Shown piece by piece: positions 1 through 64,000 of a stretch of DNA of 64,000 nt. Source of the DNA: Liolophura sinensis (lineage: Eukaryota); NCBI RefSeq assembly GCF_032854445.1, contig NC_088304.1, forward strand, positions 22,425,513 through 22,489,512, given 5' to 3'. How positions within the stretch are numbered: position 1 is the stretch's first letter; every line of letters begins with the position of its first letter. Under the pieces are notes generated by a model, which was given only the letters and a program-made list of their open reading frames with translations, ran no database searches and was not told the origin of the DNA. The position numbers and the translations under genes are program-made.

Positions 1-106
1 GATATACAATGCAATAAAGAAATGCTTAGTGCCATATTAGAGGAGCCAAGCTAGGAACAGATTCGGTACTGTACAGCCACAGCCCTGTTATGAAGAGAAA
101 GCTTAC

Positions 107-247
107 TTCCAGCTTGTAGGTTTCCTTGACAGACTCCATCTTGGCCATGGGGAAGAGTTTGACATACTGCTCCGACCCAACGTCCATGTCCCGTAGCTCC
201 TCCAGAACGTGGCGCAGCTCCGTCCACTGGTTCTCAGACTGTGTCAG
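107..247 (-). CDS. Tandem-SAM protein exon 13 (LTQSENQWTELRHVLEELRDMDVGSEQYVKLFPMAKMESVKETYKLE). The gene continues beyond the window.
   Basis: Acceptor ttgttgttgtag| and donor GAA|gtaagc. It is 141 nt and phase 0/0. Confidence 0.55.
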
Positions 248-333
248 CTACAACAACAACGACATGTCTGACGTGAAACAAACGTGAAAAAGTCCCCGCT
301 GTGTATACATTACATGTAGATGTCTGAGAATAC

Positions 334-382
334 TTGCATGTGATACAGTTCAGCCAACTGACTCTCAGTCAGACTCTGGCCA
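334..382 (-). CDS. Tandem-SAM protein exon 12, 49 nt (-SGQSLTESQLAELYHMQ). It is paralogous to the start of exon 13.
   Basis: Acceptor ttgttgttgcag|. The donor CAA|gtattc is weak. This exon is needed to bring phase 2 to phase 0 between exons 11 and 13. Confidence 0.4.
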
Positions 383-1239
383 CTGCAACAACAACATGTT
401 TAACAAACTCCTATACAAAGTAGGTATGTGAATAGGCTGTTAAAAAATAGTTTGAATTTCAACCAAAATGTTTGACACATGTCTGACCCGGCATGAACCT
501 CCATTAGACAAATGCACTTCTGGATACTTCTGTGTAAAACTTCTTAAATGGTGAGAAACTAGTCTGAAATCTGTGACATACAAGATTTACATACAGGTAA
601 AATGACATTTAACAAACAATAGAACAGATGTCAGGTTCCTTTAATATTTCAGCAAAACATAGCATACACAGAATTTAAAAAAAAAAAACAAACAAATATT
701 AATTTGATTAGTTTTTTAATACATAAGGTTTCACTTATATGATGGTGGTCAGATTTACCAGTGGTATAAACATTGAATACAAGACAAACTCTATCATTAA
801 ATGATAAATGATAAATGACACAGCCACCAGTACATGTCTCCTGTTACACTGTCCACGGAAATGGAAATGCCAAAGACTGAACTTATGCCTTCATACATAC
901 CTTGTTTTTTAATTTCACAATATCATCCGCATTCGCTCCAAGTGACTTACTGTGAAAACACAAATAATCCACAATTACAAAACATCAGAGGAAATTCCAG
1001 AACAATTTCCATATACTAATTTCAGTAAACATGTCAGAAAAATAGATTTACTAGAAGGACAGTAGTCTATGTATGCATGGACCTAAAATAAAAAAAAAAT
1101 ATATTAAACGTCTCATGAAACATACATGTAACTCTAAAATCAAGAATATGGTTATTTGGGAAATAAAGAAAATAGAAAAAATTTAACATTGAAACTTCAC
1201 ATTGTCCAAAATTAAGTATGTTTTCTCCATAATTTCTTT

Positions 1240-1390
1240 CACTTAATTGACTGGTGTTTATACTCACCATACTCAAGAATATTTCACTTGTGCAACGGCG
1301 GCCAGAATTTTGGTGGGAGGAAACCGGACAAAGCCCAGAGGAAAGCCATGACCATCTACAGGTTACTGACAGACCTTCCCACACATGAAG
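1240..1390 (-). mobile_element. tRNA-derived SINE, main family: 3' fragment.
   Basis: It matches the SINE 3' core (...ACCATAATGCTGG...GTATAAGTGAAATATTCTTGAGTACGGCGTAAAACACCAATCAAATAAATAAA) in reverse complement. Confidence 0.7.
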
Positions 1391-1492
1391 AATGAATGAT
1401 TATTGCGTAACACCACCTTACCCACACATGAAGAAGTTTTTTCCATATAACCCTTCCAGAAATTCCTTATGACCTTTAGGAAAACAACGTAC

Positions 1493-1621
1493 CTTGTCCC
1501 AGGTTTCTCTGGCTCCTCCCTCATGATCACCATGTCAACCACTGGTTTACATTTCACAGCCAATAGAAAGTCTTCTTCTGTTTCTATGGTACCCATCAAT
1601 GTACCACACGCCTCCAAAATC
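1493..1621 (-). CDS. Tandem-SAM protein exon 11 (WILEACGTLMGTIETEEDFLLAVKCKPVVDMVIMREEPEKPGT-).
   Basis: Part of ORF 1363..1617(-). Acceptor ctttcag| and donor AG|gtacgt. Confidence 0.6.
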
Positions 1622-2382
1622 CTGAAAGTATAGACACATGTGACTTACTGTACACATGTACACACTTCATGACAGAATACATGTACATCAGGGGCTTTTT
1701 TGTCCAATTCTCCTGTAAGTACCTAGCCTGTCTGGTAAACTACCCAAATTCCTTTAACTTTTAGGGCACCTGGTATGCTTTTTCAGCCAATGTACATGTA
1801 ATTGTACCAGGAATATTTAGTTTTTTTTCTTTTTACACAGTCAGTCCGTCTAATGAACAACACATTCACGTCTTTACCTTTCTCACAAAGTGAGAGATAA
1901 CTTTAACTCCTTGTTTTCAGCCCTACTAATAACTGTCTTAGAAATTAGAAGCATTGGGTTACATGTACTTGTCACTTTTTCTTTGGACATATCTTTCTTA
2001 CATGTACATTATATGTGTACCTAAGGCCAAGTACAAAGCAGCAATGCCAGGATTTGAACCAGTGAGCTGATAAAGGGGACTAAAACCATTTGATACTTAG
2101 AGCATTAGGTCTATTACATCTTTCAGACCATATTTACAAAATAACTTTTTACATTCTTTCATCTCAAGTTTACACAACTTTCTCCATCTTTTTATTAGAC
2201 AATATTTACAAATAACTTTTCACATTCTTTCATCTAAAATTTACGTATTTTCCTCTGCCACTGGTTTGCGTACAGTTTGACCTAATGTTCAACACTCTTG
2301 ATCATTATATGTCTGTTTTGTCTTAGTGAGACAAACTCAACTTTATTCCAATAAGAATACATTAAATTCCCTTTAAACTCAC

Positions 2383-2555
2383 CAATCCCCTTTCCGTAGT
2401 GGTATTGCATTCTTATCCGTCTGAACCACCTTCACCTTTCCTCTCTCTGTGACCTTGACCTTAAAGCCCAACTGCTCATTTAATATGGCTACTTTGACAC
2501 ACAACACTGTAACTGGTTTGCTGGTATCCAGCATAGTGAACAAACTGGACGTTGA
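2383..2555 (-). CDS. Tandem-SAM protein exon 10 (STSSLFTMLDTSKPVTVLCVKVAILNEQLGFKVKVTERGKVKVVQTDKNAIPLRKGD-).
   Basis: Acceptor gttacag| and donor TG|gtgagt. The frame is clean and protein-like. Confidence 0.6.
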
Positions 2556-2940
2556 CTGTAACAGAAAACATATCTTTAACTAGAAGAGGCACACATATGA
2601 AATGAAACTTTCCTGAAAGTTGAATTTTTCAAATTTGCTTCAGATTTTTAAGATGAAAAGAATAAACCATATGGCTTTCACAGTAAATCTAACAGGTTGG
2701 TCAACACCTTAATACTGACTTTAAATCACCTAAAAAATCAACCACAGAAGAGCATTTTTGGAGGGAACTAAGGGTCATGAGATATTGCCTCTATCAGCCT
2801 ACCTTCCAAACACCTCTCTCAAATTACCTTACTAAAATCAATAGAACACCCCGAATCTGTAAAAATAAACAACTTAGTCATGGAGGAATTTTTTGGTGAT
2901 TTAGGGCTATAAAAAAAACCAAAACATTAATACAACTCAC

Positions 2941-2989
2941 AAAAGGCTGCGTCCATTTGGCACTGGTTTCCCTCGAAACAGGAGCTGAT
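2941..2989 (-). CDS. Tandem-SAM protein exon 9, 49 nt (KSAPVSRETSAKWTQPF).
   Basis: Acceptor tttttgcag| and donor TTTT|gtgagt. It restores phase 2 to phase 0, as the flanking exons need. Confidence 0.5.
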
Positions 2990-3389
2990 CTGCAAAAACA
3001 GATGCACTATGCTTTCAAAAACAATCTGGTTCAAATTTTTCACCAAAGTTCATTTTAAACTTCTTCCCAAAAAAAGCCCAGTTTAAGTCTATGATTATGA
3101 CATGAACAGAGCAAATGGGATTCCAGAAAACGAAAAAATGTATAAACGTCAAATACACCTTTTCCAGCCGCTTTATGCAGACATCGTATTAATAAAAACA
3201 ATACAGAGTCACCATGGAAACTGATACATTATAACATTGTAGACGCTGTGCTATGTTCAATAAATTTATCATGTAACCATGGCTTGATGTCAGACTTCAC
3301 CCTACTGCAACCTCACGGGATTAAACAATATTCTGCCTCTCCATTCTTCTTCCCATTTCCCAAGCATGCACTTCTTCCTCTTAATGTTT

Positions 3390-4795
3390 TTGTGTTATTA
3401 ATCATCGATTTCCTGTTGTTTCATGTTTGCTTTTGTGTTATTAATCACCGATTTCCAGTCGTTTCACATTTGCTTTTGTGTTATTAATCACCGATTTCCT
3501 GTCATTTCATGTTTGATTTTGTGTTATTAATCACCGATTTCCAGTCGTTTCACGTTTGATTTTGTGTTATTAATCATCGATTTCCTGTTGCTTCACGATT
3601 GCTTTTGTGTTATTAATCACCGATTTCCAGTCATTTCACGTTTGCTTTTGTGTTATTAATCACCGATTTCCAGTCGTTTCACGTTTGCTTTTGTGTTATT
3701 AATCACCGATTTCCTGTTGTTTCATGTTTGCTTTTGTGTTACTAATCACCGATTTCCTGTCATTTCACGTTGGCTTTTGTGTTATTAATCACTGATTTCC
3801 AGTCGTTTCACGTTTGCTTTTGTGTTATTAATCACCGATTTCCTGTCATTTCATGTTTGATTTTGTGTTATTAATCACCGATTTCCTGTTGTTTCATGTT
3901 TGCTTTTGTGTTATTAATCACCGATTTCCAGTCGTTTCACGTTTGCTTTTGTGTTATTAATCACCGATTTCCAGTCGTTTCACGTTTGCGTTTGTGTTAT
4001 TAATCATCAATTTCCTGTTGTTTCACGTTTGATTTTGTGTTATTAATCACCGATTTCCAGTCATTTCACGTTTGCTTTTGTGTTATTAATCACCGATTTC
4101 CAGTCGTTTCACGTTTGCTTTTGTGTTATTAATCACCGATTTCCAGTCGTTTCACGTTTGCTTTTGTGTTATTAATCACCGATTTCCTGTCATTTCATGT
4201 TTGCTTTTGTGTTATTAATCACCGATTTCCAGTCATTTCACGTTTGCTTTTGTGTTATTAATCACCGATTTCCAGTCGTTTCACGTTTGCTTTTGTGTTA
4301 TTAATCACCGATTTCCAGTCGTTTCACGTTTGCTTTTGTGTTATTAATCACCGATTTCCTGTCATTTCATGTTTGATTTTGTGTTATTAATCACCGATTT
4401 CCAGTCGTTTCACGTTTGCTTTTGTGTTATTAATCACCGATTTCCTGTCATTTCATGTTTGATTTTGTGTTATTAATCACCGATTTCCAGTCGTTTCACG
4501 TTTGCTTTTGTGTTATTAATCACTGATTTCCAGTCGTTTCACGTTTGCTTTTGTGTTATTAATCACCGATTTCCTGTTGTTTCATGTTTGCTTTTGTGTT
4601 ATTAATCACCGATTTCCAGTCGTTTCACGTTTGCTTTTGTGTTATTAATCACCGATTTCCTGTTGTTCCACGTTTGCTTTTGTGTTATTAATCACCGATT
4701 TCCAGTCGTTTCACGTTTGATTTTGTGTTATTAATCACCGCTTTCCAGTCGTGTCACGTTTGCTTTTGTGTTATTCATCTCTGATTTCCAATCTT
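3390..4795. repeat. 43-bp minisatellite of about 33 units (TTTTGTGTTATTAATCACCGATTTCCAGTCGTTTCACGTTTGC, with CCTGTCATTTCATG and CCTGTTGTTTCATG variants), in an intron of the tandem-SAM gene.
   Basis: direct head-to-tail repetition seen in the sequence. Confidence 0.9.
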
Positions 4796-4848
4796 TTCTC
4801 CCATTGCTGACAAAACTTACTGTTAGAGACACAGGTCTACAGACTTAC

Positions 4849-5284
4849 TTGGGTCTGGGTGGAGGGGTGTCCTGCACACAGTGGTTTTTGCGGTAGATGT
4901 TGGTTCTCCGTGGGGAAGACCGCTGTATGGCATGTTTTGGCTGCTCTGTCAGACTGGGTGAGGACTCCTCAGGCTGAGATGATGCCAGCGTGTCTGTGGA
5001 TCCATCCATCTGACCGGCCGACCCCAGATTCCCCACGAACAGCGTGCTGGTTGAACCTGTAAACGAACTATTCAGCGTTCCTGTGGACCCACTCATCAAA
5101 CTCCCACTAAAACTCTGCTCCAGTGCAGCCACCTGGAGGGCTGCGATGTATTTCTGACGGTCAGCATCGGTCTGTATTTTCTCCAGGTCATTCTCCTGGC
5201 TGCTGATTGGCTCAGGGTTCTGGAGTCTATAAATAGTGGAGAGAAGAGCTTCCCGGGCCTCTGTGTCAAACCCCTCCAGATGAT
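4849..5284 (-). CDS. Tandem-SAM protein exon 8 (SAM2 C-terminal segment plus a Ser/Thr/Pro-rich linker ...TPPPRPK).
   Basis: Part of ORF 4845..5300(-). Acceptor ttgtattcag| and donor CCAA|gtaagt (phase 2). Confidence 0.7.
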
Positions 5285-5593
5285 CTGAATACAATAACAT
5301 CCCGAATGTTAAAGTCTTCAGTCTTTACACAGTATGATATATAATCTGTGAAACATCTTAGTCATAAAAACAGATAAAAACTCACAAGGCTGTTCTACTT
5401 CACTTCCTCCATGCCATCAGTGAGTTCCTGAATATAAACCTGAACCCATTATATTTGTCAAGCAACTTAACACTGAAGTCATTTATTGTAAGAGCTTATT
5501 AAGAAAGCCAAACTCAGAAGAGGAAAGAACTCAGATTGTAGCTCGTACATCGATGTGTAGTAAAGAATCAGGATACAAAGTTTAAGTATCATA

Positions 5594-5866
5594 GGGGCCT
5601 CTGTGGCTCAGTTAGTTAGCGTGCTAGCGTAGCGTAATGACCCAGGAGTCTCTCACCAATGCGGTCGCTGTGAGTTCAAGTCCAGCTCATGCTGGCTTCC
5701 TCTCCAGCCGTATGTGGGAAGGTCTGACAATAACCTGCAGATGGTCTTTGGTTTTCCCCGGGCTGTGCCCGGTTTCCACCCACCATAATGCTAGCCGCTG
5801 TCGTATAAGTGAAATATTCTCGAGTATGGTGTAAAACACCAATCAAATAAATAAATTAAGTATCAT
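5594..5866 (+). mobile_element. SINE, main family: full-length copy.
   Basis: It has a tRNA-like head GGGGCCTCTGTGGCTCAGTTAGTTAGCG..., a conserved core, and a CAAATAAATAAA tail. Confidence 0.85.
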
Positions 5867-6709
5867 AGAGTGAAACATTTTAATCGTAGCTGTGTTTGAA
5901 CTATTGACTTAAGTCATAAGACTTTTATAAATATGGGCCCAGGTCCTAAGATCACGAGGCAGTCTTCAACTGAAAAATCTAACATTGTCTTAGTTTCAAA
6001 ACAAATTTATTGTGCTAAATTCTGACTTATGTCAAAAGATAGTATTCTTAAGATTTTCATGACAAAATGGAATCTTAGTATTTAATTTCAAATACATGTT
6101 CAGGAAAAATACCACACATTATGACTGTTGAAGTTTGACTTAATTGGACATAAAAATCGTTTCTGATTGTCTGGAGACAGGCAAGTCTTAACCGTGCCTA
6201 GCCTAAGTTGAATTTTAGGTATGGTAGATTTATTCAAATGTGACCAAAACTGCACAGATTAACCCTGGCGACACATCTCCACTGTCAGCCGATCAGTTTT
6301 GATTCTGTAACCCTTTATGTCTAAAACAGATTTGTGATCTTGGGGCCAGGGTAATTTAACATGGAAGATTGTCTTTCTGAAGTTTTCTCTGATGACAGTA
6401 TTTGACTGATTAACAAATGATACATCATACGAAAAATCATTCGCACATATATTTCCATTTAGCAATATGCTTGGATGAATAGTTTTGGATGACTTGTTGA
6501 GACTTTCAAGCCTAGACAACAGAGAAGTGCTTGATCTGATATTTAGAATTCAGCATTTTGTGTACCTATCAGTCTTGACAACATGATGGTGCTGATGTAC
6601 TTTGCATACAAGTATTTTAACGAATTGCTATGACAGAGACGTGTGATATGTGAGTGTGAATTCAGTGATACACCAGACTCGCATTACATGTGTTACCATG
6701 GAAACTTAC

Positions 6710-6760
6710 CTAAAAAGTTCAGATTATCATCGTTTAAGTCCTTCCCAGCAATTCCATTTT
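6710..6760 (-). CDS. Tandem-SAM protein exon 7 (SAM2 middle segment ENGIAGKDLNDDNLNFLG).
   Basis: Acceptor tttctttcag| and donor TTAG|gtaagt. It is 51 nt, the same length and phase as exon 2. Confidence 0.65.
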
Positions 6761-7134
6761 CTGAAAGAAAACAAAAAAAAAAAACCTTTCAAACAAAAGT
6801 ACAATGTGAATAAAAGAAACAGTTAACATAACAAAACAGAACTGATTTTTTTCCTAAATGTGTACATCAACCAAACTAAATAGATATCCGACGAGAATTT
6901 AAAAAAAAAAGTTATTTAAGACAGACCCATGATAGAGAAAAGTAACGACATAAGAATTTATAAAGTTCCTGGAAGAAAGTGGAGTCAGTTGTGTCTGACA
7001 GGTGATCAGTAAATTAATGTCAACAAATATAACCTAACATCTCTTACAAGTCACGTGATACAGATAGACTTTTTTACCTTTTATAGCAACCAAAGAGTTT
7101 GATGTTAAAACTTCCCTATTCTTCATATAGATCA

Positions 7135-7258
7135 GGTTTATTTGATTGGTGTTTTATGCCGTACACAAAAATATTTCACTTATACGACTGCAGCCAGCAT
7201 TATGGTGGGAGGAAACTCAGTAGAGCTCATGGGAAACTTGTGACAATCTGCAAGTCAT
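7135..7258 (-). mobile_element. SINE 3' fragment
   Basis: reverse-complement match to the SINE 3' core and tail. Confidence 0.7.
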
Positions 7259-7635
7259 GTTAATGGGTGAAAAGACACGGGGGGTGAAAAACATCATTTC
7301 ATTCACCTGTCGCTTTGTACCCAACAATCTCTTAACCGAAAGTATACATGTAACCATTGGTTTTTATTTCTTAATAGCAAATTTAGGACATATCCTAACA
7401 TGTAAAAGTGTAAGAAAGATTCTCAGCTTGTTAATGCGCATATGACCCAAATATGAAGAAAAATTTTCTGATTTTTCTGACACATCTTTCTTCGTTTTCC
7501 TTAAAAAACATGCACTTCAGTTTATAGTACCGTTTCATGCATGCTTTACAGATACCATCAACTCAAGATGGGTTAGCCTAGATAACACCTTTATGAATAT
7601 GAACATTCATGTAAAAACAACAAATGCTGCCTTAC

Positions 7636-7717
7636 CTTGGAAGACTTTAATAAAATGCCCCAGGTTGTTGTTGTCTAGCCACCTCACAACGTCTTCAGTG
7701 GACCAATCAGAAAGCGG
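7636..7717 (-). CDS. Tandem-SAM protein exon 6 (SAM2 first segment PLSDWSTEDVVRWLDNNNLGHFIKVFQ).
   Basis: Part of ORF 7607..7840(-). Acceptor aaatccag| and donor CAAG|gtaagg. It carries the SAM signature WSTEDVVRWL. Confidence 0.7.
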
Positions 7718-8429
7718 CTGGATTTGTAATAAAAAGAAAAAAAAACTTATTATAAAATACTTATTAAAGCTCCACAATGTTGTCCAGGAAACACAGACTG
7801 AAATTAACTTGCTAATAATCTTCATATAATGAGGAGTCATTCAGTGTGTGGGTAAAGATGGTGTCTTCTTGTGGCAGGGTGAGTCTATGCTGCCAAAGTG
7901 CTGCTGCCACTGACACGACTGAAGTATTATGCTGAAGACACCAGACATGACACTCCATCAAGTCACCTTATACTCATACTAGGCCAACCAGATATGTTTT
8001 CTTCCTCTAACCTCTCAGTGCTGAGAGCCAAGCGAGGAAGCAACAGGTTTTTGGTATGACCCGACCTGGGTTTGATCCCAGGTTTTCCGACTTGAATATT
8101 ATTATGAGTATTATGTAAACATGACACTGTGATGACACGATTGTAATATTGTTAAAGCGCTACTTCAGTCCTAAGAGACGCTAGGCAGAAATATCAAATG
8201 ATATGAAGGATACCCTAGGGAAGAGTGCTCACATTACACTATATTACCCTTTTATAAGTTAACAAAAACAAACTCTGTGGCAGTTTCCGTAAAATTTTCC
8301 TGATGTGGCGTGATAATATTCCTTGTGTGACAATGTGCCAGGCAGATGTGACGTCGAGTAAGGCAGTTATGCTGGAATGATGCATGTTTGAAAGTATGAC
8401 ATCATTTGTGGCTATATGTCAGCAATGGG

Positions 8430-8640
8430 AGACGCCATTGTTCTTGCATGACACCACACCAGGCAAAACTGGGAACGACAGAAAATTTTTGTTTCCACAC
8501 TATCCTCGGAAACTAAAAACAGCGGTTTTAATCCATTACGACTTTTTTCACCATTTAGGAAAGCAATCGCGATCCTTATCATTTAACCGTGCTTTTAAAC
8601 ATACAGATCTTTACGCTGTAGCAACTCTTTAAGGTAATCA
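8430..8640 (+). repeat. Interspersed repeat 'family C', copy 1
   Basis: It shares about 200 bp with 30545-30725 (...CAGGAAAAATGGGAAACTAGACAAAAT...ATTTAGGAAAGCAAT...TTAAAACATACAG). Confidence 0.5.
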
Positions 8641-8712
8641 ATCTAAATTCACACTGAACACAAACACATTCCCAATCTCCGCAGACTTCATTCAAATTCG
8701 TTCAATACTCAC

Positions 8713-8741
8713 CTTGTTTGTGTCAGTCCCGTACGAAGGAT
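8713..8741 (-). CDS. Tandem-SAM protein exon 5, a 29-nt microexon (DPSYGTDTNK).
   Basis: Acceptor ttttcccag| and donor CAAG|gtgagt. It converts phase 1 to phase 0, as the flanking exons require. Confidence 0.45.
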
Positions 8742-9672
8742 CTGGGAAAAGCAAAACCAAGAAAATGACACTGTTGCTTGACGCACATGTAAACAATAAC
8801 ACTGGATATCCATACTGCGTGCCACGTGTTTGACAGACTTATTGAGTCATTGATACTAAACGTCACAATCTAAACTGTTTCACTTATGTAACACCGGACA
8901 GTTTTATGGGTTCACAAAAATGCGTAGGACATTTTTTTATTGTACATTTGTACGCCACTATTACTGTAATATTGTCCTAGATGTATGGTTATGGCACATG
9001 TACGGCATCTTTGTGAAACACGCAGTTTTCGAGTTACACCATTACGACAACAGAATGACGTCCCGCTGCGAAATGAGGTCGCCACTTTACACAGTAGGCA
9101 CAGTAGGCACAGTAGGGCTACTTGCCTATCTTTAAACATGGCGGTGATCACGTTTAGATCAAAGTACCGGCATAACATCATTTTTTGTGCAATATTGAAA
9201 ACGCAAATCCACCCAAAAACACAATTCAGAATATCAGTGTAATTCTTTTAATTAGTTCTCTATATTTTATAATGTGCTCCATGTTAAAATTACCAGACTG
9301 GCCCTACCGTGCCGTAAAGCGACGACGTCATATCACAAAGGGACGTCACTCTGTTGTCGTAACATCATATCTGGGAACATGCGTATTGGGCTTTGGAGTG
9401 TCCGGAGTAAAGCACTTACCTTTGTCACGAGGATTTTTCGCGTGTTTAACTACAGACCTGAATGCTATATTGGCAGAAGACACTGACAAGTGGTGATCAA
9501 GGGACATAACACTATGAATACAGTCCTACCCATGTTACTGACCTCTTTAATATTGACAAAAAGTCTCTATGAATAGTGACAGCAAGAGAATCTACGAATA
9601 TGGAAAGTACATGTCTAAAGAATTACTTTGTTATAATAACAAGTTATTTCCACACTAATTCATTTCTCTTAC

Positions 9673-9853
9673 CAGACTGATCTATTATCTCCCTTGACAG
9701 GAGTTCTTTAGTCTCCAACTGCTCCTGTTGTATTTCATGCAAAGATGAACTAATCTTTTTCTCCTGCTCCTCGTTCAGTTTCTGAAGATTTTCCAGATTG
9801 GCGTGAAGCTGCTCAGTGGACCTCTCCAGGTTTCGTCTCTTCATCGAAACTTG
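9673..9853 (-). CDS. Tandem-SAM protein exon 4 (coiled-coil QVSMKRRNLERSTEQLHANLENLQKLNEEQEKK...).
   Basis: Part of ORF 9644..9928(-). Acceptor tattttcag| and donor CTG|gtaaga. It has a heptad-like charged pattern, and it starts in phase 0, matching exon 3 which ends in phase 0. Confidence 0.6.
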
Positions 9854-10320
9854 CTGAAAATAGCAATGTTTTGCACGTTTACAAAATACTATTAAAGTCC
9901 GTGTCTGTAGTGAATGGAATACTACCAAAAAAACAAACCAGTGGTTCTAACCAAACTACTTGCAATGATCACAAATTGACAAATTCAAACAGTATACCAC
10001 ACTCAACCTTTTTCTCCCTCTTAACACTGAAGAATACCACAATAACGTATCACTTGTACAACTGCTACAATATCACACCAACCTCCAGCATATAATATTT
10101 TTGGATGTCACATGAATGTGCATTGCACATGTACAATATTTTGTGCCTTTATGAATGAATGGCTTAAATTGACAATACTATTTAAATTAACTTAAAACTA
10201 ATTTGCATGTTGCATGCATGTCACATGCACACAAGTACAATATTGAGTACCTTCATGAATGAATGGATTGCTTAAATTTACCTGTTTAAATTAATTTGCC
10301 ACAATACACTTTTGATGTAG

Positions 10321-10323
10321 CTT

Positions 10324-10356
<33 letters not shown>
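10321..10356. repeat. poly(A) homopolymer of about 36 nt
   Basis: seen directly. Confidence 0.95.
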
Positions 10357-10357
<1 letters not shown>

Positions 10358-10947
10358 AACATTGGTTACTGCCCAATAGTTGATCTTCCTAATGGCGGTG
10401 AATGCCAACAAACTCATTATACAAGGTCTGTTAAAGAAGGTACGTGTTAAATTGTGGAATGAGCTGTAAGTAATTGTTCCTAAGTGTGATGAAAATTTGG
10501 ACACAATCCTGAAAAGACTGAAAAAAAAATTGGCCAGATTGTACATGTATTTTATGTGTCCTTACCATATTTGTACTGTGGAGATACAACTATACCATGT
10601 CAGGACCAAAACATGTATTGTGTTACATTGATAGTTATGTGGAATGGTTATGACGGCTACAAAGGCAGTCCCGTCTTAGTTCTGAGATCAGTCTATCCGA
10701 GAGCTTACAAGTTTTCATGGTAAATATTCTTTTCAAAACGGAGTGCATGTGTTCAGTACTCTCATTAGAAATACTATTCACAAAACAAACAAACAAAGCA
10801 ATACTTATAAAATATTTTAATACTGTCTCTCAAACATCTACTTATACCTTAGATACACGCCCACATATCGTCCACTGCTTGTAGTTTGTTATCTTATTAA
10901 GGCAAAACTTAGTCTTTTTTCCCAGTGATTTTAATTTTCTACTCACA

Positions 10948-11088
10948 TTTATTTATTTGATTGGTGTTTTACACCGTACTCAAGAATATTTCACTTATAC
11001 GATGGCGACCAACATTATGGTGGGAGGAAACCGGGCAGAGCCCCGAGGAAAACCCACGACCATTCGCAGGTTGTCTACTCGCATACAT
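10948..11088 (-). mobile_element. SINE 3' fragment
   Basis: reverse-complement match to the SINE 3' core and tail. Confidence 0.7.
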
Positions 11089-11430
11089 CAGGCATGTGTA
11101 ACACTGGAAAAATACATGATGGTAACCAAACCTTGGGATTGTCAAAAATAAAGTGATGCCACACTGTAATTCTTCGATCGTTTCACATGTTTGCAAGGTG
11201 TTATTCAAGCATATTCTGAAGGCATTATTCTGTGCGGACTGATAAAATTATATTTGTTGTGAAGCCCTTAATTGGCCAATCCAGCCCATGTAGTTTGTCT
11301 CTAACATGTCCAAATTATAAATGTGCATAAACTGCACTGAAAGTTAATCTTTCATATTAAAGAAGGTTGAGGAGTTATATTAATCAATATACAAGCTGAA
11401 GTCATGTGACCTCACAGGAGCAACACATAC

Positions 11431-11534
11431 TTGTACTTTGATGGACCAAAGAGATGACATTTCGCGATTTGTGACGTTTTTCACTTCTGCCAGAAACTTC
11501 CTTCTGTCCACAATGCTACGCAAACCCAGTTCAA
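11431..11534 (-). CDS. Tandem-SAM protein exon 3 (SAM1 C-terminal segment VELGLRSIVDRRKFLAEVKNVT...).
   Basis: Acceptor ttttcag| and donor CAA|gtatgt. It aligns with the SAM2 third exon (DHLEGFDTEAREALLSTIYRLQ) and the phases fit. Confidence 0.55.
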
Positions 11535-12019
11535 CTGAAAACCAAATATGACCGATATTTTATGAAACATGTAGATGACAAAGTACAGTGCATGAAATAT
11601 GATAATAAGTGAAATTTATATTTTATAACGGTAAACACCTGAATTTTATGAAGTACTGTTGAACAGATGTGTCTTTTTGGCTTACACCAGAGTTACCACT
11701 TTCACATGTACAAAGGTTTCCTCCTGAATTCGATCAAAATGTTGTCGCCTGTGTAGAAACTCAAAGTTTCCATACTCATCTCTAATATTTCAACATAAAC
11801 AATTGCAACTTTTTGACACAACAGGAAACAACAGTTAATTTTGACTCAATTCGTACATGAAAGACAACAGCTGCTTAAGATTAAGAGATTAAAGGTCTAC
11901 ATACCAGCCAATCTTAGCCATATAAGACCCAAATCTTGATCAATCAGTTAAGAATGTAGAAATATTACACATTATAAGACTGCTACATGTGCAATTGAAT
12001 GGCTGTTTTTGAAACATGA

Positions 12020-12172
12020 TTTATTTATTTATCTGCTTGTAGTTTTACATTGTGCTTAAGAATATTTCACTTATTCAACAGCGACCAGTGCTATGGCAGG
12101 ACGAAACCGTGCAGAGCACAAGGAACACCCACTGCCATTTACAGGTTGCTGACAGACCTTCCCTTGTACAAC
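12020..12172 (-). mobile_element. SINE 3' fragment (diverged)
   Basis: reverse-complement match to the SINE 3' core and tail. Confidence 0.6.
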
Positions 12173-12397
12173 CTGAGTGGAAGTTTTTGAACACGAGTTC
12201 AGTAGAAAAATAACTATAATTTACCACGTGAAGTGGGCAATCTGCTTGTATTCTGTCTCTTCCACCTTTCCAAAATAAGTGTGACGGCCATGTATATATA
12301 CGTACCTCATACAGATGATATTAATACCTGTACAAAAGCTTACATACGCTGTATCTAACATGTCTGAGAAAAGTTAAAATTCACACATATACTTCAC

Positions 12398-12448
12398 CTA
12401 GAATTTCATCTGTAATATTTGAGAGATGAGATCCTGTTATACCAGCAT
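12398..12448 (-). CDS. Tandem-SAM protein exon 2 (SAM1 middle segment NAGITGSHLSNITDEILG).
   Basis: Acceptor ttccag|ATGCTGG and donor CTAG|gtgaag. It shares phase 1/1 and alignment with the SAM2 middle exon (ENGIAGKDLNDDNLNFLG). Confidence 0.65.
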
Positions 12449-13663
12449 CTGGAATATCAATAACAATTGGCATTACCAATCTCCAGTGAACCACAAACGT
12501 GTGCAAAACTGCAAACTTCTGTGCACAGTTCACATGTACGTACATGTATTTATATACACTGTCATTCCTACAGACAGAAGCCCTATGATAAGACAATAGG
12601 GGAGAAGTTCAATACATAGCCAGCAGGTCAGCTTCATGTAAGAGGCTATTACCTGATCATACTGTGATTAGACAGGTATTCAGGCTTAGGGTGAACAAAA
12701 TCCTTTTCTTTATGTGTCATGGGCTTTATTATCATCATCAAAAAAAACATGCCCTGTGTATGTAAAGTTTTTAAATCATTACATACTGGATTAAGGAGGG
12801 AAGATACATGTGCATATAATAATGTTTTGAGACATTTTAAGGCCTGTCACTCAAAGTCTTACAATTTACCTTTTAGTGAAAAAAGAAAATAATTCAGCCT
12901 ATAATTAAACATTATTCTTTATGCACTTGTCCACATCTTTATTTTCTTTTGAATTCATTGATGTAGGACTTTAAAAAAAACATTGAAAAAAGCTTTTAAA
13001 AAATGTTCAGCCTGTAAAAAACACTCTTTTAGAAACTCATAAAGACCTTAAGTAAATATTTTTGATGCCACCATTGAAAGTTTCTGATAAGAAATTGATC
13101 ACACGTCATACAAAATAAGTCTTCAGTGGAGGACGAATCAATACCAATCAAGCAGGATATGTCGGTTTTAAGAATACATTGTATTCATTTCACAGCCTAG
13201 AGCAGTTAATGAAGAGCGTAGAGAATATATTATTTTCTCAATAAAAATTCTGATGCTCCTCAATTAAGATCGGGTCATTCCAAGTCAAATCAGCCCCCCA
13301 AAAATTTTTTTTTGTGGTGACCCTCTTGGATTTTCCTGAAAAAATTCCTTGACATATCTGAGGAAAGTTTCCCAAGTTACAGCCCCAAATTCGAAGTGGT
13401 TTTTGAGATATGAGTATCTAAAAATAATAAAATATAACAAACAATTATTTAGGAGCCTAAAATTGGGAATATTTGCACGATACAACGTTATCTTTGTGAC
13501 ATGTATAATGTGACCTGGGCACACTTTGAGGTTATAATTTTTACTTTGAGCTCTCAAAAATGAGTGAATGACCACACATTCTGACCCTTGTGAAAGTTGT
13601 CCTTTGACCATACGTTGAATTAGTCCTTAACTTTAGCAGGATTAAAAGTGGGAGCACACTCAC

Positions 13664-14342
13664 TGTGGAAGATCTTTGGCAGTTTGTTTATGCCCAATCC
13701 CTTGCTCCACTCGACGACGTCCTCCGTGCTCCAATACTCTGTTGGTTTGAACCTCCAATTTCTGCTTGTCAATGCGCTATCCACTGACCCTACGTTCCTC
13801 ATTTCTTGCAGGTCTGAACCCCGATGACCAGTTGCTTCTCCATCTTTGTCAAGAGTGCCACGTCGTAATGTTGGACTGGGTGTATCAAACACATCGCTGT
13901 CTGTGCTGGTTTCGGAGAAGCGCCGCCCTGGCATATACCGCTGTGACAAGCTGCGAACAGATGGCAGCGATGACACTGAGCCGCTGTCGCTGAGTGACAC
14001 ATCGGCACTATGTCCTTTGTCAGAACTGATCGATCTAAGAGGACGACGCGGCTTGGCTTTTATCGGCGGCTTTCCTGACCGTTCAGATAACCGCCTCACT
14101 GACTTGTTCTCCGAAGGATCTTCTTCTCCGTCAGTAAGCGCATGCCGGGTGTTATCAGAGGAGTGACGAGGGCTGTCACTGACACTGGAACTCTTCACTG
14201 GAAGTGTGCATGACGCTGAGTTGCTCAACCGTCCTACAGCCTTGTGTGAATTGTTACCATCATCTGATTTCTCCTGTAGGAACAGTCGCTCTTTGCTTTT
14301 CTTTGGAGACAGCTTGTGCAGTCTGGAGATGAATGCAGACAT
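13664..14342 (-). CDS. Tandem-SAM-domain protein, coding exon 1: Ser-rich N-terminus plus the first segment of SAM1 (...EYWSTEDVVEWSKGLGINKLPKIFH). The ATG is at 14342 and the donor is GTGAGT (phase 1).
   Basis: This is the 5' part of ORF 13620..14393(-). It carries the SAM signature W-S-T-E-D-V-x-x-W. The donor is CA|GTGAGT. The ATG has a Kozak-like context gagaccATGt. The gene may have unseen 5' exons. Confidence 0.6.
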
Positions 14343-17300
14343 GGTCTCACCTTCCCATACATCACAGTCCTTCACAACATCACAGTCCTTCACAACATCG
14401 TTCCATTATGTTCTGCATCTGCACATGAACATTTACATTAAAAATACTACAATGGTTCCTACAAATACTAACATTCAAAGTTACAGTTTTTAGGATGGCC
14501 CCAAACCAACATAAGAGCTCGCTTCATTTAAAAACCGGATGCGGTTACCTGCCCTTGTCAAATATGTCTTGGCTGTCAATACAGCTGTTTGCTCTAAGCA
14601 TCAGCAAGGAATCTCGGACCAATGCGGTTTAGGAAATAACAAGTTGACCTTGTGCTTACGATAAATACACAGACAAAAAGATAAGGAACATAAGCGTATA
14701 CAAACTTAAGGCTGTGGAGACGTATTTCATAGATAATTTTTTGTCTCAAATGCGGTGACACACTGCCACCGCAACTGCATTAGGCTATTAAATGGAGCAC
14801 GCTCTGACATTGGTTTGGGGCAATCCATGGCCAAACAAAATTTCACCAAAACTAACGTCAGAGCAATCTCGAACTTGTTTCACAGTGAATGGTATTCCTA
14901 TTTGTTGAGGCTTCTTCACAGATCTCCTTGGCATTTTATCATTTTTACTGTTTTTACAGTAGGCCTATAAAAGTTGAACATAGGTTCAACCATGCTAATT
15001 TGATGAATGGAAAAGATCACATTACACAGCAATGATTTCACCAGTTAAACTTTGATGATGTTTTTTTTTTTTTTGTTTTTTTTTCACATCCAGCATTCAC
15101 TGACCAAATAAATATCAGCGGGGGAAATGAGGGAAGACGTATCTTTCTTGCTAATTACAGACATGATGAGACTATGAAATCAGGCTGTTTCTTCCATGTT
15201 GTACCTTTCTTATCTATTTATTTTATCCAACACTTCATTACAATATGAGGCTTTCCTTCATCCATCACTTCTGTCCTGGCTTTCAGTAGAATGGGGTGTC
15301 TCAAAGACACTAACACACCTAAGTCCATCCAGAATGTCAGAAATTTAAAACAGCACACTGAGTCTATACGCTACAATGTTGAATGTCAGAATTTTAAAAC
15401 GGGCCATCAAGTCCATTTATCTTGTTGGACAGTAACATTATACGAACACAATCTATATGCCGCAGCCAAGCAGATTGGAAACCTGTACATCAGAGAAGAG
15501 TTGAAAACTGATTTTCTAGTGTTAATTAAAGCCCTTGTTAAATCATGCAGGCTTACCTGCTGAACTCAGACCATACATTCGCTAAGCCTGTCGTCTTTAA
15601 TCTGATTTGAATAGGACCAAACTAATTTACGTAGGCTTAAACAATGTTCGAAGAGCATTTTTCTCATTTCTAATTAAATTACAACATGTTCTCTTATTCA
15701 GATTCTTTTTAACAACCACAGTGAACAATCCACATGTTAAAACGCCTTTCATTTTACACTCTTTATTCGTTACTTTAAGCTTTAACATCTTTCTCGCAAG
15801 TTGCCTCCGTTGTTGTTGTAACGAAGAATTTCAGGAACGGGTTAACTGGCTGACAGCTGTCACTTCGTTTGACTTTACTGTGACAGGTCAAAAAGCTTTA
15901 GAAATATCGTGCAGATGCAGATGCTTTTAGGCCACTTACCATTAAAGATTTGGCGTGCATTTGAACAAACTTCAAGGACCACGGCGACACCTTATTCTAA
16001 ATATAGAAACAAGCGTGAAAATGTAAATTAAATTCTCGCATTTCCGGATTGGAAGGGGAGATGATACCACGTCAAAGTTATCCGAGTTGCGTCCCTTTGC
16101 TGAGCAGATGCCCGACACAAAATTTGTTTGATATTATTCATCATGTATACCTTACCTATCGTTTTCATTTTTCCTGCAGCGCAGCCTGGTTGGAAACGAT
16201 CTTTTAGGCACGATATGGTTACATGTAGCCTATTTGTTATGTGGGCCTATTGAGCCCCGTTGTTAAATCTGACCTGTGGAAACAGTAATAAATACAATGG
16301 GTGTTTCAACTACCGCGCCTTTCATACTCAACACCTGGATTGTCTTTATTCCCCATGGGATCAATTTGTTACAGCATAGTGCTTCTCTTTATTCAGCATA
16401 ATTTATTTATTTCATTGTTGTATAATGCCATATTCATGAATTTCTCAATAATATCATGCTTGTCAGTTTTATGGGTTGCGGAAACTGGAGTGGTCGGAGT
16501 GAACCACATTTGGGAGTTTTCTCACGTGATGTAGATATACGCACGAGCTGAAGACAATACAAGCAGATATGAGCAGATATACAAGCGCCCTCACAATCAG
16601 TGAGTCATTTTAATTATTTTGGTAGCATCATAACCAGCGCTTTCATACCAGGTCTGCCATGTCCACGTTAAAACAACTTTATTCTGAATCCAGTCATTTT
16701 CGAATTCCTTCACCTGGATTTTCGGCCAAGTCAACACTGTTGTCAACACAGTCACGTCAGGCGAAATCAGGCTACGGCGCAGGATCTGCAGGTGATTGAA
16801 CTGATGCCTATTCACGTGCCATTTTTTAATTGAATTCATGTTGAGAAGCAGGATTTCACGTTAAATGAACTATATCCCCCTGGCAGACAATAGAGGAAAC
16901 CTCACAGGTTAATCCTTCACAATCAAATGCAGCAGCATATTATCTTATTATCCATGTTGTGTTTTGTTTAGGCCATGTTCATCTATTCATGGAAAAATAT
17001 AGAGTTTCGCTTTACACATAAAAGTACATCATACTTTTTTAAGCTATTGCAGGACAACGGCAAATATTTCAACCTTTCACATTAAGAAGAAAGATACCAT
17101 TACATCGCAGATTTGACCCTTACCAAATAGTTGGCCTCTATATAAATACCGTTTTGTGCAGTGCATTGTCCATGCCCTTCCTTCCAGTATTTCTCTGATA
17201 TTTGGATGGCTATGGCCTCCTTGTGCACAAGTAACTCATAAACATAGCACTAGCATAATATGAAATGTCATTGCCGCACAATTTCAACTCAGAGAAGCAT

Positions 17301-17833
17301 AGAAACAGTAATGGTGAATTTGCAGGTTTTGTTTAAAATGAATTGATAGATCAGATGCAGATACATGTATTTACAAAATGGAATCGAAATGGGAATATCA
17401 AGGTTCTCACTCTACTTCCCGGTTCCTTTGCAAGGTTACTATTTATATCACAGGTACTTCAAATGTGAGGACAACACTTCTAGACTACTGCCGTATAGTA
17501 TATTCTGCTCAAGCCATGGGCCTAGGGGCTTGCAAGTTGCTACTAATTAAGCATTTACATGAAATTAGACTAAAACTCCAAGGTAAATTGACAAGAAGTC
17601 TTGTCTAAAAAAATCTAGTGCAATCTGTCTAATACGCACATAGAAAATATCAAATCCACAATGTTACTGCTTCACTACCAGTTTTATTTCACAAGAAAAA
17701 ACAATTGCAAACTACAACCACAAAATAGCCATGATTAAAGGAGATGAGAGCTTTTTGTGGTCAAAATCTGGTCGAAACAGCTTGGACTGGTGATGATCAT
17801 ATATTAACATATATATATATATTTATGGAAAGT

Positions 17834-17839
17834 TTTATT
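17834..17839 (-). terminator. XBP1: Candidate XBP1 polyadenylation signal (AATAAA on the minus strand).
   Basis: AATAAA lies about 48 nt after the XBP1s stop codon. Confidence 0.4.
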
Positions 17840-17886
17840 TACACACATATGATTTTCAGTCATAAAAAGTTTCAAGGCAGCGTTTT

Positions 17887-18588
17887 TCACAGAAGATCTG
17901 GGAAAAGATCTGTGAAGGAGTCTTCCCACGGGTCATCTCCAAGAGCTGGAGTCATATTGCTGCAGGGAGAGTCTACATCACTGCTGGAGTCACTGAAACC
18001 TGAATCAGTGCAGGACACAGACAATGGGGATAAAGCCATTACAGATTGAGAAAAAGATCCAAGAGACTGTTCAGGAGACAAAGCACTTGTGTACTCTATC
18101 TCGGGTATGTCAGCGAGTACAAACTTCTGTTGAGTACTGTTCGGTTTTTCTGATTTCACCACAATTGTCTCCCCTTGTGAAACATTACTGGTTTTCTCCT
18201 TTGGTTCAGCAGGGACGGCCTGCATTAAGAGAGTCTCTAAATCTTCCAGAACCAGGTCACTGGTTTCCATTGGAATTTCGTTTTCTTGTTTGCACAGTGA
18301 ATTCATGTCACATTGAATTGTGTCCTCTTTCACACATTCCGTCTCCTGTTTGACCAAGGTCACAGGTGTACCACTCTGCGTCTTGTAATACACATGGTCA
18401 AATTTGATCAGTTCTTTGACGGATTCCAGCTCCTCTGTTGAGGGCCCCACCACTTCAGGCTGCGTGCTGATGACCGTCTCACTGGGGACAAATCCAGAGG
18501 TGCAATCTGCTCCCAGTTTTGAGTCTCCAGGTTTTTCTTGGCTTGCTTCATCTGTGATTTGCTGGAGCAAGCTAAGCAAAAAGTCAGA
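17887..18588 (-). CDS. XBP1: XBP1 exon 3, read in the XBP1s frame (transactivation domain ...LESVKELIKFDHVYYK...DPWEDSFTDLFPDLL*).
   Basis: ORF 17887..18579(-). Acceptor ccatttcag|. The C-terminus matches human XBP1s (LEAINELIRFDHIYTK ... SWEDTFANELFPQLISV). Confidence 0.85.
   Translation of the reverse strand, partial: SDFLLSLLQQITDEASQEKPGDSKLGADCTSGFVPSETVISTQPEVVGPSTEELESVKELIKFDHVYYKTQSGTPVTLVKQETECVKEDTIQCDMNSLCKQENEIPMETSDLVLEDLETLLMQAVPAEPKEKTSNVSQGETIVVKSEKPNSTQQKFVLADIPEIEYTSALSPEQSLGSFSQSVMALSPLSVSCTDSGFSDSSSDVDSPCSNMTPALGDDPWEDSFTDLFPDLL
18408..18588 (-). CDS. XBP1: XBP1 exon 3, read in the XBP1u frame (unspliced isoform C-terminus ...SLTFCLACSS...QQRSWNPSKN*).
   Basis: Part of ORF 18408..18635(-). 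It ends ...SWNPSKN (human XBP1u ends ...SWKPLMN). Confidence 0.75.
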
Positions 18589-19116
18589 CTGAAATGGAAA
18601 AAGAGAGGCAAATTAGAACAGGTTTCAACATTCAAGCAGATTATGTCTACATCAGTAATTTACAAATGCATCTGAAGATATCAAACCATACAGAAAATCA
18701 TCACAGAAAACACAAGACATGCTGATACTATTATATACACACTGCATGGACTGAACATACCAATACTCCAGCAGGACAAACAAATTTCACCTGGCACAGC
18801 AAAATATCCTTTTGCATTTTGGTGTCAGAATTGTATTTTAATTTTCAATTGAGAATGATCGAGTTCTAATAAATTGTTTGGCCCCTTCCTCCCAGATCCC
18901 TTAATATGAAACCTGGACCCTTTTTGACCAGTTTCTCATCTTTGAGACAACTCTGGGAATATTACTTGATCAAATGTCAGACTCCCCTTCTCAGGTGTGA
19001 AACAGATTATTCAATGAACAGACATGATATTCTCTACCATGTGAGCTGCTAGCTGATCCCTACATTATCCTATCCCAGTACATCCTGCATTTTAGAACTC
19101 TTGCACTTGCACGCAC

Positions 19117-19446
19117 CTCATTGTCAGCATGAAGCTCAGACAGTATGTCACCCAGTGGGAGAGAGCTTGAATCTGCTCCTGCTGCAGAGGAACGTTGAGT
19201 ACTGCTGACTCAGGGGATTCAAGCTCTTTCTTGGTGGGGACATGACTGCTGTCCAATTGGCCCAGGCGCTGTTTTAGTTCTTGGTTTTCTTCGGACAATC
19301 TGCCAGATTTGTTTTTCAGGCTGCTGTTCTCTTTCTGTAGCCTTCTGTTTTCTGCTTCTAGTTCAGCCACACGGAATTCAAGGTCTGTCATCAAGGCCTT
19401 TTTACGATCTCTTGCTGTTTGTGCGGCCACTCGGTTCTTCATTTTC
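19117..19446 (-). CDS. XBP1: XBP1 exon 2: bZIP basic region, leucine zipper and the IRE1-processed segment.
   Basis: Part of ORF 19092..19442(-), KNRVAAQTARDRKKA. Acceptor aaacag| and conventional donor AATGAG|gtgcgt. Confidence 0.85.
19185..19204 (-). other. XBP1: Predicted unconventional (IRE1/RtcB-processed) 20-nt XBP1 intron.
   Basis: The mRNA reads ...CCUGAGU[CAG|CAGU]ACUCAACGUUCCU[CUG|CAGC]AGGAG. It has two 7-nt loops (CAGCAGU and CUGCAGC) closed by stems UGAGU/ACUCA and UCCU/AGGA. Removal shifts the frame by +1 to give ...ESAAGA (human XBP1s reads ...ESAAGAG). Confidence 0.75.
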
Positions 19447-19943
19447 CTGTTTGAAATGAACAGATGGCAAATATAGAAAATAGATCAACACATTTTCTTG
19501 CTAAACATCTCACTCGAAAAATATTATATGTTTAAGTCTTACAAACTATACATTTCCTGTTCTGATTGCATCATATTCCTGTTTCGTTTGGCAGTTTTAT
19601 GAACTACCGGTATTGATTAAGCGGTTTGTTTGAAACAGATGGAGCAGTTTAATAAACTAGAGTTTCCCAAATTTGTTTCAAAATGGTTAATTTGTAGGCT
19701 ATATTTACAAACTAGACACACACATGGCACTTTTGGCAATCTACTGGAATGAAATCTAGAACAATAATAATCAAAGCCAGTTTACAAGTCTTCAGCCAAA
19801 AGCGGCCGATGTCACTTTTACACTGAATCCTGAAACGAAAGTTACCGAAACTTTTCAAATGTTTTTTACGGTGTGCGTCTTCACAAATCTTAACGACACC
19901 TTTTTTCGTCTAACCCTGGCTGATTTTCGGACTTTTGTCTTAC

Positions 19944-20107
19944 CTCCTCATGATTTTTTCGTCTTGAGAAAGGTGAGTGAGCCGCCGTCTTTTCCGTGGA
20001 GCCGTCTCCATGTCGCCGTCGGAGTTGTCAGACGACACAGACAAGCTGCTGGCAGGTCGGCGAACTGTCGTGATCACTATCGTTTTCGGGGTCAAATTAG
20101 TCGTCAT
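19944..20107 (-). CDS. XBP1: X-box binding protein 1 (XBP1) exon 1 (MTTNLTPK...APRKRRRLTHLSQDEKIMR-). The ATG is at 20107.
   Basis: It translates to RKRRRLTHLSQDEKIMRR, close to human RKRQRLTHLSPEEKALRR. The donor is GAG|gtaaga. Confidence 0.8.
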
Positions 20108-20257
20108 CTTGATCAGTTGTGTCTAAAGACAATTTCCACCTTGGAATCGACACACATCGGTGTTTCTGTCCCGTGAAAATTCGCTATTTGTCATCTCATC
20201 TTGCGTGTACTGCTTTTACTCTGCTGCATCTCTTTCGGAGCTTTCTGGATAAGCCAC

Positions 20258-20276
20258 CGTGGCACGTTCTGATTGG
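20258..20276 (-). promoter_or_regulatory. XBP1: ER stress response element (ERSE-I: CCAAT-N9-CCACG) in the XBP1 promoter.
   Basis: The minus strand reads CCAATcagaacgtgCCACG with an exact 9-nt spacer, about 150 bp upstream of the ATG. A CACGTGG/TGACGCA motif lies at 20288-20306. Confidence 0.55.
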
Positions 20277-21936
20277 TCGACCTGAATTGCGTCACAAACC
20301 ACGTGATAGTTAGTTGAACATGAGGCCACTTCTGGGTTACAAACTCTGTCATTTCCAGTAATATCTATTTCACAAAGTTTTACCTCATTATGCAACTAAA
20401 AAAGTCTTTTTTTTTCATATGTCCATAACAGTACAAATGCATTACAAAGTTTAAAATACAGTATTGTTAACTTAGTGAATGGGGCGAGGTTTTACTTCCT
20501 AGGTAAATTCTGATGCAACGTTGCAGTGTTAAAAATAGAATTGACGTCATTCGAACACGTTACACGCTGTCATATTTTAAGAAACGAAGTTGCACAGTGC
20601 ATGCCTGCAGACCAGCTTTCGGTTGATGCAATCTGTCATCTCCTGTATTCGATTAACAAGCAAGAAAGAAATCTAAATATTTGTGATTCACAGCTGCTGT
20701 ACATACACGGTGGTTGATTAGTGCAATTTGTAGTACCCTCAAAAAATAATGTATTAAATTCAAGTCTGTTTTCTGATTTATGCTAGCATGTATTATTACA
20801 GCAGATTAGCCTGTGAAATAAAGCATACCGTACATATTCTATTAATTCAACACGATGATTGTGTTAGAGTAACTTCATATTATGTTCATTTCATATAATA
20901 CACAGAATTACGTTCCAATAACAGAATACATTCTAGCATCACTCAGAAAACAAAATTTCTGGCAAAATTGGCGTATTATTTTTTTCCAATGTATGTTTTC
21001 TACGTAATTTTGAGATGTTTCCATATTCTATTCATGGAAAGACGTATTCTCCAACAGGAAGTGTAACATATATGCAACAATTGAAACAACATAACTAGTC
21101 AATTGTGGGAGATAAACTTCCAGTGCCAGTATTTAAATTTTAAAAAAAAATTCTTGGACTAGAGATACTGTTTCGAAAATTAGTGACTCGGGCGTCCAGA
21201 TGCCGTGTTAGGTGTTAGTATATTTTAAATGCATCATCAGGAGGTCCAAGAAAAAACTTCTAAATACATTGCCATAATAACTTAAACAGGGTCAAAAAGG
21301 AAAATAGATCACTGACGTGCCCCCCCCGCCTCCCGCCCCCCAGGAAAAAAAAAGAAACAAAAATGAACACAACAAAAACTTTCCGTCATATATGTAATTT
21401 TATTTTATTTTATTTTTTTTTTGTTTACCAGAAATTAACGCTGTATGTGTGGTAGTGATGGTCGGGGAGCGGGGTGGGGGCAACTATCACCGCACATAGG
21501 CGAGGGAACCTAGAAATGGGGTCTGGAGAGCACACGTGACATGCTACAAATGAAAGACTTTTCAAAGTTTACTCTCGCACATTAGCCGAGGATCCCCGGG
21601 CCGCTAATGCCCAGGAGTTTCTGCGACCTTAGATAGTCATAGACGTACATGTGTATTCTTGAGCCGTCATTCAAAGTTAAAGCACCGAGAGATGCGGTTT
21701 AAGGAGTAGAGAGCGGTTCAAAAAAAAAGGTTAAAAGATAAGATTAGAGTGGTCGCGAGCAAATCTGACATATATGGGCATCCACCACTGGAAATGGGAG
21801 TGACCTGCGCACAACAGAAAACGTATATATACGTCTCTGTCCAACTTGTATTTGTAATATATAATTTCAAGAGCGACATTATTTGTTTCTATGTGCATGG
21901 TTTTAATTGAAATGGCAGACAAACATATACTCTTTT

Positions 21937-22170
21937 CGGGGGCCTCCGTGGCTCAGTCGGTTAGCGCGCTAGCGCAGCGTAATGACCCAAGAGCCTCTCA
22001 CCAATGTGGTTGCTGTGAGTTCAAGCCCAGCTCATGCTTGCTTCCCTTCCGGCCGCACATGGGAAGGTCTTCCAACAACCTGCGGATGGTCGTGGGCTTC
22101 CATCGGGCTGACCGCCGTCGTATAAGTGAAATATTCTTGAGTGCGGCGTAAAACACCAATCAAATAAAAT
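21937..22170 (+). mobile_element. SINE, nearly full-length, with an internal deletion of about 40 nt.
   Basis: tRNA-like head plus core plus tail. Confidence 0.85.
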
Positions 22171-22239
22171 GAATATGTTCATTTTGTCTGGCTAAACTGC
22201 GCTGCCAGTGACCACCATTAACAGTGACGCTTATTTACA

Positions 22240-22470
22240 ACATCCACGTGGTTTGTGTGCCGCTTACGTCTAAAAATAGCCATGACACGCCCCATCAAAG
22301 CACTCTGATTGGACCGTCAGAAAATTCTGCTCGTACATTTTCTTACCTTCTTCCATGCAGTGTTATAATGAACAAGGTACTAGTCACATCTTGCACAATC
22401 TCGTGCAAAGACTGTTAAAAAGAGAAGGAAGTTCTACTCCGGCTAGCTGTCTGCGAAGATCGGCATAATT
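22240..22470 (+). promoter_or_regulatory. Candidate promoter and non-coding first exon, possibly the MVP 5'UTR exon; the donor lies after 22469.
   Basis: Palindromic CCACGTGG at 22244-22251. A GC box acgcccca. An inverted CCAAT (ATTGG) at 22308-22312. A TATAAT at 22364-22369. A strong donor AATAG|GTAAAA. The MVP ATG exon itself begins at an acceptor (ttttcag| at 27847). Confidence 0.25.
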
Positions 22471-23249
22471 CACGAATAGGTAAAACTTATTTTTGAGGTA
22501 GAAAGATTACATTTGGTTGATGAAATAATTTATTGCAGTGTCAGGATTTGGCGTAGTTGCCCGTTCATGTTTTGCAGCATCAACAACGTCCCTAGCAACT
22601 CATTCTTGAGCTGTCAGTGAGTCTCACTGAGACACTGTGTCAAGCAGCCGCCCATAATGATCGGCTTTTAACCACGAGGCGTTCGTATTAAATATCAGAT
22701 TATTTAGGACCCATAACTTGCAATGTACATGTACGGTAAGATGGAAGGTGAATATCATAGTTTCGAATACCTGTGTTCCTGGCAAGGGGCAGTAAGTGAT
22801 AAAGCTAGAACATGGAGTTACATGGGCGAAATACTGATTTTTGCCAATTTCTAAAGTTTAAAGTAGGCTACTGCAAGACACTTAAACTAACATACATGTA
22901 TTTGAAGGCCAGGCACATTCTGATTACTATTGCAGAAAAGATTTCTTACCTAAAAGCTATATTATTCATTTTTTTATGCTAAATTATTTTCAGCGAGAGC
23001 CTGCCGCATCTGGGTTAAGTTTGCATTAATTGCACTGTGTAATTATGAATACTTCTTGACAGGACACACCTTAGGTCTGAGATCAGTTGACCATGTTCTA
23101 AGCTTAGTTTCCACATTATTTTTGTGTAAACAAAGCTGGGAAGAATAAGCCACATTCGGATTTCAGGATGTGTACCGCTACACTCGCCCCAACAGAATGC
23201 CCGCCCTCAAATTAGCACCCAGTTGTGGACAGTGGCCTTTGGTTGATGT

Positions 23250-23436
23250 TTTGTGTCTTACTCAAGAGTATATCACGTATATTACGACAATGGGAGCAAA
23301 CTGAGCAGAGCCCAGAGGAGACCAACTACCATCCGCCGGTTGCTGCAAGACCTTCCCACACACGACCAGACAGGAAGCCAGCATGAGCTGGACTTGAACT
23401 CACAGCAATCACATTGGAGAGAGGCTCTCGGATCTT
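23250..23436 (-). mobile_element. SINE, diverged copy
   Basis: reverse-complement match across the head and core. Confidence 0.65.
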
Positions 23437-24477
23437 AGTGCTGTACTAGAAGGCTGACTACAAGACCACATAGGCCTGCACATGTAACTACATACAAAGT
23501 AATGGCGCCATACTGTTTGAATAGATGTCTGTAATAGTGAGCAGTTCAATATGGTGTTGTATGTAAGCGGAACAGTTACATGTAGATTTAGAATTTGTGT
23601 AGCTTTGTGTAGCAGTTCCTCTCTGGGACTGATTGTGTGTGACATGTGTCATCAGGCATACTTGAAACCTGATGCACAGCAAGGAGATAGGAATGAAACA
23701 CATTGCCAATAAACTCAGTAAATGGCCAGTAAAGGGCTCTTTATATAAAGCTGCAACAAAATTTTACAAAATTTAAATCTTAAAATTAAACGTGACTTAA
23801 AGTGTAAAACATCAAATGTATGGAACACACAACTTCTGTCCCGTGATAAGGCCTGCCATTTTCTGATATGAAGATGGCAGCGTTAAGTAACAATCAAATA
23901 AGTAAATCTATCATGGATAAGGGAACTCGGAGCCTAGATATATGAACAGGTCAGTAAAAATTGTTAAATGTCAAGTGCTACAACCCTGGCCTGATTTCAC
24001 AGCACTGGCACCTGCTTTAATTAGACACACTACCCTAATACTTAGATTTTTTAGGACAGATATTAGTAGTGTTGAAAATAGGATAATTACATTTCTTTAC
24101 CAGCCTAGATAAATAAGTAAAGATACGAGTATATTGTTCATTGTATGGTCTAACCAAGTGAGGAAAAAAGAAACTCAGTATTCATGCTACGATTACATAT
24201 ATATTGGCTAAAATGAGCAGACCAGGTGTCCCAAAAATCAGAAGAAATTGGGTGAGTCTTGCATTAATTGCATGGTTAAATGCATATTCACTGTCGTAGT
24301 TGTACATGATTATTTCCACATGGATTAAGCTACTTACTGTATAAAACAGCACAAAATTTCAGTATTATGCCATTGAGAGTTGTTCATTATGATTTGTTGA
24401 AAACATGCAGTAAATGAAGCCCTGAATGTATTCCTTATATACATTTATGACATCCTGAAATTGACTAATAATGATGA

Positions 24478-24672
24478 GTTGACATAAAGTTGTGTTATAA
24501 ACATTTTTTCATAATGTGTTATAAACATTGTTCATAACATGTTACAAACATTGTTCATAATGTGTTGTAAACATTGATCATAATGTGTTGTAAACATTGT
24601 ACATAATGTGTTGTAAACATTGTTCATAATGTGTTGTAAACATTGATCATAGTGTGTTATAAACATTGATCA
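24478..24672. repeat. 23-bp tandem repeat of about 8 units (CATAATGTGTTGTAAACATTGTT)
   Basis: seen directly. Confidence 0.9.
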
Positions 24673-25689
24673 GCATATGAGCAGCAGGTTAAGTTAGTGG
24701 GAGACGTCCTCAGTGTCTTTGAGACACCCTGTTCTGAAGAAATTAACATGGGAGAGATAGGGAAAAGAAGAGAGAAATGAGATGGCCTGCATGGTTTTCA
24801 ATTATGGCTAAATCTATGCTGAGCAAGCAATATGTTATAGCTCCGAATTTGGGGACCAGCTAGCACACCAGAGGAACAATAAAGATGTAGGGCACCTTGT
24901 TTACTGTTGCCAATGGTAACCCGGCCAAGTGCTCTCAATGGACATAGTAGATATTGATGTTAATGTACACAGCATTTACAAGGTGAAGGACTGTAGGTAT
25001 TGGCATGTCTGCTTTTAGTCATTAAAACATATGTTGTGTGGATTTTGGTTCGCTTTGCAATTAGCCAACAGAAGTATTTATAGTTATTACAGTAGTAGGA
25101 GCCACTTGTATTGGTACTGTGTGTATGAATTATTTTGACATTCTGATACACTATTGTCAGCATTTTGTACCGATCAGTTAATAAATGTAGACGAGTGGTA
25201 TGATAATTAAAGGGTTGCATCGAGTGAGTGTGGATGTGACCCTTGCAGTGCCTCAAGTGGATCAGGTTTAGTACTCTGACGGTTTTAAAACTGGATCATG
25301 TTGCAGTAAATAAGGCCACAACAATTTAACTTTTTGTTTTACTGGCATGATGAATATTTTTTCAGTATCGTCGGAAGGTATAAAAATAAAACCAAAACGG
25401 GGAAAAAAAAAACCATCTAATTGGTTGGAAAAATTGACTGTACGCTGTGCCAGTTGTTCTCGCTGAAAACATATTTACGTGATTGGAAAGCTTTGGTAAA
25501 CGAGATAATCATAAGAACTATTAAAATTGGACAAATAAGTTTTATTTTATCTCATTTTGGGATTTTTTAGTGCTGGCTTACCTGTAAAACATAAAATATA
25601 ACCAATGTCACCTAAATTAATTGATGTAAAATTGTAGGCCCCCATTTGGTGTAAAATGCATATTTTTAATTGGCTGTTGTATACTACCC

Positions 25690-25880
25690 TATTTTCTAAA
25701 ATTTGGGACACATGGTCTGTTCATTTTAGTAAATATATATGTAATTGTAGTAGAAATATTGAGTTTTGTTTTTCTCACATGGTTAGACCATCTAACTCAT
25801 ATCTTTACTTTTCCAAAAGGCTGGTAAAGAAATGTAATATTCTACTTTCAACACTACTAATATCCATCCAAAATTTCAGG
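25690..25880 (+). repeat. Interspersed repeat 'family D', copy 1
   Basis: It shares about 190 bp with 33605-33800 (...AAAATTTGGGACAC...CTTTACTTTTCCAAAAGGCTGGTAAAGAAATGTAATATTC...CAACACTACTAAT). A reverse-complement fragment lies at 24045-24115. Confidence 0.5.
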
Positions 25881-27928
25881 AGAATTAGGGTAACAGCATA
25901 GTTCTAATATATAAGGCTGATACATGTGTGTTGAACCGTGCATGTAGATATTTGACATGCTCATTGAACAAAAATGCAATCATACTCTCAGTTTGTGTAC
26001 TGACATTTTCCTACATGCAGTTGTAAGCCCATATCCAAATACATTGGCAATTTACAGAGTGAGTTCATGTGTATTGTATAAAAACTCTGGCTATGATGGC
26101 ATTGATTAATAAGTACGTGTACATCTATGTTGGAGTCCTAACAACAGCACAGGGATAATTATTTGTTGGTGGACTGGATTAGTAGAGAGTTTACGGTACA
26201 AGTGTTGCACCACATTCCCATCAGCCCGGGTCACATTGTGTATACTCATACAGTGTAAATGTAGTATGGAAGGGAAGTTGCACCATGACAGATCAGCACA
26301 AATTCAGTTTTGACTCGCCCAGTTCTTGAGGGAATTGAGCAATACCCTGTCACACATATAAAGTTAGGCCGGTTGTTTTTCACAAGGCCAAACCTGACTT
26401 AGCCAGCGAACCAGGACATGGGCTTACAGGCAGCTTGAGGAAAATATGATGTGAGAGCTTTTATGGCAGAGGTAGGCTGGTAACTATTTCCTGTTCTTGC
26501 ATGTTCAGGCTTGCCCATTCCAACTTGGCCTTGTAGATTGTAAATGCTGTTCTATTGTAAATATTTTATACGTATAAGCTGTAGGGTTGGAGTGAGGCAG
26601 GTAGCTCAGAGCTTAGAGCGCCTGTGTCAGGTAAACAGGTCAGGTAGGTGTGTCACCTCAGGTGTAGTCACATGTGTAGACCTACCACCAGCAGGTATAC
26701 AGAATGCATGTACCCTATTTCTTCAACCTTTTCAACCACCTCTGCAACGAATATTTTCAAACATTTTGATGGAACTCTGGGGTGTAGACCAATAATTTGC
26801 ACAGTCTTAAGAAGCTTGCATCTTTATTGATCCAAAGATGTCAATTTTGTCATCATTTTTATAATAATTGTATGCATGAATTTGACTGAAAAGAAAAGTG
26901 CTTTAGTGGTTGAATAGGTTGAAGATTTACAGTATTGCATGTATAGACACCTATATAAATGTATTAATGTATACTTGTATATTGTACTTGTACCTGGAAT
27001 ATAGGAGATTTATGCTATATGTTCAGTTTCTGTTTTTATAAGAAATTGTTTTTTTTTTTTTGTTTGGGGAAAAAATTCTGTGAGAATACAAACTGTACAG
27101 AAACAGTGTTGCCAGTCGATTAAGGTACATTGTATGCACAGGTGATTGGTAAAATATATACATGTGGTTGCTATGTCCATGCCTAACGTATAGCTGCTCT
27201 GTTGTATGAATGCATTGTACATGCAGTCAATGCAGCTTCTTGTAGTAAATTGACGTTTCTAGAAATGCGTCAAGTACCGCTGAAAACACACATCAGTAGA
27301 TTTGCGAATGGATTAAGAATGTCTGGAGCTTGTCACAAGTAGCTGGCATGTACGTTTGTATATTTGCGTGGTTGATATGGTTTAGGGGAAACGATAGTGC
27401 TTGTATAATCTTTAACTTGCTACAAACGTGATTTCTCGTGTCTGAGGGATTGAGTGATTATGATTTAGTGTTTGTGTTATTTGTGTAACTTTTTTTCTGT
27501 ATTAAATTAAACATACATAGGAAAACTGGTATTGTGATGGATACGTCTATATGTGTGGTTTCTTAAGTGACAATGTAATGGTGTGTATGCTATGGTAGCA
27601 TCTATCAGTGCACGCATTTGTACACGTATATTTAACCTGTAACTTTTTCTTGTCAAAAAAAATTGTGATTTTAGTAAGCTGCAAAATTTGATATGTCAAT
27701 TGAGGATACATGTATGAGACATGACTCTTTTCAGATTTAGCTATGTACATTTGTAGTTGTCATACTAAAGCTGTGTTATGACAATTACATGTAGTCTCTC
27801 TTTGTTTTATCTAAGTGTCATAAATATTCATATACATGTATTTTCAGGAAGTCAGGTAGCCATTGGAGTCACTTTTGAAGACTAGGCATTTCATCATATA
27901 GGAATTGTTGCCAGGGATATAACTCAAA

Positions 27929-28068
27929 ATGGCCGCCCAGAAGCGAGCATCGGATGAGTCCATCTATCGTATCCCTCCATATTACTACCTCCATGTCCTC
28001 GACCAGAACACGAATGTGACTACCGTCGAGACTGGGCCAAAGACATACATCCGCCAGGATAATGAGAG
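27929..28068 (+). CDS. MVP: Major vault protein (MVP) coding exon 1 ([46 protein letters not shown]).
   Basis: ORF 27929..28168. Close to the human MVP N-terminus ([36 protein letters not shown]). Donor AG|gtacgc. The exon probably starts at acceptor 27848 with an 81-nt 5'UTR. Confidence 0.9.
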
Positions 28069-28427
28069 GTACGCACCATCTTACAAATTCTTCTTCCAGA
28101 CTCCTTATGTACAGTGCATGCGCCATTCTCTAGTTTTGCTTAACATGGTTCATTGGAACCACTATTAAATTTTTTTCACAAATCTTGAACAATACTGGGG
28201 TCACGCTGATGAGGCAGGATATCTTGTCAGAAAACAGAAACACACTTCCACAGCCATTGTTTCTAATATTACTTTATACACATGCTTATCTTTATGTGAA
28301 GCATGCACAAAGTTATTCTTTCCAACACCTGACACAATTTTAATGATGAGCGCTGATTAAATAGTTCCGCAGAAGAAATCGGTGGTGAGGCTAAGCCTAA
28401 ACACGTCCAAATGTGCATTACACAGAC

Positions 28428-28556
28428 TGGAAATGTCAAGCGTTGGCTAGTGTCGAAAAGTCAAGCGTTGGCTAGTGTTGACTCGAAATGTCAAGCGTTG
28501 GCTAGTGTTGACTCGAAATGTCAAGCGTTGGCTTGTGTTGACTCGAAATGTCAAGC
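28428..28556. repeat. 30-bp tandem repeat of about 4 units (GAAATGTCAAGCGTTGGCTAGTGTTGACTC) in MVP intron 1
   Basis: seen directly. Confidence 0.9.
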
Positions 28557-28937
28557 ATAATAACTGATGGCCTGTTACTTAAAACTAATCATTACTTCTG
28601 TATTTCACCTAAAGTGTGGTCACTTTCCGAAACACATAAAGACTTTTGACTCCAATAGTCAAGTTTGTCTGATTAGAAGTTAATCAGGCCTATATATTAA
28701 AGGTCAGAATAAGGCCAAATTTATCGCTTCAAAAAATGCTACAGGTAAGGTGCAGTACAGTACGATTGTTTTACCTGATCAAAACTGATCAATATAGATC
28801 GATGCAACATTTTGCACATTTTGGTCCATGCAGGTTCCCGTCTAAATGCAGTTTGGCCCCAGAAGCGTCTTAGCCATTTTTGTGGAGTAAGCCGAGAAAT
28901 TGTAATGATGTATACATGTACCAAACTTACAAGTCAC

Positions 28938-28965
28938 AATACATGTATATATATATATACATATA

Positions 28966-29030
<65 letters not shown>

Positions 29031-29034
29031 ATAT

Positions 29035-29098
<64 letters not shown>

Positions 29099-29100
29099 GA
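28938..29100. repeat. Compound (TA)n/(GT)n/(CA)n microsatellite in MVP intron 1
   Basis: seen directly. Confidence 0.95.
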
Positions 29101-29337
29101 GGCGTATTTCAAAATTAGACAGCATCTGCATGATTTGTGTGGTATGGGTATGAAGTAATTCTGTATTAGACAGTATATGGATTATTAATTTAATTTGGTC
29201 CAGATGTATTAACTGGTGTGACGTGGTGATGATCAATAATATGAAATATTCTTAAGTATTGGCGTAAAACACCAGTCAGATAAATAAATCCATGTAAATC
29301 ATACTGTACTATGTAGTGTGACATGTATACTTGTCAG

Positions 29338-29533
29338 GGTGGTGTTTGGCCCGGATAAGATGATCACAGTGCCTCCCCGGCACTACTGTGTCATCGAGAA
29401 CCCTGTGGTCAAAGACAAGGAGAACAAGCCAGTGACCGACCCCAGCGGTCAAGCCAAACTCGCTCACGCTGACCAAGAGATCAGGCTTGCCCAGGAGCCC
29501 TTCCCTCTCTACCCTGGCGAGCTTTTGAAATTG
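29338..29533 (+). CDS. MVP: MVP exon 2
   Basis: [23 protein letters not shown]...[16 protein letters not shown]. Acceptor ttgtcag| and donor TTG|gtgagt. Confidence 0.9.
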
Positions 29534-29608
29534 GTGAGTCATTCTGCTTGCTCAGGCTGAAAAGTAGACTTGACAAAAATTTACATGTGGAAGCTGTCTG
29601 TTTGCGTG

Positions 29609-29750
29609 TGGAAGGTCTGCCAACAACCTGCAGATCATCATGGGTTTCCCCCAGGCTCTGCCCAGTTTCCACCCACCATAATGCTGGCTGCCGTCGTATA
29701 AGTGAAATGTTCTTGAGTACGGCGTAAAAACACCAATCAAATCTGTTTGC
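29609..29750 (+). mobile_element. SINE 3' fragment in MVP intron 2
   Basis: core GGAAGGTCTGCCAACAACCTGCAGAT...GTATAAGTGAAATGTTCTTGAGTACGGCG. Confidence 0.75.
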
Positions 29751-30544
29751 ATGTGCAACAATTTGTTAAAGTGAAGATAGAGGAAAGTTAATTGTATTGG
29801 CATTACTTTTATCCGCAGTATTTTAAATCCTATGATTTCTATTAAGAGCGTTTAGAGGTACCTTAAATGACCTAAAAAATTTGGAATACAAAAATGCAAT
29901 ATTAGAGGTCAGTAAATGTCACAAAATATCATTTTTGGTTCTGAAACTTACAATTTTCTAGTAGAATGTCATCCTATGTTCCAAGCAAACCTTAAAACAC
30001 CTTTCTAAAATCAACAGAACTCGGAAAATCAGGAAAAATAGGCAAGATAGTTATGGACGAGATTTATGGTCATTTAGTGCAGGTAGGTGTAGGTTGTAAG
30101 GCCGCATGACGATTCTTATGGATAACAAACTTCCCGGTTCGAGAACAGTATTATCCTTAAGTATCATACCCTGCAATCCATATATGTTTTCTGTATGCAA
30201 GCAGAGCAGTAGGCTACATTAGAGCAATGTACATATGTAATAGTGTATTCAGGGCTGTATGATATTAGTTTCACCTCTCACAATAGCCTTACAAAGGCTT
30301 TAACTTACAGTTTGTGTACATGACATAGGGCTGTTCTTAACAGTGTTTGTTGTCGAGTTTCGTTCACTTCTTTTGTATGGGGTGGGTATCCGTTTTTTTT
30401 TTTGTTGTTTTTTTTTTTGGACTTCCTGTTTTGAGGAGCCTATCCAGATTGTCAGAGTTATCTGTGCCGTCAGGTACCTGTACGTTTTAGTGGTCTGGCT
30501 GCATATGTTTGAAGTCATTTACGGTGATACGTCAGCAAAGCGCA

Positions 30545-30725
30545 AGGATCATGCATAACATCACGCCAGGAAAAATGGGAAACTAGACAAAATATTTTAT
30601 TCCCGAATTATCCTCTGAAACTAACTACAGCAGTTTTAATATGATGGAATGTTTATTACAATTTAGGAAAGCAATGTTTATCCTCATCGCTTAACCCTAC
30701 TTTTAAAACATACAGGCCTTGACAC
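30545..30725 (+). repeat. Interspersed repeat 'family C', copy 2 (MVP intron 2)
   Basis: see 8430-8640. Confidence 0.5.
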
Positions 30726-30989
30726 TGGAGCATATGTAATATAATCAGGCTTGACTCACATGACATAGGGACACCTGATTAACCATGCTGTAGATCAGTG
30801 AATGACTCTGTAGTTAACAAGGTATATCTTTTTGGCAAATACAACTTTTCTTACATGTACATTATCCAAATCAAACCAAGTTAAATTCCGCATTCACCAA
30901 CTGGCACTGAATAAGTTTGAGTAGATTTGTGTGATGTTCACCATCGGACAACAAATGAAGCTAATGATGCAAAGTGCTGGTAGCTGTCA

Positions 30990-31052
30990 TACTAGCATAA
31001 GTGAACTCTTTTTGAGTATGGTGAAAAACTCAAATCAAATAAATAAATAAAT
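30990..31052 (+). mobile_element. SINE tail fragment immediately upstream of the MVP exon 3 acceptor
   Basis: GTGAACTCTTTTTGAGTATGGTGAAAAACTCAAATCAAATAAATAAATAAATC. Confidence 0.55.
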
Positions 31053-31079
31053 CATTTGTTTCTTTTTAGGCTGTGACAC

Positions 31080-31203
31080 CTCTGAAAGTAGTAGTCGCTA
31101 ATGCAGCGCTAAGACTGCGAGCTATTCTAGACTTTGAGGACGAGTCCGGCGAGAAGCGGGTAGCAGGGGATGAGTGGCTGTTTGAAGGACCAGGTACAAA
31201 TAC
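31080..31203 (+). CDS. MVP: MVP exon 3
   Basis: [41 protein letters not shown]. Acceptor tttttag| and donor CAG|gtacaa. Confidence 0.9.
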
Positions 31204-31433
31204 AAAATGATTTTCATTCGTGTAAAGAACATGCTAAGGACAGGTAACCATTTGAATCTTCAGCTTTCATGTGCCTGTCAGTTTCATCATTGGGATTTAC
31301 CTTCTTTTTGACAATGTAAACTTGGATTTTTCGTTTCACTTGAAAAGAGAATTTTTAGAAAAAAATTATTCTCATAAAATCTTGCTTTTGTTAATGAAAC
31401 TTATACATGTATATATGGTATTAATAAGATATC

Positions 31434-31706
31434 GGGGCCTCCATGGCTCAGTTGGTTAGCGCGCTAGCGCAGCGCAATGACCCAGAAGCCTCTCACCAAT
31501 GCGGGCGCTGTGAGTTCAAGTCCAGCTCATGCTGGCTTCCTCTCCGGCCGTACGTGGGAAGGTCTGTTAGCAACCTGCAGATGGTCGTGGGTTTCCCCCG
31601 GGCTGTGCCCGGTTTCCACCCACCATAATGCTGGTCGCCGTCATGTAAGTGAAATATTCTTGAGTACGGCGTAAAACACCAATCAAATAAATAAAATAAA
31701 TAAATA
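31434..31706 (+). mobile_element. SINE, full-length, in MVP intron 3
   Basis: head plus core plus (AAATAAAT)n tail. Confidence 0.85.
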
Positions 31707-31903
31707 AGGTATCATCCTACCATCAAGATAAAACTCGAAACATTTTTCCAAGACCAAAAGAATGTTCAGAATCCATCAAGATCAGTAACTTTGTCATGGA
31801 GAGGAGGAGGGGGTTAGATTTTTTGTTATCATGAGTGCTTGTGGTTAAAACAGAGGTCAGTTTTTTAAAATATTGCTAATTTTGTTTGTCTGATTTTGAT
31901 TAG

Positions 31904-32130
31904 GAACTTACATTCCTCGTAAGGAAGTTATAGTGGAGGAAACGATCAGAGCGACTGTCATCAAGCCTAACCAGGCCATTCGTCTGCGGGCGCGCAAAGA
32001 GTGCGTGGACAGGGAGGGTGACTCCAGGGTGACAGGTGAAGAGTGGCTTGTTAAGAAGACAGGTGCTTACTTACCTGGGGCCTATGAGGAGGTGGTCGAT
32101 GTTGTGAATGCCTATGTGCTCACAGAAAAG
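31904..32130 (+). CDS. MVP: MVP exon 4
   Basis: [50 protein letters not shown]...VLTEK. Donor AAG|gtgaga. Confidence 0.9.
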
Positions 32131-32674
32131 GTGAGAACACACCTGTGGCAGCCACAGGCCATAACACTAATACAAACAGATCTGAGGGTACAGTTTTGTG
32201 GGGAAGTCACAGTTCAGTAATACATCCAAGTTTAGTTTGGAGTGTACACAGGTCTTCAGCCTTAATGACATATCTGGCTGAGGCCCTGTTTTCTGTTAAC
32301 TCTCTGTGGTCAGTTTTCTAATTATAGGTTAAAACTAAACATGATTTTTAACATGGGTAAGTTTATCAAAATTTGATGAATTTGGACGAGGGTGGACAGT
32401 GGTCTGATTTGCTGTTATACATGTATAATAACAATGTATTTTTAACTGTACAAAGTGAATATTTAAGTTAATTCTTATGAAAGCAGCTTCAGTGTTTTAC
32501 TCATTTCTGACATGTGAACATTTTGGCTATAAGTGATAAATTTTTAAAAAAATCAAATCATTTTTAAAGCATTTCAAATGCTCATGAAGTTATGACTACA
32601 GTTCCGGTGGCCAGGCTAGTTGCCTATACATAAATAACATGGAATGCAGGTTCTTGGTGCTTCATGTGTTTCAG

Positions 32675-32800
32675 AAAGCTCTTCACGTTCGAGCTTTACG
32701 GACATTTAAGGATGATTTTGGAACCACGCGAAAGAGTGGAGAGGAATGGCTGATCACATTCAAGGACTCCGAAACCCACATTCCTCAAGTCTATGAAGAG
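32675..32800 (+). CDS. MVP: MVP exon 5
   Basis: KALHVRALRTFKDDFGTTRKSGEEWLITFKDSETHIPQVYEE. Acceptor gtttcag| and donor GAG|gtgaag. Confidence 0.85.
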
Positions 32801-33406
32801 GTGAAGATCAAGGAATTCATGTTTCTATTAAAATTAATTGTGATGTTTATGCTTGAAATTATATGACTGCTGTAGGAATGTAACAACTTGGTATTGTATG
32901 TGTAAGATTCAGACGATATACATGCAATTTCTGCGATTTAGTAGGATTTTGTTATCAATGAGAGAACAGTGCAAGCGAAGTTAAGTGTCTTTTAAGCCAG
33001 AAATAGCACTCTGGTATAGAGATTCTCATTAATGCAGTCAAAAAAATTCAACTTTGAGTAACACCATTATTGGTTATTTGAGGTATTTTAAACCATAGAT
33101 ATATGTTTACTAGTTTTAGAGAGCATCAGACTTTGGTTGAACTTTATGAAGTTTACATGTAAATTCCAATTTAAATACAACTTAAAGCTGTGCTTTGTAT
33201 GTGTGGGTACTGTGTAAAACTACACTCAAATAAATAAAAGAAATAAATAAAGCTGGTTTTTGTAAAACTGGCTTGATATCATGACTTTAGTGTATTAAAA
33301 TGACTATAATATCACCAAAAGCAAAGTCACATGCACTTTCCAGATTAGAACGATAAAATGTCTTTCCAAAAAAGGCAATTCTTCTTATGCCATGTGTGTT
33401 GTGTAG

Positions 33407-33517
33407 GTGGTGGGTGTTGTGAACATCACAACCCTGAGTAACCGTCAGTATTGTGTTATCCTGGACCCCGTGGACGACCTTGGAAGGCCTCAGCTCGGAC
33501 GCAAGAAGCTCGTTAAG
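33407..33517 (+). CDS. MVP: MVP exon 6
   Basis: [37 protein letters not shown]. Donor AAG|gtaacc. Confidence 0.85.
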
Positions 33518-33604
33518 GTAACCGAATGTTCCAACCTTTCATCACATAAAGATAGTTCTAGCATGTGTAATGAGGAAGCCATTAACATGTATGGAAATAT
33601 AATA

Positions 33605-33800
33605 GGAAATAACCTGTTTCTTCTAAAATTTGGGACACCTAGTCTCCTTTTTTTAGCCAGTATGTATGTAATTCGTGCAGGAATACTGAGTTTCTTGTAT
33701 CTCACAAGGTAAGACCATTTAATGAACAACATGCTCATGTCTTTACTTTTCCAAAAGGCTAGTAAAGAAAATGTAATATTCCAATTTCAACACTACTAAT
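33605..33800 (+). repeat. Interspersed repeat 'family D', copy 2 (MVP intron 6)
   Basis: see 25690-25880. Confidence 0.5.
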
Positions 33801-34273
33801 GTCTGTCCCATCTATGCCAATACTGATCTCTGTAGTTGTTCTGTCCTGTTTATTACACTGGCACTTTAATATAGGTCTGTGATTTTATATCATTGGACAT
33901 AAAGTTCCACCCAGATAACTTCTTTATAACATATTTCCGGTTTTCACCTGGACGAAACTAAACAGAAGAGTTTTACATGTATATTGCTGAGAATGGGTTA
34001 AAATACTGATACGGGTACCTTTGAAAATGAGAAATGTTTACCATTGGAAATAAATGAACATGTGAACATTACAGTATTTCTACATTACCATAGAATCATA
34101 TTGAAATGTTTTCAGTATTGATCAGTTTTCTTCCGTCATGTGCACATGTTATGGTTTCTTTTTGAAAGCATGTATTTTCATCTGTTTAAGGGAGAAATAA
34201 AAAAATTTCTTATAACGTAGACTACACGTATTATGGTTTGTTTCTGGAAACTTATATTGTCATCGGTTTTCAG

Positions 34274-34399
34274 GGAGAAACTTCCTTCTTCTTGATGCCT
34301 GGAGAGAAACTGGAGAAGGGCATCCAGAATGTGTTCATATTGGGAGAAGATGAAGGACTGATCATCAAGGCTAACGAGAGCTTCAAGGAAAAGGAATCG
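34274..34399 (+). CDS. MVP: MVP exon 7
   Basis: GETSFFLMPGEKLEKGIQNVFILGEDEGLIIKANESFKEKES. Donor TCG|gtaaga. Confidence 0.85.
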
Positions 34400-34654
34400 G
34401 TAAGAGTTAATCAACACCCCCTTCCCCCCACCCGACCCTCTTTTGTATCAATGATAAAATGGTTAAGAGTTATTCCCCCTTTCCAAGGAAAATCAAAATT
34501 TAATTTTGTACTGTTTGTCTGTCCCAGGGTTCCACCATCCAGCCCTGGATAGCAAAGCATATGAACTCACAAATGCAGAAAATAGTGGTGTATATTGGTA
34601 TCTATTTCACTGTGTGGAGCAAGTTTATATTAACCACTGTTGTCGTTGTTGTAG

Positions 34655-34804
34655 ACAACAGAACGTAAGCCTGGTGACCGCTGGATGATCAGAGGACCTC
34701 AGGAATATGTCCCTCCTGTCGAGGTTGATGTTGTCATGAAGAGAACTGCCATTCCATTGGACGAGAACGAGGGAATTTACATCAGAAATATCAAGAATGG
34801 AAAG
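34655..34804 (+). CDS. MVP: MVP exon 8
   Basis: [50 protein letters not shown]. Acceptor gttgtag| and donor AAG|gtgagg. Confidence 0.85.
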
Positions 34805-35775
34805 GTGAGGTTTTAGAGCTTACATGTAGATACCAGCAATACCATAGGTTCTGCCATGATGTTTTAGGAAATATGATTAAAAACAAAATCCCATTTAAAA
34901 TTCAAAAGTTTTCAAAAAAAAAAAATACCTTCATTTTAAAGACGTTTTTTCACTGAATAATGTGGAGTCAAATGTATGAACCATTTCAAGGGTTTAATAG
35001 TTCACCAGGATAAAACTAAAAAATCTTGTTGGCTTCTTTTCATATATGATAATGTATACCCAGGCAAGCAAAACAGCTTTTCTGACATCAAATTCTGTGC
35101 TTCATGGTGAAAAAAATATCATGATGACCTGATTCATTGTTATTAACTTTTGATCGATATGGTAGAGCATCCTGGTATATTGATATATATGTGTATGTAT
35201 GGCTAAGTTTATGTGATATAGAATTAAGTTAAATGTATTTCTAAGTGTTTATGGTTTGGATGGGTATTTCCCATTTGTGCTTTATACTTTAATGTCAAAT
35301 GTCCATTATGCCATAGACTGTTTCATAGTTAGCAGGGCAGTCACGTATTGGGTATCATATTTGTTTTGTTGTACATTGGCATTGAATTTTGATCAATTCA
35401 GTGTCAGCAGCCTGTGCTATGTCAATTGAGAGGCATAGCTTCTGCAGCATATTTATGCTGTAAGCAGGATGCCATCCCTGATGCATGTTGTAGAAACTGA
35501 AAGAGGACAGCTAGGCTAAAGCTAGGCATACATACAAGGTTAAGATCCAGCTATGATGTGAATGCTGGTTTAGTCTTTAAGCTGTATGGCCATCGACAGC
35601 TGAGAACAACTTCTGATGTGTTGAGTTAAGTCGCGTCTTAAGCTGTCATGCCTGCTGAGCTTAAGACATCATCTGGAAAATATCAGTATTTTGAAGCACG
35701 GTTTTGTTTTGCGGAATCATAATCAGCACTTTGTCTTACCATTGACTTATTTTAGATTGAAATCTATTGATTTAG

Positions 35776-36017
35776 GTCCGAGCTATTACCGGCGAAACCT
35801 ACATGCTCAACCAGGATGAGGAATTGTGGGAAAAAGATCTGCCACCTGTCGTAGAAAACCTCTTGATGCAAGGTCGCGACCCTGTAGCGGACAGGAGTGA
35901 TAGAAAACCGCAGCAGCAGGAAGGTACCATGAAACGCGACAAGACCAGGGTCGTGACCTTCAGGGTGCCTCACAATGCTGCTGTACAGATTTATGATTAC
36001 AAGGCAAAGAAAGCCAG
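35776..36017 (+). CDS. MVP: MVP exon 9
   Basis: [24 protein letters not shown]...[18 protein letters not shown]. Donor AG|gtacgt. Confidence 0.9.
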
Positions 36018-36458
36018 GTACGTGACCATAAGACAGTGGCAGCCAGATTCAACATAAGGAATGCACACATGCTGTAAATCTCTAAGCTCTTGTAGTAAAG
36101 GTGTCCTACAGCAAAAGCTTTCTTTGCTATGTTTCTGTGTGGCATTTAAACATTCATAAACAGTAACATATATATTTATAATGAAACAGAACGCTACACT
36201 TGTAGTTTATTGCTCACTAACTTCACAGATCTCCTGTTTGAACTAGCCTGTAGGTTTGATACAATATAGAACATGGGCAAAGTTTGTCAATGAACTTTGT
36301 CAGCAAAGCAATCGCTCAATCAGTCCTCTTGTTATTGATATACATGGTATTTTTTATACCTGAGCTGGTGATGTTACAGCCTGATGAATAGTTCACTCAA
36401 CTATAATGTCTGTTAGTCAATAAATCGATGAATCAGTAATCTTGTTATTGACATACAG

Positions 36459-36656
36459 GGTAGTTTTTGGACCTGAGCTGGTGATGTTGCGTCCGGATGA
36501 ACAGTTCACCCAGCTAAGTCTGTCAGGAGGGAAGCCCAAAAAGCCTAATGTCATCAAATCCCTGTGCCTGTTGCTGGGACCAGATTTCTGTACAGACATC
36601 ATCACCGTGGAGACTGCTGACCATGCTCGGTTACAACTTCAGCTTTCCTACAACTG
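36459..36656 (+). CDS. MVP: MVP exon 10
   Basis: [65 protein letters not shown]. Donor TG|gtaagt. Confidence 0.9.
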
Positions 36657-37612
36657 GTAAGTTTACATAGAACTTTGAGCAAAATGGTGCCCTGAAAGTA
36701 TGCAATTTGAAACGTGCAATAAAAGTTGAGGAATATTAAACAGGCAAAGCATATGTACATGCCGTTAATTTTTCGCACAAAAATGGAAGCTTCACCGACA
36801 ATTTGTGACGTGAAGTAAACGTGTAAAATCATGGCGATACGAGTCTTCCATTTTGAAACCCTTCATTTTTGAGAGTCTGCGTTTTAATACTACTCTTCAT
36901 GGCTTCTGTCTGACTGATGTAGGAGACGTGGCAGGTAGCAGAATAGCATCACTTACTTTGATATAGTTTTGTGTGGTTTCTGTAAACTGTGTTCACTTCA
37001 CAGTTCTGGACGTTCGGCACATCCAGAACAAGAGTCGAGTGCGGATTAAACCTGTCCGGAACATGTTCTTGTCTTTGCCAGCTGGTGGAGCCGTTCAGAC
37101 AGTGATGTCACACTAATGATTAAGCAAAAGGCTTCCAGTTTTGCTATATTTAAAAACGCTAAACAATAAATATTACGAAAAATCAATGCAAATCCAATTA
37201 AATTTTCCCTACTATTTTAGAATAGCCCAAAGAATTACCGTTCACAAAATATCTACTTCATTGTTTACATGTTATTGTTCAAAGTAAGCAGTAAAATTCG
37301 AAAAATTCATGAAGTATTTAGAATTATTTTTATACTATAAATAGTATAGGTTCGAGTCAGATGTTTATTTGATCTGTTTATGGTAAACAGAAAATTTGAT
37401 TTCATTAGGGAATATTCATGTCTTGCCAAAGATCTAGGATATAGCCTTTTTAAAAGCCAGAATGACTCAAATTGATGCCTTTAACAACAGAGTACTGAAC
37501 TCAGAAATGAAACTTCCAACAGCCAGAATGTAACCATCTGAAGTATTGCCTACGTCTCTATTCCGATATGTGAACGAGTAATAAATGGCTTTCATACTTT
37601 CCTCTTTTCCAG

Positions 37613-37754
37613 GCATTTTGAAGTTCAGGAGAAAACAGATGAAATTGCTGCTAAGATCTTCAGTGTGCCAGACTTCGTAGGTGACGCGTGTAAAGCAATT
37701 GCGTCCCGGGTCAGAGGTGCAGTGGCACAGGTGCAATTTGACGATTTCCACAAG
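37613..37754 (+). CDS. MVP: MVP exon 11
   Basis: [47 protein letters not shown]. Donor AAG|gtaagc. Confidence 0.9.
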
Positions 37755-38074
37755 GTAAGCTATTTTTCAAGGACTTTTTCCGAAGTCGTGTTCAAAATGA
37801 AACTGTTCATCAAAGATCACTTGTCATCTACCAATATCTCACATGTGGGAGTGTTTGCCAGTAAATTGCTAAAGGTAGGTTTCCCCACAAGTAAATCTGA
37901 CTGCCATTATCAAATGCAATATTTTTGAGTATAGTGTTAAACAATACCAAAAAAAAAAAAATGTACGGCGTAATCTTAGTGTGATGCCCGAAAAGTTCGA
38001 TCTTTGCCCAGTCTTTGAGTTACGCCTGATGCAGGACATAGTATTTCACTCCCTTTCACTTCTTGGTGCTTCAG

Positions 38075-38286
38075 AATTCAGCCAAGATCATCCGATCCTC
38101 GGTGTTTGGCTTTGACGATAAGCAGAAGGTCCGTGACAGATTTCAGTTCATGCAGAACAACCTGGTGATCACCAGTATAGACATCCAATCAGTGGAGCCT
38201 GTGGACCAGCGGACGCGCGACTCACTGCAGAAGTCTGTACAACTGGCCATAGAGATCACGACAAATTCCCAGGAGGCCGCAGCAAG
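38075..38286 (+). CDS. MVP: MVP exon 12
   Basis: [17 protein letters not shown]...[32 protein letters not shown]. Donor AG|gtctga. Confidence 0.9.
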
Positions 38287-38372
38287 GTCTGACCAATCAT
38301 ACACTCTTATTTATTCACCTGGGTCTCTTTGGCCCAGGTGTTTGCACGCTAGTGCTGCACAATGATTTTGGA

Positions 38373-38575
38373 GACTCACCAATGTTGTCGCTGTGAGTTC
38401 AAATCCACCTCATGCTGGTTTCCTCTCTGGTCTTCAGTGGGAAGATCTTCCAGCAACTTGTGGATGCTCTTGGGTTTCCCCTAGGCTCTGCCCAGTTTCC
38501 TTCAGCCATAAAGCTGCTTGTCATTGTATTAATGAAATATTCTTGAGCACAGTGTGAAACACCAGTCAAATGAAT
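38373..38575 (+). mobile_element. SINE, 5'-truncated and diverged, in MVP intron 12
   Basis: core and tail match. Confidence 0.7.
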
Positions 38576-38744
38576 CATTTTTGACCTGCTTTTTGATGGT
38601 ACACATGCCATGTTGATAATTTAAATGCAGATTTAGTGGAAAATGTAGATACATGTGTTAAAAGCACATTCATGTAACATTGTGCATCTTGGATGTCTTG
38701 ATTTGACACATACATGCTATATGATGGTATTGGTTGTGTAAAAA

Positions 38745-39125
38745 AGTTAGCTGTCAGTGGCTTACCAGCGAACACAGTTGGTAGAGCTTCTGCTTCGGGA
38801 GCGTTAGATCCAGGGTCAATTCTGGTTCGAGTCACACCTAAGACCTTAAAAGAGGAAGTTGTAACTTCCTCGCTTGACGTTCAGCATGAAGGGGATAGTG
38901 CAATGACTGGTTGACCTGTATCAGTATAATGGCTCAGGCGGTGCAGCTTCCTTGCCTTCGGTAAGGCATCTCATTGAAGCAACACTAGATAAAAGAGCGA
39001 TGGAAATCCGTCCTGCAACAAGGAGGCACATTACATGCACTCTAAGGATTCCTTCGTCATTATATGACTAAAAAATTGTTAAGTACGACGTTAAACCCCA
39101 AGCACTCACTCACTCACTTAACCTG
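38745..39125 (+). mobile_element. Second interspersed repeat family ('family B'): tRNA-like head plus body, ending ...GTACGACGTTAAACCCCAAGCACTCACTCACTCAC.
   Basis: The 3' portion recurs at 44405-44470 (+) and as a reverse-complement fragment at 49720-49760. The head GTTGGTAGAGC...GGGTCAATTCTGGTTCGAG is tRNA-like. Confidence 0.5.
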
Positions 39126-39565
39126 TGTAACAGAAAGGCACAATTCCTCTTTTTTCATGTCAGTCCATCTAATGAACAAGATATGACTTTTCTGGAAAAA
39201 AAACCTGAGAGAGAAATGTAGTCTGTATGTTTCAGCACCACTAATATCTGCCTTGAAAGTAAGAATTGCTGTAGATACTTGCCGTTTGTATTCCACCTTT
39301 TCTACAAATGAAGGGTGAAGAATTGTTGAGTATGGCATTAAACAAAAAGCAAGTAAAATTAAACAACAATACATATAAAAAATGAAAAATGCTTGATTCC
39401 TATTCCCAGTATATCCATGATAGAAAATACTCCTTCGTCTTCAGGCATGTTGGAACTAGCTGCTTTCTACGCTGCCTGTCTCCATCCCAAATCTTTTTAC
39501 AAAAGGGGCGAGTAAAACCATCTCTTCTGTCTTCATATAAACTTGATTTTCAATTTGTCCATCAG

Positions 39566-39809
39566 GCATGAGGCTGAGCGACTGGAGCAAGAGGCCAAAG
39601 GTCGTCTGGAGAGACAGAAGATTAACGACGAGGCAGAAGCAGAGAAATCCCGTCGCGAGCTGCTGGAGCTGCAGGCGCAGAGTGCAGCCGTGGAGAGCAC
39701 AGGGCAGGCTAAGGCTGAAGCTCAGTCCCGCGCTGAATCTGCCAGGATTGAAGGAGAGGCTGCAGTAGATCAAGCTAAGCTCAAGGCCACAGCCTGTAAA
39801 ATTGAAGCT
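39566..39809 (+). CDS. MVP: MVP exon 13 (cap-helix coiled coil)
   Basis: [67 protein letters not shown]...KIEA. Donor GCT|gtaagt. Confidence 0.9.
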
Positions 39810-40582
39810 GTAAGTACCCGTACTGCGCCCTAGATACACCCAGTTAGCTGATAGTTGCCAGGTTGTTAAATGAAAGATAACAAATGATAAACCCTAATTC
39901 TTTAACATTTGAATCCTGCTCTGAAACTAGTAGTTAGACACATTATGGGAGAACTGTGGATCACAAAGAAATAATTTGCACAGTTTTGCAAGCTTGTGTC
40001 ATTTTAAGACACAAGCTTGCAAAACTGTGCAAATTATTTCTTTGCACAGTTTTTAACATAATTTTAACATAATTTCCATTATAATTGTATGCATAAATTC
40101 CAGGTAAAAAGTGCTTTAGTGGTTGAAAAGTTTGAAGATTTGTAGTAACCTGAGTTATTCAGGAAGAGGAGCGGAGAGAGACCTTAAACTGCCAAAGCCA
40201 TGTTTTTCTGATGTGCTGCGTAACTTGATAAATCAATACTTAATCTGGAATTCTTACCAATTCTCTTGATGTAAGCAGAAACCACTGTTTTCCCAGCTGA
40301 TATAGATAACTTGGTGCCTGATAGATCAAAACTGATAACATGATGGTACTTTCCATTTTCTCAATGTGTGTGATATTGATTACTTTGAACTGCGATATCC
40401 CAGTTATCCAGTATCGCAAGGACAATAAGTTATGCTTTTTCAACTTCCTTTGGGATCCTTTATTCATGCATGTACACATGTAGTCTGGTGCTGTCTTTTG
40501 TGTTAAGATGTTTGCATTTTAGTTGCTGAGACACATGAGGTGTGGGTTTAATTTCTTGAATGTGTGAATTTTCCCAAACTTG

Positions 40583-40760
40583 TTGTTGTCGGGGCCTTGA
40601 TGACAATAACCGGTTATTGTCGGGGCCTTAATGACAATAACCTGTTCTTATCAGGGCCTTGATGACAATAACCGGTTATTTTCGGGACCTTGATGACAAT
40701 AACCAGTTATTGTTGGGGCCTTGATGACAATAACCAGTTATTGTCGGGACAATAAGTGGT
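40583..40760. repeat. 32-bp tandem repeat of about 5.5 units (TTGTCGGGGCCTTGATGACAATAACCGGTTAT) in MVP intron 13
   Basis: seen directly. Confidence 0.9.
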
Positions 40761-40916
40761 TTAACATTCACATAAAACCCAGTCTTTTTCATCGGTGTAG
40801 TCTGTCTGTATGTTACGTGTTGGAAAGTTTGTCAGTAAATTACCAGATGTTGATGGTTTACCCCGGAGCACTAAGGGTTAAAAAGGCTGTCATTTTGTAA
40901 GTGAAAAAATCCAAAA

Positions 40917-41100
40917 AATATATCACTTTGAGCACCAATCAAATGAGACACACCAGACACTGATGGCAATGGAGCAGCAGGTTGCAGATGTTTGTGGGTT
41001 TCCAACATCCCAGTTTTCTCCCACCATAATTCTGGCCACCGTCATATATGTGAAATACTCTTGAAACAACGTAAAACTCCAATCAACGAAAAAAAAAAAC
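40917..41100 (+). mobile_element. Two adjacent SINE fragments in MVP intron 13
   Basis: One fragment is the tail ...GAGCACCAATCAAATGAG. The other is the core ...CCCACCATAATTCTGGCCACCGTCATATATGTGAAATACTCTTGAAACAACGTAAAACTCCAATCAACGAAAAAAAAAA. Confidence 0.6.
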
Positions 41101-41235
41101 AAATCATGTACCTGATGGCTCTTCCACCTACGTGACTGCCGGTATAAAATATGCTTGATTATGGTACATAACACAGATCAAGTCATTACAAACATCAGAC
41201 GGTAAAGATTCTTGATTGATTTGGTTTTTGTGCAG

Positions 41236-41571
41236 GAATCAGAGCTGGAAAGATTGACACGAGCCAGAGAGGCCGAGACAAAGTACCTGAAGGAACAGAA
41301 CGATCTTGAGCTGGAAAAGGCTAGGGAAATGGCCGACATCGAGACCGGCAAGTTCAAGGACATCGTGACCTCTATTGGTGCCGACACAATTCGTGCCATC
41401 GCAGTCTCCGGGCCTGAGATGCAGGTGAAGATGCTTGGTGCACTCGGACTTAAGTCCACGCTCATTACTGATGGCAGCAGCCCCATTAACCTATTCAACA
41501 CTGCCCAGGGGCTGATTGGGGGCATGGTGCCCAGCCGACGTAGGGCAGATGAATCTGACATTGATGAGTAA
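41236..41571 (+). CDS. MVP: MVP exon 14 (terminal; the stop codon TAA is at 41569-41571).
   Basis: [18 protein letters not shown]...[41 protein letters not shown]...*. The summed CDS is 2574 nt, which is 857 aa. Confidence 0.9.
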
Positions 41572-41997
41572 AACAAGACTCCCCCTACCTTGCATGCATT
41601 TCTTAAACTCGTTGTTCCTAAAAGAATTAATGCTTAATGTCAAAAAGCTTATATAAACATATTGTTTTGTTCATGTATGGACTTGAGGTACAGTGCTTAC
41701 TGCCGTATGTAAATTGTCATGCACACAAGATTGTGTCTTTTCCTGCCACACCTATTATAGAGGGTATGCACATCATCATCATATCTTAGAAGAACATCTT
41801 TGCGGCCATAATGGAGTGATATTGGCATACATCTATATAACAGTCTCCAGGAAGGCTGTCAAAAGTAGACCATGAAAGTTCTCTATACAGGTAGGAGTTG
41901 ATGACACTTTTCTGTGCGGTGATGAGAGAATGAAACTTTTTGGTAGTGTAGTGTACATGTTGTATATGATGTCTTTTGACGTTGTGTTTTTCTTGTA

Positions 41998-42003
41998 AAT
42001 AAA
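41998..42003 (+). terminator. MVP: MVP polyadenylation signal AATAAA
   Basis: AATAAA lies about 430 nt after the stop codon, and GT/T-rich sequence follows. Confidence 0.5.
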
Positions 42004-43149
42004 GACGCTGTTTTCTTTGTATAAATATTATGAAATGCGGAAAAAAATGCAAAGCTTAAGACGAATAATGTATGAATTGTGAATAGACTGCTGAATGTTA
42101 AAAATTATTATAACTCCATGTTGAATTATGTGATGTTGCACCCAGCGATTTTATCTTGTGTAATTAGATACGTGGAAATGTTGAAAAAAAAAAAAAATGT
42201 TGATGAATTATCGTGTGAAAGTTTAAACATGTAGATGTCATGTAGATAAACTGGGTTTGTTATGCGTACTGAGCCTCTGTTGATCTATTAACCTGGGAAC
42301 ATGGCTCAGGTGTGCTAAACATTTTGTTGACCAAAAAATGTTTCCTTGCTTATAAGTGCTCAAGAAAATTACCTGTGCCCTTAGGACATGCAGTGGCTTT
42401 GATTATTACTTATAACTCTTGTACAGAGATTTAACAGTCTTGTTAACAAATATATACGTGTGATGTAATTTGCAAATTTGGATCACACAGTCTTTTCTTC
42501 AGACATATTGTTCATTGCTTCTGTATTCTAAAAGATGTTTTGAGGCAGAGCTGTGATATAAAGAGGTTATTGAAGCCTGTGAAAACGTGTCAATCATGAC
42601 TGCTTTGAATTTTACTATGTGCATGAATATAGATGTAGCATTTCATTGTGATAACTTTCTTAGGCCTCAACATTTTATGGACCACTAGAAAAAATGCTGT
42701 GGAAAAAAATAATGAAGCCAATATTTTTTGTATCCTCTTTTCTTTTTATTTGTTTGGATCAATAATACATATATAGTGTTATTTTTATAATTAAATTTTA
42801 TTGTTTTTCCCCTTATATATGAAGTGACTTGTTGAATCAAAACCTTAACAGAAGGTTGACATAATAAATCTATGTTAATATTTCTGACTGTAAAGTATCC
42901 ATGAACAGCATTTATTTTGTTTAATTTATCGATGCCAAAGTCACAAGAACTATAAGTGTGCAGACATTTTAGCGACACTTTGTAACACTCTCCTCAATCA
43001 GTCACAATGTTTCGGAGATGTTGGCTATTTCAGTTTACAGTTTCCATCACTAAGTTAGGGAAACGATTGCTTCATTCCTGCTGTACTCACAGGATCACCT
43101 TCCACCTCCCACCTCCCTATTCTGTAGACCCCACCTCCACCCTGTCCAC

Positions 43150-43440
43150 GGATGACATACTAGTTGGCCAACAGTAGGGTATACTGTCAGTCTGCTCATT
43201 TGGTTGGCCAACAGTGAGCTCACTGGTTGATCAGGCCTGAACACACTGGTTGATCAAAAGATTGCTCTGGTTGATCAAGAGTCAACACACTGGTTGGCCA
43301 GGAATCAATACTAGTTTATGGCCAGGAGTCAGTACACTAGTTGGTCAAGTATAAGGACATTGGTTGGCCAGGAGTTAGTACTGTGGTTGGCCAAGAGTCA
43401 GCTCACTGGTTGGCCAAGACTCTGAACACTGGGTGGTTAA
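43150..43440. repeat. Degenerate tandem repeat of about 20-22 bp (ACTGGTTGGCCAAGAGTCAGC-like)
   Basis: seen directly. Confidence 0.7.
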
Positions 43441-44404
43441 GTGTCTGTATAATGGGTGGGGTCTGGTGTCTTCAACATGGCATTCCAGTGAGGCTGCACA
43501 ATAAATATATATTAACCCCGGAATATTATATTTGTGGTAAGACTGCATCAATTAAAACTGCCCCCAAAATAATAGGATTACATGTGTAGCGAAGATGAAA
43601 CACCTTACAAAGCCATCGTAATAGAATAGTTCACATCACAGACTGTTAGCTGGCCTTGATTTCACAGCCAAATAAGGCAGAGCATGGCTTAAAAGATTGA
43701 TGTTTTTTTTAAAAATTCATACAGTTTAATTATAACATAATCTAAATTGGCAATAATACCTTTTTTCAAAGGCAGAACAAATATTTTAATTCCCCACAAC
43801 TGAAGCGAAGAGCAAAAAGCATTTAAAAATCGGAGTGGTATTTTTTTGTGCGACTTCATGACAGCGCACGTGTATACTTCAGTTTGTGCTTAGTCAGCTG
43901 GGACACTACATTAGATAACGTTAATATTCGTAGTGTCCCAGGTTGCTGAACTAGTTCAGTTTGAGCTTTGTAAACACTAGTGACGCAAGCACTAGTGTGT
44001 TGAAACAGTATCCGTTATTTACATGGAAAGAACAGTAGATAAACACCAAAAAGTATGCATTTGTTTACTGCAGTACAAGGGAATCCAAATGTATAAAATC
44101 CAGTGATTACAGATTGAAAAGCATTGATTTACCTCAAAAATAGGAGAAGGTAACAGGGTAAAAACAAAAAACAACATTTCAACAAGGCTGATGGACAGTC
44201 GGCTGTAGGCATGTTGTAAATCGTCGTGTTGAAATGGCAAAATATGTTCATACAGAGTCACATGTTACCATTGTAATTGGAAGGCTGTAATTCAACCTCG
44301 AATATCTACCGGCAAGAAATCAAACATCCGTACAGAAGGATCGTAAATCAAAATGCACTCACACCAATACAGAAGAATTGATCGAGGTCACAATATTGAT
44401 ATCG

Positions 44405-44470
44405 TCGTCATATGACTGAAAAATTGTTGAGTACGACGTTAAACCCCAAGCACTCACTCACTCACTCACA
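44405..44470 (+). mobile_element. Family B 3' fragment with a (CACT)n tail
   Basis: near-identical to 39057-39120. Confidence 0.5.
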
Positions 44471-46465
44471 ATATTGATATAGCCTGGTGAAGATAACGCC
44501 TCACGTTTTCACGCGCTACTTCATTATCAAACAGAGTTATCCCCCCTTAGTCCTCTTACCGGAAGTAGTGTGGTTGCGTCTAGTATATGCTTTCTGAAGA
44601 TTGCACCAGATAGCGACTGTAATGCAAGTCTGCCTCGAGTTAACTAAGGCTTTATGCTGCTTGCGTAATGCAGTTAAATCCATGAAATGGATTATAACTT
44701 ACAGATGTGTACTAAAGTACCTTTACTTTTTCCTGTGCATGTGGCACTCATCGTCGGTTGACTCGCGAGGCTTCACAATGACAAATGAGGTTGCGGTTTC
44801 GAATCCAGCTCCTGGTGTACAGGATGCGATTTTGAGTGAAGTGGAGTGTGTCAGGTCCTTGGTGAATGGTGGGACTTTTCTCAACCAAGTTTTAAAATTA
44901 CAATATTATCCAAATATGCGTCCAAATATATTCCTCAAACAACAGTCAGTACTGTACTATTGGCTAGAATGACGTATTCAAATATTCCTTAATTAACCAA
45001 CTGTCGGTGTACTCAGACTATGAAAACAGCATGGTTGCCAGGGCTCCACCCTCATAATTAAGTATCATGTGATGTGGCGGTTTGTCTTTTAATTGTTAGC
45101 ACATATGAGGAGTGGATCAGGGGATTTAACTGAGGATTCCCAGCCCTTCTTGCTCTCACTGTTTATGGGAGCCTTGGTGACAATGATCGGTTGACAATGC
45201 TTGTGTGACCATTTCCCATTCAGGTGTATTGGGTTTTCTCAGAGAACAGTCTCATTGTGTTAGAACATTTCTGATCAGACGGAATAATGTGTGAAAATGC
45301 CTCACCTAAATCAGATGGTCTCGTGGTATACATGTCTTCCACCCAATATGACATGCCAAACCGGTATGTCACTGTGGGCAAACTCTTAGTAACTTGCCAA
45401 GATATGTTTAATTAAACCGGTCACTCTATCAGTTTCCTCCACCCATAAATGTGACCGCCATCTCATCGCCATAAAATGTTCTTGATTATGTCATTAAACA
45501 ATGATCAAGTAAATAAAATCCTATACCTAAGTTATGGGTGGACAATCACATACTCCTTCCTTTTCAGCTCACCTTACAAAGGAAGGAGAGGTATTGTGAG
45601 AGGGGGATGGCATGCTTGTCGGTGGTGGTGTTGGTGGTGGTGTCAGTGTTGGTGTCCCATTTGGTTAAAGTTTATGGCCAGTCACAGGGTAGCAGTGGCC
45701 ACCCATAGTACACAGATAGCAAATAATCAGCAGCGATTTGCATATCAAAGACTAAGGAAGCCTTTTACCTCCTAGCTCAACGTTTTGTTTAGCTATTCAC
45801 AAGGTTGCAGTTGCCTCCCATAGTACATAGATTACCAAATGCAGTTCGCGATTTGCATTTCAAGGACTCTGTGGTGAAGTTGTGCACTATAAAAAAAAAA
45901 AAACTCCCTACAGCATCTTTTACCAGGACAATAATTTACAAAACTCCATAACATGAAGTCACTGCTCTGCAATCTTTACGCATACCATTAACAATCATAG
46001 TCGTGACAGTACAGCAATTTTGGTCTTTCTTATTGATTTAATGGCAAGATTTTTAATTGCAATATATAATTAGAGGATAATATCTGTGTATGAAAGTGCC
46101 GGTCGTTCTATATGTACCTTTTTGGGGTCAATGTTTGAATGTATCAGATGACTTGTACATTGTGCAGTTTTACAAGCTGCTCAATCAGGTGAGCTGGCGG
46201 TATACTTGGAATGCCTTGTTTTAATTGTGAAAAACAAGTAATTGTAGGCCTGCCCACTGCACCAGTGATCCATGCCTGCAAGAAATTAGTCCGGCTTGGA
46301 AAATTTACATCATGTGCTAAATGCTGCTCTTAGCTAAATAATTTAAACTGTCAATATGAAAACTTGGACAAAAAAAAGTATTTTTACCTCAAACTTAAAT
46401 ACTGAAAACATGTGAAAACTAGTGTGTGCTGATAGCTATGTATTTTCAGATTACCGGTACGCAAG

Positions 46466-46666
46466 ATGTCTGGTGAGATGGGGGATAAAAAGATGAAGAT
46501 GATAATAGATGTAGACACTGGAATTGATGATGCCCAGGCTATAATGATGGCAGTATCTAGGCAGGATGTTGACGTGATTGGCATCACATGTGTCTCTGGG
46601 AATGTGGGAATCGACCAAGTCTGTGTGAACACTTTGCGGGTGCTAAAATTCTGCAATAGATTAGAT
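46466..46666 (+). CDS. Inosine-uridine preferring nucleoside hydrolase (IUNH)-like, exon 1 (MSGEMGDKKMKMIIDVDTGIDDAQAIMMAV...CNRLD).
   Basis: ORF 46466..46699. It carries the IU-NH family motif D-x-D-x-G-x-D-D. Donor GAT|gtgaga. Confidence 0.8.
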
Positions 46667-46884
46667 GTGAGAGAGATGGTTGATTTGTATTATAAGTAGT
46701 CAACTTTAAAATGTGACAGCTTCAGCTAAATGGTGATATATATGTAGTGATTCTGTGTGTACAAATTATAATTAGTCAAAGATTGGTATTAGTTTGCAGT
46801 CAGCTTTCCAAAATGACTTGTCTGCATTTCAAGCTTCTAATATTCCATTATCATTTCTTAGCTGCCTCAGCTGATGTACAGAGC

Positions 46885-47640
46885 CACCCACACACCACTG
46901 GCTCACCACAGGCACACCACTGGCTCACCACAGACATACTACTGGCTCACCACAGACATACTACTGGCTCCCTACAGACATTCCACTGGCTCACCACAGA
47001 CATACCACTGGCTCACCACAGACATACCATTGGCTCACCACAGACATACCACTGGCCACTGGCTCACCACAGACATACTACTGGCTCACCATAGCCACAC
47101 CACAGACACTCCATGGGTATGTTACAAACACAGAATAGACAAGCTACATGTTAACTACAGGCACATCACTGTCTCACCACTGGAACACCAGTAGCTCACC
47201 ACAGACACACCATAGACACACTAAAGGCGCACCACAGGTACGTAATGATCACAACACAGGCTACTACAAGCACACCAAAGGCTCACTACAGGTACGCCAC
47301 AAATTAATACCAGGCTAAACACGTACACCACAGGCTCACCACTGGATCACCACCAGCACACCACATACTGACCACAGGCACACCATGGCTCACCATGATC
47401 ACAATACAGGCACACCACTGGCTCACCACAGACACACCACAGGTTCATGACCAAAAACCACAGATACAGCATGAACACACCACTGACTCACCACAGACAC
47501 CACTGGCTCACCACATGCACACAACTGGCTCTCCACAGGCAGACAACAGACACTCTACAGGCACACTATTTGCTCTTCACGGGGAGATCACAGGATTATC
47601 AGTGGCTCACAACAGTACACACCACAGGCGCCATGGCTGA
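46885..47640. repeat. Degenerate 22-bp tandem array (CTCACCACAGACATACCACTGG) of about 750 bp in IUNH intron 1
   Basis: Seen directly. It generates the spurious ORFs 46747..47094, 46874..47194 and 47395..47644. Confidence 0.85.
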
Positions 47641-47786
47641 GTAGGCTACACAGTTGTCTATTTCACACTTATATAAGGGTCGTTACTTCTGATGTGTCCC
47701 AATGTCAGTCTTGACAGGGCATCTGGGTGTACATGTGATTGATTGACAGTGAACATTCATCACATGTTGTGCTTTCCCCTCTACAG

Positions 47787-47973
47787 ATACCAGTTTTCAA
47801 AGGGGCGGCCAGCCCCTTCATCGTGGAGGGTAGCTTGTCTCAAGCCCGATACCATCATGGTAATGACGGGCTTGGGGATGTTCCAGATATTTCACCTGTT
47901 CCACCTGGCCCCAGCCTCCTCCAATCACAGGGAGCAGTGCAAGCCTTGCTGGAACTGACCAATCAACATCCAG
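47787..47973 (+). CDS. IUNH-like exon 2
   Basis: IPVFKGAASPFIVEGSLSQARYHHGNDGLGDVP...ELTNQHP-. Acceptor ctctacag| and donor CAG|gtaaga. Confidence 0.8.
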
Positions 47974-48518
47974 GTAAGAAGCCACACAGAGAAAAAATTC
48001 AGAATGTAATTTCAACAGGAATGAAAAACTATCAGATTTCAAGAAGGAATTTGAGAAGAAAATCTGAGCTAAAATATAAGCAGATTAAGTGTAGTTACAT
48101 GTTTAAATGTTTAAATGGTCATGGGTTCAATGTACATTGGAACATCAAGGGACCACAATTTCTTGATTATGTTACTGGCCAGTTTTGAAAAATTTGAACC
48201 ATGTAGATTCTGTGTTAGTTGTGTGCATTCGTGAAAGAAAATAAGACACCTCTCAGAACAAATGTTGAATGACATTCAGTGAATTTTACATTCAGTGAAA
48301 ATTTTGTAATTACTAAACTGGTGAAGTAATTTCCCTATTCTTTTGCTAATGCATCAGGAAGAGGTCTTGGGCTTATCAAGCAGAGGTTGTGGTCATTCAT
48401 ATAAAGCTGCAGACATTAAAGTGGAAACTACCAACGAAAGCTAAAAGAAAAATTTATCTACATCCTTGAAGAGAACTGCAAATTTTTTGGGTCTGAAACT
48501 GAATGTTATCAGGGTACA

Positions 48519-48768
48519 AGGGGCCTCCGTGCCTCTGTTAACGACCCAGGAGCCTATCACCAATGCGGTCCCTTTGAATTCAAGTCCAGCTCATGTCGGC
48601 TTCCTCTCCAGCCGTATGTGGGAAGGTCTTCCAGCAACCTGCGGATGGTCGTGGGTTTCCCCCGGGCTCTGTTCAGTTTCTACCCACCATAATGCTGGCT
48701 GCCGTTGTATGAGTGAAATATTCTTGAGTACGGCGTAAAACACCAATCAAATAAATAAATAAATCAAA
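48519..48768 (+). mobile_element. SINE, full-length, in IUNH intron 2
   Basis: head plus core plus tail. Confidence 0.85.
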
Positions 48769-48894
48769 TCAGGTTACACGTGGTTTCCACATATATGTTT
48801 TTTCTATGATTTTCTATGCAGGTATGCAAGCCATGTGATTACACACAAAGAACTTAATCAAGTGTAACGGGAGCAGCTTTCCAGTGCTTATACT

Positions 48895-48990
48895 ACCATT
48901 AGCAAGAGGGAATTTCCCTTTAGCTCAGTTAGTAGAGTGCTGGACGTCAGCTGCAGAGACCCGAGTTCAAATCATTGTATGACCCACATA
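48895..48990 (+). pseudogene. tRNA-like sequence, either a tRNA pseudogene or the head of another SINE
   Basis: It has a D-arm-like TAGCTCAGTTAGTAGAGTG and a T-arm-like GAGTTCAAATC, but the acceptor and T stems do not pair. Confidence 0.3.
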
Positions 48991-49167
48991 GTGAAATCCT
49001 TCAACCATTACACAAGCGCCACCCTGGTTTTCACTGTGGCAATTTTGTACACATGTGATTAATGTTCTTCTGTATCAGAAGAGTGCAGAATGTTTTTTCC
49101 TTACAATATTACATTGGATGATTGTAAATATTTGTGTTAAAAATACTCAGTGAATTATTTTCACATG

Positions 49168-49370
49168 CCAGTCGCTGTGAGTTCAAGTCCTGCTCATGTT
49201 GGCTTCCTCCCAGGCCGTAAGTGGGAAGGTCTGGCAACAACCTGTGGATGGTCATGGGTTTTCCCCGGGCTCTGCCCGTTTTCCTCCCACCATAATGCTG
49301 GCAACCATCATATAAGTGAAATATTCTTGAGCACGATGGAAAACACCAATCAAATAAATAAATAAAATAT
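49168..49370 (+). mobile_element. SINE, 5'-truncated, in IUNH intron 2
   Basis: core plus tail. Confidence 0.8.
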
Positions 49371-49588
49371 TTTCGCACGCAAAACTCCCACCATCTTATA
49401 CAACCATAGGAGACACCTGTTTTGAAAATCAAAAGCACTGGAGTTCACCTTTAAAACTGTTTTTTCCTTCATACTTTTTTTATGGCTATCCTGTTATGAC
49501 ATATATTTGTTTACTTCGTTAGCATCTGGTATAATACTGAAACAATGTAACACAGAAGAGTCGATGATTCTTTTTTTTTTCTCTGCAG

Positions 49589-49705
49589 GGGAGATAACTC
49601 TAGTGGCACTGGCACCTCTCACAAACATAGCCCTAGCAGTGAAGTTGGATGCAGGCTTTGGTAGAAGACTAAAGCACATGGTTATAATGGGGGGGAACAT
49701 TGAAG
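49589..49705 (+). CDS. IUNH-like exon 3
   Basis: GEITLVALAPLTNIALAVKLDAGFGRRLKHMVIMGGNIE-. Acceptor ctctgcag| and donor GAAG|gtaaaa. Confidence 0.8.
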
Positions 49706-50009
49706 GTAAAATGCTGTTCTTTGAGTGAGTGAGTGCTTGGGGTTTAACGTCGTACTCTGTTCTTTGAAGAATTGTTTGAAACAGTTCCATGTGTTGTTAT
49801 CTATATATTTTTCCTGTGCTTGTAGAATTGCTTTTACTTTGTTTTACAAGCATATACCCTCTGTACATAACCTTAAATTTGTGTCAGTTTTATAGTCTGG
49901 CTGTAGACTTCCACAACTATTTTCAAAGCTTTGGTGCTAGTCCAAATTGGCTTTGTTGTCATTGTACTTTCAACCCCTTGCTGATATGTCTGTAAAAAGA
50001 TTTATTGTT

Positions 50010-51360
50010 ACCAGACTGAAGTAGAGTCCATTATCACCTGACTGAAATAGACTTGATCATCACCTGAGTGATGTGACTCCATTGTTACCTGACAGAAATA
50101 GCCACCACCATTAACCAACTGAAATAGACTAGTTTTTACTTGACTGAAATAGACTCCACAATTACATGATGAAACAGTGCCAGACTGAAATAGATAGTAA
50201 AGTTTCATTACCTGATTTAAATAGACTGCATCATTACCTGACTGAAACAGACTCCCTTATTTCCAGACTGAAATAGTCTCCATCATTATCGGACAGAAAT
50301 AGATCCCAATATTACCTGACTGAAACAGACTTCATCGTTACTTGATTGAAAGATTCCATTATTACCTGACTGAAGAAGACGACATCATTACTTGACTGAA
50401 GTAGATTCCATTATTACCTGACTTACAAGAATGCCACCATTACCATTACCACCATTATTACAGTGTAATGAAATACACTGTGTCATTACCTGATCGAAAG
50501 ACTCCACCATTACCTGACTCAAGTAGACTCCATCGTTACCTGACAGAAATTGTCGCCACCATTAGATGACGGACTCTCTTATTTCCAGACTGAAATAGAC
50601 TCCATCATTATTGGACTGAAATAGACCACATCATTATTGGACTGAAATAGATTCCATCATTACCAGATTGAGTTTGCATTATTACATGTAAGATCCCATT
50701 ATTACATGAGGGTGCCTCTGTGCCTCAGTTGGTTAGCGCACTAGCGCAGTGTAATGACCTGGGAGCCTCTCACCAATACGGTCGCTGTGAGCTTCCTCTC
50801 CGGCCAGCAACCATGCAACCTGTGGATGGTTGTGGCTTTCCCCCAGGCTCTGTCCAGTTTCCTCCCACCATAATGCTGGCCCCCTTCATATAAGGGAAAT
50901 ATTCTTGAGTATGGCGTAAAACACCAATCAGACAAATAAATCAAATAAATTATTACATGACTGAAGAAGATGACATCATTACTTGACTGAAATAGACTCC
51001 GTTCTTGCCTGACTGAAGTAGACTCATTACGTGATTGAAAGACTCCACAGTTACCTGACTGAAATAAAACTTTCATAACCTAACTGAAATAAACGGCATC
51101 ATTACCTGACTGAACAGACTTCCTCATTTCCAGACTGAAATAGACTGCATCATTACCTGATTCCATCATTACCTGATTGAATTAGACTCCATTATTGCCT
51201 GATTGAGAGATTCTATCATTACCTGACTGAAATAGACTCCATCATTACCTGACTTAAATACTTTCCATCATTACCTTACTGGAAGATTGTATTGTGAGTA
51301 GACTGAAACAGATTCCATTACTAAAAAACTGAAATGAACTCCATTATTACCTGACCGAAA
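50010..51360. repeat. 26-bp minisatellite (ACCTGACTGAAATAGACTCCATCATT) of about 1.1 kb in IUNH intron 3, interrupted by a SINE at 50710-50951.
   Basis: seen directly. Confidence 0.85.
50710..50951 (+). mobile_element. SINE with an internal deletion, in IUNH intron 3; it interrupts the 26-bp tandem array.
   Basis: head plus core plus tail. Confidence 0.8.
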
Positions 51361-51434
51361 CAGGCTCAGAGTCAGTGTCTGGAATGGCAGCATTACACCT
51401 GTATATCTTAGTTGTTGTCTTATTATTTTCACAG

Positions 51435-51574
51435 GACGTGGAAATGTGAGTAGTGCCTGTGCTGAATTTAACTTTTTCTCGGACCCTGAGGGTGCCTATA
51501 TTACCCTGCGTGAACTGGGCTGCCCCATCTCCCTGGTGGCCTGGGAGACCTGCCTACACAACGCCCTCAGCTGG
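51435..51574 (+). CDS. IUNH-like exon 4
   Basis: GRGNVSSACAEFNFFSDPEGAYITLRELGCPISLVAWETCLHNALSW. Acceptor ttttcacag| and donor TGG|gtatgt. Confidence 0.8.
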
Positions 51575-51676
51575 GTATGTCATGGTAATCCTTTGCAGAT
51601 GTGCGAAATCATTTTCTTGAAACTGAAATGTTTCTCAGGTTAACAGGCTTAGTCTGATACAATGGACATGTTAAAT

Positions 51677-51834
51677 ATTTATTTATTTATTTGATTGGTG
51701 TTTTACGCCGTACTGAAGAATATTTCACTTACACGACGGCGGTCAGCATTATGCTGGGTGGAAACCGGGCATAAAACCCAAGGCAGTCTGCAGGTTGCTG
51801 ACAGACCTTCCCAGGTATGGCCGGAGAGGAAGGG
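51677..51834 (-). mobile_element. SINE 3' fragment in IUNH intron 4
   Basis: reverse-complement match to the core and tail. Confidence 0.75.
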
Positions 51835-52142
51835 AGTTGTTAAAAAAAAAGTAAACAAAACGCAGCTTATGTATCAGTTGGTAGACACGGGATATTCCAA
51901 AGAGATCAGCAGTTTTCGAATACCCCATATATCGGTGTACCCCATACATACGTGTACATGTCATTATTTTAATGTGAAATGAAATATAACTAGTATATGT
52001 AAAATTAGATTCTTGGGTTTAGTTGTGCATAGAAAAAGCAGTCGGTAGACAACTCCCAAATGTGTTTTAGAGGAAAGTTCTGTGTGGAATTATCCGATTT
52101 TTTATGCAGCCATATTTAAGCACTATTACACTAAAGAACTTC

Positions 52143-52296
52143 CGTACGTGGGAAGATCTGTCAGCAACCTGCGGATGGTCGTGGCTTTCCCCAGGGCTCT
52201 ACCCGGTTTTATCCCACCATAATGCTGGCCGCTGTTGTATAAGTGAAATATTCTTGAATGCGGTGTAAAACACGAATCAAATAAATAAATAAATAA
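52143..52296 (+). mobile_element. SINE 3' fragment in IUNH intron 4
   Basis: core plus tail. Confidence 0.75.
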
Positions 52297-52889
52297 GGAA
52301 GTTTAAGGTAACAAAAGCCAGATTAGGAGCTTCTTCCTGTAGAATCGCCACGATATGCCTGAAATATTGCCGGTGGCTTTAAGCCATAATCATTAATGCT
52401 TCCTATAGACTGATGAAGATGAATATCACATTTTACCCTGTATCTGTCCATTGTAAAAACAATTTACACAGAGAAGTACATTTCCTGTTCATGTACAGTA
52501 TGATTACAGATCGACATTGATTAAAGAAAATTTTGCCAACAGCAGACAAATACATAATGTGTTCTAGAACTGAAGACCAGTGTCCGTCATCACAAAACGA
52601 AATTCGCAAAAATTCAATATTTCGTTAAATGCCATGTTTGCTTTCAGTGTTTTTATTATTTATTTTTTTTAGTTTTATGTCACTTATGTAAGAGAATTTG
52701 TTTTCAAATTGTGGTGACTGTATGATTGTTTGTAATTTGCTGAAAACTGTCAAATATCAGTTAGAGAAGGGCTCTGGGAAACTGCTATATGATCATAAAA
52801 TGTTTTTTTTTTATATTATTTTTCAGCCAGTAGAAAATTGCTTGTATTTATTCACACTTTACTCAGCATTATCCTGTTAATGTTGACAG

Positions 52890-53219
52890 GACTGGTTTGA
52901 TCAGTGGAAGACTACAGACACACCCAAGGCAAGGTTCAACTTCTGCATTATAAAAAATGGAGTGAACAGAATACGCAATGTACTGAAAATTCTGAGGTAC
53001 AGGTCATGTGACCCTGTTGCCATGGCAGTTGCTGTGGACAGCAGCCTCGTTCTGGAGTCAGAGACAATGTTTTGCACAGTAGAACTGCAGGGAAAGGTCA
53101 CTAGAGGTCAGATGGTTGTGGACTGGCAGAACAGCATGGGGGGAATTCCCAATGTGACAGTGGTTACCAAAATTGACCTGGAAAGATTTGCCAAATTAAT
53201 GGAAACTATGTTGCTATGA
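52890..53219 (+). CDS. IUNH-like exon 5 (terminal; the stop is at 53217-53219).
   Basis: DWFDQWKTTDTPKARFNFCII...DPVAMAVAVDSSLVLESETMFCTVELQGKVTRGQMVVDWQNS...*. The total CDS is 975 nt, which is 324 aa. Confidence 0.75.
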   Translation, partial: DWFDQWKTTDTPKARFNFCIIKNGVNRIRNVLKILRYRSCDPVAMAVAVDSSLVLESETMFCTVELQGKVTRGQMVVDWQNSMGGIPNVTVVTKIDLERFAKLMETMLL

Positions 53220-53821
53220 CATGGGGTGTCAATTTATGCAGAAGAATTTACTGTTGGAGTTACTGGGTTTTGCCAGACAACCATAACATTTTATCAGATA
53301 TTTATGCAGAAATGTTTTCCATATTTGTCTTTCATTGTCACAGGTGTGGGTTCAAATGTAGCATTAGAGAGAGAATATGTGGCTTAACTCGTTCTCACTG
53401 CCCTGGTGACAACAAACAGCCAACCGCGCACATATGTTCAGCAAAGACCACTTGTCTTCCACCGTTAAGTCAGTTGTTACTTGTTAGCCAAAGAAAGGTC
53501 ATTGTTTTTCACTGGGCACTTAGGTTTCTCACTGGGTACTCAGATTTTTCCAACCATAGCACTGTTATACAGGTCATCTTTTGGTAAATTTGAGTATGTA
53601 TTTTTTTTCAGTAGGGAATTCAAAAATATATATGTATATACCTACAGATAAGCCTTATCAATATTAATCGTTAGGTGACTTCATCATGTTAATAGGTACA
53701 TGTAATGCTTTCTTTGTTACATGATTGGATGTCATCAGTTGTTCACCTGTACGCCTATGGTAATTAAGTTTAGTCCATGTTAGGATTGCAGTTTTTTCAA
53801 ACAGGTAAACTCAAATACGCA

Positions 53822-53990
53822 CCGCAGCTCATGCTGGCTTTCTCTCCGTTGGTACTGGGAAGATTTGCCATCAAACTGCGGATGGTCGTGGGTTCCCATG
53901 GACTTTGTCATGTTTCCTCCCACCACAATGCTGGCCGCCGTCCTATAAGTGAAATATTATTGAATACAGCGTAAGACATCAATCGAATGA
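53822..53990 (+). mobile_element. SINE 3' fragment (diverged)
   Basis: core plus tail. Confidence 0.65.
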
Positions 53991-56149
53991 ATACAGAAAT
54001 CTGATGTGGACTGATAAATACCTTTTTCAGACTTAACTTTGAAGATTGTTCATTGTCCATCTTTTAAAACCAGAAAATGGAGGATAACACGCTACCGAAA
54101 TGAATAAAACGTGAAAGTTGAGTAATCTGTTTACTGAAATATCGCCCAAAACTGTGCACTTGAAGAGACAAATAAATGACAAAAAATATAACTTTTGGTG
54201 CTAAAAGGTACAATTTTCCAGGAGGCTATCATTCTACCTTCCAAACAACCTCAAAACGCATGTTTAAAATGAATGGAATGCTTAGAATCGGTGAAAACGT
54301 GAAATTTTCACCGGGGCGAAATTTTAGGTCCATTAACGTAATTTTCGCTTAAAAGCAGAAATTTGGGAGTTAGAATTTGACTGATACAACCCGACTGCTG
54401 ATGATTGGCCGAGTAAAAAACGAGTATTAATGGCGATATTTCTAATTATATATTTCTTTTCTCGATATTTCTTTAGTCATTTTATTTTGTTATAATTCGT
54501 GGTTATGTCTTCTTCAAATTGTTTTGCATTTGTACAGTTTAATGAAACAAAGCTAACACTGAGAGAATAAAATTTGATTCACGTTGGTAAAAAGGTTAGT
54601 GGTGATTGGATGATCGCCTAATTATAGGATACATAAAAAGGCACTGAAAGGAAGATTATGGCTATGAGTTATCACCATAGCAGGTTACTTAACTTTCGAC
54701 GTGATCTCTGAGCCCACCTGTTCAAAGGTATTAATTCTAGCATTAACTTTGTATTGGGATGAGACCGCTATTAAGAACTACATACCCCTCTCGTCTTAGG
54801 AAAGCCGTAGTCTCAAGCTATTTTTAAGCCCCACGAAACAAACTGAGAAGCTTTGTTGTGCCTTGTTATGTCGCATAATATACTCGATAATCATACATAA
54901 AAATCAAGCGTTTCTTGTATCCTTGGAGGTCGCCTGGTTTGGATAAGATTAGTAAAATTGAGATTGTACTTTTAGTTTATCAGTTGGCACGTCGCCATGG
55001 TTTATTGGCCATATGACGCTAAGCCATACTAGTAATTAGTCATTGATTTGGCCTTCAGCATTTGGGGCATATATGACTCGTAGTGGTCGGTCCAATGGCG
55101 ATCAGCCAAGTCATCCCTTGTGAACTTTTAATATTATGTAAGGACAGGGGTCTCCGCGTATCAGTGCATGTATCAGTATAAGCGATCTTAAGCCGGGTGG
55201 TCGGGCTAGGGGTCCATTCGGTAAGACGGATCGGAAGCTAGAGACCACGTGATCTTCTTAGTAACTAAACGGCGTGGGTGAAGAAAACGATCCTCCCAAC
55301 GTTATTGCTTAGGAAAATGACTTTTTGAATCGCTGTCACTGATCTTGTATCCCTGGGATTTGTGTATTTTTCTGCTTTCCATATAATCTCAGTATTTCTG
55401 CAGACCTTTGGTGACGTTATTGTGCACAACTATGCCTTACTGGTCGCTAGTGAGGTGGCAAAAACGTGACATTTTCCATTGAGCGGCCAATTTGTTTTTG
55501 ACACGAAAGGGTGGTCACGTGACCCACAACTTCCAACTCATCTTACAGAACTTATTCTGACTTAGTGAGGTGTCATGTCTCCGGCATGGTGATCCAGTGA
55601 GGTAGCACTATGGCTATGCCGGGATTTCGAGTGTCATAGAGGAATGAGGAACCCTTCACAATAAGGTACGAGGGTCCGGTCTTGTTGGTTACCGGCCCAT
55701 CTTCCATGTACATGCCCATTGGGCTTGGATTGGCGAAACCTGTTTTTTTAAAGCAGTGATGAAAACATAAGATTTTACCATAAAAAATGAAAAATATGAC
55801 TTTTAGGTAAGAAATTATTTCTGGTAAAGTGATCAGAATGTACCTAAAGCCTTCAGATACAATAGTCTGCCAGACTCGAAGACTCCGGGGAAAATCTCGA
55901 ACAGGAAACGAGGCAGTGCTTGACAGTACCTGTCTCTCTATGTTACGCGAAACTTCTATTACTTTACACGCTAAGTGTTACATTTCTCGTGTACTATTAC
56001 ATAACAGACCGCATAGTAGACCGCATCCGGGGTCACTCGTTTACGAGCTTCTCTACAGCTTAAGAATCCCGTTCACTCGAGAAAGGCCTGGACAAAAGGC
56101 CTACATCCGGCAAATCAATACGCAGTTTTGGAGTTGCGTATGATCCTGT

Positions 56150-56320
56150 TTGAAAAGAAATCGGTCGGGGACAGACCGGACGGGTCTGGCTGAATGGGGG
56201 TGTGGCGAACAGACTGGACGGGTCTGGCTGAATGGGGTCGTGGAGAACAGATCGGACAGGTCTGGCCGAATGGAGGTGTGGGAAACAGACCGAATGGGGA
56301 CGGTGGTAGGGAAGCGGAGG
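56150..56320. repeat. Tandem repeat of about 40 bp, 4 units (GAACAGACCGGACGGGTCTGGCTGAATGGGGGTGTGGC)
   Basis: Seen directly. It creates overlapping Pro-rich pseudo-ORFs on both strands. Confidence 0.85.
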
Positions 56321-56629
56321 GGCGCCAAGCCAAGAAGAAGCCACGCAGTGTCTGTGTATATGTCACCGTGCCCACACTGTAGCAACACGGTTCACCGGGC
56401 TCGCGGCATTTCGGGGGTGTTCATTGAGTTCCGAGCAAGATCAACCATGACGTAATTTCTAAAAAAATCCAACCATTGGCGGAAAATATGCATAATATTA
56501 AGGGGTAATTTACAGGTATAAAAATACACCCAAAATCAAGTTTTTTTAACAAAAATTCCGTGGAATAATTTTGGCATAGAAACATAATCTTTGATTTATA
56601 GTTCCTTTACATGTATCCTTTAACAGTCT

Positions 56630-57950
56630 AATCGGCATTCACATACTTTTATGAGTGTACCAAAATCTCCCTGGCAATCACATATGTCTCGGGATAATAA
56701 AAGGTCTACTCGGCGTTTACATAATTTTTATGGGTGTACCAAAATCTCCTTGGCAATCACACATCTCTCAGGATAGAACAAGATCTACTTGGCGTTTACA
56801 TAATTTTATGGGTGTACCAAAATCTTCTTGGCAATCACACAACTCTCAGGATACAACAAGGTCTACTTGACATATGTCTCGGGATATAAAAAGGTCTACT
56901 CGGCGTTTACATAATTTTTATGGGTGTACCAAAATCTCCCTGGCAATCACACAACTCTCAGGATACAACAAGATCTACTTGACATATGTCTCGGGATATA
57001 AAAAGGTCTACTCGGCGTTTACATAATTTTATGGGTGTACCAAAATCTCCTTGGCAATCACACAACTCTCAGGATACAACAAGGTCTACTCGACATTCAT
57101 ATAATTTTATGGATGTACCAAAATCTCCCTGGCAATCACACAACTCTCAGGATACAACAAGGTCAACTCGACATTCACATAATTTTATGGGTGTACCAAA
57201 GTCTCCTTGGCAATCACACAACTCTCAGGATACAACAAGGTCTACTCGACATTCACATAATTTTATGGGTGTACCAAAATCTCCCTGGCAATCACACAAC
57301 TCTCAGGATACAACAAGGTCTATTCGGCATTCACATAATTTTATGGGTGTACCAAAGTCTCCTTGGCAATCACACAACTCTCAGGATACAACAAGGTCTA
57401 CTCGACATTCACATAATTTGATGCGTGTATCAAAATCTCCCTGGCAATCACACATCTCTCAGGATACAACAAGGTCTACTCGACATTCACATAATTTTAT
57501 GGATGTACCAAAATCTCCTTGGCAATCACACAACTCTCAGGATACAACAAGGTCTACTCGACATTCACATAATGTTATGGGTGTACCAAAATCTCCCTGG
57601 CAATCACACAACTCTCAGGATACAACAAGGTCTATTCGGAATTCACATAATTTTATGCGTGTATCAAAATCTCCCTGGCAATCACACATCTCTCAGGATA
57701 CAACAAGGTCTACTCGACATTCACATAATTTTATGGGTGTACCAAAATCTCCCTGGCAATCGCACATCTCTCAGGATACACCAATGTCTACTCGGCATTC
57801 ACATAATTTTGTGGATGTACCAAACTGTCCTTGGCAATCACACGTCTCTCAGGATACAACAAGGTCAACTCGGCAATCACATAATTATATGGGTGTAACA
57901 ATGTCTACTCCTCAGTCACACTCATGTACCTGTAAATATTAGGATTAATC
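56630..57950. repeat. 78-bp tandem array of about 17 units (…CGACATTCACATAATTTTATGGGTGTACCAAAATCTCCCTGGCAATCACACAACTCTCAGGATACAACAAGGTCTACT)
   Basis: Seen directly. Its period is a multiple of 3, so two forward frames stay open (ORFs 56986..57942, 57035..57421, 57425..57898). Confidence 0.9.
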
Positions 57951-58254
57951 AAAGTGTAGGCCTTCTCGGCAATCACTTACATGTATACATGCGTATCTGT
58001 AAGACACTAATATACGGGTTGCCAATAACCACGGCACTATTTTGAGCAAATCTCAATAACATGGAAGACCAGGAAATATCTAATCAAGGAATTCCGCCAA
58101 TAAAATCCTAATGAGGGATGGTTGCTCAACTGTGTCTTAATAGAGATGTCACGAGTGAAAACTTTACAATTTACCTTATATATGCTTTATTTCATTTTTG
58201 TCAAGTGCCTTTTATGTCGTTCAGGTTAACTGAACAATATCAGTTTTGTATGGA

Positions 58255-58610
58255 AGCCGGATTAGGACACCGCGGCCCGCAGCACGAGGACGATGCAATT
58301 GGTACTGTTCTCGTAGCGGCATGTTGACGGTGACCGCCCTCGTCACCACACCCCGCTACCAGCGGCAAGAGGATGGAGCAAATCGCGCGCGAATGGTTCC
58401 GATCTGGTTGACCGGGGGGCGCTACACGAAGGGACGAGGACGTTAACGTTCTGGCGCAATTGGTGACAGTCCTCGTACCCTCGTGCCGCGCCCCGCGGGT
58501 CGCAGCAAGAGGACGGAGCATATCGCGCGCGAATGGTACCGTCTGCGTGCCGTGGGTCGCGAGCCGCGGCACGAGAACGGTTACCGCTCGCAACTACGTG
58601 CTGTTGATCA
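58255..58610. repeat. CpG-rich unit of about 120 bp, tandemly duplicated (2 copies plus a partial one)
   Basis: The unit ...GCAATTGGT(A/G)AC(T/A)GT(T/C)CTCGTA...GCAAGAGGA(T/C)GGAGCA(A/T)ATCGCGCGCGAATGGT(T/A)CCG(A/T)CTG occurs twice. The CpG density is far above the window average. Confidence 0.75.
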
Positions 58611-59007
58611 GTAGTAGTTATCTGGAGCGCAGCCCGCTGAAAGAAATTGACTTGTTTGTTTGAGACATTCGTAAACCTTGTCCACTACACTCATGAAATG
58701 GACAAACTTCCTCCAACGTTGTATACACGTTGGTCGCTGAATTACATATGATAACTTCATTGTGTTCATTTCATTGTCCTAAAGATGTCCATGTACATCA
58801 CAGGCCCACTTCCGCGCTCTACGCAAAATGAACAAGTCTAAATTTAGGCTGGTTCAGAGAGACTCCGCACATTGTGTATAACTTACATCTATCATTATAG
58901 AGACACGGGAAACGACTGGCTGCACGACTTACTGGCATGAGTCTTGACAGAAACGAGTGCAAAATAGAAATGCACACATGCAAAGTACACGTGTTTGCGT
59001 GTATGTT

Positions 59008-59195
59008 TTTACTCAAGAATATTTCAATATTATACCACGGCGTTCAGCATTATGGTGGGAGGAAACCGGGTAGAGGGGAGGAAACGCATGGCTATCCGCA
59101 GGTTGATGGCAGATCTTCCTACGTACGACCGGAGAGGACGCGAGCATGGGCTGGAATTGAACTCACAGTAATCGCGTCGGTCTGAGGGCGTATCA
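59008..59195 (-). mobile_element. SINE, diverged copy
   Basis: reverse-complement match to the head, core and tail. Confidence 0.65.
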
Positions 59196-60532
59196 GTCAT
59201 GTTCTTCATGTAAGTCGAAATCACACTTTAGAACGTCACTTACAGGTTATGGGATAGTTCACATGTCAGTTCTATCACATGGAATTAAATTCACGCGAAG
59301 AAGCGGGATTTAGCATCACATGAGCTATATCCCCGCCTACATGGGTCATAGTGCCGCACTGGCACGTTAATTACTCGGCTTGTTTCATCGAGAATTAAAG
59401 CAATATATCATTAGGATAAAATCTGAGAGGAGATAAAATCTGAGAGAAGATGAAAAATTCAGAGAAAGGGAACTGAATTGGAATCTGAACTAATATAAAT
59501 GCATCCCTCTAAACAAGCTGATACATTTGGGAGGGTAAATGATGGAATTAAATACACATTTACTGAGCGAGTTGCATCATTTTCTTACTACTCAGAAGAT
59601 TACATTTGAACTTCGGTCACCAAAATTTCCGATAAAACATTTTTCTAGAGTTATCTTAAATTCTTGATAAATTCTTGATTGCTCTAATTGCATATTGTTC
59701 TTCCCCCACCCCCACCCCCCCACCCCCCGTACAGTTTGTGGAAGAGACAGAATTACTACAGCTGGTTGTTTTTGGAAGCTTGCTAGTGGTTGGTTGTTCT
59801 GATTTGGTGCGGGTTACGCTTATATGTTGATGGTGATCGTTTTTTTTTTTCGAATACATTGCCTCGTGCTTCATTGATGTGATTGTGAATGAATAGCAGG
59901 CGATGTATGTACTTAGTATATGCATTTGTATAAAACCCGATTCTTCTTGCAGTAAGATAGAAACAACGCGTTTATGTAAACCAGTGATAGCATGCAGAGC
60001 GAGTCCATTTTGATGTTTTCCATGGTGTTTATCTGAAATCAGTAATATTGTCCCAAGCTACATCTACACTTCCCATAGGTGATGTAATAAAACATTTATA
60101 CATAGTTTCTAAGCATTTACCACTCATATGATATTTAAGAAGTCTGCTTATGTCTAATTTTTATTGGCGGCCTCTACAAGTTTGTCCATTTCATTAGTCT
60201 AGTGGAAGGTTTTAAGAAGGACCCAGATAAACGAGGGCACAAGGACGGTTACTGTTCGCTCGCGAGAACTGTACCGCCCTCACCCCATCTGATAAGCTTG
60301 ATCATACGGACCTCCTACATGTGTTTTTAAGGTGGACTTAAGTTCAAACCTCATAAATTCTTCCTGTTTTGGCTCTTTTCGTTCATTTGGTATAAACCAT
60401 AGATGACGTTGTGCATTTCCAGCTATTCCTATTAGCCGCCATTACGTTCTATATTTGCCAATTATACTCCACTGTGCAACAATCAAACTGGTTAAATCTA
60501 TGAACAGGTGCCCGATAACACATTCAAGAGAT

Positions 60533-60748
60533 TTTATTTATTTATTTATTTATTTATTTATTTGGTGTTTCACTTATACGACGGCTGCCTGCTATATAGT
60601 GTTTGGAAACTGGGCGGAAACCTTGAGACTTTCTCACGTGCGGCCGGAGAGTAACCATCATGAGCTGGACTTGAACCCACAGCGACTGTCTTGGTTAGAC
60701 GACACTGAGTCATTGCGCTTCGTTAGCAAGCTAACCACCAGGCCTCGA
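60533..60748 (-). mobile_element. SINE, divergent subfamily. It has the same architecture and 3' core but a different tRNA-like head, with an (ATAA)n-type tail TTTATTTATTTATTTATTTATTT.
   Basis: The head revcomp is GGCCTGGTGGTTAGCTTGCTAACGAAGCGCAATGACTCAGTG...GGGTTCAAGTCCAGCTCATGATGG. The main-family head is GGGGCCTCCGTGGCTCAGTTGGTTAGCGCGC.... Confidence 0.6.
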
Positions 60749-62328
60749 AAACCAAGTATGCATATATTAACACATTTATTAAGTTTTATTGTACTACCTT
60801 AAGCATAAATGAAACTAAAAAAATGCATTGTATTCGTTGGAACGGTTTGTATTATTGTATTAATAATGTCCGTGAGGTCTTTTGAACTATTCATTCCCTT
60901 CGTGTAGTGAACTTGAATCGTCCCGGACACGGCCTGTATATCATTGTATTTTCATTTATGGGTATTTGTAAGCCTGGTACGCATTTTACTTGTTTGTTGT
61001 TATTCAGTGGTAAAGTCCGGTTCTCTCGCGACTGACGTCAAACTTGTCACTCGTACATTGACACCTTTTTTATACGGTATATTGCCACTAGGAAACGGTG
61101 TTTGATTGGATAGACGATTATGTTAATTTGAGTGTAAATATTTAGATACCGTGAGCTATTCAGCCAGACAACCGACAATAGACGCCCATCTACTCTTTCT
61201 GATTGCTCTGTGCTACCATTTAAATAAGGATCCGTCGATATAAACAAGGCTGAGTGTTGCGATTTTATATGGACATCGCGTTGAACATCGCAGTATACAG
61301 CCTACCTTACATACATCTGTAACCGACTCGGGATCAGCATGAGAGTGGTCATTTTTGTACTCGTGGCTGTTTGCATTGTAAGTTACTTCATTGTTTTCAC
61401 GCCATATGTTACATGTACTTCGTTGAGTTTTAATATAAGCTATATGGTTTGCTTTCCATTTATCACTTCACTTATTGTAAGTTACAGTCATCACAGGTGA
61501 CAAGTTCCATTCACCTTGTTATGGTAGCTACAGTCTGATTGTAAGTTACTGTGTTGTTTACTTATTGTAAGTTTTATTTATTTATTTATTTTTTTTTTGA
61601 AATGACAAATTTGTTTTCCTAAGTGGAAAGTTATGATGTGCGTTTAATATTTGTTTTGGTCTTAAGTATTTTATTCACTTATTTCTCTACACATAAGTAA
61701 AATCACACATAAAGTAAGAGAATAGAAAAACGATTAAACTTAAGCCTTAACAAACAACACGTAAGCCGTGAAGGATATAACCCAGTCCCTGAGGTTAAAG
61801 GGGATTCCCTAGATGGTATACATCTTACCTGGACTTGTATTTGTACCAAGACTACATTGATTTTCTGTGAAGCCGACTTTACAACAAGACAGATAGTTTT
61901 AAGTTTCACAGGGCAAATAATCCTCACCTGGATATTAATAAGCCCTACTGTCCTCCTTAACCCGGAATGTGTGGCTTTCTATCCATCGCATTGAATAAGA
62001 CCGCCAGGTGGGATATATAAACAGTTGCAATCAAAGAGCAACTGCATGGCGTATGCATTTAAGTCAGCGACAACTTGTATACTACCATGCTTCACGAATT
62101 GGATGCTGGTTTCATCCATTCGCCTATAGATCGTGTTTTCCACACTTTCTTAGCTCTTTAATGTTGTGTGTTGATGGTCGATTTGGAAATTGGTAAGTTT
62201 GCAAATGTGTTGACAATACAGGTAATTTTACAAGCGGTCGAGTTTTTCAGGGAATACGTGTGGCCATATGCAAACTATAACCACTCCCGTAACTGCTCTG
62301 GAATACACTCTATTTTAAAAGTCTTTTA

Positions 62329-62610
62329 GGGTCTCCGTGGCTCAGTCGGTTAGCGCGCTAGCGCAGCGTAATGACCCAGGAGTCTCTCACCAATGCGGTC
62401 GCTGTGAGTTCAAGTCCAGCTCATGCTGGCTTCCTCTCCGGCCGTAAGTGGGAAGGTCTTCCAACAACCTGCGGATGGTCGTGGGTTTCCCCTGGGCTGT
62501 GCCCGGTTTCTACCCACCATAATGCTGGCCGCCGTCGTATAAGTGAAATATTCTTGAGTACGACGTAAAACACCAATCAAATAAATGAATAAATATATAA
62601 ATAAATAAAA
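62329..62610 (+). mobile_element. SINE, full-length
   Basis: head plus core plus tail. Confidence 0.85.
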
Positions 62611-62844
62611 GTCTTTTATATTGCGGTTATTGACCCGGAACGTCCATTTTGGATGACAGCTGCTATACGAATGGACATCTGTCTCGAGGCTTGGGTTTCT
62701 CAGATTTTTACATCTTTGTATTCCGACGGCAATTTCGAACATGCTGTTGTTATCGAGTAAGGGAGTATAACATGTATTGTCAGACTTTATATCTGAGCAA
62801 GTGTCAAGGGAATGAATGGTGACTTAATAGACAACAAATCCCGA

Positions 62845-64000
62845 GCATGGACATGCAAGAGCGCTGTGGACTGCTAACTTAATAGACTGGAGTGGGGACA
62901 CGACAGAGCGCTGTGGACTGCTAACTTAATAGACTGAAGTGAGGACACGACAGAGCGCTGTGGACTGCTAACTTAATAGACTGGAGTGAGGACACGACAG
63001 AGCGCTGTGGACTGCTAACTTAATAGACTGAAGTGAGGACACGACAGAGCGCTGTGGACTGCTAACTTAATAGACTGGAGTGAGGACACGACAGAGCGCT
63101 GTGGACTGCTAACTTAATAAACTGGAGTGGGGACACGAAAGAGCAATGTTGACTGCTAACTTAATAGACTCAAGTGAGGACACGACAGAGCGCTGTGGAC
63201 TGCTAACTTAATAGACTGGAGTGGGGACACGACAGAGCGCTGTGGACTGCTAACTTAATAGACTGGAGTGGGGACACGAAAGAGCGCTGTGGACTGCTAA
63301 CTTAATAAACTGGAGTGGGGACACGAAAGAGCAATGTTGACTGCTAACTTAATAGACTCAAGTGAGGACACGACAGAGCGCTGTGGACTGCTAACTTAAT
63401 AGACTCAAGTGAGGACACGACAGAGCGCTGTGGACTGCTAACTTAATAGACTGGAGTGGGGACACGACAGAGCGCTGTGGACTGCTAACTTAATAGACTG
63501 GAGTGGGGACACGACAGAGCGCTGTGGACTGCTAACTTGATAAACTGGAGTGGGGACACGAAAGAGCAATGTGGACTGCTAACTTAATAGACTGGAGTGG
63601 GGACACGACAGAGCGCTGTGGACTGCTAACTTAATAGACTCAAGTGAGGACACGACAGAGCGCTGTGGACTGCTAACTTAATAGACTGGAGTGGGGACAC
63701 GAAAGAGCGCTGTGGACTGCTAACTTAATAGACTCAAGTGAGGACACGAAAGAGCGCTGCGGACTGCTAACTTAATATACTGAAGTGAAGGCATGACCGA
63801 AAGAGCGCTGTGGACTGCTAACTTAATAGACTGAAGTGAAGGAATGATAGAAAAAGCGCTGTGGACTGCTAACTTAATAGACTGGAGTGGGGACACGACA
63901 GAGCGCTGTGGACTGCTAACTTAATAGACTGGAGTGGGGACACGACAGAGCGCAGTGGACTGCTAACTTAATAGACTCAAGTGAGGACACGACAGAGCGC
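62845..64000. repeat. 47-bp satellite (CGCTGTGGACTGCTAACTTAATAGACTGGAGTGGGGACACGACAGAG) of at least 24 units, running off the window end
   Basis: seen directly. Confidence 0.95.

Follow-up and report, generated by a model that had tools for sequence, protein, structure and literature searches.

On the minus strand of the analyzed 64,000-nt stretch of DNA (the window), the exons described here are best explained as parts of a real spliced invertebrate gene, which probably encodes a scaffold-type protein bearing two SAM domains that stem from a duplicated three-exon cassette. The host animal is probably a mollusc. This single gene would extend from about 14.4 kb down to 4.85 kb or, more probably, beyond, and the predicted protein would be composed of a Ser-rich disordered N-terminus, SAM1, a spacer (possibly with a helical exon encoding 60 aa), SAM2 and a low-complexity tail, in this order.

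All six SAM exons proposed in the original prediction are found at the same coordinates on the minus strand (Table 1), with canonical AG/GT sites and open frames upon splicing. Acceptors of five of them read ...TTCCAG, ...TTTCAG, ...ATCCAG, ...TTTCAG and ...ATTCAG, while the six donors are GTGAGT, GTGAAG, GTATGT, GTAAGG, GTAAGT and GTAAGT. Joining 13664-14342, 12398-12448 and 11431-11534 results in an open product of 278 aa starting with the ATG at 14342, and joining 7636-7717, 6710-6760 and 4849-5284 in one of 189 aa. With the Pfam gathering score as criterion, both spliced products exceed the SAM_2 cut-off of 20.5 bits, the SAM1 product at 38.4 bits (E = 1.5e-9, profile 2-65/66) and the SAM2 product at 27.8 bits (E = 2.9e-6, profile 4-65/66), corroborating the claimed presence of two SAM domains, each of full length. 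With the SAM_1 profile (cut-off 23 bits), the SAM1 product scores 31.5 bits and the SAM2 product 20.0 bits, the latter lying under the cut-off. Moreover, the alignment of SAM1 with the SAM domain of SHANK2 is free of gaps across both SAM1 junctions, which are hence exact. Exon 1 encodes about 200 Ser-rich and probably disordered residues with RRxS-type motifs, followed by the first third of SAM1 (...KPTEYWSTEDVVEWSKGLGINKLPKIFH). Codon log-odds amount to +114 bits for this exon and to +95 bits for 4849-5284, and the GC content is 0.42-0.55 in exons versus 0.33-0.39 in introns. As also predicted, the motif W-S-T-E-D-V-V-(E/R)-W is present in both first SAM exons, and it is absent elsewhere in the window on either strand. 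A third SAM was not found, as searching both strands of the window for SAM starts of the type W[ST]xx[DEQ]Vxx[WFL] revealed just two. The previously assembled 718-aa product could not be reproduced. At its end, 4849-5284 closes with ...PPPRP and AA|GTAAGT, which reads either as a phase-2 donor or, without splicing, as K-TAA. Since neither AATAAA nor ATTAAA is present in the 2.3 kb downstream of this exon, continued splicing is weakly favored.

Table 1. Window coordinates of the SAM exons and of further features assigned or tentatively assigned to the same gene.
Feature	Position	Strand	Length	Phase	Description
18-nt tandem repeat	14350..14399	(-)			2.7 copies, leader directly upstream of ATG
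Exon 1	13664..14342	(-)		1 (donor)	From ATG at 14342; donor GTGAGT
SAM1 middle exon	12398..12448	(-)	51 nt	1/1	NAGITGSHLSNITDEIL; AG/GT, open frame, spanned by Pfam SAM_2
SAM1 third exon	11431..11534	(-)	104 nt	0 (end)	VELGLRSIVDRRKFLAEVKNV...IKVQ; donor GTATGT
Helical spacer exon	9673..9853	(-)	181 nt	0 to 1	Acceptor ctattttcag, donor CTG|GTAAGA
Candidate bridging exon	8713..8741	(-)	29 nt		DPSYGTDTNK; tentative, restores spacer-SAM2 frame
SAM2 first exon	7636..7717	(-)	82 nt	0 to 1	PLSDWSTEDVVRWLDNNNLGHFIKVFQ; donor GTAAGG
SAM2 middle exon	6710..6760	(-)	51 nt	1/1	ENGIAGKDLNDDNLNFL
SAM2 third exon	4849..5284	(-)			SAM2 end, helical stretch and Ser/Thr/Gly-rich tail
Possible exon, first PDZ-like half	2383..2555	(-)			...NEQLGFKVKV...PLRKGDW; codon log-odds +11
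Possible exon, second PDZ-like half	1493..1621	(-)			ILEACGTLMGTIETEEDFLLAVKCKPVVDMVIMREE; in frame with 2383 via shared TGG codon

In the ungapped alignment of SAM1 and SAM2, each domain is interrupted by one intron behind nt 82 and another behind nt 133, and all four introns are of phase 1. According to our own arithmetic, the probability of such a coincidence for two random introns over 198 positions is 1/C(198,2), about 5e-5. Hence, the identical three-exon architecture with a 51-nt phase-1/1 middle exon, as postulated earlier, holds for both intron positions and their phases, in line with descent of the two SAMs from one duplicated cassette. The repeated unit comprises 82+51+104 = 237 nt and can be duplicated without a frame break due to its phase 0-0 ends, so that an old intragenic tandem duplication would be the underlying event. 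Both domains share 31% of amino acids over 70 aa (ungapped, pairwise E = 4e-9), whereas nucleotide identity is 42% and the common WSTEDVV motif is written in different codons, which argues against recent conversion between the copies. Judged by their sequences, the two SAM copies are old. The ancient exon-block duplication originally suggested is supported by the shared introns, the frame-neutral unit and the best match of SAM2 anywhere tested, which is SAM1 (22.5 bits versus 18.4 bits for the top PDB match), but not by the similarity of SAM1 itself, which, on one scale, scores 33.1 bits with the SHANK2 SAM and 22.5 bits with SAM2. The latter finding leaves room for a scenario in which the introns are ancestral to a SAM subfamily and the second cassette was shuffled in from another SAM gene, as the phase 0-0 symmetry would also allow. 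Such an import appears unlikely, as the top match of SAM2 is SAM1, the nine residues W-S-T-E-D-V-V-x-W are present in both copies and missing from the aligned SHANK2 and liprin-beta SAMs, and both cassettes adjoin within one gene. We infer that the second cassette arose by duplication and was not imported.

All SAM exons are encoded on one strand with compatible phases, and the block is bounded upstream by XBP1. Additional ankyrin exons considered in the original prediction were not encountered in 14343-17886, the region up to the XBP1 gene, where three-frame translation gave no Pfam domain at E ≤ 1 and no ankyrin repeats. A 1.4-kb contig of a related organism, covering exon 1, was the only relative detected. 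It is 84% identical and aligns only with 13646-14424, i.e., exon 1 plus 18 nt of intron, thus delimiting this exon by conservation. In the related contig, the 18-nt leader repeat is present in more copies. Deduced from the genomic sequence, all exons would be part of a single transcript. A wrong merger of two same-strand neighbor genes, one encoding SAM1 (plus the helical exon) and the other SAM2, is very unlikely. Exon connectivity is predicted from genomic sequence, an in-frame ATG at 7840 is located upstream of the SAM2 exon in the same ORF, and AATAAA and ATTAAA motifs are found in the intron following SAM1 exon 3, all of which would be in agreement with separate genes. However, a strong polypyrimidine tract and an AG lie ahead of the SAM2 exon, which starts at the exact domain boundary, the good phase-0 donor of SAM1 exon 3 matches the SAM2 exon, and the gaps span just 1.6-3.7 kb, with SINE-like repeats typical of introns. 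For the spacer between the domains, a coiled-coil exon had been predicted. The corresponding 9673-9853 is rich in E, L, Q and K, lacks Pro and Gly and is not a dispersed repeat. It is probably coding, with codon log-odds of +26.7 bits in frame, negative values in the other two frames and a maximum of 15.7 bits in intronic windows. Because its heptad pattern does not stand out significantly from that of shuffled sequences (p about 0.1-0.17), "helical" is a safer label than "coiled coil." Besides, with 181 nt and phase 0 to 1, this exon cannot meet 7717 directly in frame; spliced straight, the junction reads G|CC GCT TTC TGA. Either a further small phase 1-to-0 exon is needed or the spacer is an alternative exon. 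Only one candidate passing the splice-site thresholds (polypyrimidine and donor-match scores) restores the frame, namely 8713-8741 with 17/20 pyrimidines and AAG|GTGAGT. Since 1-4 (up to 8) such candidates per phase combination and intron are expected by chance, this bridging exon is not established. In a somewhat doubtful gene model, compatible with the duplication explanation, the main mRNA would omit the 181-nt exon and encode two SAMs in close tandem, linked by about 18 aa, comparable to Caskin, ANKS1 and SARM1, while its inclusion with direct joining to SAM2 would lead to a stop after three codons and thus to a truncated SAM1-only or NMD-targeted isoform. In line with skipping, the phase-0 end of SAM1 exon 3 fits the phase-0 SAM2 exon in frame, direct joining of the helical exon results in the stop mentioned, and the one bridging candidate does not exceed chance expectation. 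On the other hand, the strong splice sites and the in-frame coding bias of the helical exon suggest translation within a longer product, and the sites of the 29-nt candidate are very good.

Downstream of SAM2, the two possible PDZ-like exons display xLGF and GDxIL motifs. The pair matches Pfam PDZ at 12.6 bits (E = 0.18, profile 9-81/81), below the cut-off of 23.2 bits, and its top two PDB matches are the PDZ domains of RIMS2 and LIMK2 (E = 0.58 and 1.2, respectively). These exons possibly belong to the SAM gene.

By analogy to other SAM proteins, the two domains would make head-to-tail SAM-SAM contacts via mid-loop and end-helix surfaces. Two SAMs per chain would permit formation of an intramolecular pair and/or of polymers and networks; intramolecular SAM1-SAM2 pairs as well as higher-order oligomers have been described for two-SAM chains in a review of SAM oligomerization modes in multi-SAM proteins (PMC10252437). 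Hence, the protein might oligomerize and act as adaptor or scaffold, and its N-terminal RRxS motifs (RRLSE, RRPLRSISS, and RRFSE) are candidate phospho-regulatory sites. A rather speculative extension is a lineage-restricted, perhaps molluscan, family of multi-SAM scaffolds with a disordered N-terminus, SAM, helical spacer, SAM and divergent PDZ, in which spacer inclusion switches isoforms. If true, this architecture would be absent from the five described multi-SAM groups, and the frame-shifting 181-nt exon would decide whether a scaffold with two SAMs or a truncated isoform with one SAM is made. The favored duplication of a frame-neutral exon cassette would be a textbook-clean case of domain duplication with intron positions outlasting sequence divergence, adding a multi-SAM protein outside the Caskin/ANKS1, SARM1, SASH1 and liprin groups. 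It might be of use for genome annotation and for comparative work on the origins of SAM scaffolds. Nevertheless, the significance is modest, as an ordinary multi-SAM gene neither raises a new question nor overturns anything.

The view that no known multi-SAM family fits can be maintained, as ankyrin repeats, a CRIC domain and a third SAM are lacking and exon 1 holds just a SAM. By Pfam, the 278-aa SAM1 product bears a SAM only, without ankyrin, ARM/HEAT, SH3, CRIC (E ≤ 1) or coiled-coil family matches. Caskin1/2 and ANKS1A/B likewise have two SAMs per chain, and also a short linker if the spacer is omitted here, but possess N-terminal ankyrin repeats, found neither in exon 1 nor in 14343-17886, as well as SH3 or PTB domains not seen here. 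Moreover, their SAMs are adjacent, while those of the present protein are about 90 aa apart with the spacer included, direct in-frame joining being also possible. The liprins alpha and beta as well as Kazrin are multi-SAM proteins, too, but show three SAMs after long coiled coils, whereas only two SAM starts are found in the window and the Ser-rich, probably disordered N-terminus gives no coiled-coil family match. In liprin-alpha, an insertion is located between SAM1 and SAM2. SASH1 resembles the predicted protein in having long disordered regions and two SAMs that are not directly adjacent, but their spacing exceeds 400 aa (PMC10252437) compared to at most about 90 aa here, and neither SLY/SPIDER nor SH3 is found in the 200 aa ahead of SAM1. 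Judged on the N-terminus, SARM1 does not fit, as the 278-aa N-terminal product is devoid of ARM/HEAT. A TIR domain is found neither in the SAM2 product nor in raw frames of 1-3390, where split exons are hard to detect and from where the gene may leave the window.

Membership in the CNK (connector enhancer of KSR) family, as a divergent representative, is highly improbable. To our knowledge, no family other than CNK has a PDZ domain downstream of a SAM, an order shared with the PDZ-like exon pair downstream of SAM2, and SAM1 matches the CNK2 SAM at E = 4.8e-4. However, SAMs of SHANK and DGK-delta outscore CNK2 against SAM1, CNK proteins have one SAM instead of two, and the PDZ match is sub-threshold with putative gene membership. 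Moreover, no CRIC domain is found even at E ≤ 10 in the 146 aa after SAM2. The closest solved SAM is that of SHANK, with 33.1 bits (E = 6e-7) for SAM1 and 18.4 bits for SAM2. In SHANK proteins, however, ankyrin repeats, SH3 and PDZ precede a single C-terminal SAM, whereas the order deduced here is SAM, SAM and possibly a PDZ-like domain.

The original prediction of six minus-strand exons encoding two SAM domains is confirmed by reading frames, splice sites and domain content. Splicing of the three SAM1 exons results in an open 278-aa product starting at the ATG at 14342, and that of the three SAM2 exons in an open 189-aa product, with AG...GT at all junctions, pyrimidine-rich acceptors and good donors. 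The Pfam check proposed along with the exons retrieved one full-length SAM domain per spliced product, the profile match crossing all three exons each time. SAM1 matches SAM_2 (E=1.5e-9, profile 2-65/66) as well as SAM_1 (E=2.4e-7, profile 2-62/64), and SAM2 matches SAM_2 (E=2.9e-6, profile 4-65/66). The SAM1 junctions are exact, as SAM1 aligns without a gap to 65 residues of the SHANK2 SAM domain through both of them; support for those of SAM2 comes from the profile match.

Features of the SAM gene and of the surrounding window; slashes mark splice junctions.
Feature	Position	Strand	Details
SAM1, exon 1	13664-14342	minus	donor GTGAGT
SAM1, exon 2	12398-12448	minus	donor GTGAAG
SAM1, exon 3	11431-11534	minus	donor GTATGT
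Spacer exon	9673-9853	minus	acceptor ctattttcag, donor CTG/GTAAGA
SAM2, first exon	7636-7717	minus	donor GTAAGG
SAM2, second exon	6710-6760	minus	donor GTAAGT
SAM2, third exon	4849-5284	minus	donor AA/GTAAGT
PDZ-like segments	2383-2555, 1493-1621	minus	exon-like GC, positive coding bias
Exon-like segment	107-247	minus	GC 0.55, acceptor ttgttgtag, donor GTAAGC
XBP1 gene	17887-20107	minus	
Hac1/Xbp1 intron match	19161-19228		Rfam RF04247
Leader repeat	14350-14399		18 nt, 2.7 copies
Minisatellite	3388-4798		43 nt, 32.8 copies, 91% matches
Tandem array	56626-57901		78 nt, 16.5 copies
Tandem array	62858-64000		47 nt, 24 copies
SINE-like repeat copies	1229-1391, 5591-5863, 7137-7258, 10947-11074, 12011-12183		
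Major vault protein gene	~31900-41600	plus	many exons
IU_nuc_hydro ORF fragment	47739-48188	plus	

The claim that both SAM domains share the same architecture and identical phases holds well above chance. In a gap-free alignment over 70 residues (31% amino acid identity), numbered from the aligned proline codon, both copies have introns after nucleotides 82 and 133, each of the four being in phase 1, and the middle exon has 51 nt in either copy. According to our own arithmetic, with two introns dropped randomly into a 198-nt domain, both positions would coincide by chance at 1/C(198,2), i.e., about 5e-5. With outer phases 0-0, the 237-nt repeat unit (82+51+104 nt) can be copied in tandem while keeping the frame intact; the 5' boundary of the SAM1 unit is merged into the long first exon and the 3' boundary of the SAM2 unit into the C-terminal exon. 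At a nucleotide identity of 42%, the copies are old. Moreover, the motif W-S-T-E-D-V-V-x-W, occurring only twice in the entire window with both strands counted, is written in differing codons (AGC/TCC, ACG/ACT, GAG/GAA, GTC/GTT and GTC/GTG) and is hence maintained by protein-level selection, not by recent gene conversion.

In phmmer comparisons placed on one scale (Z=177,635), SAM1 and SAM2 score 22.5 bits against each other and SAM2 reaches 18.4 bits with its top PDB match, SHANK2; by these values, SAM2 resembles a SAM1 copy that has diverged. SAM1 itself scores 33.1 bits with SHANK2, 26.6 with SHANK3, 25.3 with DGK-delta and 23.9 with CNK2, and a SAM cassette bearing the same ancestral introns may also have been imported from another gene. 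Considering the matching introns and the nucleotide identity, the old exon-block duplication originally proposed is the best explanation and a likely one. A literature search covering exon duplication and the intron positions of SAM domains gave nothing relevant. The duplication is tidy, yet represents ordinary gene evolution.

The exon between both SAM domains had been described as a coiled-coil exon. It is probably coding, as its codon log-odds amount to +26.7 bits in frame and are negative in the other two frames, compared with a top value of 15.7 among 2000 random intronic windows; its GC content of 0.44 is exon-like, and it lies outside any dispersed repeat. With 60 E/L/Q/K-rich residues and neither proline nor glycine, designation as an exon encoding a helical spacer is justified, whereas a coiled coil is not borne out, since heptad a/d occupancy shows no excess over shuffled sequences (p ~0.10-0.17). 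The 181-nt exon leads from phase 0 to phase 1 and, when spliced straight to the SAM2 exon, runs into a stop (G/CC GCT TTC TGA), while direct joining of SAM1 exon 3 to the SAM2 exon is also in frame. Only one frame-restoring candidate, the 29-nt segment 8713-8741 with excellent splice sites, is located between spacer and SAM2. Neither this nor the enumerated segment 2828-2906, the latter with negative coding bias besides, was accepted as a bridging exon, as chance alone would yield 1-4 such segments in each intron when all phase combinations are counted. Due to the frame mismatch, the chance-level bridge and the in-frame direct join, three gene models are possible: the spacer may be accompanied by an additional frame-restoring mini-exon, may be skipped resulting in closely spaced tandem SAMs, or may be an alternative exon truncating the product. 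Several introns of the gene harbor a SINE-like repeat, roughly 150-270 nt long and dispersed across the window in at least 15-19 copies, with recurring pseudo-ORFs (e.g., ...GGNRAQPGENQRPSAG...) falsely scored as coding.

Upstream on the same strand lies an XBP1 orthologue, whose final large ORF ends at 17887. Its bZIP basic region reads NRVAAQTARDRKK... (bZIP_1 in Pfam, E=4e-11), and Rfam gives a match over the full length of 'bZIP non canonical Hac1/Xbp1 intron' (47.5 bits, E=3.5e-6), the IRE1-spliced unconventional intron of XBP1. Rfam gave nothing within the SAM gene itself, and ARAGORN detected no intact tRNA in the window. The three-frame translation of the 3.5 kb from XBP1 to the SAM-gene ATG is devoid of Pfam matches, hence the ankyrin exons initially suggested as something to look for are absent there. 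A related contig from Logan run SRR26493808 (L001, about 1.4 kb) is 84% identical but aligns solely at 13646-14424, a span comprising leader, exon 1 and 18 intronic nt, beyond which the sequences have diverged; this limit independently marks the 3' boundary of exon 1. Directly upstream of the start codon, the leader shows an 18-nt tandem repeat (CCTTCACAACATCACAGT), present in more copies in L001 (144-259). As its period is a multiple of three, an upstream ORF stays open in L001, misleading the ORF caller that produced P0001, a genomic ORF covering exon 1 from the same run.

At the downstream end, the last SAM2 exon terminates in either a phase-2 donor or K-TAA, and the 43-nt minisatellite beginning about 50 nt further downstream would accordingly be placed in an intron or the 3' UTR. 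No AATAAA or ATTAAA is found across 2.3 kb downstream of this exon. Comparable arrays exist elsewhere in the window, the 78-nt array producing a spurious 318-aa ORF and the 47-nt array extending past the window edge. Further downstream, two segments join in frame via a split TGG codon and carry xLGF, GDxIL and a final V-x-M-x-I-M-R strand. Matching is weak (PDZ in Pfam at E=0.18, profile 9-81/81; top two PDB matches both PDZ domains, E=0.58 and 1.2), and the pair resembles a divergent PDZ domain and is a candidate part of the SAM gene. The segment closest to the window edge encodes LTQSENQWTELRHVLEELRDMDVGSEQYVKLFPMAKMESVKETYKLE between good splice sites and shows the third-highest coding bias (+35 bits) across the 17.9 kb scanned (1-17886, minus strand), its frame being without direct connection to the PDZ-like exon. 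A weak Pan3_PK match of this segment (E=0.033) is likely spurious. It may belong to the SAM gene, which may continue past the window edge, or to the next gene. The three-frame Pfam scan gave no other downstream domains.

Word-indexed searches with the spliced products and an exhaustive HMMER search of 1.84 billion representatives with exon 1 retrieved P0001, a single genomic exon-1 ORF, as the only relative, and exact look-up of window ORFs gave no match. A control query including a vault-protein fragment retrieved 92 animal MVP matches (top named Patella vulgata, 91%), so the collection includes animal and mollusc proteins, apparently patchily, and the negative result is weakly informative. 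Hence, either the SAM gene is fast-evolving or lineage-restricted, or its orthologues are missing from the collection. The vault-protein gene itself is found in the window, where ORF 31933-32220 matches the Vault repeat in Pfam at E=6e-17, and its closeness to that of the limpet Patella vulgata suggests a molluscan origin of the window. Also present is an ORF fragment matching inosine-uridine preferring nucleoside hydrolase (IU_nuc_hydro, E=1.6e-6, below gathering score), probably a single exon of a different gene.

SAM domains are five-helix bundles commonly binding each other head-to-tail, the contacts being made by the mid-loop and end-helix surfaces. When arranged in tandem, SAMs of one chain can bind each other and go on to form polymers or branches (PMC10252437). 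By analogy, the gene product would most likely be an oligomerising adaptor or scaffold. Its disordered N-terminus bears RRxS-type motifs (RRLSE, RRPLRSISS and RRFSE), the latter two being kept in P0001 and representing candidate phosphorylation or 14-3-3 sites.

Known multi-SAM proteins comprise SASH1, SARM1, ANKS1, liprins and Caskins (PMC10252437). In the N-terminal 200 aa, Pfam shows no ANK, ARM, SH3 or coiled-coil family, a third SAM is absent from the window, and TIR or PTB domains were not seen downstream by a scan that hardly detects split exons. Caskin/ANKS1, SASH1 and liprins each possess a tested defining feature missing here, and SARM1 differs by its N-terminal repeats. To our knowledge, CNK is the sole family having SAM upstream of PDZ, but its CRIC domain follows neither SAM1 nor SAM2. 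Within the features tested (ANK, ARM, SH3, CRIC and third SAM), the original view that the gene fits no known family is thus supported, and the predicted product is, by domain content, an unclassified multi-SAM protein.

Follow-up and report, generated by a model that had tools for sequence, protein, structure and literature searches.

Vertebrate XBP1 mRNA has an unconventional intron of 26 nt; in fly and worm its length is 23 nt. In human XBP1u, the product of the unspliced mRNA, a hydrophobic region and a translational arrest peptide deliver the mRNA to the ER membrane, and in the published picture of the reaction pairing between the exons holds the ends for ligation by RtcB. Vertebrate XBP1 promoters are known to contain an ER stress response element (ERSE), and transcription of XBP1 is induced by ER stress. 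The survey of Hooks and Griffiths-Jones 2011, which is said to stand behind the Rfam family of these introns (RF04247), may already report 20-nt introns in animals. Lengths below 23 nt have been described: the XBP1 intron of the cestode Mesocestoides corti is 17 nt long, as determined by DTT-induced RT-PCR, and Echinococcus and Schistosoma have kept this short intron (bioRxiv 10.1101/2025.03.04.641463), and a 20-nt class has long been known in fungal hacA (PMC6627864). A scallop study of 2026 says that it did not look at the splicing of XBP1, and the text of Zhang et al. 2016 gives no XBP1 intron length. In the literature searched we found nothing explicit on XBP1 splicing in molluscs or lophotrochozoans, no published splicing evidence for the Lingula, Mercenaria, Aplysia and Tubulanus sites discussed below and, Hooks and Griffiths-Jones 2011 aside, no explicit 20-nt XBP1 intron in an animal; in that literature, the 20-nt animal class has apparently never been experimentally verified or explicitly described.

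We analysed a window of 64,000 nt of DNA from Liolophura sinensis (contig NC_088304.1; "the window" means this whole stretch). It contains what is very probably a functional lophotrochozoan XBP1 gene, with a predicted excision of 20 nt by IRE1 that would convert the XBP1u form of the mRNA into the XBP1s form. Compared with vertebrate XBP1, the basic region KNRVAAQTARDRKK is identical, the C-terminus of XBP1s aligns to the last residues, and the gene shares the 7-nt loops that follow the CNG|CNGN rule (the bar marks the cut), an intron length of 2 mod 3, the junction peptide ESAAGA, and the motifs IRFDHxY and WEDxF..LFP.L. The differences are that the vertebrate inter-hairpin stretch is 6 nt longer (26 vs 20) and that the gene in the window has three coding exons. 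We take the motif W..Q.SW.P at the C-terminus of XBP1u to be common to human XBP1u and the window.

Four other lophotrochozoans, Lingula, Mercenaria, Aplysia and Tubulanus, have XBP1 genes that agree with the window in the 20-nt intron, its loop motifs and hairpin spacing, the closing helix, and the length and the termini of XBP1u. The XBP1u of the window is only 46-53% identical to that of each of them, about the distance between classes or phyla, suggesting that the lineage of the window is without a close annotated relative. XBP1 of the flatworm M. corti has the same double stem-loop and also an intron shorter than 23 nt and of 2 mod 3, but that intron is, at 17 nt, 3 nt shorter than the one in the window, and its excision is experimentally verified while the excision in the window is predicted. 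Fungal hacA/hac1 (Aspergillus niger, A. nidulans, Trichoderma reesei) has the same length of 20 nt and belongs to RF04247 as well (PMC6627864), but it is a distant orthologue whose protein is unlike that of the window outside the bZIP domain, and its translation is controlled by the 5' UTR and alternative start sites, with no XBP1u arrest peptide.

The XBP1 gene and its two predicted products

Exon boundaries were set by string matching and translation (Table 1). The N-terminus encoded by exon 1, MTTNLTPKTIVITT..., is alignable with lophotrochozoan XBP1; exon 2 contains the bZIP basic region, the leucine zipper and the unconventional intron; and exon 3 is open throughout in the XBP1s frame, down to the terminus ...DPWEDSFTDLFPDLL. 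The only close relative of the window's XBP1 that we found is an unannotated Logan contig (L001, protein P0001, from SRR26493808), which covers the end of intron 2 and exon 3 only, not the IRE1 site. The acceptor of intron 2 and the start of exon 3 are kept in this contig, and the exon 3 products of the two related species are 87% identical. Downstream of exon 3, we infer that the AATAAA hexamer serves as polyadenylation signal.

Table 1. Features of the XBP1 locus, with positions in the 64-kb window
Feature	Position	Strand	Description
ERSE (ER stress response element)	20258..20276	(-)	CCAATCAGAACGTGCCACG; fits CCAAT-N9-CCACG perfectly
XBP1 gene		(-)	compact, three coding exons (read over 17700-20400)
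XBP1 coding exon 1	19944..20107	(-)	ATG 20107-20105; followed by donor GTAAGA
XBP1 coding exon 2	19117..19446	(-)	acceptor TTTCAAACAG, donor GTGCGT
Whole RNA element	19161..19228	(-)	12-bp closing helix around two hairpins; Rfam RF04247, folding, covariation
5' hairpin	19196..19212	(-)	stem UGAGU/ACUCA (5 bp), loop CAGCAGU 19207-19201
3' hairpin	19175..19193	(-)	stem GUUCCU/AGGAGC (6 bp, one G-U), loop CUGCAGC 19187-19181
Unconventional intron (predicted)	19185..19204	(-)	20 nt, mRNA CAGTACTCAACGTTCCTCTG, DNA CAGUACUCAACGUUCCUCUG
Predicted spliced junction, 20 nt removed			GAGUCAG|CAGCAGGAG
Junction expected if 23 nt were removed			GAGUCAG|CAGGAG
Junction k-mers of the window, spliced and unspliced			CCCCTGAGTCAGCAGCAGGAGCAGATTC and CCCCTGAGTCAGCAGTACTCAACG
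Conventional intron 2 of XBP1	18589..19116	(-)	GTGCGT...TTTCAG, 528 nt
XBP1 coding exon 3	17887..18588	(-)	acceptor TTTCAG; TGA stop 17889-17887
End of XBP1u frame	18408..18452	(-)	C-terminal peptide WWGPQQRSWNPSKN, stop TGA 18410-18408
AATAAA, putative polyadenylation signal	17834..17839	(-)	about 50 nt past the stop codon; read from the sequence

Read as it stands, the mRNA encodes a complete XBP1u of 224 aa, and removal of the 20 nt gives a complete XBP1s of 391 aa. Both proteins carry the Pfam domains bZIP_1 (43-44 bits) and bZIP_2 (37 bits), and their basic region is invariant in the XBP1 alignment. The best database matches were X-box-binding protein 1 from molluscs (bivalves and gastropods), a brachiopod and a nemertean; the proteins of Branchiostoma and vertebrates came next. 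By BLASTP, XBP1s aligned with pig XBP1(S) (E=1e-34) from the basic region to the last residues, running through ...WEDSF-TDLFPDLL and covering the motifs that follow the junction, namely ESAAGA, SDxESDxLLxxL, L-E-x-(I/V)-x-E-(L/V)-I-(K/R)-F-D-H-V-Y and WEDxF..LFPxL.

An earlier note on this DNA, made from the sequence alone, had recognised XBP1 on the minus strand, and this identification held, with a bZIP carrying the basic region given above and both reading frames conserved. The translation that it gave for the excised mRNA, ...ESAAGADSSSLPLGDILSELHADNE|SDFLLSLL..., was reproduced; excision joins the bZIP region to the conserved C-terminus of XBP1s, as it had proposed, and the BLASTP comparison that it called for aligned the spliced isoform end-to-end with the pig protein. 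Two details had to be corrected. The frame shift had been given as +1, but a deletion of 20 nt is a shift of +2, i.e., -1. The frame after excision does enter the open reading frame of exon 3, as stated, but the start given for it, 18579, is merely the first TTG of a mechanical ORF, and the true exon 3 starts at 18588, after TTTCAG.

The XBP1u protein consists of the bZIP, a hydrophobic segment ALSHWVTYCLSFMLTMSLTFCLAC and the C-terminal peptide WWGPQQRSWNPSKN, which, following the work on human XBP1u, we take to be a putative translational arrest peptide. Residues W211, W212, G213, Q216, W219 and S222 do not vary in an alignment of 42 XBP1u proteins and, as judged from such sequence comparison, the unspliced XBP1u frame is also under constraint. 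A comparison of XBP1u with PDB sequences returned matches to the bZIP domain only, and an entry for the XBP1u arrest peptide was not found there.

The ERSE lies 151 nt upstream of the XBP1 ATG and is the single match obtained when both strands of the 64 kb are searched; from shuffles, 0.03 would be expected. The Ixodes XBP1 model also has a perfect ERSE upstream, and the Aplysia model a near-match (CCACA). By analogy with vertebrate XBP1 promoters, we presume that the element of the window is a putative ATF6/NF-Y/XBP1-responsive promoter element; a single ERSE upstream of the ATG fits the known induction of XBP1 transcription by ER stress, and through it ER stress may also raise transcription of the gene in L. 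sinensis.

Two further observations concern the transcript. The 5' leader contains a three-codon upstream ORF (AUG AGA UGA; 20196-20188, minus strand) about 80 nt before the main AUG. Within intron 2, the stretch 18648-18710 on the minus strand gave sub-threshold matches to C/D-box snoRNAs (snoMe28S-Gm3255, 24.9 bits vs a gathering score of 44, E=7; SNORD18, 17.9 bits), and has a UGAUGA box near its 5' end and CUGA near its 3' end; it could be an intron-hosted snoRNA or a chance match.

The twin-hairpin RNA element and its conservation

In exon 2, the minus-strand mRNA reads CCUGAGU CAG|CAGU ACUCA ACGUUCCU CUG|CAGC AGGAGCAG or, divided into its segments, CCUGAGU-CAG|CAGU-ACUCA-AC-GUUCCU-CUG|CAGC-AGGAGC. 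The IRE1 cuts are predicted between G19205 and C19204 in the 5' hairpin and between G19185 and C19184 in the 3' hairpin, and only 2 unpaired nucleotides separate the two hairpins in the 20-nt class. Around both of them we found a perfect 12-bp closing helix, AGAGCUUGAAUC/GAUUCAAGCUCU, pairing 19227-19216 with 19173-19162, which was absent from the earlier note. The element matches RF04247 (bZIP non-canonical Hac1/Xbp1 intron) over the full model, positions 1-72, with 47.5 bits, the gathering score being 41; the E-value was 2.2e-07 when 4 kb were scanned and 3.5e-06 for the window as a whole. RF04247 is the only Rfam family that reaches threshold anywhere in the 64 kb. As in the members of this family, there are two 7-nt loops of the consensus CNG|CNGN with the splice site after the G of loop position 3, the base helix (12 bp) pairs the exon flanks and brings both sites together, bZIP_1/bZIP_2 lies upstream of the site, and excision changes the C-terminal frame (20 = 2 mod 3).

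A scan for twin hairpins, defined as a pair of CNGCNGN loops that lie 14-32 nt apart, each on a stem of 4 bp or more, returned one site in 128 kb (both strands of the window) and none in 200 shuffled windows. RNAfold of the element gave a z of -2.55 vs dinucleotide shuffles. The canonical fold with two 7-nt loops has -26.3 kcal/mol vs -26.8 kcal/mol for the minimum free energy (MFE) fold, a gap of 0.5 kcal/mol, and the MFE fold adds one internal pair to the first loop. Sequence, Rfam and folding agree on the twin hairpins with the motifs CAG|CAGU and CUG|CAGC in stem-closed 7-nt loops that had been proposed, and the 20-nt segment between the cuts had been placed correctly to the base. The folding check suggested for the two 7-nt loops came out with essentially the same structure, apart from the extra pair that the MFE fold draws in loop 1.

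We then compared the structure with that of relatives carrying a 20-nt site, whose 55 distinct sequences align without gaps. With the structure of the window as reference, hence a structure taken from one of the aligned sequences, 76% of the cells were standard pairs vs 64% in column shuffles, and controls in which the partners were slid by 1-3 columns gave 35-47%. Changes on both sides (compensatory) were seen at 22 of the 23 pairs. The 5' hairpin stem was 90% paired, with such changes at all five of its pairs, and the 3' hairpin stem 88% paired; since the sequences had been selected by the motif and at least 3 stem pairs, the constancy of the loop bases is circular, and so is some of this inner-stem pairing. 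The closing helix, which was not used in choosing the sequences, showed compensatory changes at 12 of 12 pairs and 65% pairing in fixed register, a codon indel being present in some sequences.

Intron length among animals and alternative readings of the site

To survey the length of the intron, XBP1 loci of named species were reached via annotated proteins, and 80 XBP1-like contigs from metagenome and metatranscriptome collections were added, with 3 further metatranscriptome contigs. Sites were called by the motif CNG[C/A]NGN with at least 3 stem pairs, with an Rfam cross-check on a subset. The genomes of the brachiopod Lingula anatina, the bivalve Mercenaria mercenaria, the gastropod Aplysia californica and the nemertean Tubulanus polymorphus each have a 20-nt site, and the intron of Branchiostoma belcheri XBP1 is 26 nt long. 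Over the 88 sequences with a site (the window included), which are enriched for relatives of the window so that the frequencies are not animal-wide, 67 had an intron of 20 nt; the other lengths were 23 nt (10 sequences), 17 nt (6), 26 nt (3) and 29 nt (1). The environmental contig L009 has a 20-nt intron identical to that of the window. No twin-hairpin site was found in contig L073, and neither Rfam nor the motif scan gave a convincing one in the stretch of the Ixodes locus (L091) examined. In mRNA-like contigs of relatives, excision opens a long frame that ends in W-E-E-S-F-x-E-L-F-P and the unspliced frame ends in WWGPxQxSWNPSxN, suggesting that the dual-frame logic works with 20 nt in many species.

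The other lengths in the survey included twin-hairpin introns of 17 nt with almost abutting hairpins in six environmental XBP1 mRNA contigs (L014, L055, L057, L061, L064 and L066), the length reported for parasitic flatworms, and the 29-nt intron of contig L045. Excision in the 17-nt contigs and in L045 restores a frame ending in ...SFxELFPxL.

A 20-nt intron had been called unusually short in the earlier note, and one could read the site as a genuine IRE1 target whose length is a rare shortening of this lineage, exceptional among animals. The textbook lengths of 26 nt (vertebrates) and 23 nt (fly and worm), the 26 nt of Branchiostoma and a searched literature in which an explicit 20-nt animal XBP1 intron was not found would speak for this. 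However, 20 nt is also the length in the four lophotrochozoan genomes named above and, among the 88 sequences, in 67, of which 55 are distinct, and introns of 17 nt are experimentally verified in a cestode, conserved in Echinococcus and Schistosoma and present in six environmental contigs. We consider this reading extremely improbable; for lophotrochozoans it is, on the sequences surveyed, already refuted, and the sequences indicate that 20 nt is the normal length in this branch. The position of the 3' cut has its own alternative, as CUGCAGCAGG holds two overlapping CNG|CNG motifs. If the cut fell one CAG later (CAG|CAGG, 19182/19181), the intron would be 23 nt long, which is also 2 mod 3, and the protein would keep its frame and be one residue shorter. 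This would place the cut between loop positions 6 and 7 instead of after position 3, while the Rfam alignment sets the loop on CUGCAGC, and relatives of the same geometry, such as L009 with its identical 20-nt intron, carry CUG|CCGC, without a second motif. Loop geometry and homologues led us to reject the 23-nt intron, which we regard as highly unlikely.

The hairpins might also be an unprocessed relic in a pseudogene or silent copy, an idea that could draw on the fact that the protein collection searched contains no annotated entry from the source genome. Nevertheless, neither of the overlapping frames, of 224 and 391 codons, is interrupted, and both have their conserved terminal motifs; the splice sites, the ERSE and the AATAAA are all intact, and the exon 3 protein is 87% identical in a related species. 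Since two intact overlapping frames, intact signals and this level of identity coincide, we give a pseudogene hardly any credence, and a functional XBP1 gene with a 20-nt intron is the reading that we retain.

Predicted splicing, annotation and neighbouring sequence

Under this reading, the unspliced mRNA would be translated into XBP1u, whose C-terminal peptide, by analogy with human XBP1u, would pause translation and bring the mRNA to the ER membrane. Upon ER stress the RNase of IRE1 would cut after the G at loop position 3 in both hairpins (19205|19204 and 19185|19184). Held by the closing helix of 12 bp and some 5 additional pairs (CCCUG with CAGG.G), the exon halves would stay together; the duplex predicted for the cut halves has -23.5 kcal/mol, and the excised 20-mer has no stable structure by computation. 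This predicted duplex would match the published picture of exon pairing for RtcB ligation. RtcB would then join the exon halves with the loss of the 20 nt, and the frame would move by -1 (= +2) into XBP1s, which would combine the same bZIP domain with the conserved activation domain.

From the sequence and the structural modelling we infer that exactly the nucleotides 19185-19204 would be excised in L. sinensis. An already spliced XBP1s mRNA, encoding 433 aa, was present as metatranscriptome contig L089 (JGI 3300019055, Ga0193208_10034273). Its junction, GAGUCUG|CAGCAGGAAC, is as expected under the rule for L031 and L045, its relatives with introns of 26 and 29 nt, to which it is 65-69% identical in nucleotides. 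In a search among the contigs for spliced mRNA with a 20-nt excision, the only clearly spliced one was L089, of the 26/29-nt clade. Being from another clade, L089 is evidence for the junction rule, not for a 20-nt excision.

The way in which XBP1 is represented in databases deserves a comment. Some deposited lophotrochozoan models are XBP1u only. Others are hybrids, among them P0002 (Saccostrea), P0004 (Tegillarca), P0017 (Lottia), P0008 (Bulinus), P0005 (Batillaria) and P0003, which read through the unconventional intron (e.g., ...SAASFVSLPQG...) and then reach the C-terminal XBP1s frame by another splice, presumably an artificial one. The longer proteins of Lymnaea, Bulinus and Batillaria were considered as true spliced forms and rejected as annotation hybrids. 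Many vertebrate XBP1 entries are flagged LOW QUALITY PROTEIN. Evidently, annotation pipelines cannot represent the IRE1 intron.

Elsewhere in the window, positions 41212-41571 on the plus strand hold an open exon for the C-terminal part of major vault protein, 60-78% identical to many fragments, a part of which bear the name major vault protein, and the long antisense ORF opposite to it, at 41178-41576, is probably a shadow of the vault exon. On the same strand as XBP1 and downstream of it are serine-rich open stretches at 13620-14393 (257 aa) and 4845-5300 (151 aa), which are presumably exons of neighbouring genes. Tandem arrays occupy 3388-4798 (43 nt x 33 copies), 56626-57901 (78 nt x 16.5) and 62858-64000 (47 nt x 24), the last of them running past the end of the window. 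The 78-nt array gives rise to a mechanical ORF of 318 aa made of 26-residue repeats (56986-57942), which is probably not a gene.

In conclusion, the XBP1 of the window is an ordinary, intact member of its family, with an RNA element already covered by the curated family RF04247. With its exact coordinates, a correct pair of XBP1u and XBP1s can be annotated, and an RT-PCR assay for a 20-nt shift under ER stress can be designed. The survey result that 20 nt is usual in lophotrochozoans provides a useful background; it extends a known family and does not describe a new mechanism. As a tentative scheme, about which we are more doubtful than confident, the length of the intron may fall into classes that follow the clades in steps of whole codons, so that chordates would have 26 nt (Branchiostoma, plus a vertebrate-like contig of the survey), ecdysozoans 23 nt (according to the literature), molluscs, brachiopods and nemerteans 20 nt, and flatworms 17 nt. 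If these classes were true, the window would be one more data point for a sparsely documented rule on the packing limit of IRE1's two cleavage sites.

Follow-up and report, generated by a model that had tools for sequence, protein, structure and literature searches.

Gene structure of the MVP locus

The 64-kb stretch of Liolophura sinensis DNA analyzed here (the window) contains a gene for the major vault protein (MVP), which is among the best-conserved and best-described genes of metazoans; the vault, a barrel-shaped ribonucleoprotein particle, is built from 78 chains of this protein. The open reading frame runs from 27929 to 41571 on the plus strand and is divided into 14 coding exons (Table 1) that add up to 2574 nt, or 857 aa, in a single frame with no internal stop. 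It opens with the ATG at 27929-27931 (context caaaATGG), which is preceded by an in-frame TAA 9 nt upstream, and closes with the TAA at 41569-41571. Translation of the exons agreed with the initial annotation on the completeness of the gene, its exon count, its length and its frame, and the claim that every splice site is canonical was borne out by GT...AG termini at 13/13 introns. One boundary had to be moved, as exon 3 had been placed at 31080 and in fact begins at 31070. The first AATAAA downstream of the stop codon is likely the polyadenylation signal of the gene.

Table 1. Positions of exons, repeats and other features of the MVP locus, numbered from the first nucleotide of the window
Feature	Positions	Strand	Remarks
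Coding exon 1	27929-28068	+	140 nt; begins at ATG; donor GTACGC
Coding exon 2	29338-29533	+	196 nt
Coding exon 3	31070-31193	+	124 nt; acceptor AG 31068-31069
Coding exon 4	31904-32130	+	227 nt
Coding exon 5	32675-32800	+	126 nt
Coding exon 6	33407-33517	+	111 nt
Coding exon 7	34274-34399	+	126 nt
Coding exon 8	34655-34804	+	150 nt
Coding exon 9	35776-36017	+	242 nt
Coding exon 10	36459-36656	+	198 nt
Coding exon 11	37613-37754	+	142 nt
Coding exon 12	38075-38286	+	212 nt; shoulder domain ends here
Coding exon 13	39566-39809	+	244 nt; cap-helix coiled coil, opens with 18-residue motif
Coding exon 14	41236-41571	+	336 nt including TAA; remaining cap helix and cap-ring region with 20-residue motif
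First AATAAA 3' of stop	41998-42003	+	426 nt from stop to signal
SINE-A 3' fragment, intron 1	29242-29293	+	ends 44 nt 5' of exon 2
SINE-A, 5'-truncated, intron 2	29608-29753	+	begins 74 nt past exon-2 donor
SINE-A fragment, 5'-truncated, intron 2	30972-31052	+	sense; (AAAT)n tail
SINE-A, full length, intron 3	31435-31702	+	sense; 11-bp target-site duplication AATAAGATATC / AATAAGGTATC
SINE-A tail fragment, intron 5	33183-33250	+	weak match
SINE-A-like fragment, diverged, intron 11	37841-37955	+	A-rich tail
SINE-A, full length, older, intron 12	38321-38583	+	about 76% identity to the 31435 copy; begins 34 nt past exon-12 donor
SINE-B (second SINE type), intron 12	38746-39122	+	(CACT)n tail; 3' module resembles that of SINE-A
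SINE-A, two adjoining 5'-truncated pieces, intron 13	40818-41112 (40818-40955, 40975-41112)	+
30-bp minisatellite x 4.6, intron 1	28425-28556
(TA)n/(CA)n microsatellite, intron 1	28946-29095
Decayed copy of 113-bp tandem duplication, intron 9	36310-36422	+
Perfect 37-nt inverted repeat, intron 13	39964-40044		7-nt spacer
31-bp minisatellite x 5.4, intron 13	40582-40748		unit internally palindromic

Domain composition of the predicted protein

Pfam searches with the 857-aa product returned Vault (2.8e-72, four stretches), Vault_2 (5.9e-39, two stretches), Vault_4 (8.2e-22) and Vault_3 (1.3e-35), all above the curated cut-offs, together with MVP_shoulder (PF11978), which covers residues 521-638 and the complete profile (1-118 of 118) at E = 9.4e-55. 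Against solved MVP chains (9z4w, 4hl8/4v60 and 2qzv), query residues 7-841 align to chain residues 2-850 as a single stretch (1244 bits, E = 0), in which the gaps are short and fall only in known variable loops. The solved R1-R7 fragment 3GF5 matches residues 7-386 (E = 1.6e-166); residues from about 640 to 841, corresponding to the cap helix and cap ring, align ungapped to the full-length chains, and residues 744-841 also match chain 9z5n_B (E = 2.1e-29). These Pfam families and the colinear alignment confirm the MVP hallmarks that had been read from the translation (N-terminal repeats, shoulder and cap-helix coiled coil), and both motifs quoted for it, an 18-residue stretch of the cap helix and a 20-residue C-terminal stretch, are present.

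The order of vault repeats, shoulder, cap helix and cap ring is the same as in rat and human MVP/LRP (PDB 4V60, 4HL8, 2QZV, 9Z4W). The Liolophura protein is shorter than the rat and human chains (857 aa vs 861-893), with a loop after residue 611 that is about 10 residues shorter, a loop near residue 440 that is shorter by 3 residues and 2 fewer residues near 350. Its final 16 residues lie outside the part that aligns to these chains.

Conservation of the gene and purifying selection

A search of a 5.8-billion-sequence protein collection yielded 2987 homologues at E <= 1e-50, the top ones being mollusc MVPs of 849-870 aa that are 80-82% identical to the query and cover 99-100% of it; the MVPs of Haliotis cracherodii, Lottia gigantea and Mytilus trossulus fall in this identity range. 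The collection does not contain the protein of this species itself, its best match being 82%. Protein alignment had been named in the initial annotation as a test of its gene model; the alignment to the solved MVP chains runs end to end without frame or boundary errors. In a neighbor-joining tree of the annotated species sampled, Liolophura MVP lies outside both the gastropod and the bivalve clades, and the host is therefore no close relative of any annotated species.

The gene structure is conserved as well. The annotated MVP gene of H. cracherodii has the same number of coding exons (14), and the positions and phases of its introns are identical at 13/13, including the two junctions of exon 2 at coding nucleotides 140 (phase 2) and 336 (phase 0). 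Matching introns were found at 12/12 positions in Lottia, 11/11 in Mytilus and 11/12 in Saccoglossus. When the orthologous loci were compared at the DNA level, exons alone could be aligned and introns could not, and the SINE-A family described below is essentially absent from the mollusc MVP loci compared.

We considered whether the locus might instead be a pseudogene or a redundant paralogue of MVP, inactivated only recently or not expressed, with its sequence still apparently intact. Local rearrangement would be in keeping with such a history, and one is visible: a 113-bp tandem duplication, which takes in the final 36 nt of intron 9 and the beginning of exon 10, has left a decayed copy within intron 9. 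This copy has CAT in place of CAG at its acceptor and contains in-frame stop codons; since it is wholly intronic and its AG is lost, it should not disturb splicing. The 857-codon frame and all 13 splice-site pairs are intact, intron positions are fully conserved, and apart from the decayed exon-10 fragment no second MVP-like coding segment was found in the 64-kb window. Moreover, in comparisons with four orthologues nonsynonymous change is much rarer than synonymous change (pN 0.13-0.16 vs pS 0.72-0.89), and the coding sequence is under purifying selection as judged from these substitution patterns. We therefore regard an inactivated copy as highly improbable. The region almost certainly holds a single-copy, intact MVP orthologue of lophotrochozoan type that is most similar to those of molluscs, an unremarkable member of a well-known gene family that behaves exactly as expected.

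An XBP1 gene lies upstream of MVP, and the XBP1 unconventional intron was the only element that Rfam reported at its gathering threshold in the 64 kb; vault RNA was not found by Rfam in the window. The genes for the vault partners TEP1 and PARP4 are also absent from the window. Downstream of MVP lies a nucleoside-hydrolase gene, the exons of which were read from open reading frame translations. The neighboring genes match only the genomic Logan run SRR26493808, which represents the closest sequenced relative, at about 85%.

Repeats in the introns

At least six SINE insertions had been counted in the introns; we found seven SINE pieces by blastn and ten by profile, two of the ten being full length, in addition to SINE-B. 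SINE-A occurs as 31 pieces in the 64-kb window, many of them 5'-truncated, with a full length of about 270 bp and an (AAAT)n tail, and target-site duplications of 11-15 bp flank five of the seven full-length copies examined. When copies are aligned, the head shows motifs resembling box A (TGGCTCAGTTGG) and box B (GAGTTCAAGTCC). ARAGORN detected no tRNA in the head, and the sole Rfam match at E <= 1 was a spurious one to Xist, so the head is called tRNA-related only because of the box motifs. Mollusc SINEs related to tRNA carry tails derived from LINEs and central domains that are conserved (Matetovici et al. 2016, PMC4758252; Martelossi et al. 2024, PMC11481361). SINE-A resembles them in its length, frequent 5' truncation, short tandem-repeat 3' tail and target-site duplications, and possibly in its A- and B-like boxes. 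Its head is missed by tRNA models, and the superfamilies to which it might belong are MESC, V, Nin-DC, Meta, Deu and CORE. Its copies build up within genes, as is reported for SINE copies in bivalves (PMC11481361).

The three tandem arrays reported earlier (the two in intron 1 and the minisatellite of intron 13) are all present. The description of the introns as packed with SINEs and minisatellites is nevertheless an overstatement, because the introns total 11,069 bases, of which 15% are SINE-derived and 5% belong to tandem arrays, and minisatellites like those of MVP are spread throughout the window.

These intronic features bear on whether the actual transcript follows the predicted one. The outline of the gene could be right while the transcript differs by an upstream non-coding exon, by use of cryptic sites in SINEs or in the exon-10 duplicate, or by premature polyadenylation at a SINE-tail AATAAA. 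An acceptor-like ttttcag 82 nt before the ATG makes an upstream non-coding exon possible, every sense SINE tail contains AATAAA, and NCBI lists several MVP isoforms in other invertebrates (e.g., Littorina X5 and Branchiostoma X7). On the other side, the 14-exon protein is colinear with all orthologues, with indels at junctions confined to variable loops, and a search of the introns revealed no further or mutually exclusive MVP exon save the dead exon-10 fragment. We consider such differences a minority prospect, though one to be taken seriously; they add isoforms and leave the main model standing.

A truncated SINE adjoining the exon 3 acceptor

The initial annotation had drawn attention to a SINE tail close to exon 3. 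Its proximity to the acceptor stands, but its limits do not: the fragment spans about 30972-31052 rather than 30990-31052, and it ends 15 nt, not about 20, before the acceptor AG. The initial annotation also proposed to check whether this tail contributes the polypyrimidine tract of exon 3; it does not, and the tail is A-rich. A different contribution is suggested by the distribution of AG dinucleotides. The zone free of AG before exon 3 (31017-31067) consists entirely of SINE-derived sequence and the 15-nt flank, and because the zone lies there, the branch point of intron 2 is most likely carried by the truncated sense SINE copy.

Distal branch points do exist where a long AG-free zone precedes the acceptor, and the SINE fragment could then be functionally neutral, with a branch point far upstream of it. 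Such a placement would leave several AGs (31015, 31000, 30994 and 30982) between the branch point and the acceptor in use, and the AG-free zone itself does not extend beyond the SINE-derived sequence and its flank. A neutral fragment thus appears unlikely to us, and a branch point within the SINE copy remains our preferred reading. Separately, a 9-nt inverted repeat around this SINE was considered as a looping-out stem and rejected: the fold of 30925-31075 was not better than those of shuffled sequences (z = -1.8), and the stem does not occur in its minimum-energy fold.

In mammals, transposable elements show 'underrepresentation zones' near splice sites, which for SINEs extend over 100 bp; elements in the class less than 20 bp from acceptors are described as likely harmful, and tolerated elements as short (truncated) (Zhang, Romanish and Mager 2011, PMC3088655). 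At 15 nt from its acceptor, the exon 3 SINE lies inside both the 100-bp zone and the <20-bp class. It is short like the elements tolerated there, and sense-oriented, as is common for human Alus close to exons. The comparison involves another phylum, another SINE family and one locus alone, and hence carries no depletion statistics.

Orientation of SINE copies within genes

Within MVP, the ten SINE pieces all run in the same direction as the gene (sense), as do 4/5 in the downstream nucleoside-hydrolase gene and 6/7 in an upstream minus-strand gene, giving approximately 20/22 across genes of the window (two-sided binomial, roughly 1e-4). The bias exists in spite of the AATAAA in the tail of sense copies. 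Copies in this orientation reach to 15 nt from an acceptor and, given the probable location of the intron 2 branch point, may even donate a branch site. Tentatively, these counts could mean that Liolophura genes tolerate SINE-A almost exclusively in sense orientation, an idea to which we give limited credence.

Discussion

We propose that the Liolophura MVP gene is transcribed from the plus strand and that its 13 GT-AG introns are spliced out, which would yield an 857-aa protein whose vault repeat domains at the N-terminus are followed by a shoulder, the long coiled coil of the cap helix and, at the C-terminus, a cap-ring segment. This protein would be expected to assemble into vaults. The introns of the gene appear to have passively gathered local tandem repeats and copies of a SINE, as elsewhere in the window; many of the copies are 5'-truncated, and LINE machinery would have carried them. 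One truncated sense copy, directly 5' of the polypyrimidine tract of exon 3, most likely now carries a branch point.

The clean, cross-validated exon model could seed the annotation of a spiralian genome that seems to have none so far, and the locus offers a small, concrete example of SINE tolerance beside splice sites outside mammals. Splicing-based selection against antisense copies has been seen for Alu. If the orientation pattern of SINE-A were to hold genome-wide, such selection against antisense SINEs would be unusually strong for a spiralian. Another possibility is that insertion is linked to the direction in which genes are transcribed.

The MVP gene is intact and conserved

We read positions 27500-42500 directly and rebuilt the proposed gene model for major vault protein (MVP), with the end sequences of each exon as anchors. 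As the initial annotation had described, the 14 segments join into a coding sequence of 2574 nt (857 aa) without an internal stop, and all introns start with GT and end with AG. The 13 junctions were the sole solutions of an exact spliced alignment and agreed with the rebuilt model. The start of exon 3, previously placed at 31080, was corrected to 31070, with its acceptor AG at 31068-31069. The ATG has an A at -3 and a G at +4 and is preceded, 9 nt upstream, by a TAA in the same frame; the first AATAAA 3' of the stop lies at 41998. Because an acceptor-like ttttcag is located 82 nt upstream of the ATG, an additional non-coding 5' exon is possible.

Coordinates of the MVP coding exons, SINE pieces discussed individually, and neighbouring genes
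Feature	Position	Strand	Basis
MVP coding exon 1	27929-28068	+	rebuilt model
MVP coding exon 2	29338-29533	+	rebuilt model
MVP coding exon 3	31070-31193	+	rebuilt model
MVP coding exon 4	31904-32130	+	rebuilt model
MVP coding exon 5	32675-32800	+	rebuilt model
MVP coding exon 6	33407-33517	+	rebuilt model
MVP coding exon 7	34274-34399	+	rebuilt model
MVP coding exon 8	34655-34804	+	rebuilt model
MVP coding exon 9	35776-36017	+	rebuilt model
MVP coding exon 10	36459-36656	+	rebuilt model
MVP coding exon 11	37613-37754	+	rebuilt model
MVP coding exon 12	38075-38286	+	rebuilt model
MVP coding exon 13	39566-39809	+	rebuilt model
MVP coding exon 14	41236-41571	+	rebuilt model
5'-truncated SINE-A fragment, intron 2	~30972-31052	+	alignment and profile
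Second SINE type, (CACT)n tail (one of the 10 MVP pieces)	38746-39122	+	profile
First coding exon, serine-rich protein without annotation	~13629-14399	minus	tblastn, GTGAGT donor
XBP1-like gene	17890-20122	minus	bZIP exon and Rfam intron
Inosine-uridine-preferring nucleoside hydrolase gene	~46470-53216	+	Pfam IU_nuc_hydro, ORF translations

Every available test (Pfam, solved structures, and a large protein collection) confirmed the identity of the predicted product as MVP. Pfam detected Vault in 4 stretches (2.8e-72), Vault_2 in 2 stretches, Vault_4, Vault_3, and, at residues 521-638, MVP_shoulder over its full length. Solved MVP chains matched with E = 0 and 1244 bits, residues 7-841 aligning to chain residues 2-850 in a single stretch interrupted by three short gaps, all in loops. 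In the protein collection, 2987 sequences were homologous at E <= 1e-50, led by the named MVPs of Haliotis cracherodii, Lottia, Solemya, and Mytilus (80-82% identity along the entire length); given this top identity of 82%, the species' own MVP is absent from that collection. Protein distances and a neighbour-joining tree placed the product among lophotrochozoans, separate from the gastropod and bivalve clades in the sample.

Exon boundaries were checked with exact exon chains derived from the genomic sequence of four orthologues with existing annotation. The L. sinensis junctions fall at CDS nt 140, 336, 460, 687, 813, 924, 1050, 1200, 1442, 1640, 1782, 1994, and 2238, with phases 2, 0, 1, 0, 0, 0, 0, 0, 2, 2, 0, 2, and 0, respectively. 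All places and phases are shared by the 13 Haliotis introns; a two-codon indel in exon 9 displaces the last five of them by -6 nt. Lottia, which lacks the intron at 924, matches at 12/12 introns and Mytilus at 11/11, while the deuterostome Saccoglossus has 11 introns in common and one extra. DNA-level alignments of the loci between species were confined to exons. Nonsynonymous differences per site were 0.13-0.16, compared with 0.72-0.89 for synonymous ones, which indicates that MVP is under strong purifying selection. Across the 64 kb, relaxed tblastn detected no further MVP-like coding sequence except a dead exon 10 fragment. Together, the conserved introns, the selection, and the lack of a second MVP piece in the 64 kb argue that this gene is an intact, single-copy MVP orthologue. 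The overall observation of the initial annotation was thereby upheld with minor coordinate corrections, and its interpretation was supported.

Two further features were seen inside the gene. A 113-bp tandem duplication (36310-36535) takes in the final 36 nt of intron 9 and the beginning of exon 10; in its upstream copy, CAT/GG replaces CAG/GG and TAG and TAA occur in frame. With the CAG lost and stops in frame, this copy is a pseudo-acceptor followed by a pseudo-exon, both dead, 113 nt before the real site. In intron 13, two 37-nt arms separated by 7 nt form a perfect inverted repeat (39964-40044; folding energy -61.5 kcal/mol, z = -12.9). It has no second copy in the window and may be a foldback of very recent origin, a hairpin substrate for Dicer, or an artefact of assembly.

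Repeat content of the MVP introns

SINE-A, a short mobile element of ~270 bp, is present at full length at 31435-31702 in intron 3, with box A-like and box B-like motifs in its head, a conserved 3' module, and an (AAAT)n tail. Target-site duplications of 11-15 bp surround it, as they do four further full-length copies in the window, which holds 28 SINE-A pieces by blastn and 31 by profile. The head had no match to tRNA models, so the label "tRNA-related" derives solely from the box motifs. The MVP gene, credited initially with at least six insertions, contains 10 SINE pieces by profile, 2 of them full length. In intron 13, one 5'-truncated SINE-A piece follows another in head-to-tail order after a gap of 20 nt (40818-41112), resembling the tandem-like SINE arrangements of bivalve genes (PMC11481361).

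SINEs account for 1662 of 11,069 intronic bases (15%) and tandem arrays for 562 (5%). Tandem Repeats Finder recovered the three reported arrays, and both intronic minisatellites were purely local. Much larger minisatellites lie outside the gene, at 3388-4798 (43 bp x 33), 56626-57901 (78 bp x 16.5), 62858-64000 (47 bp x at least 24, crossing the window end), 46890-47103, and 50010-50671. Tandem arrays are common throughout this part of the genome. Since larger minisatellites occur elsewhere in the window, the MVP introns, which had been described as packed, have a repeat content typical of their surroundings and not unusual.

A SINE fragment adjoins the exon 3 acceptor

With exon 3 starting at 31070, the tail of the SINE-A fragment in intron 2 ends 15 nt from the acceptor AG; the reported closeness holds, but the quoted spacing (~20 bp, to 31080) does not. 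The tail is A-rich in its present orientation, and the pyrimidine tract TTTGTTTCTTTTT at 31055-31067 lies in the flank past the SINE end. The tail is therefore not the source of the polypyrimidine tract, a question that the initial annotation had raised. The closest upstream AG is at 31015, leaving an AG-free zone at 31017-31067. Because branch points usually lie within the AG-free zone, as in 3' splice-site scanning, the intron 2 branch site is most likely SINE-derived, with candidates near CTCAAAT, ATCAAAT, and AATCAT.

Mammalian genomes show a deficit of SINEs within 100 bp of exons, and elements <20 bp from acceptors are seldom seen and regarded as harmful; those tolerated near exons are mostly short, with Alu mostly sense-oriented (PMC3088655). 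The exon 3 fragment fits this profile of tolerated elements.

Neighbouring genes

The bZIP exon of the XBP1-like gene (19095-19484; Pfam bZIP_1, 5.4e-12) contains a Hac1/Xbp1 unconventional IRE1-spliced intron at 19161-19228 with two CNGCAG stem-loops (Rfam RF04247; score 47.5 bits, threshold 41). The long ORF at 17890-18612 is probably the post-splicing C-terminus. The nucleoside hydrolase gene has its last exon at 52887-53216 (Pfam IU_nuc_hydro), with earlier exons visible from ~46.47 kb, MKMIIDVDTGIDDAQAIMMA in its N-terminal exon, and, in intron 1, a 22-bp array that reads as a His/Thr-rich pseudo-ORF. The search retrieved just two homologues, of which one, from run SRR26493808 of the Logan sequence collection, is 85% identical. 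The serine-rich exon, whose coding part spans about 13660-14340, ends with the apparent start of a SAM-like domain followed by a GTGAGT donor; 5.8 billion proteins yielded a single homologue, a 290-aa Logan protein from SRR26493808 (81% protein identity by tblastn, 84% DNA). Two neighbour genes match contigs of this one Logan run only, at ~85%.

SINE orientation relative to genes

All 10 SINE pieces in the MVP gene are in sense orientation on the + strand (profile), as are 4 of the 5 in the downstream nucleoside hydrolase gene (+). Of the 7 pieces assigned to the minus-strand gene with the serine-rich first exon, upstream of MVP, 6 are sense if that gene, whose extent is assumed, reaches the window start. 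The three genes together give ~20/22 (p = 0.002 for MVP alone; p = 0.001 for MVP and the hydrolase gene), a noticeable bias on a small sample. The sense tail of SINE-A contains AATAAA, and the bias runs opposite to the expectation from this signal. The bias fits a scenario in which the T-rich antisense tail is selected against because it can act as a cryptic acceptor, as for Alu (PMC3088655). A survey of bivalve SINEs found that they accumulate in genes; orientation relative to genes was outside its analysis (PMC11481361).

MVP is a thoroughly known gene, and the L. sinensis copy is an ordinary orthologue; the SINE and splice-site details of its locus are mildly useful and hold no surprise.
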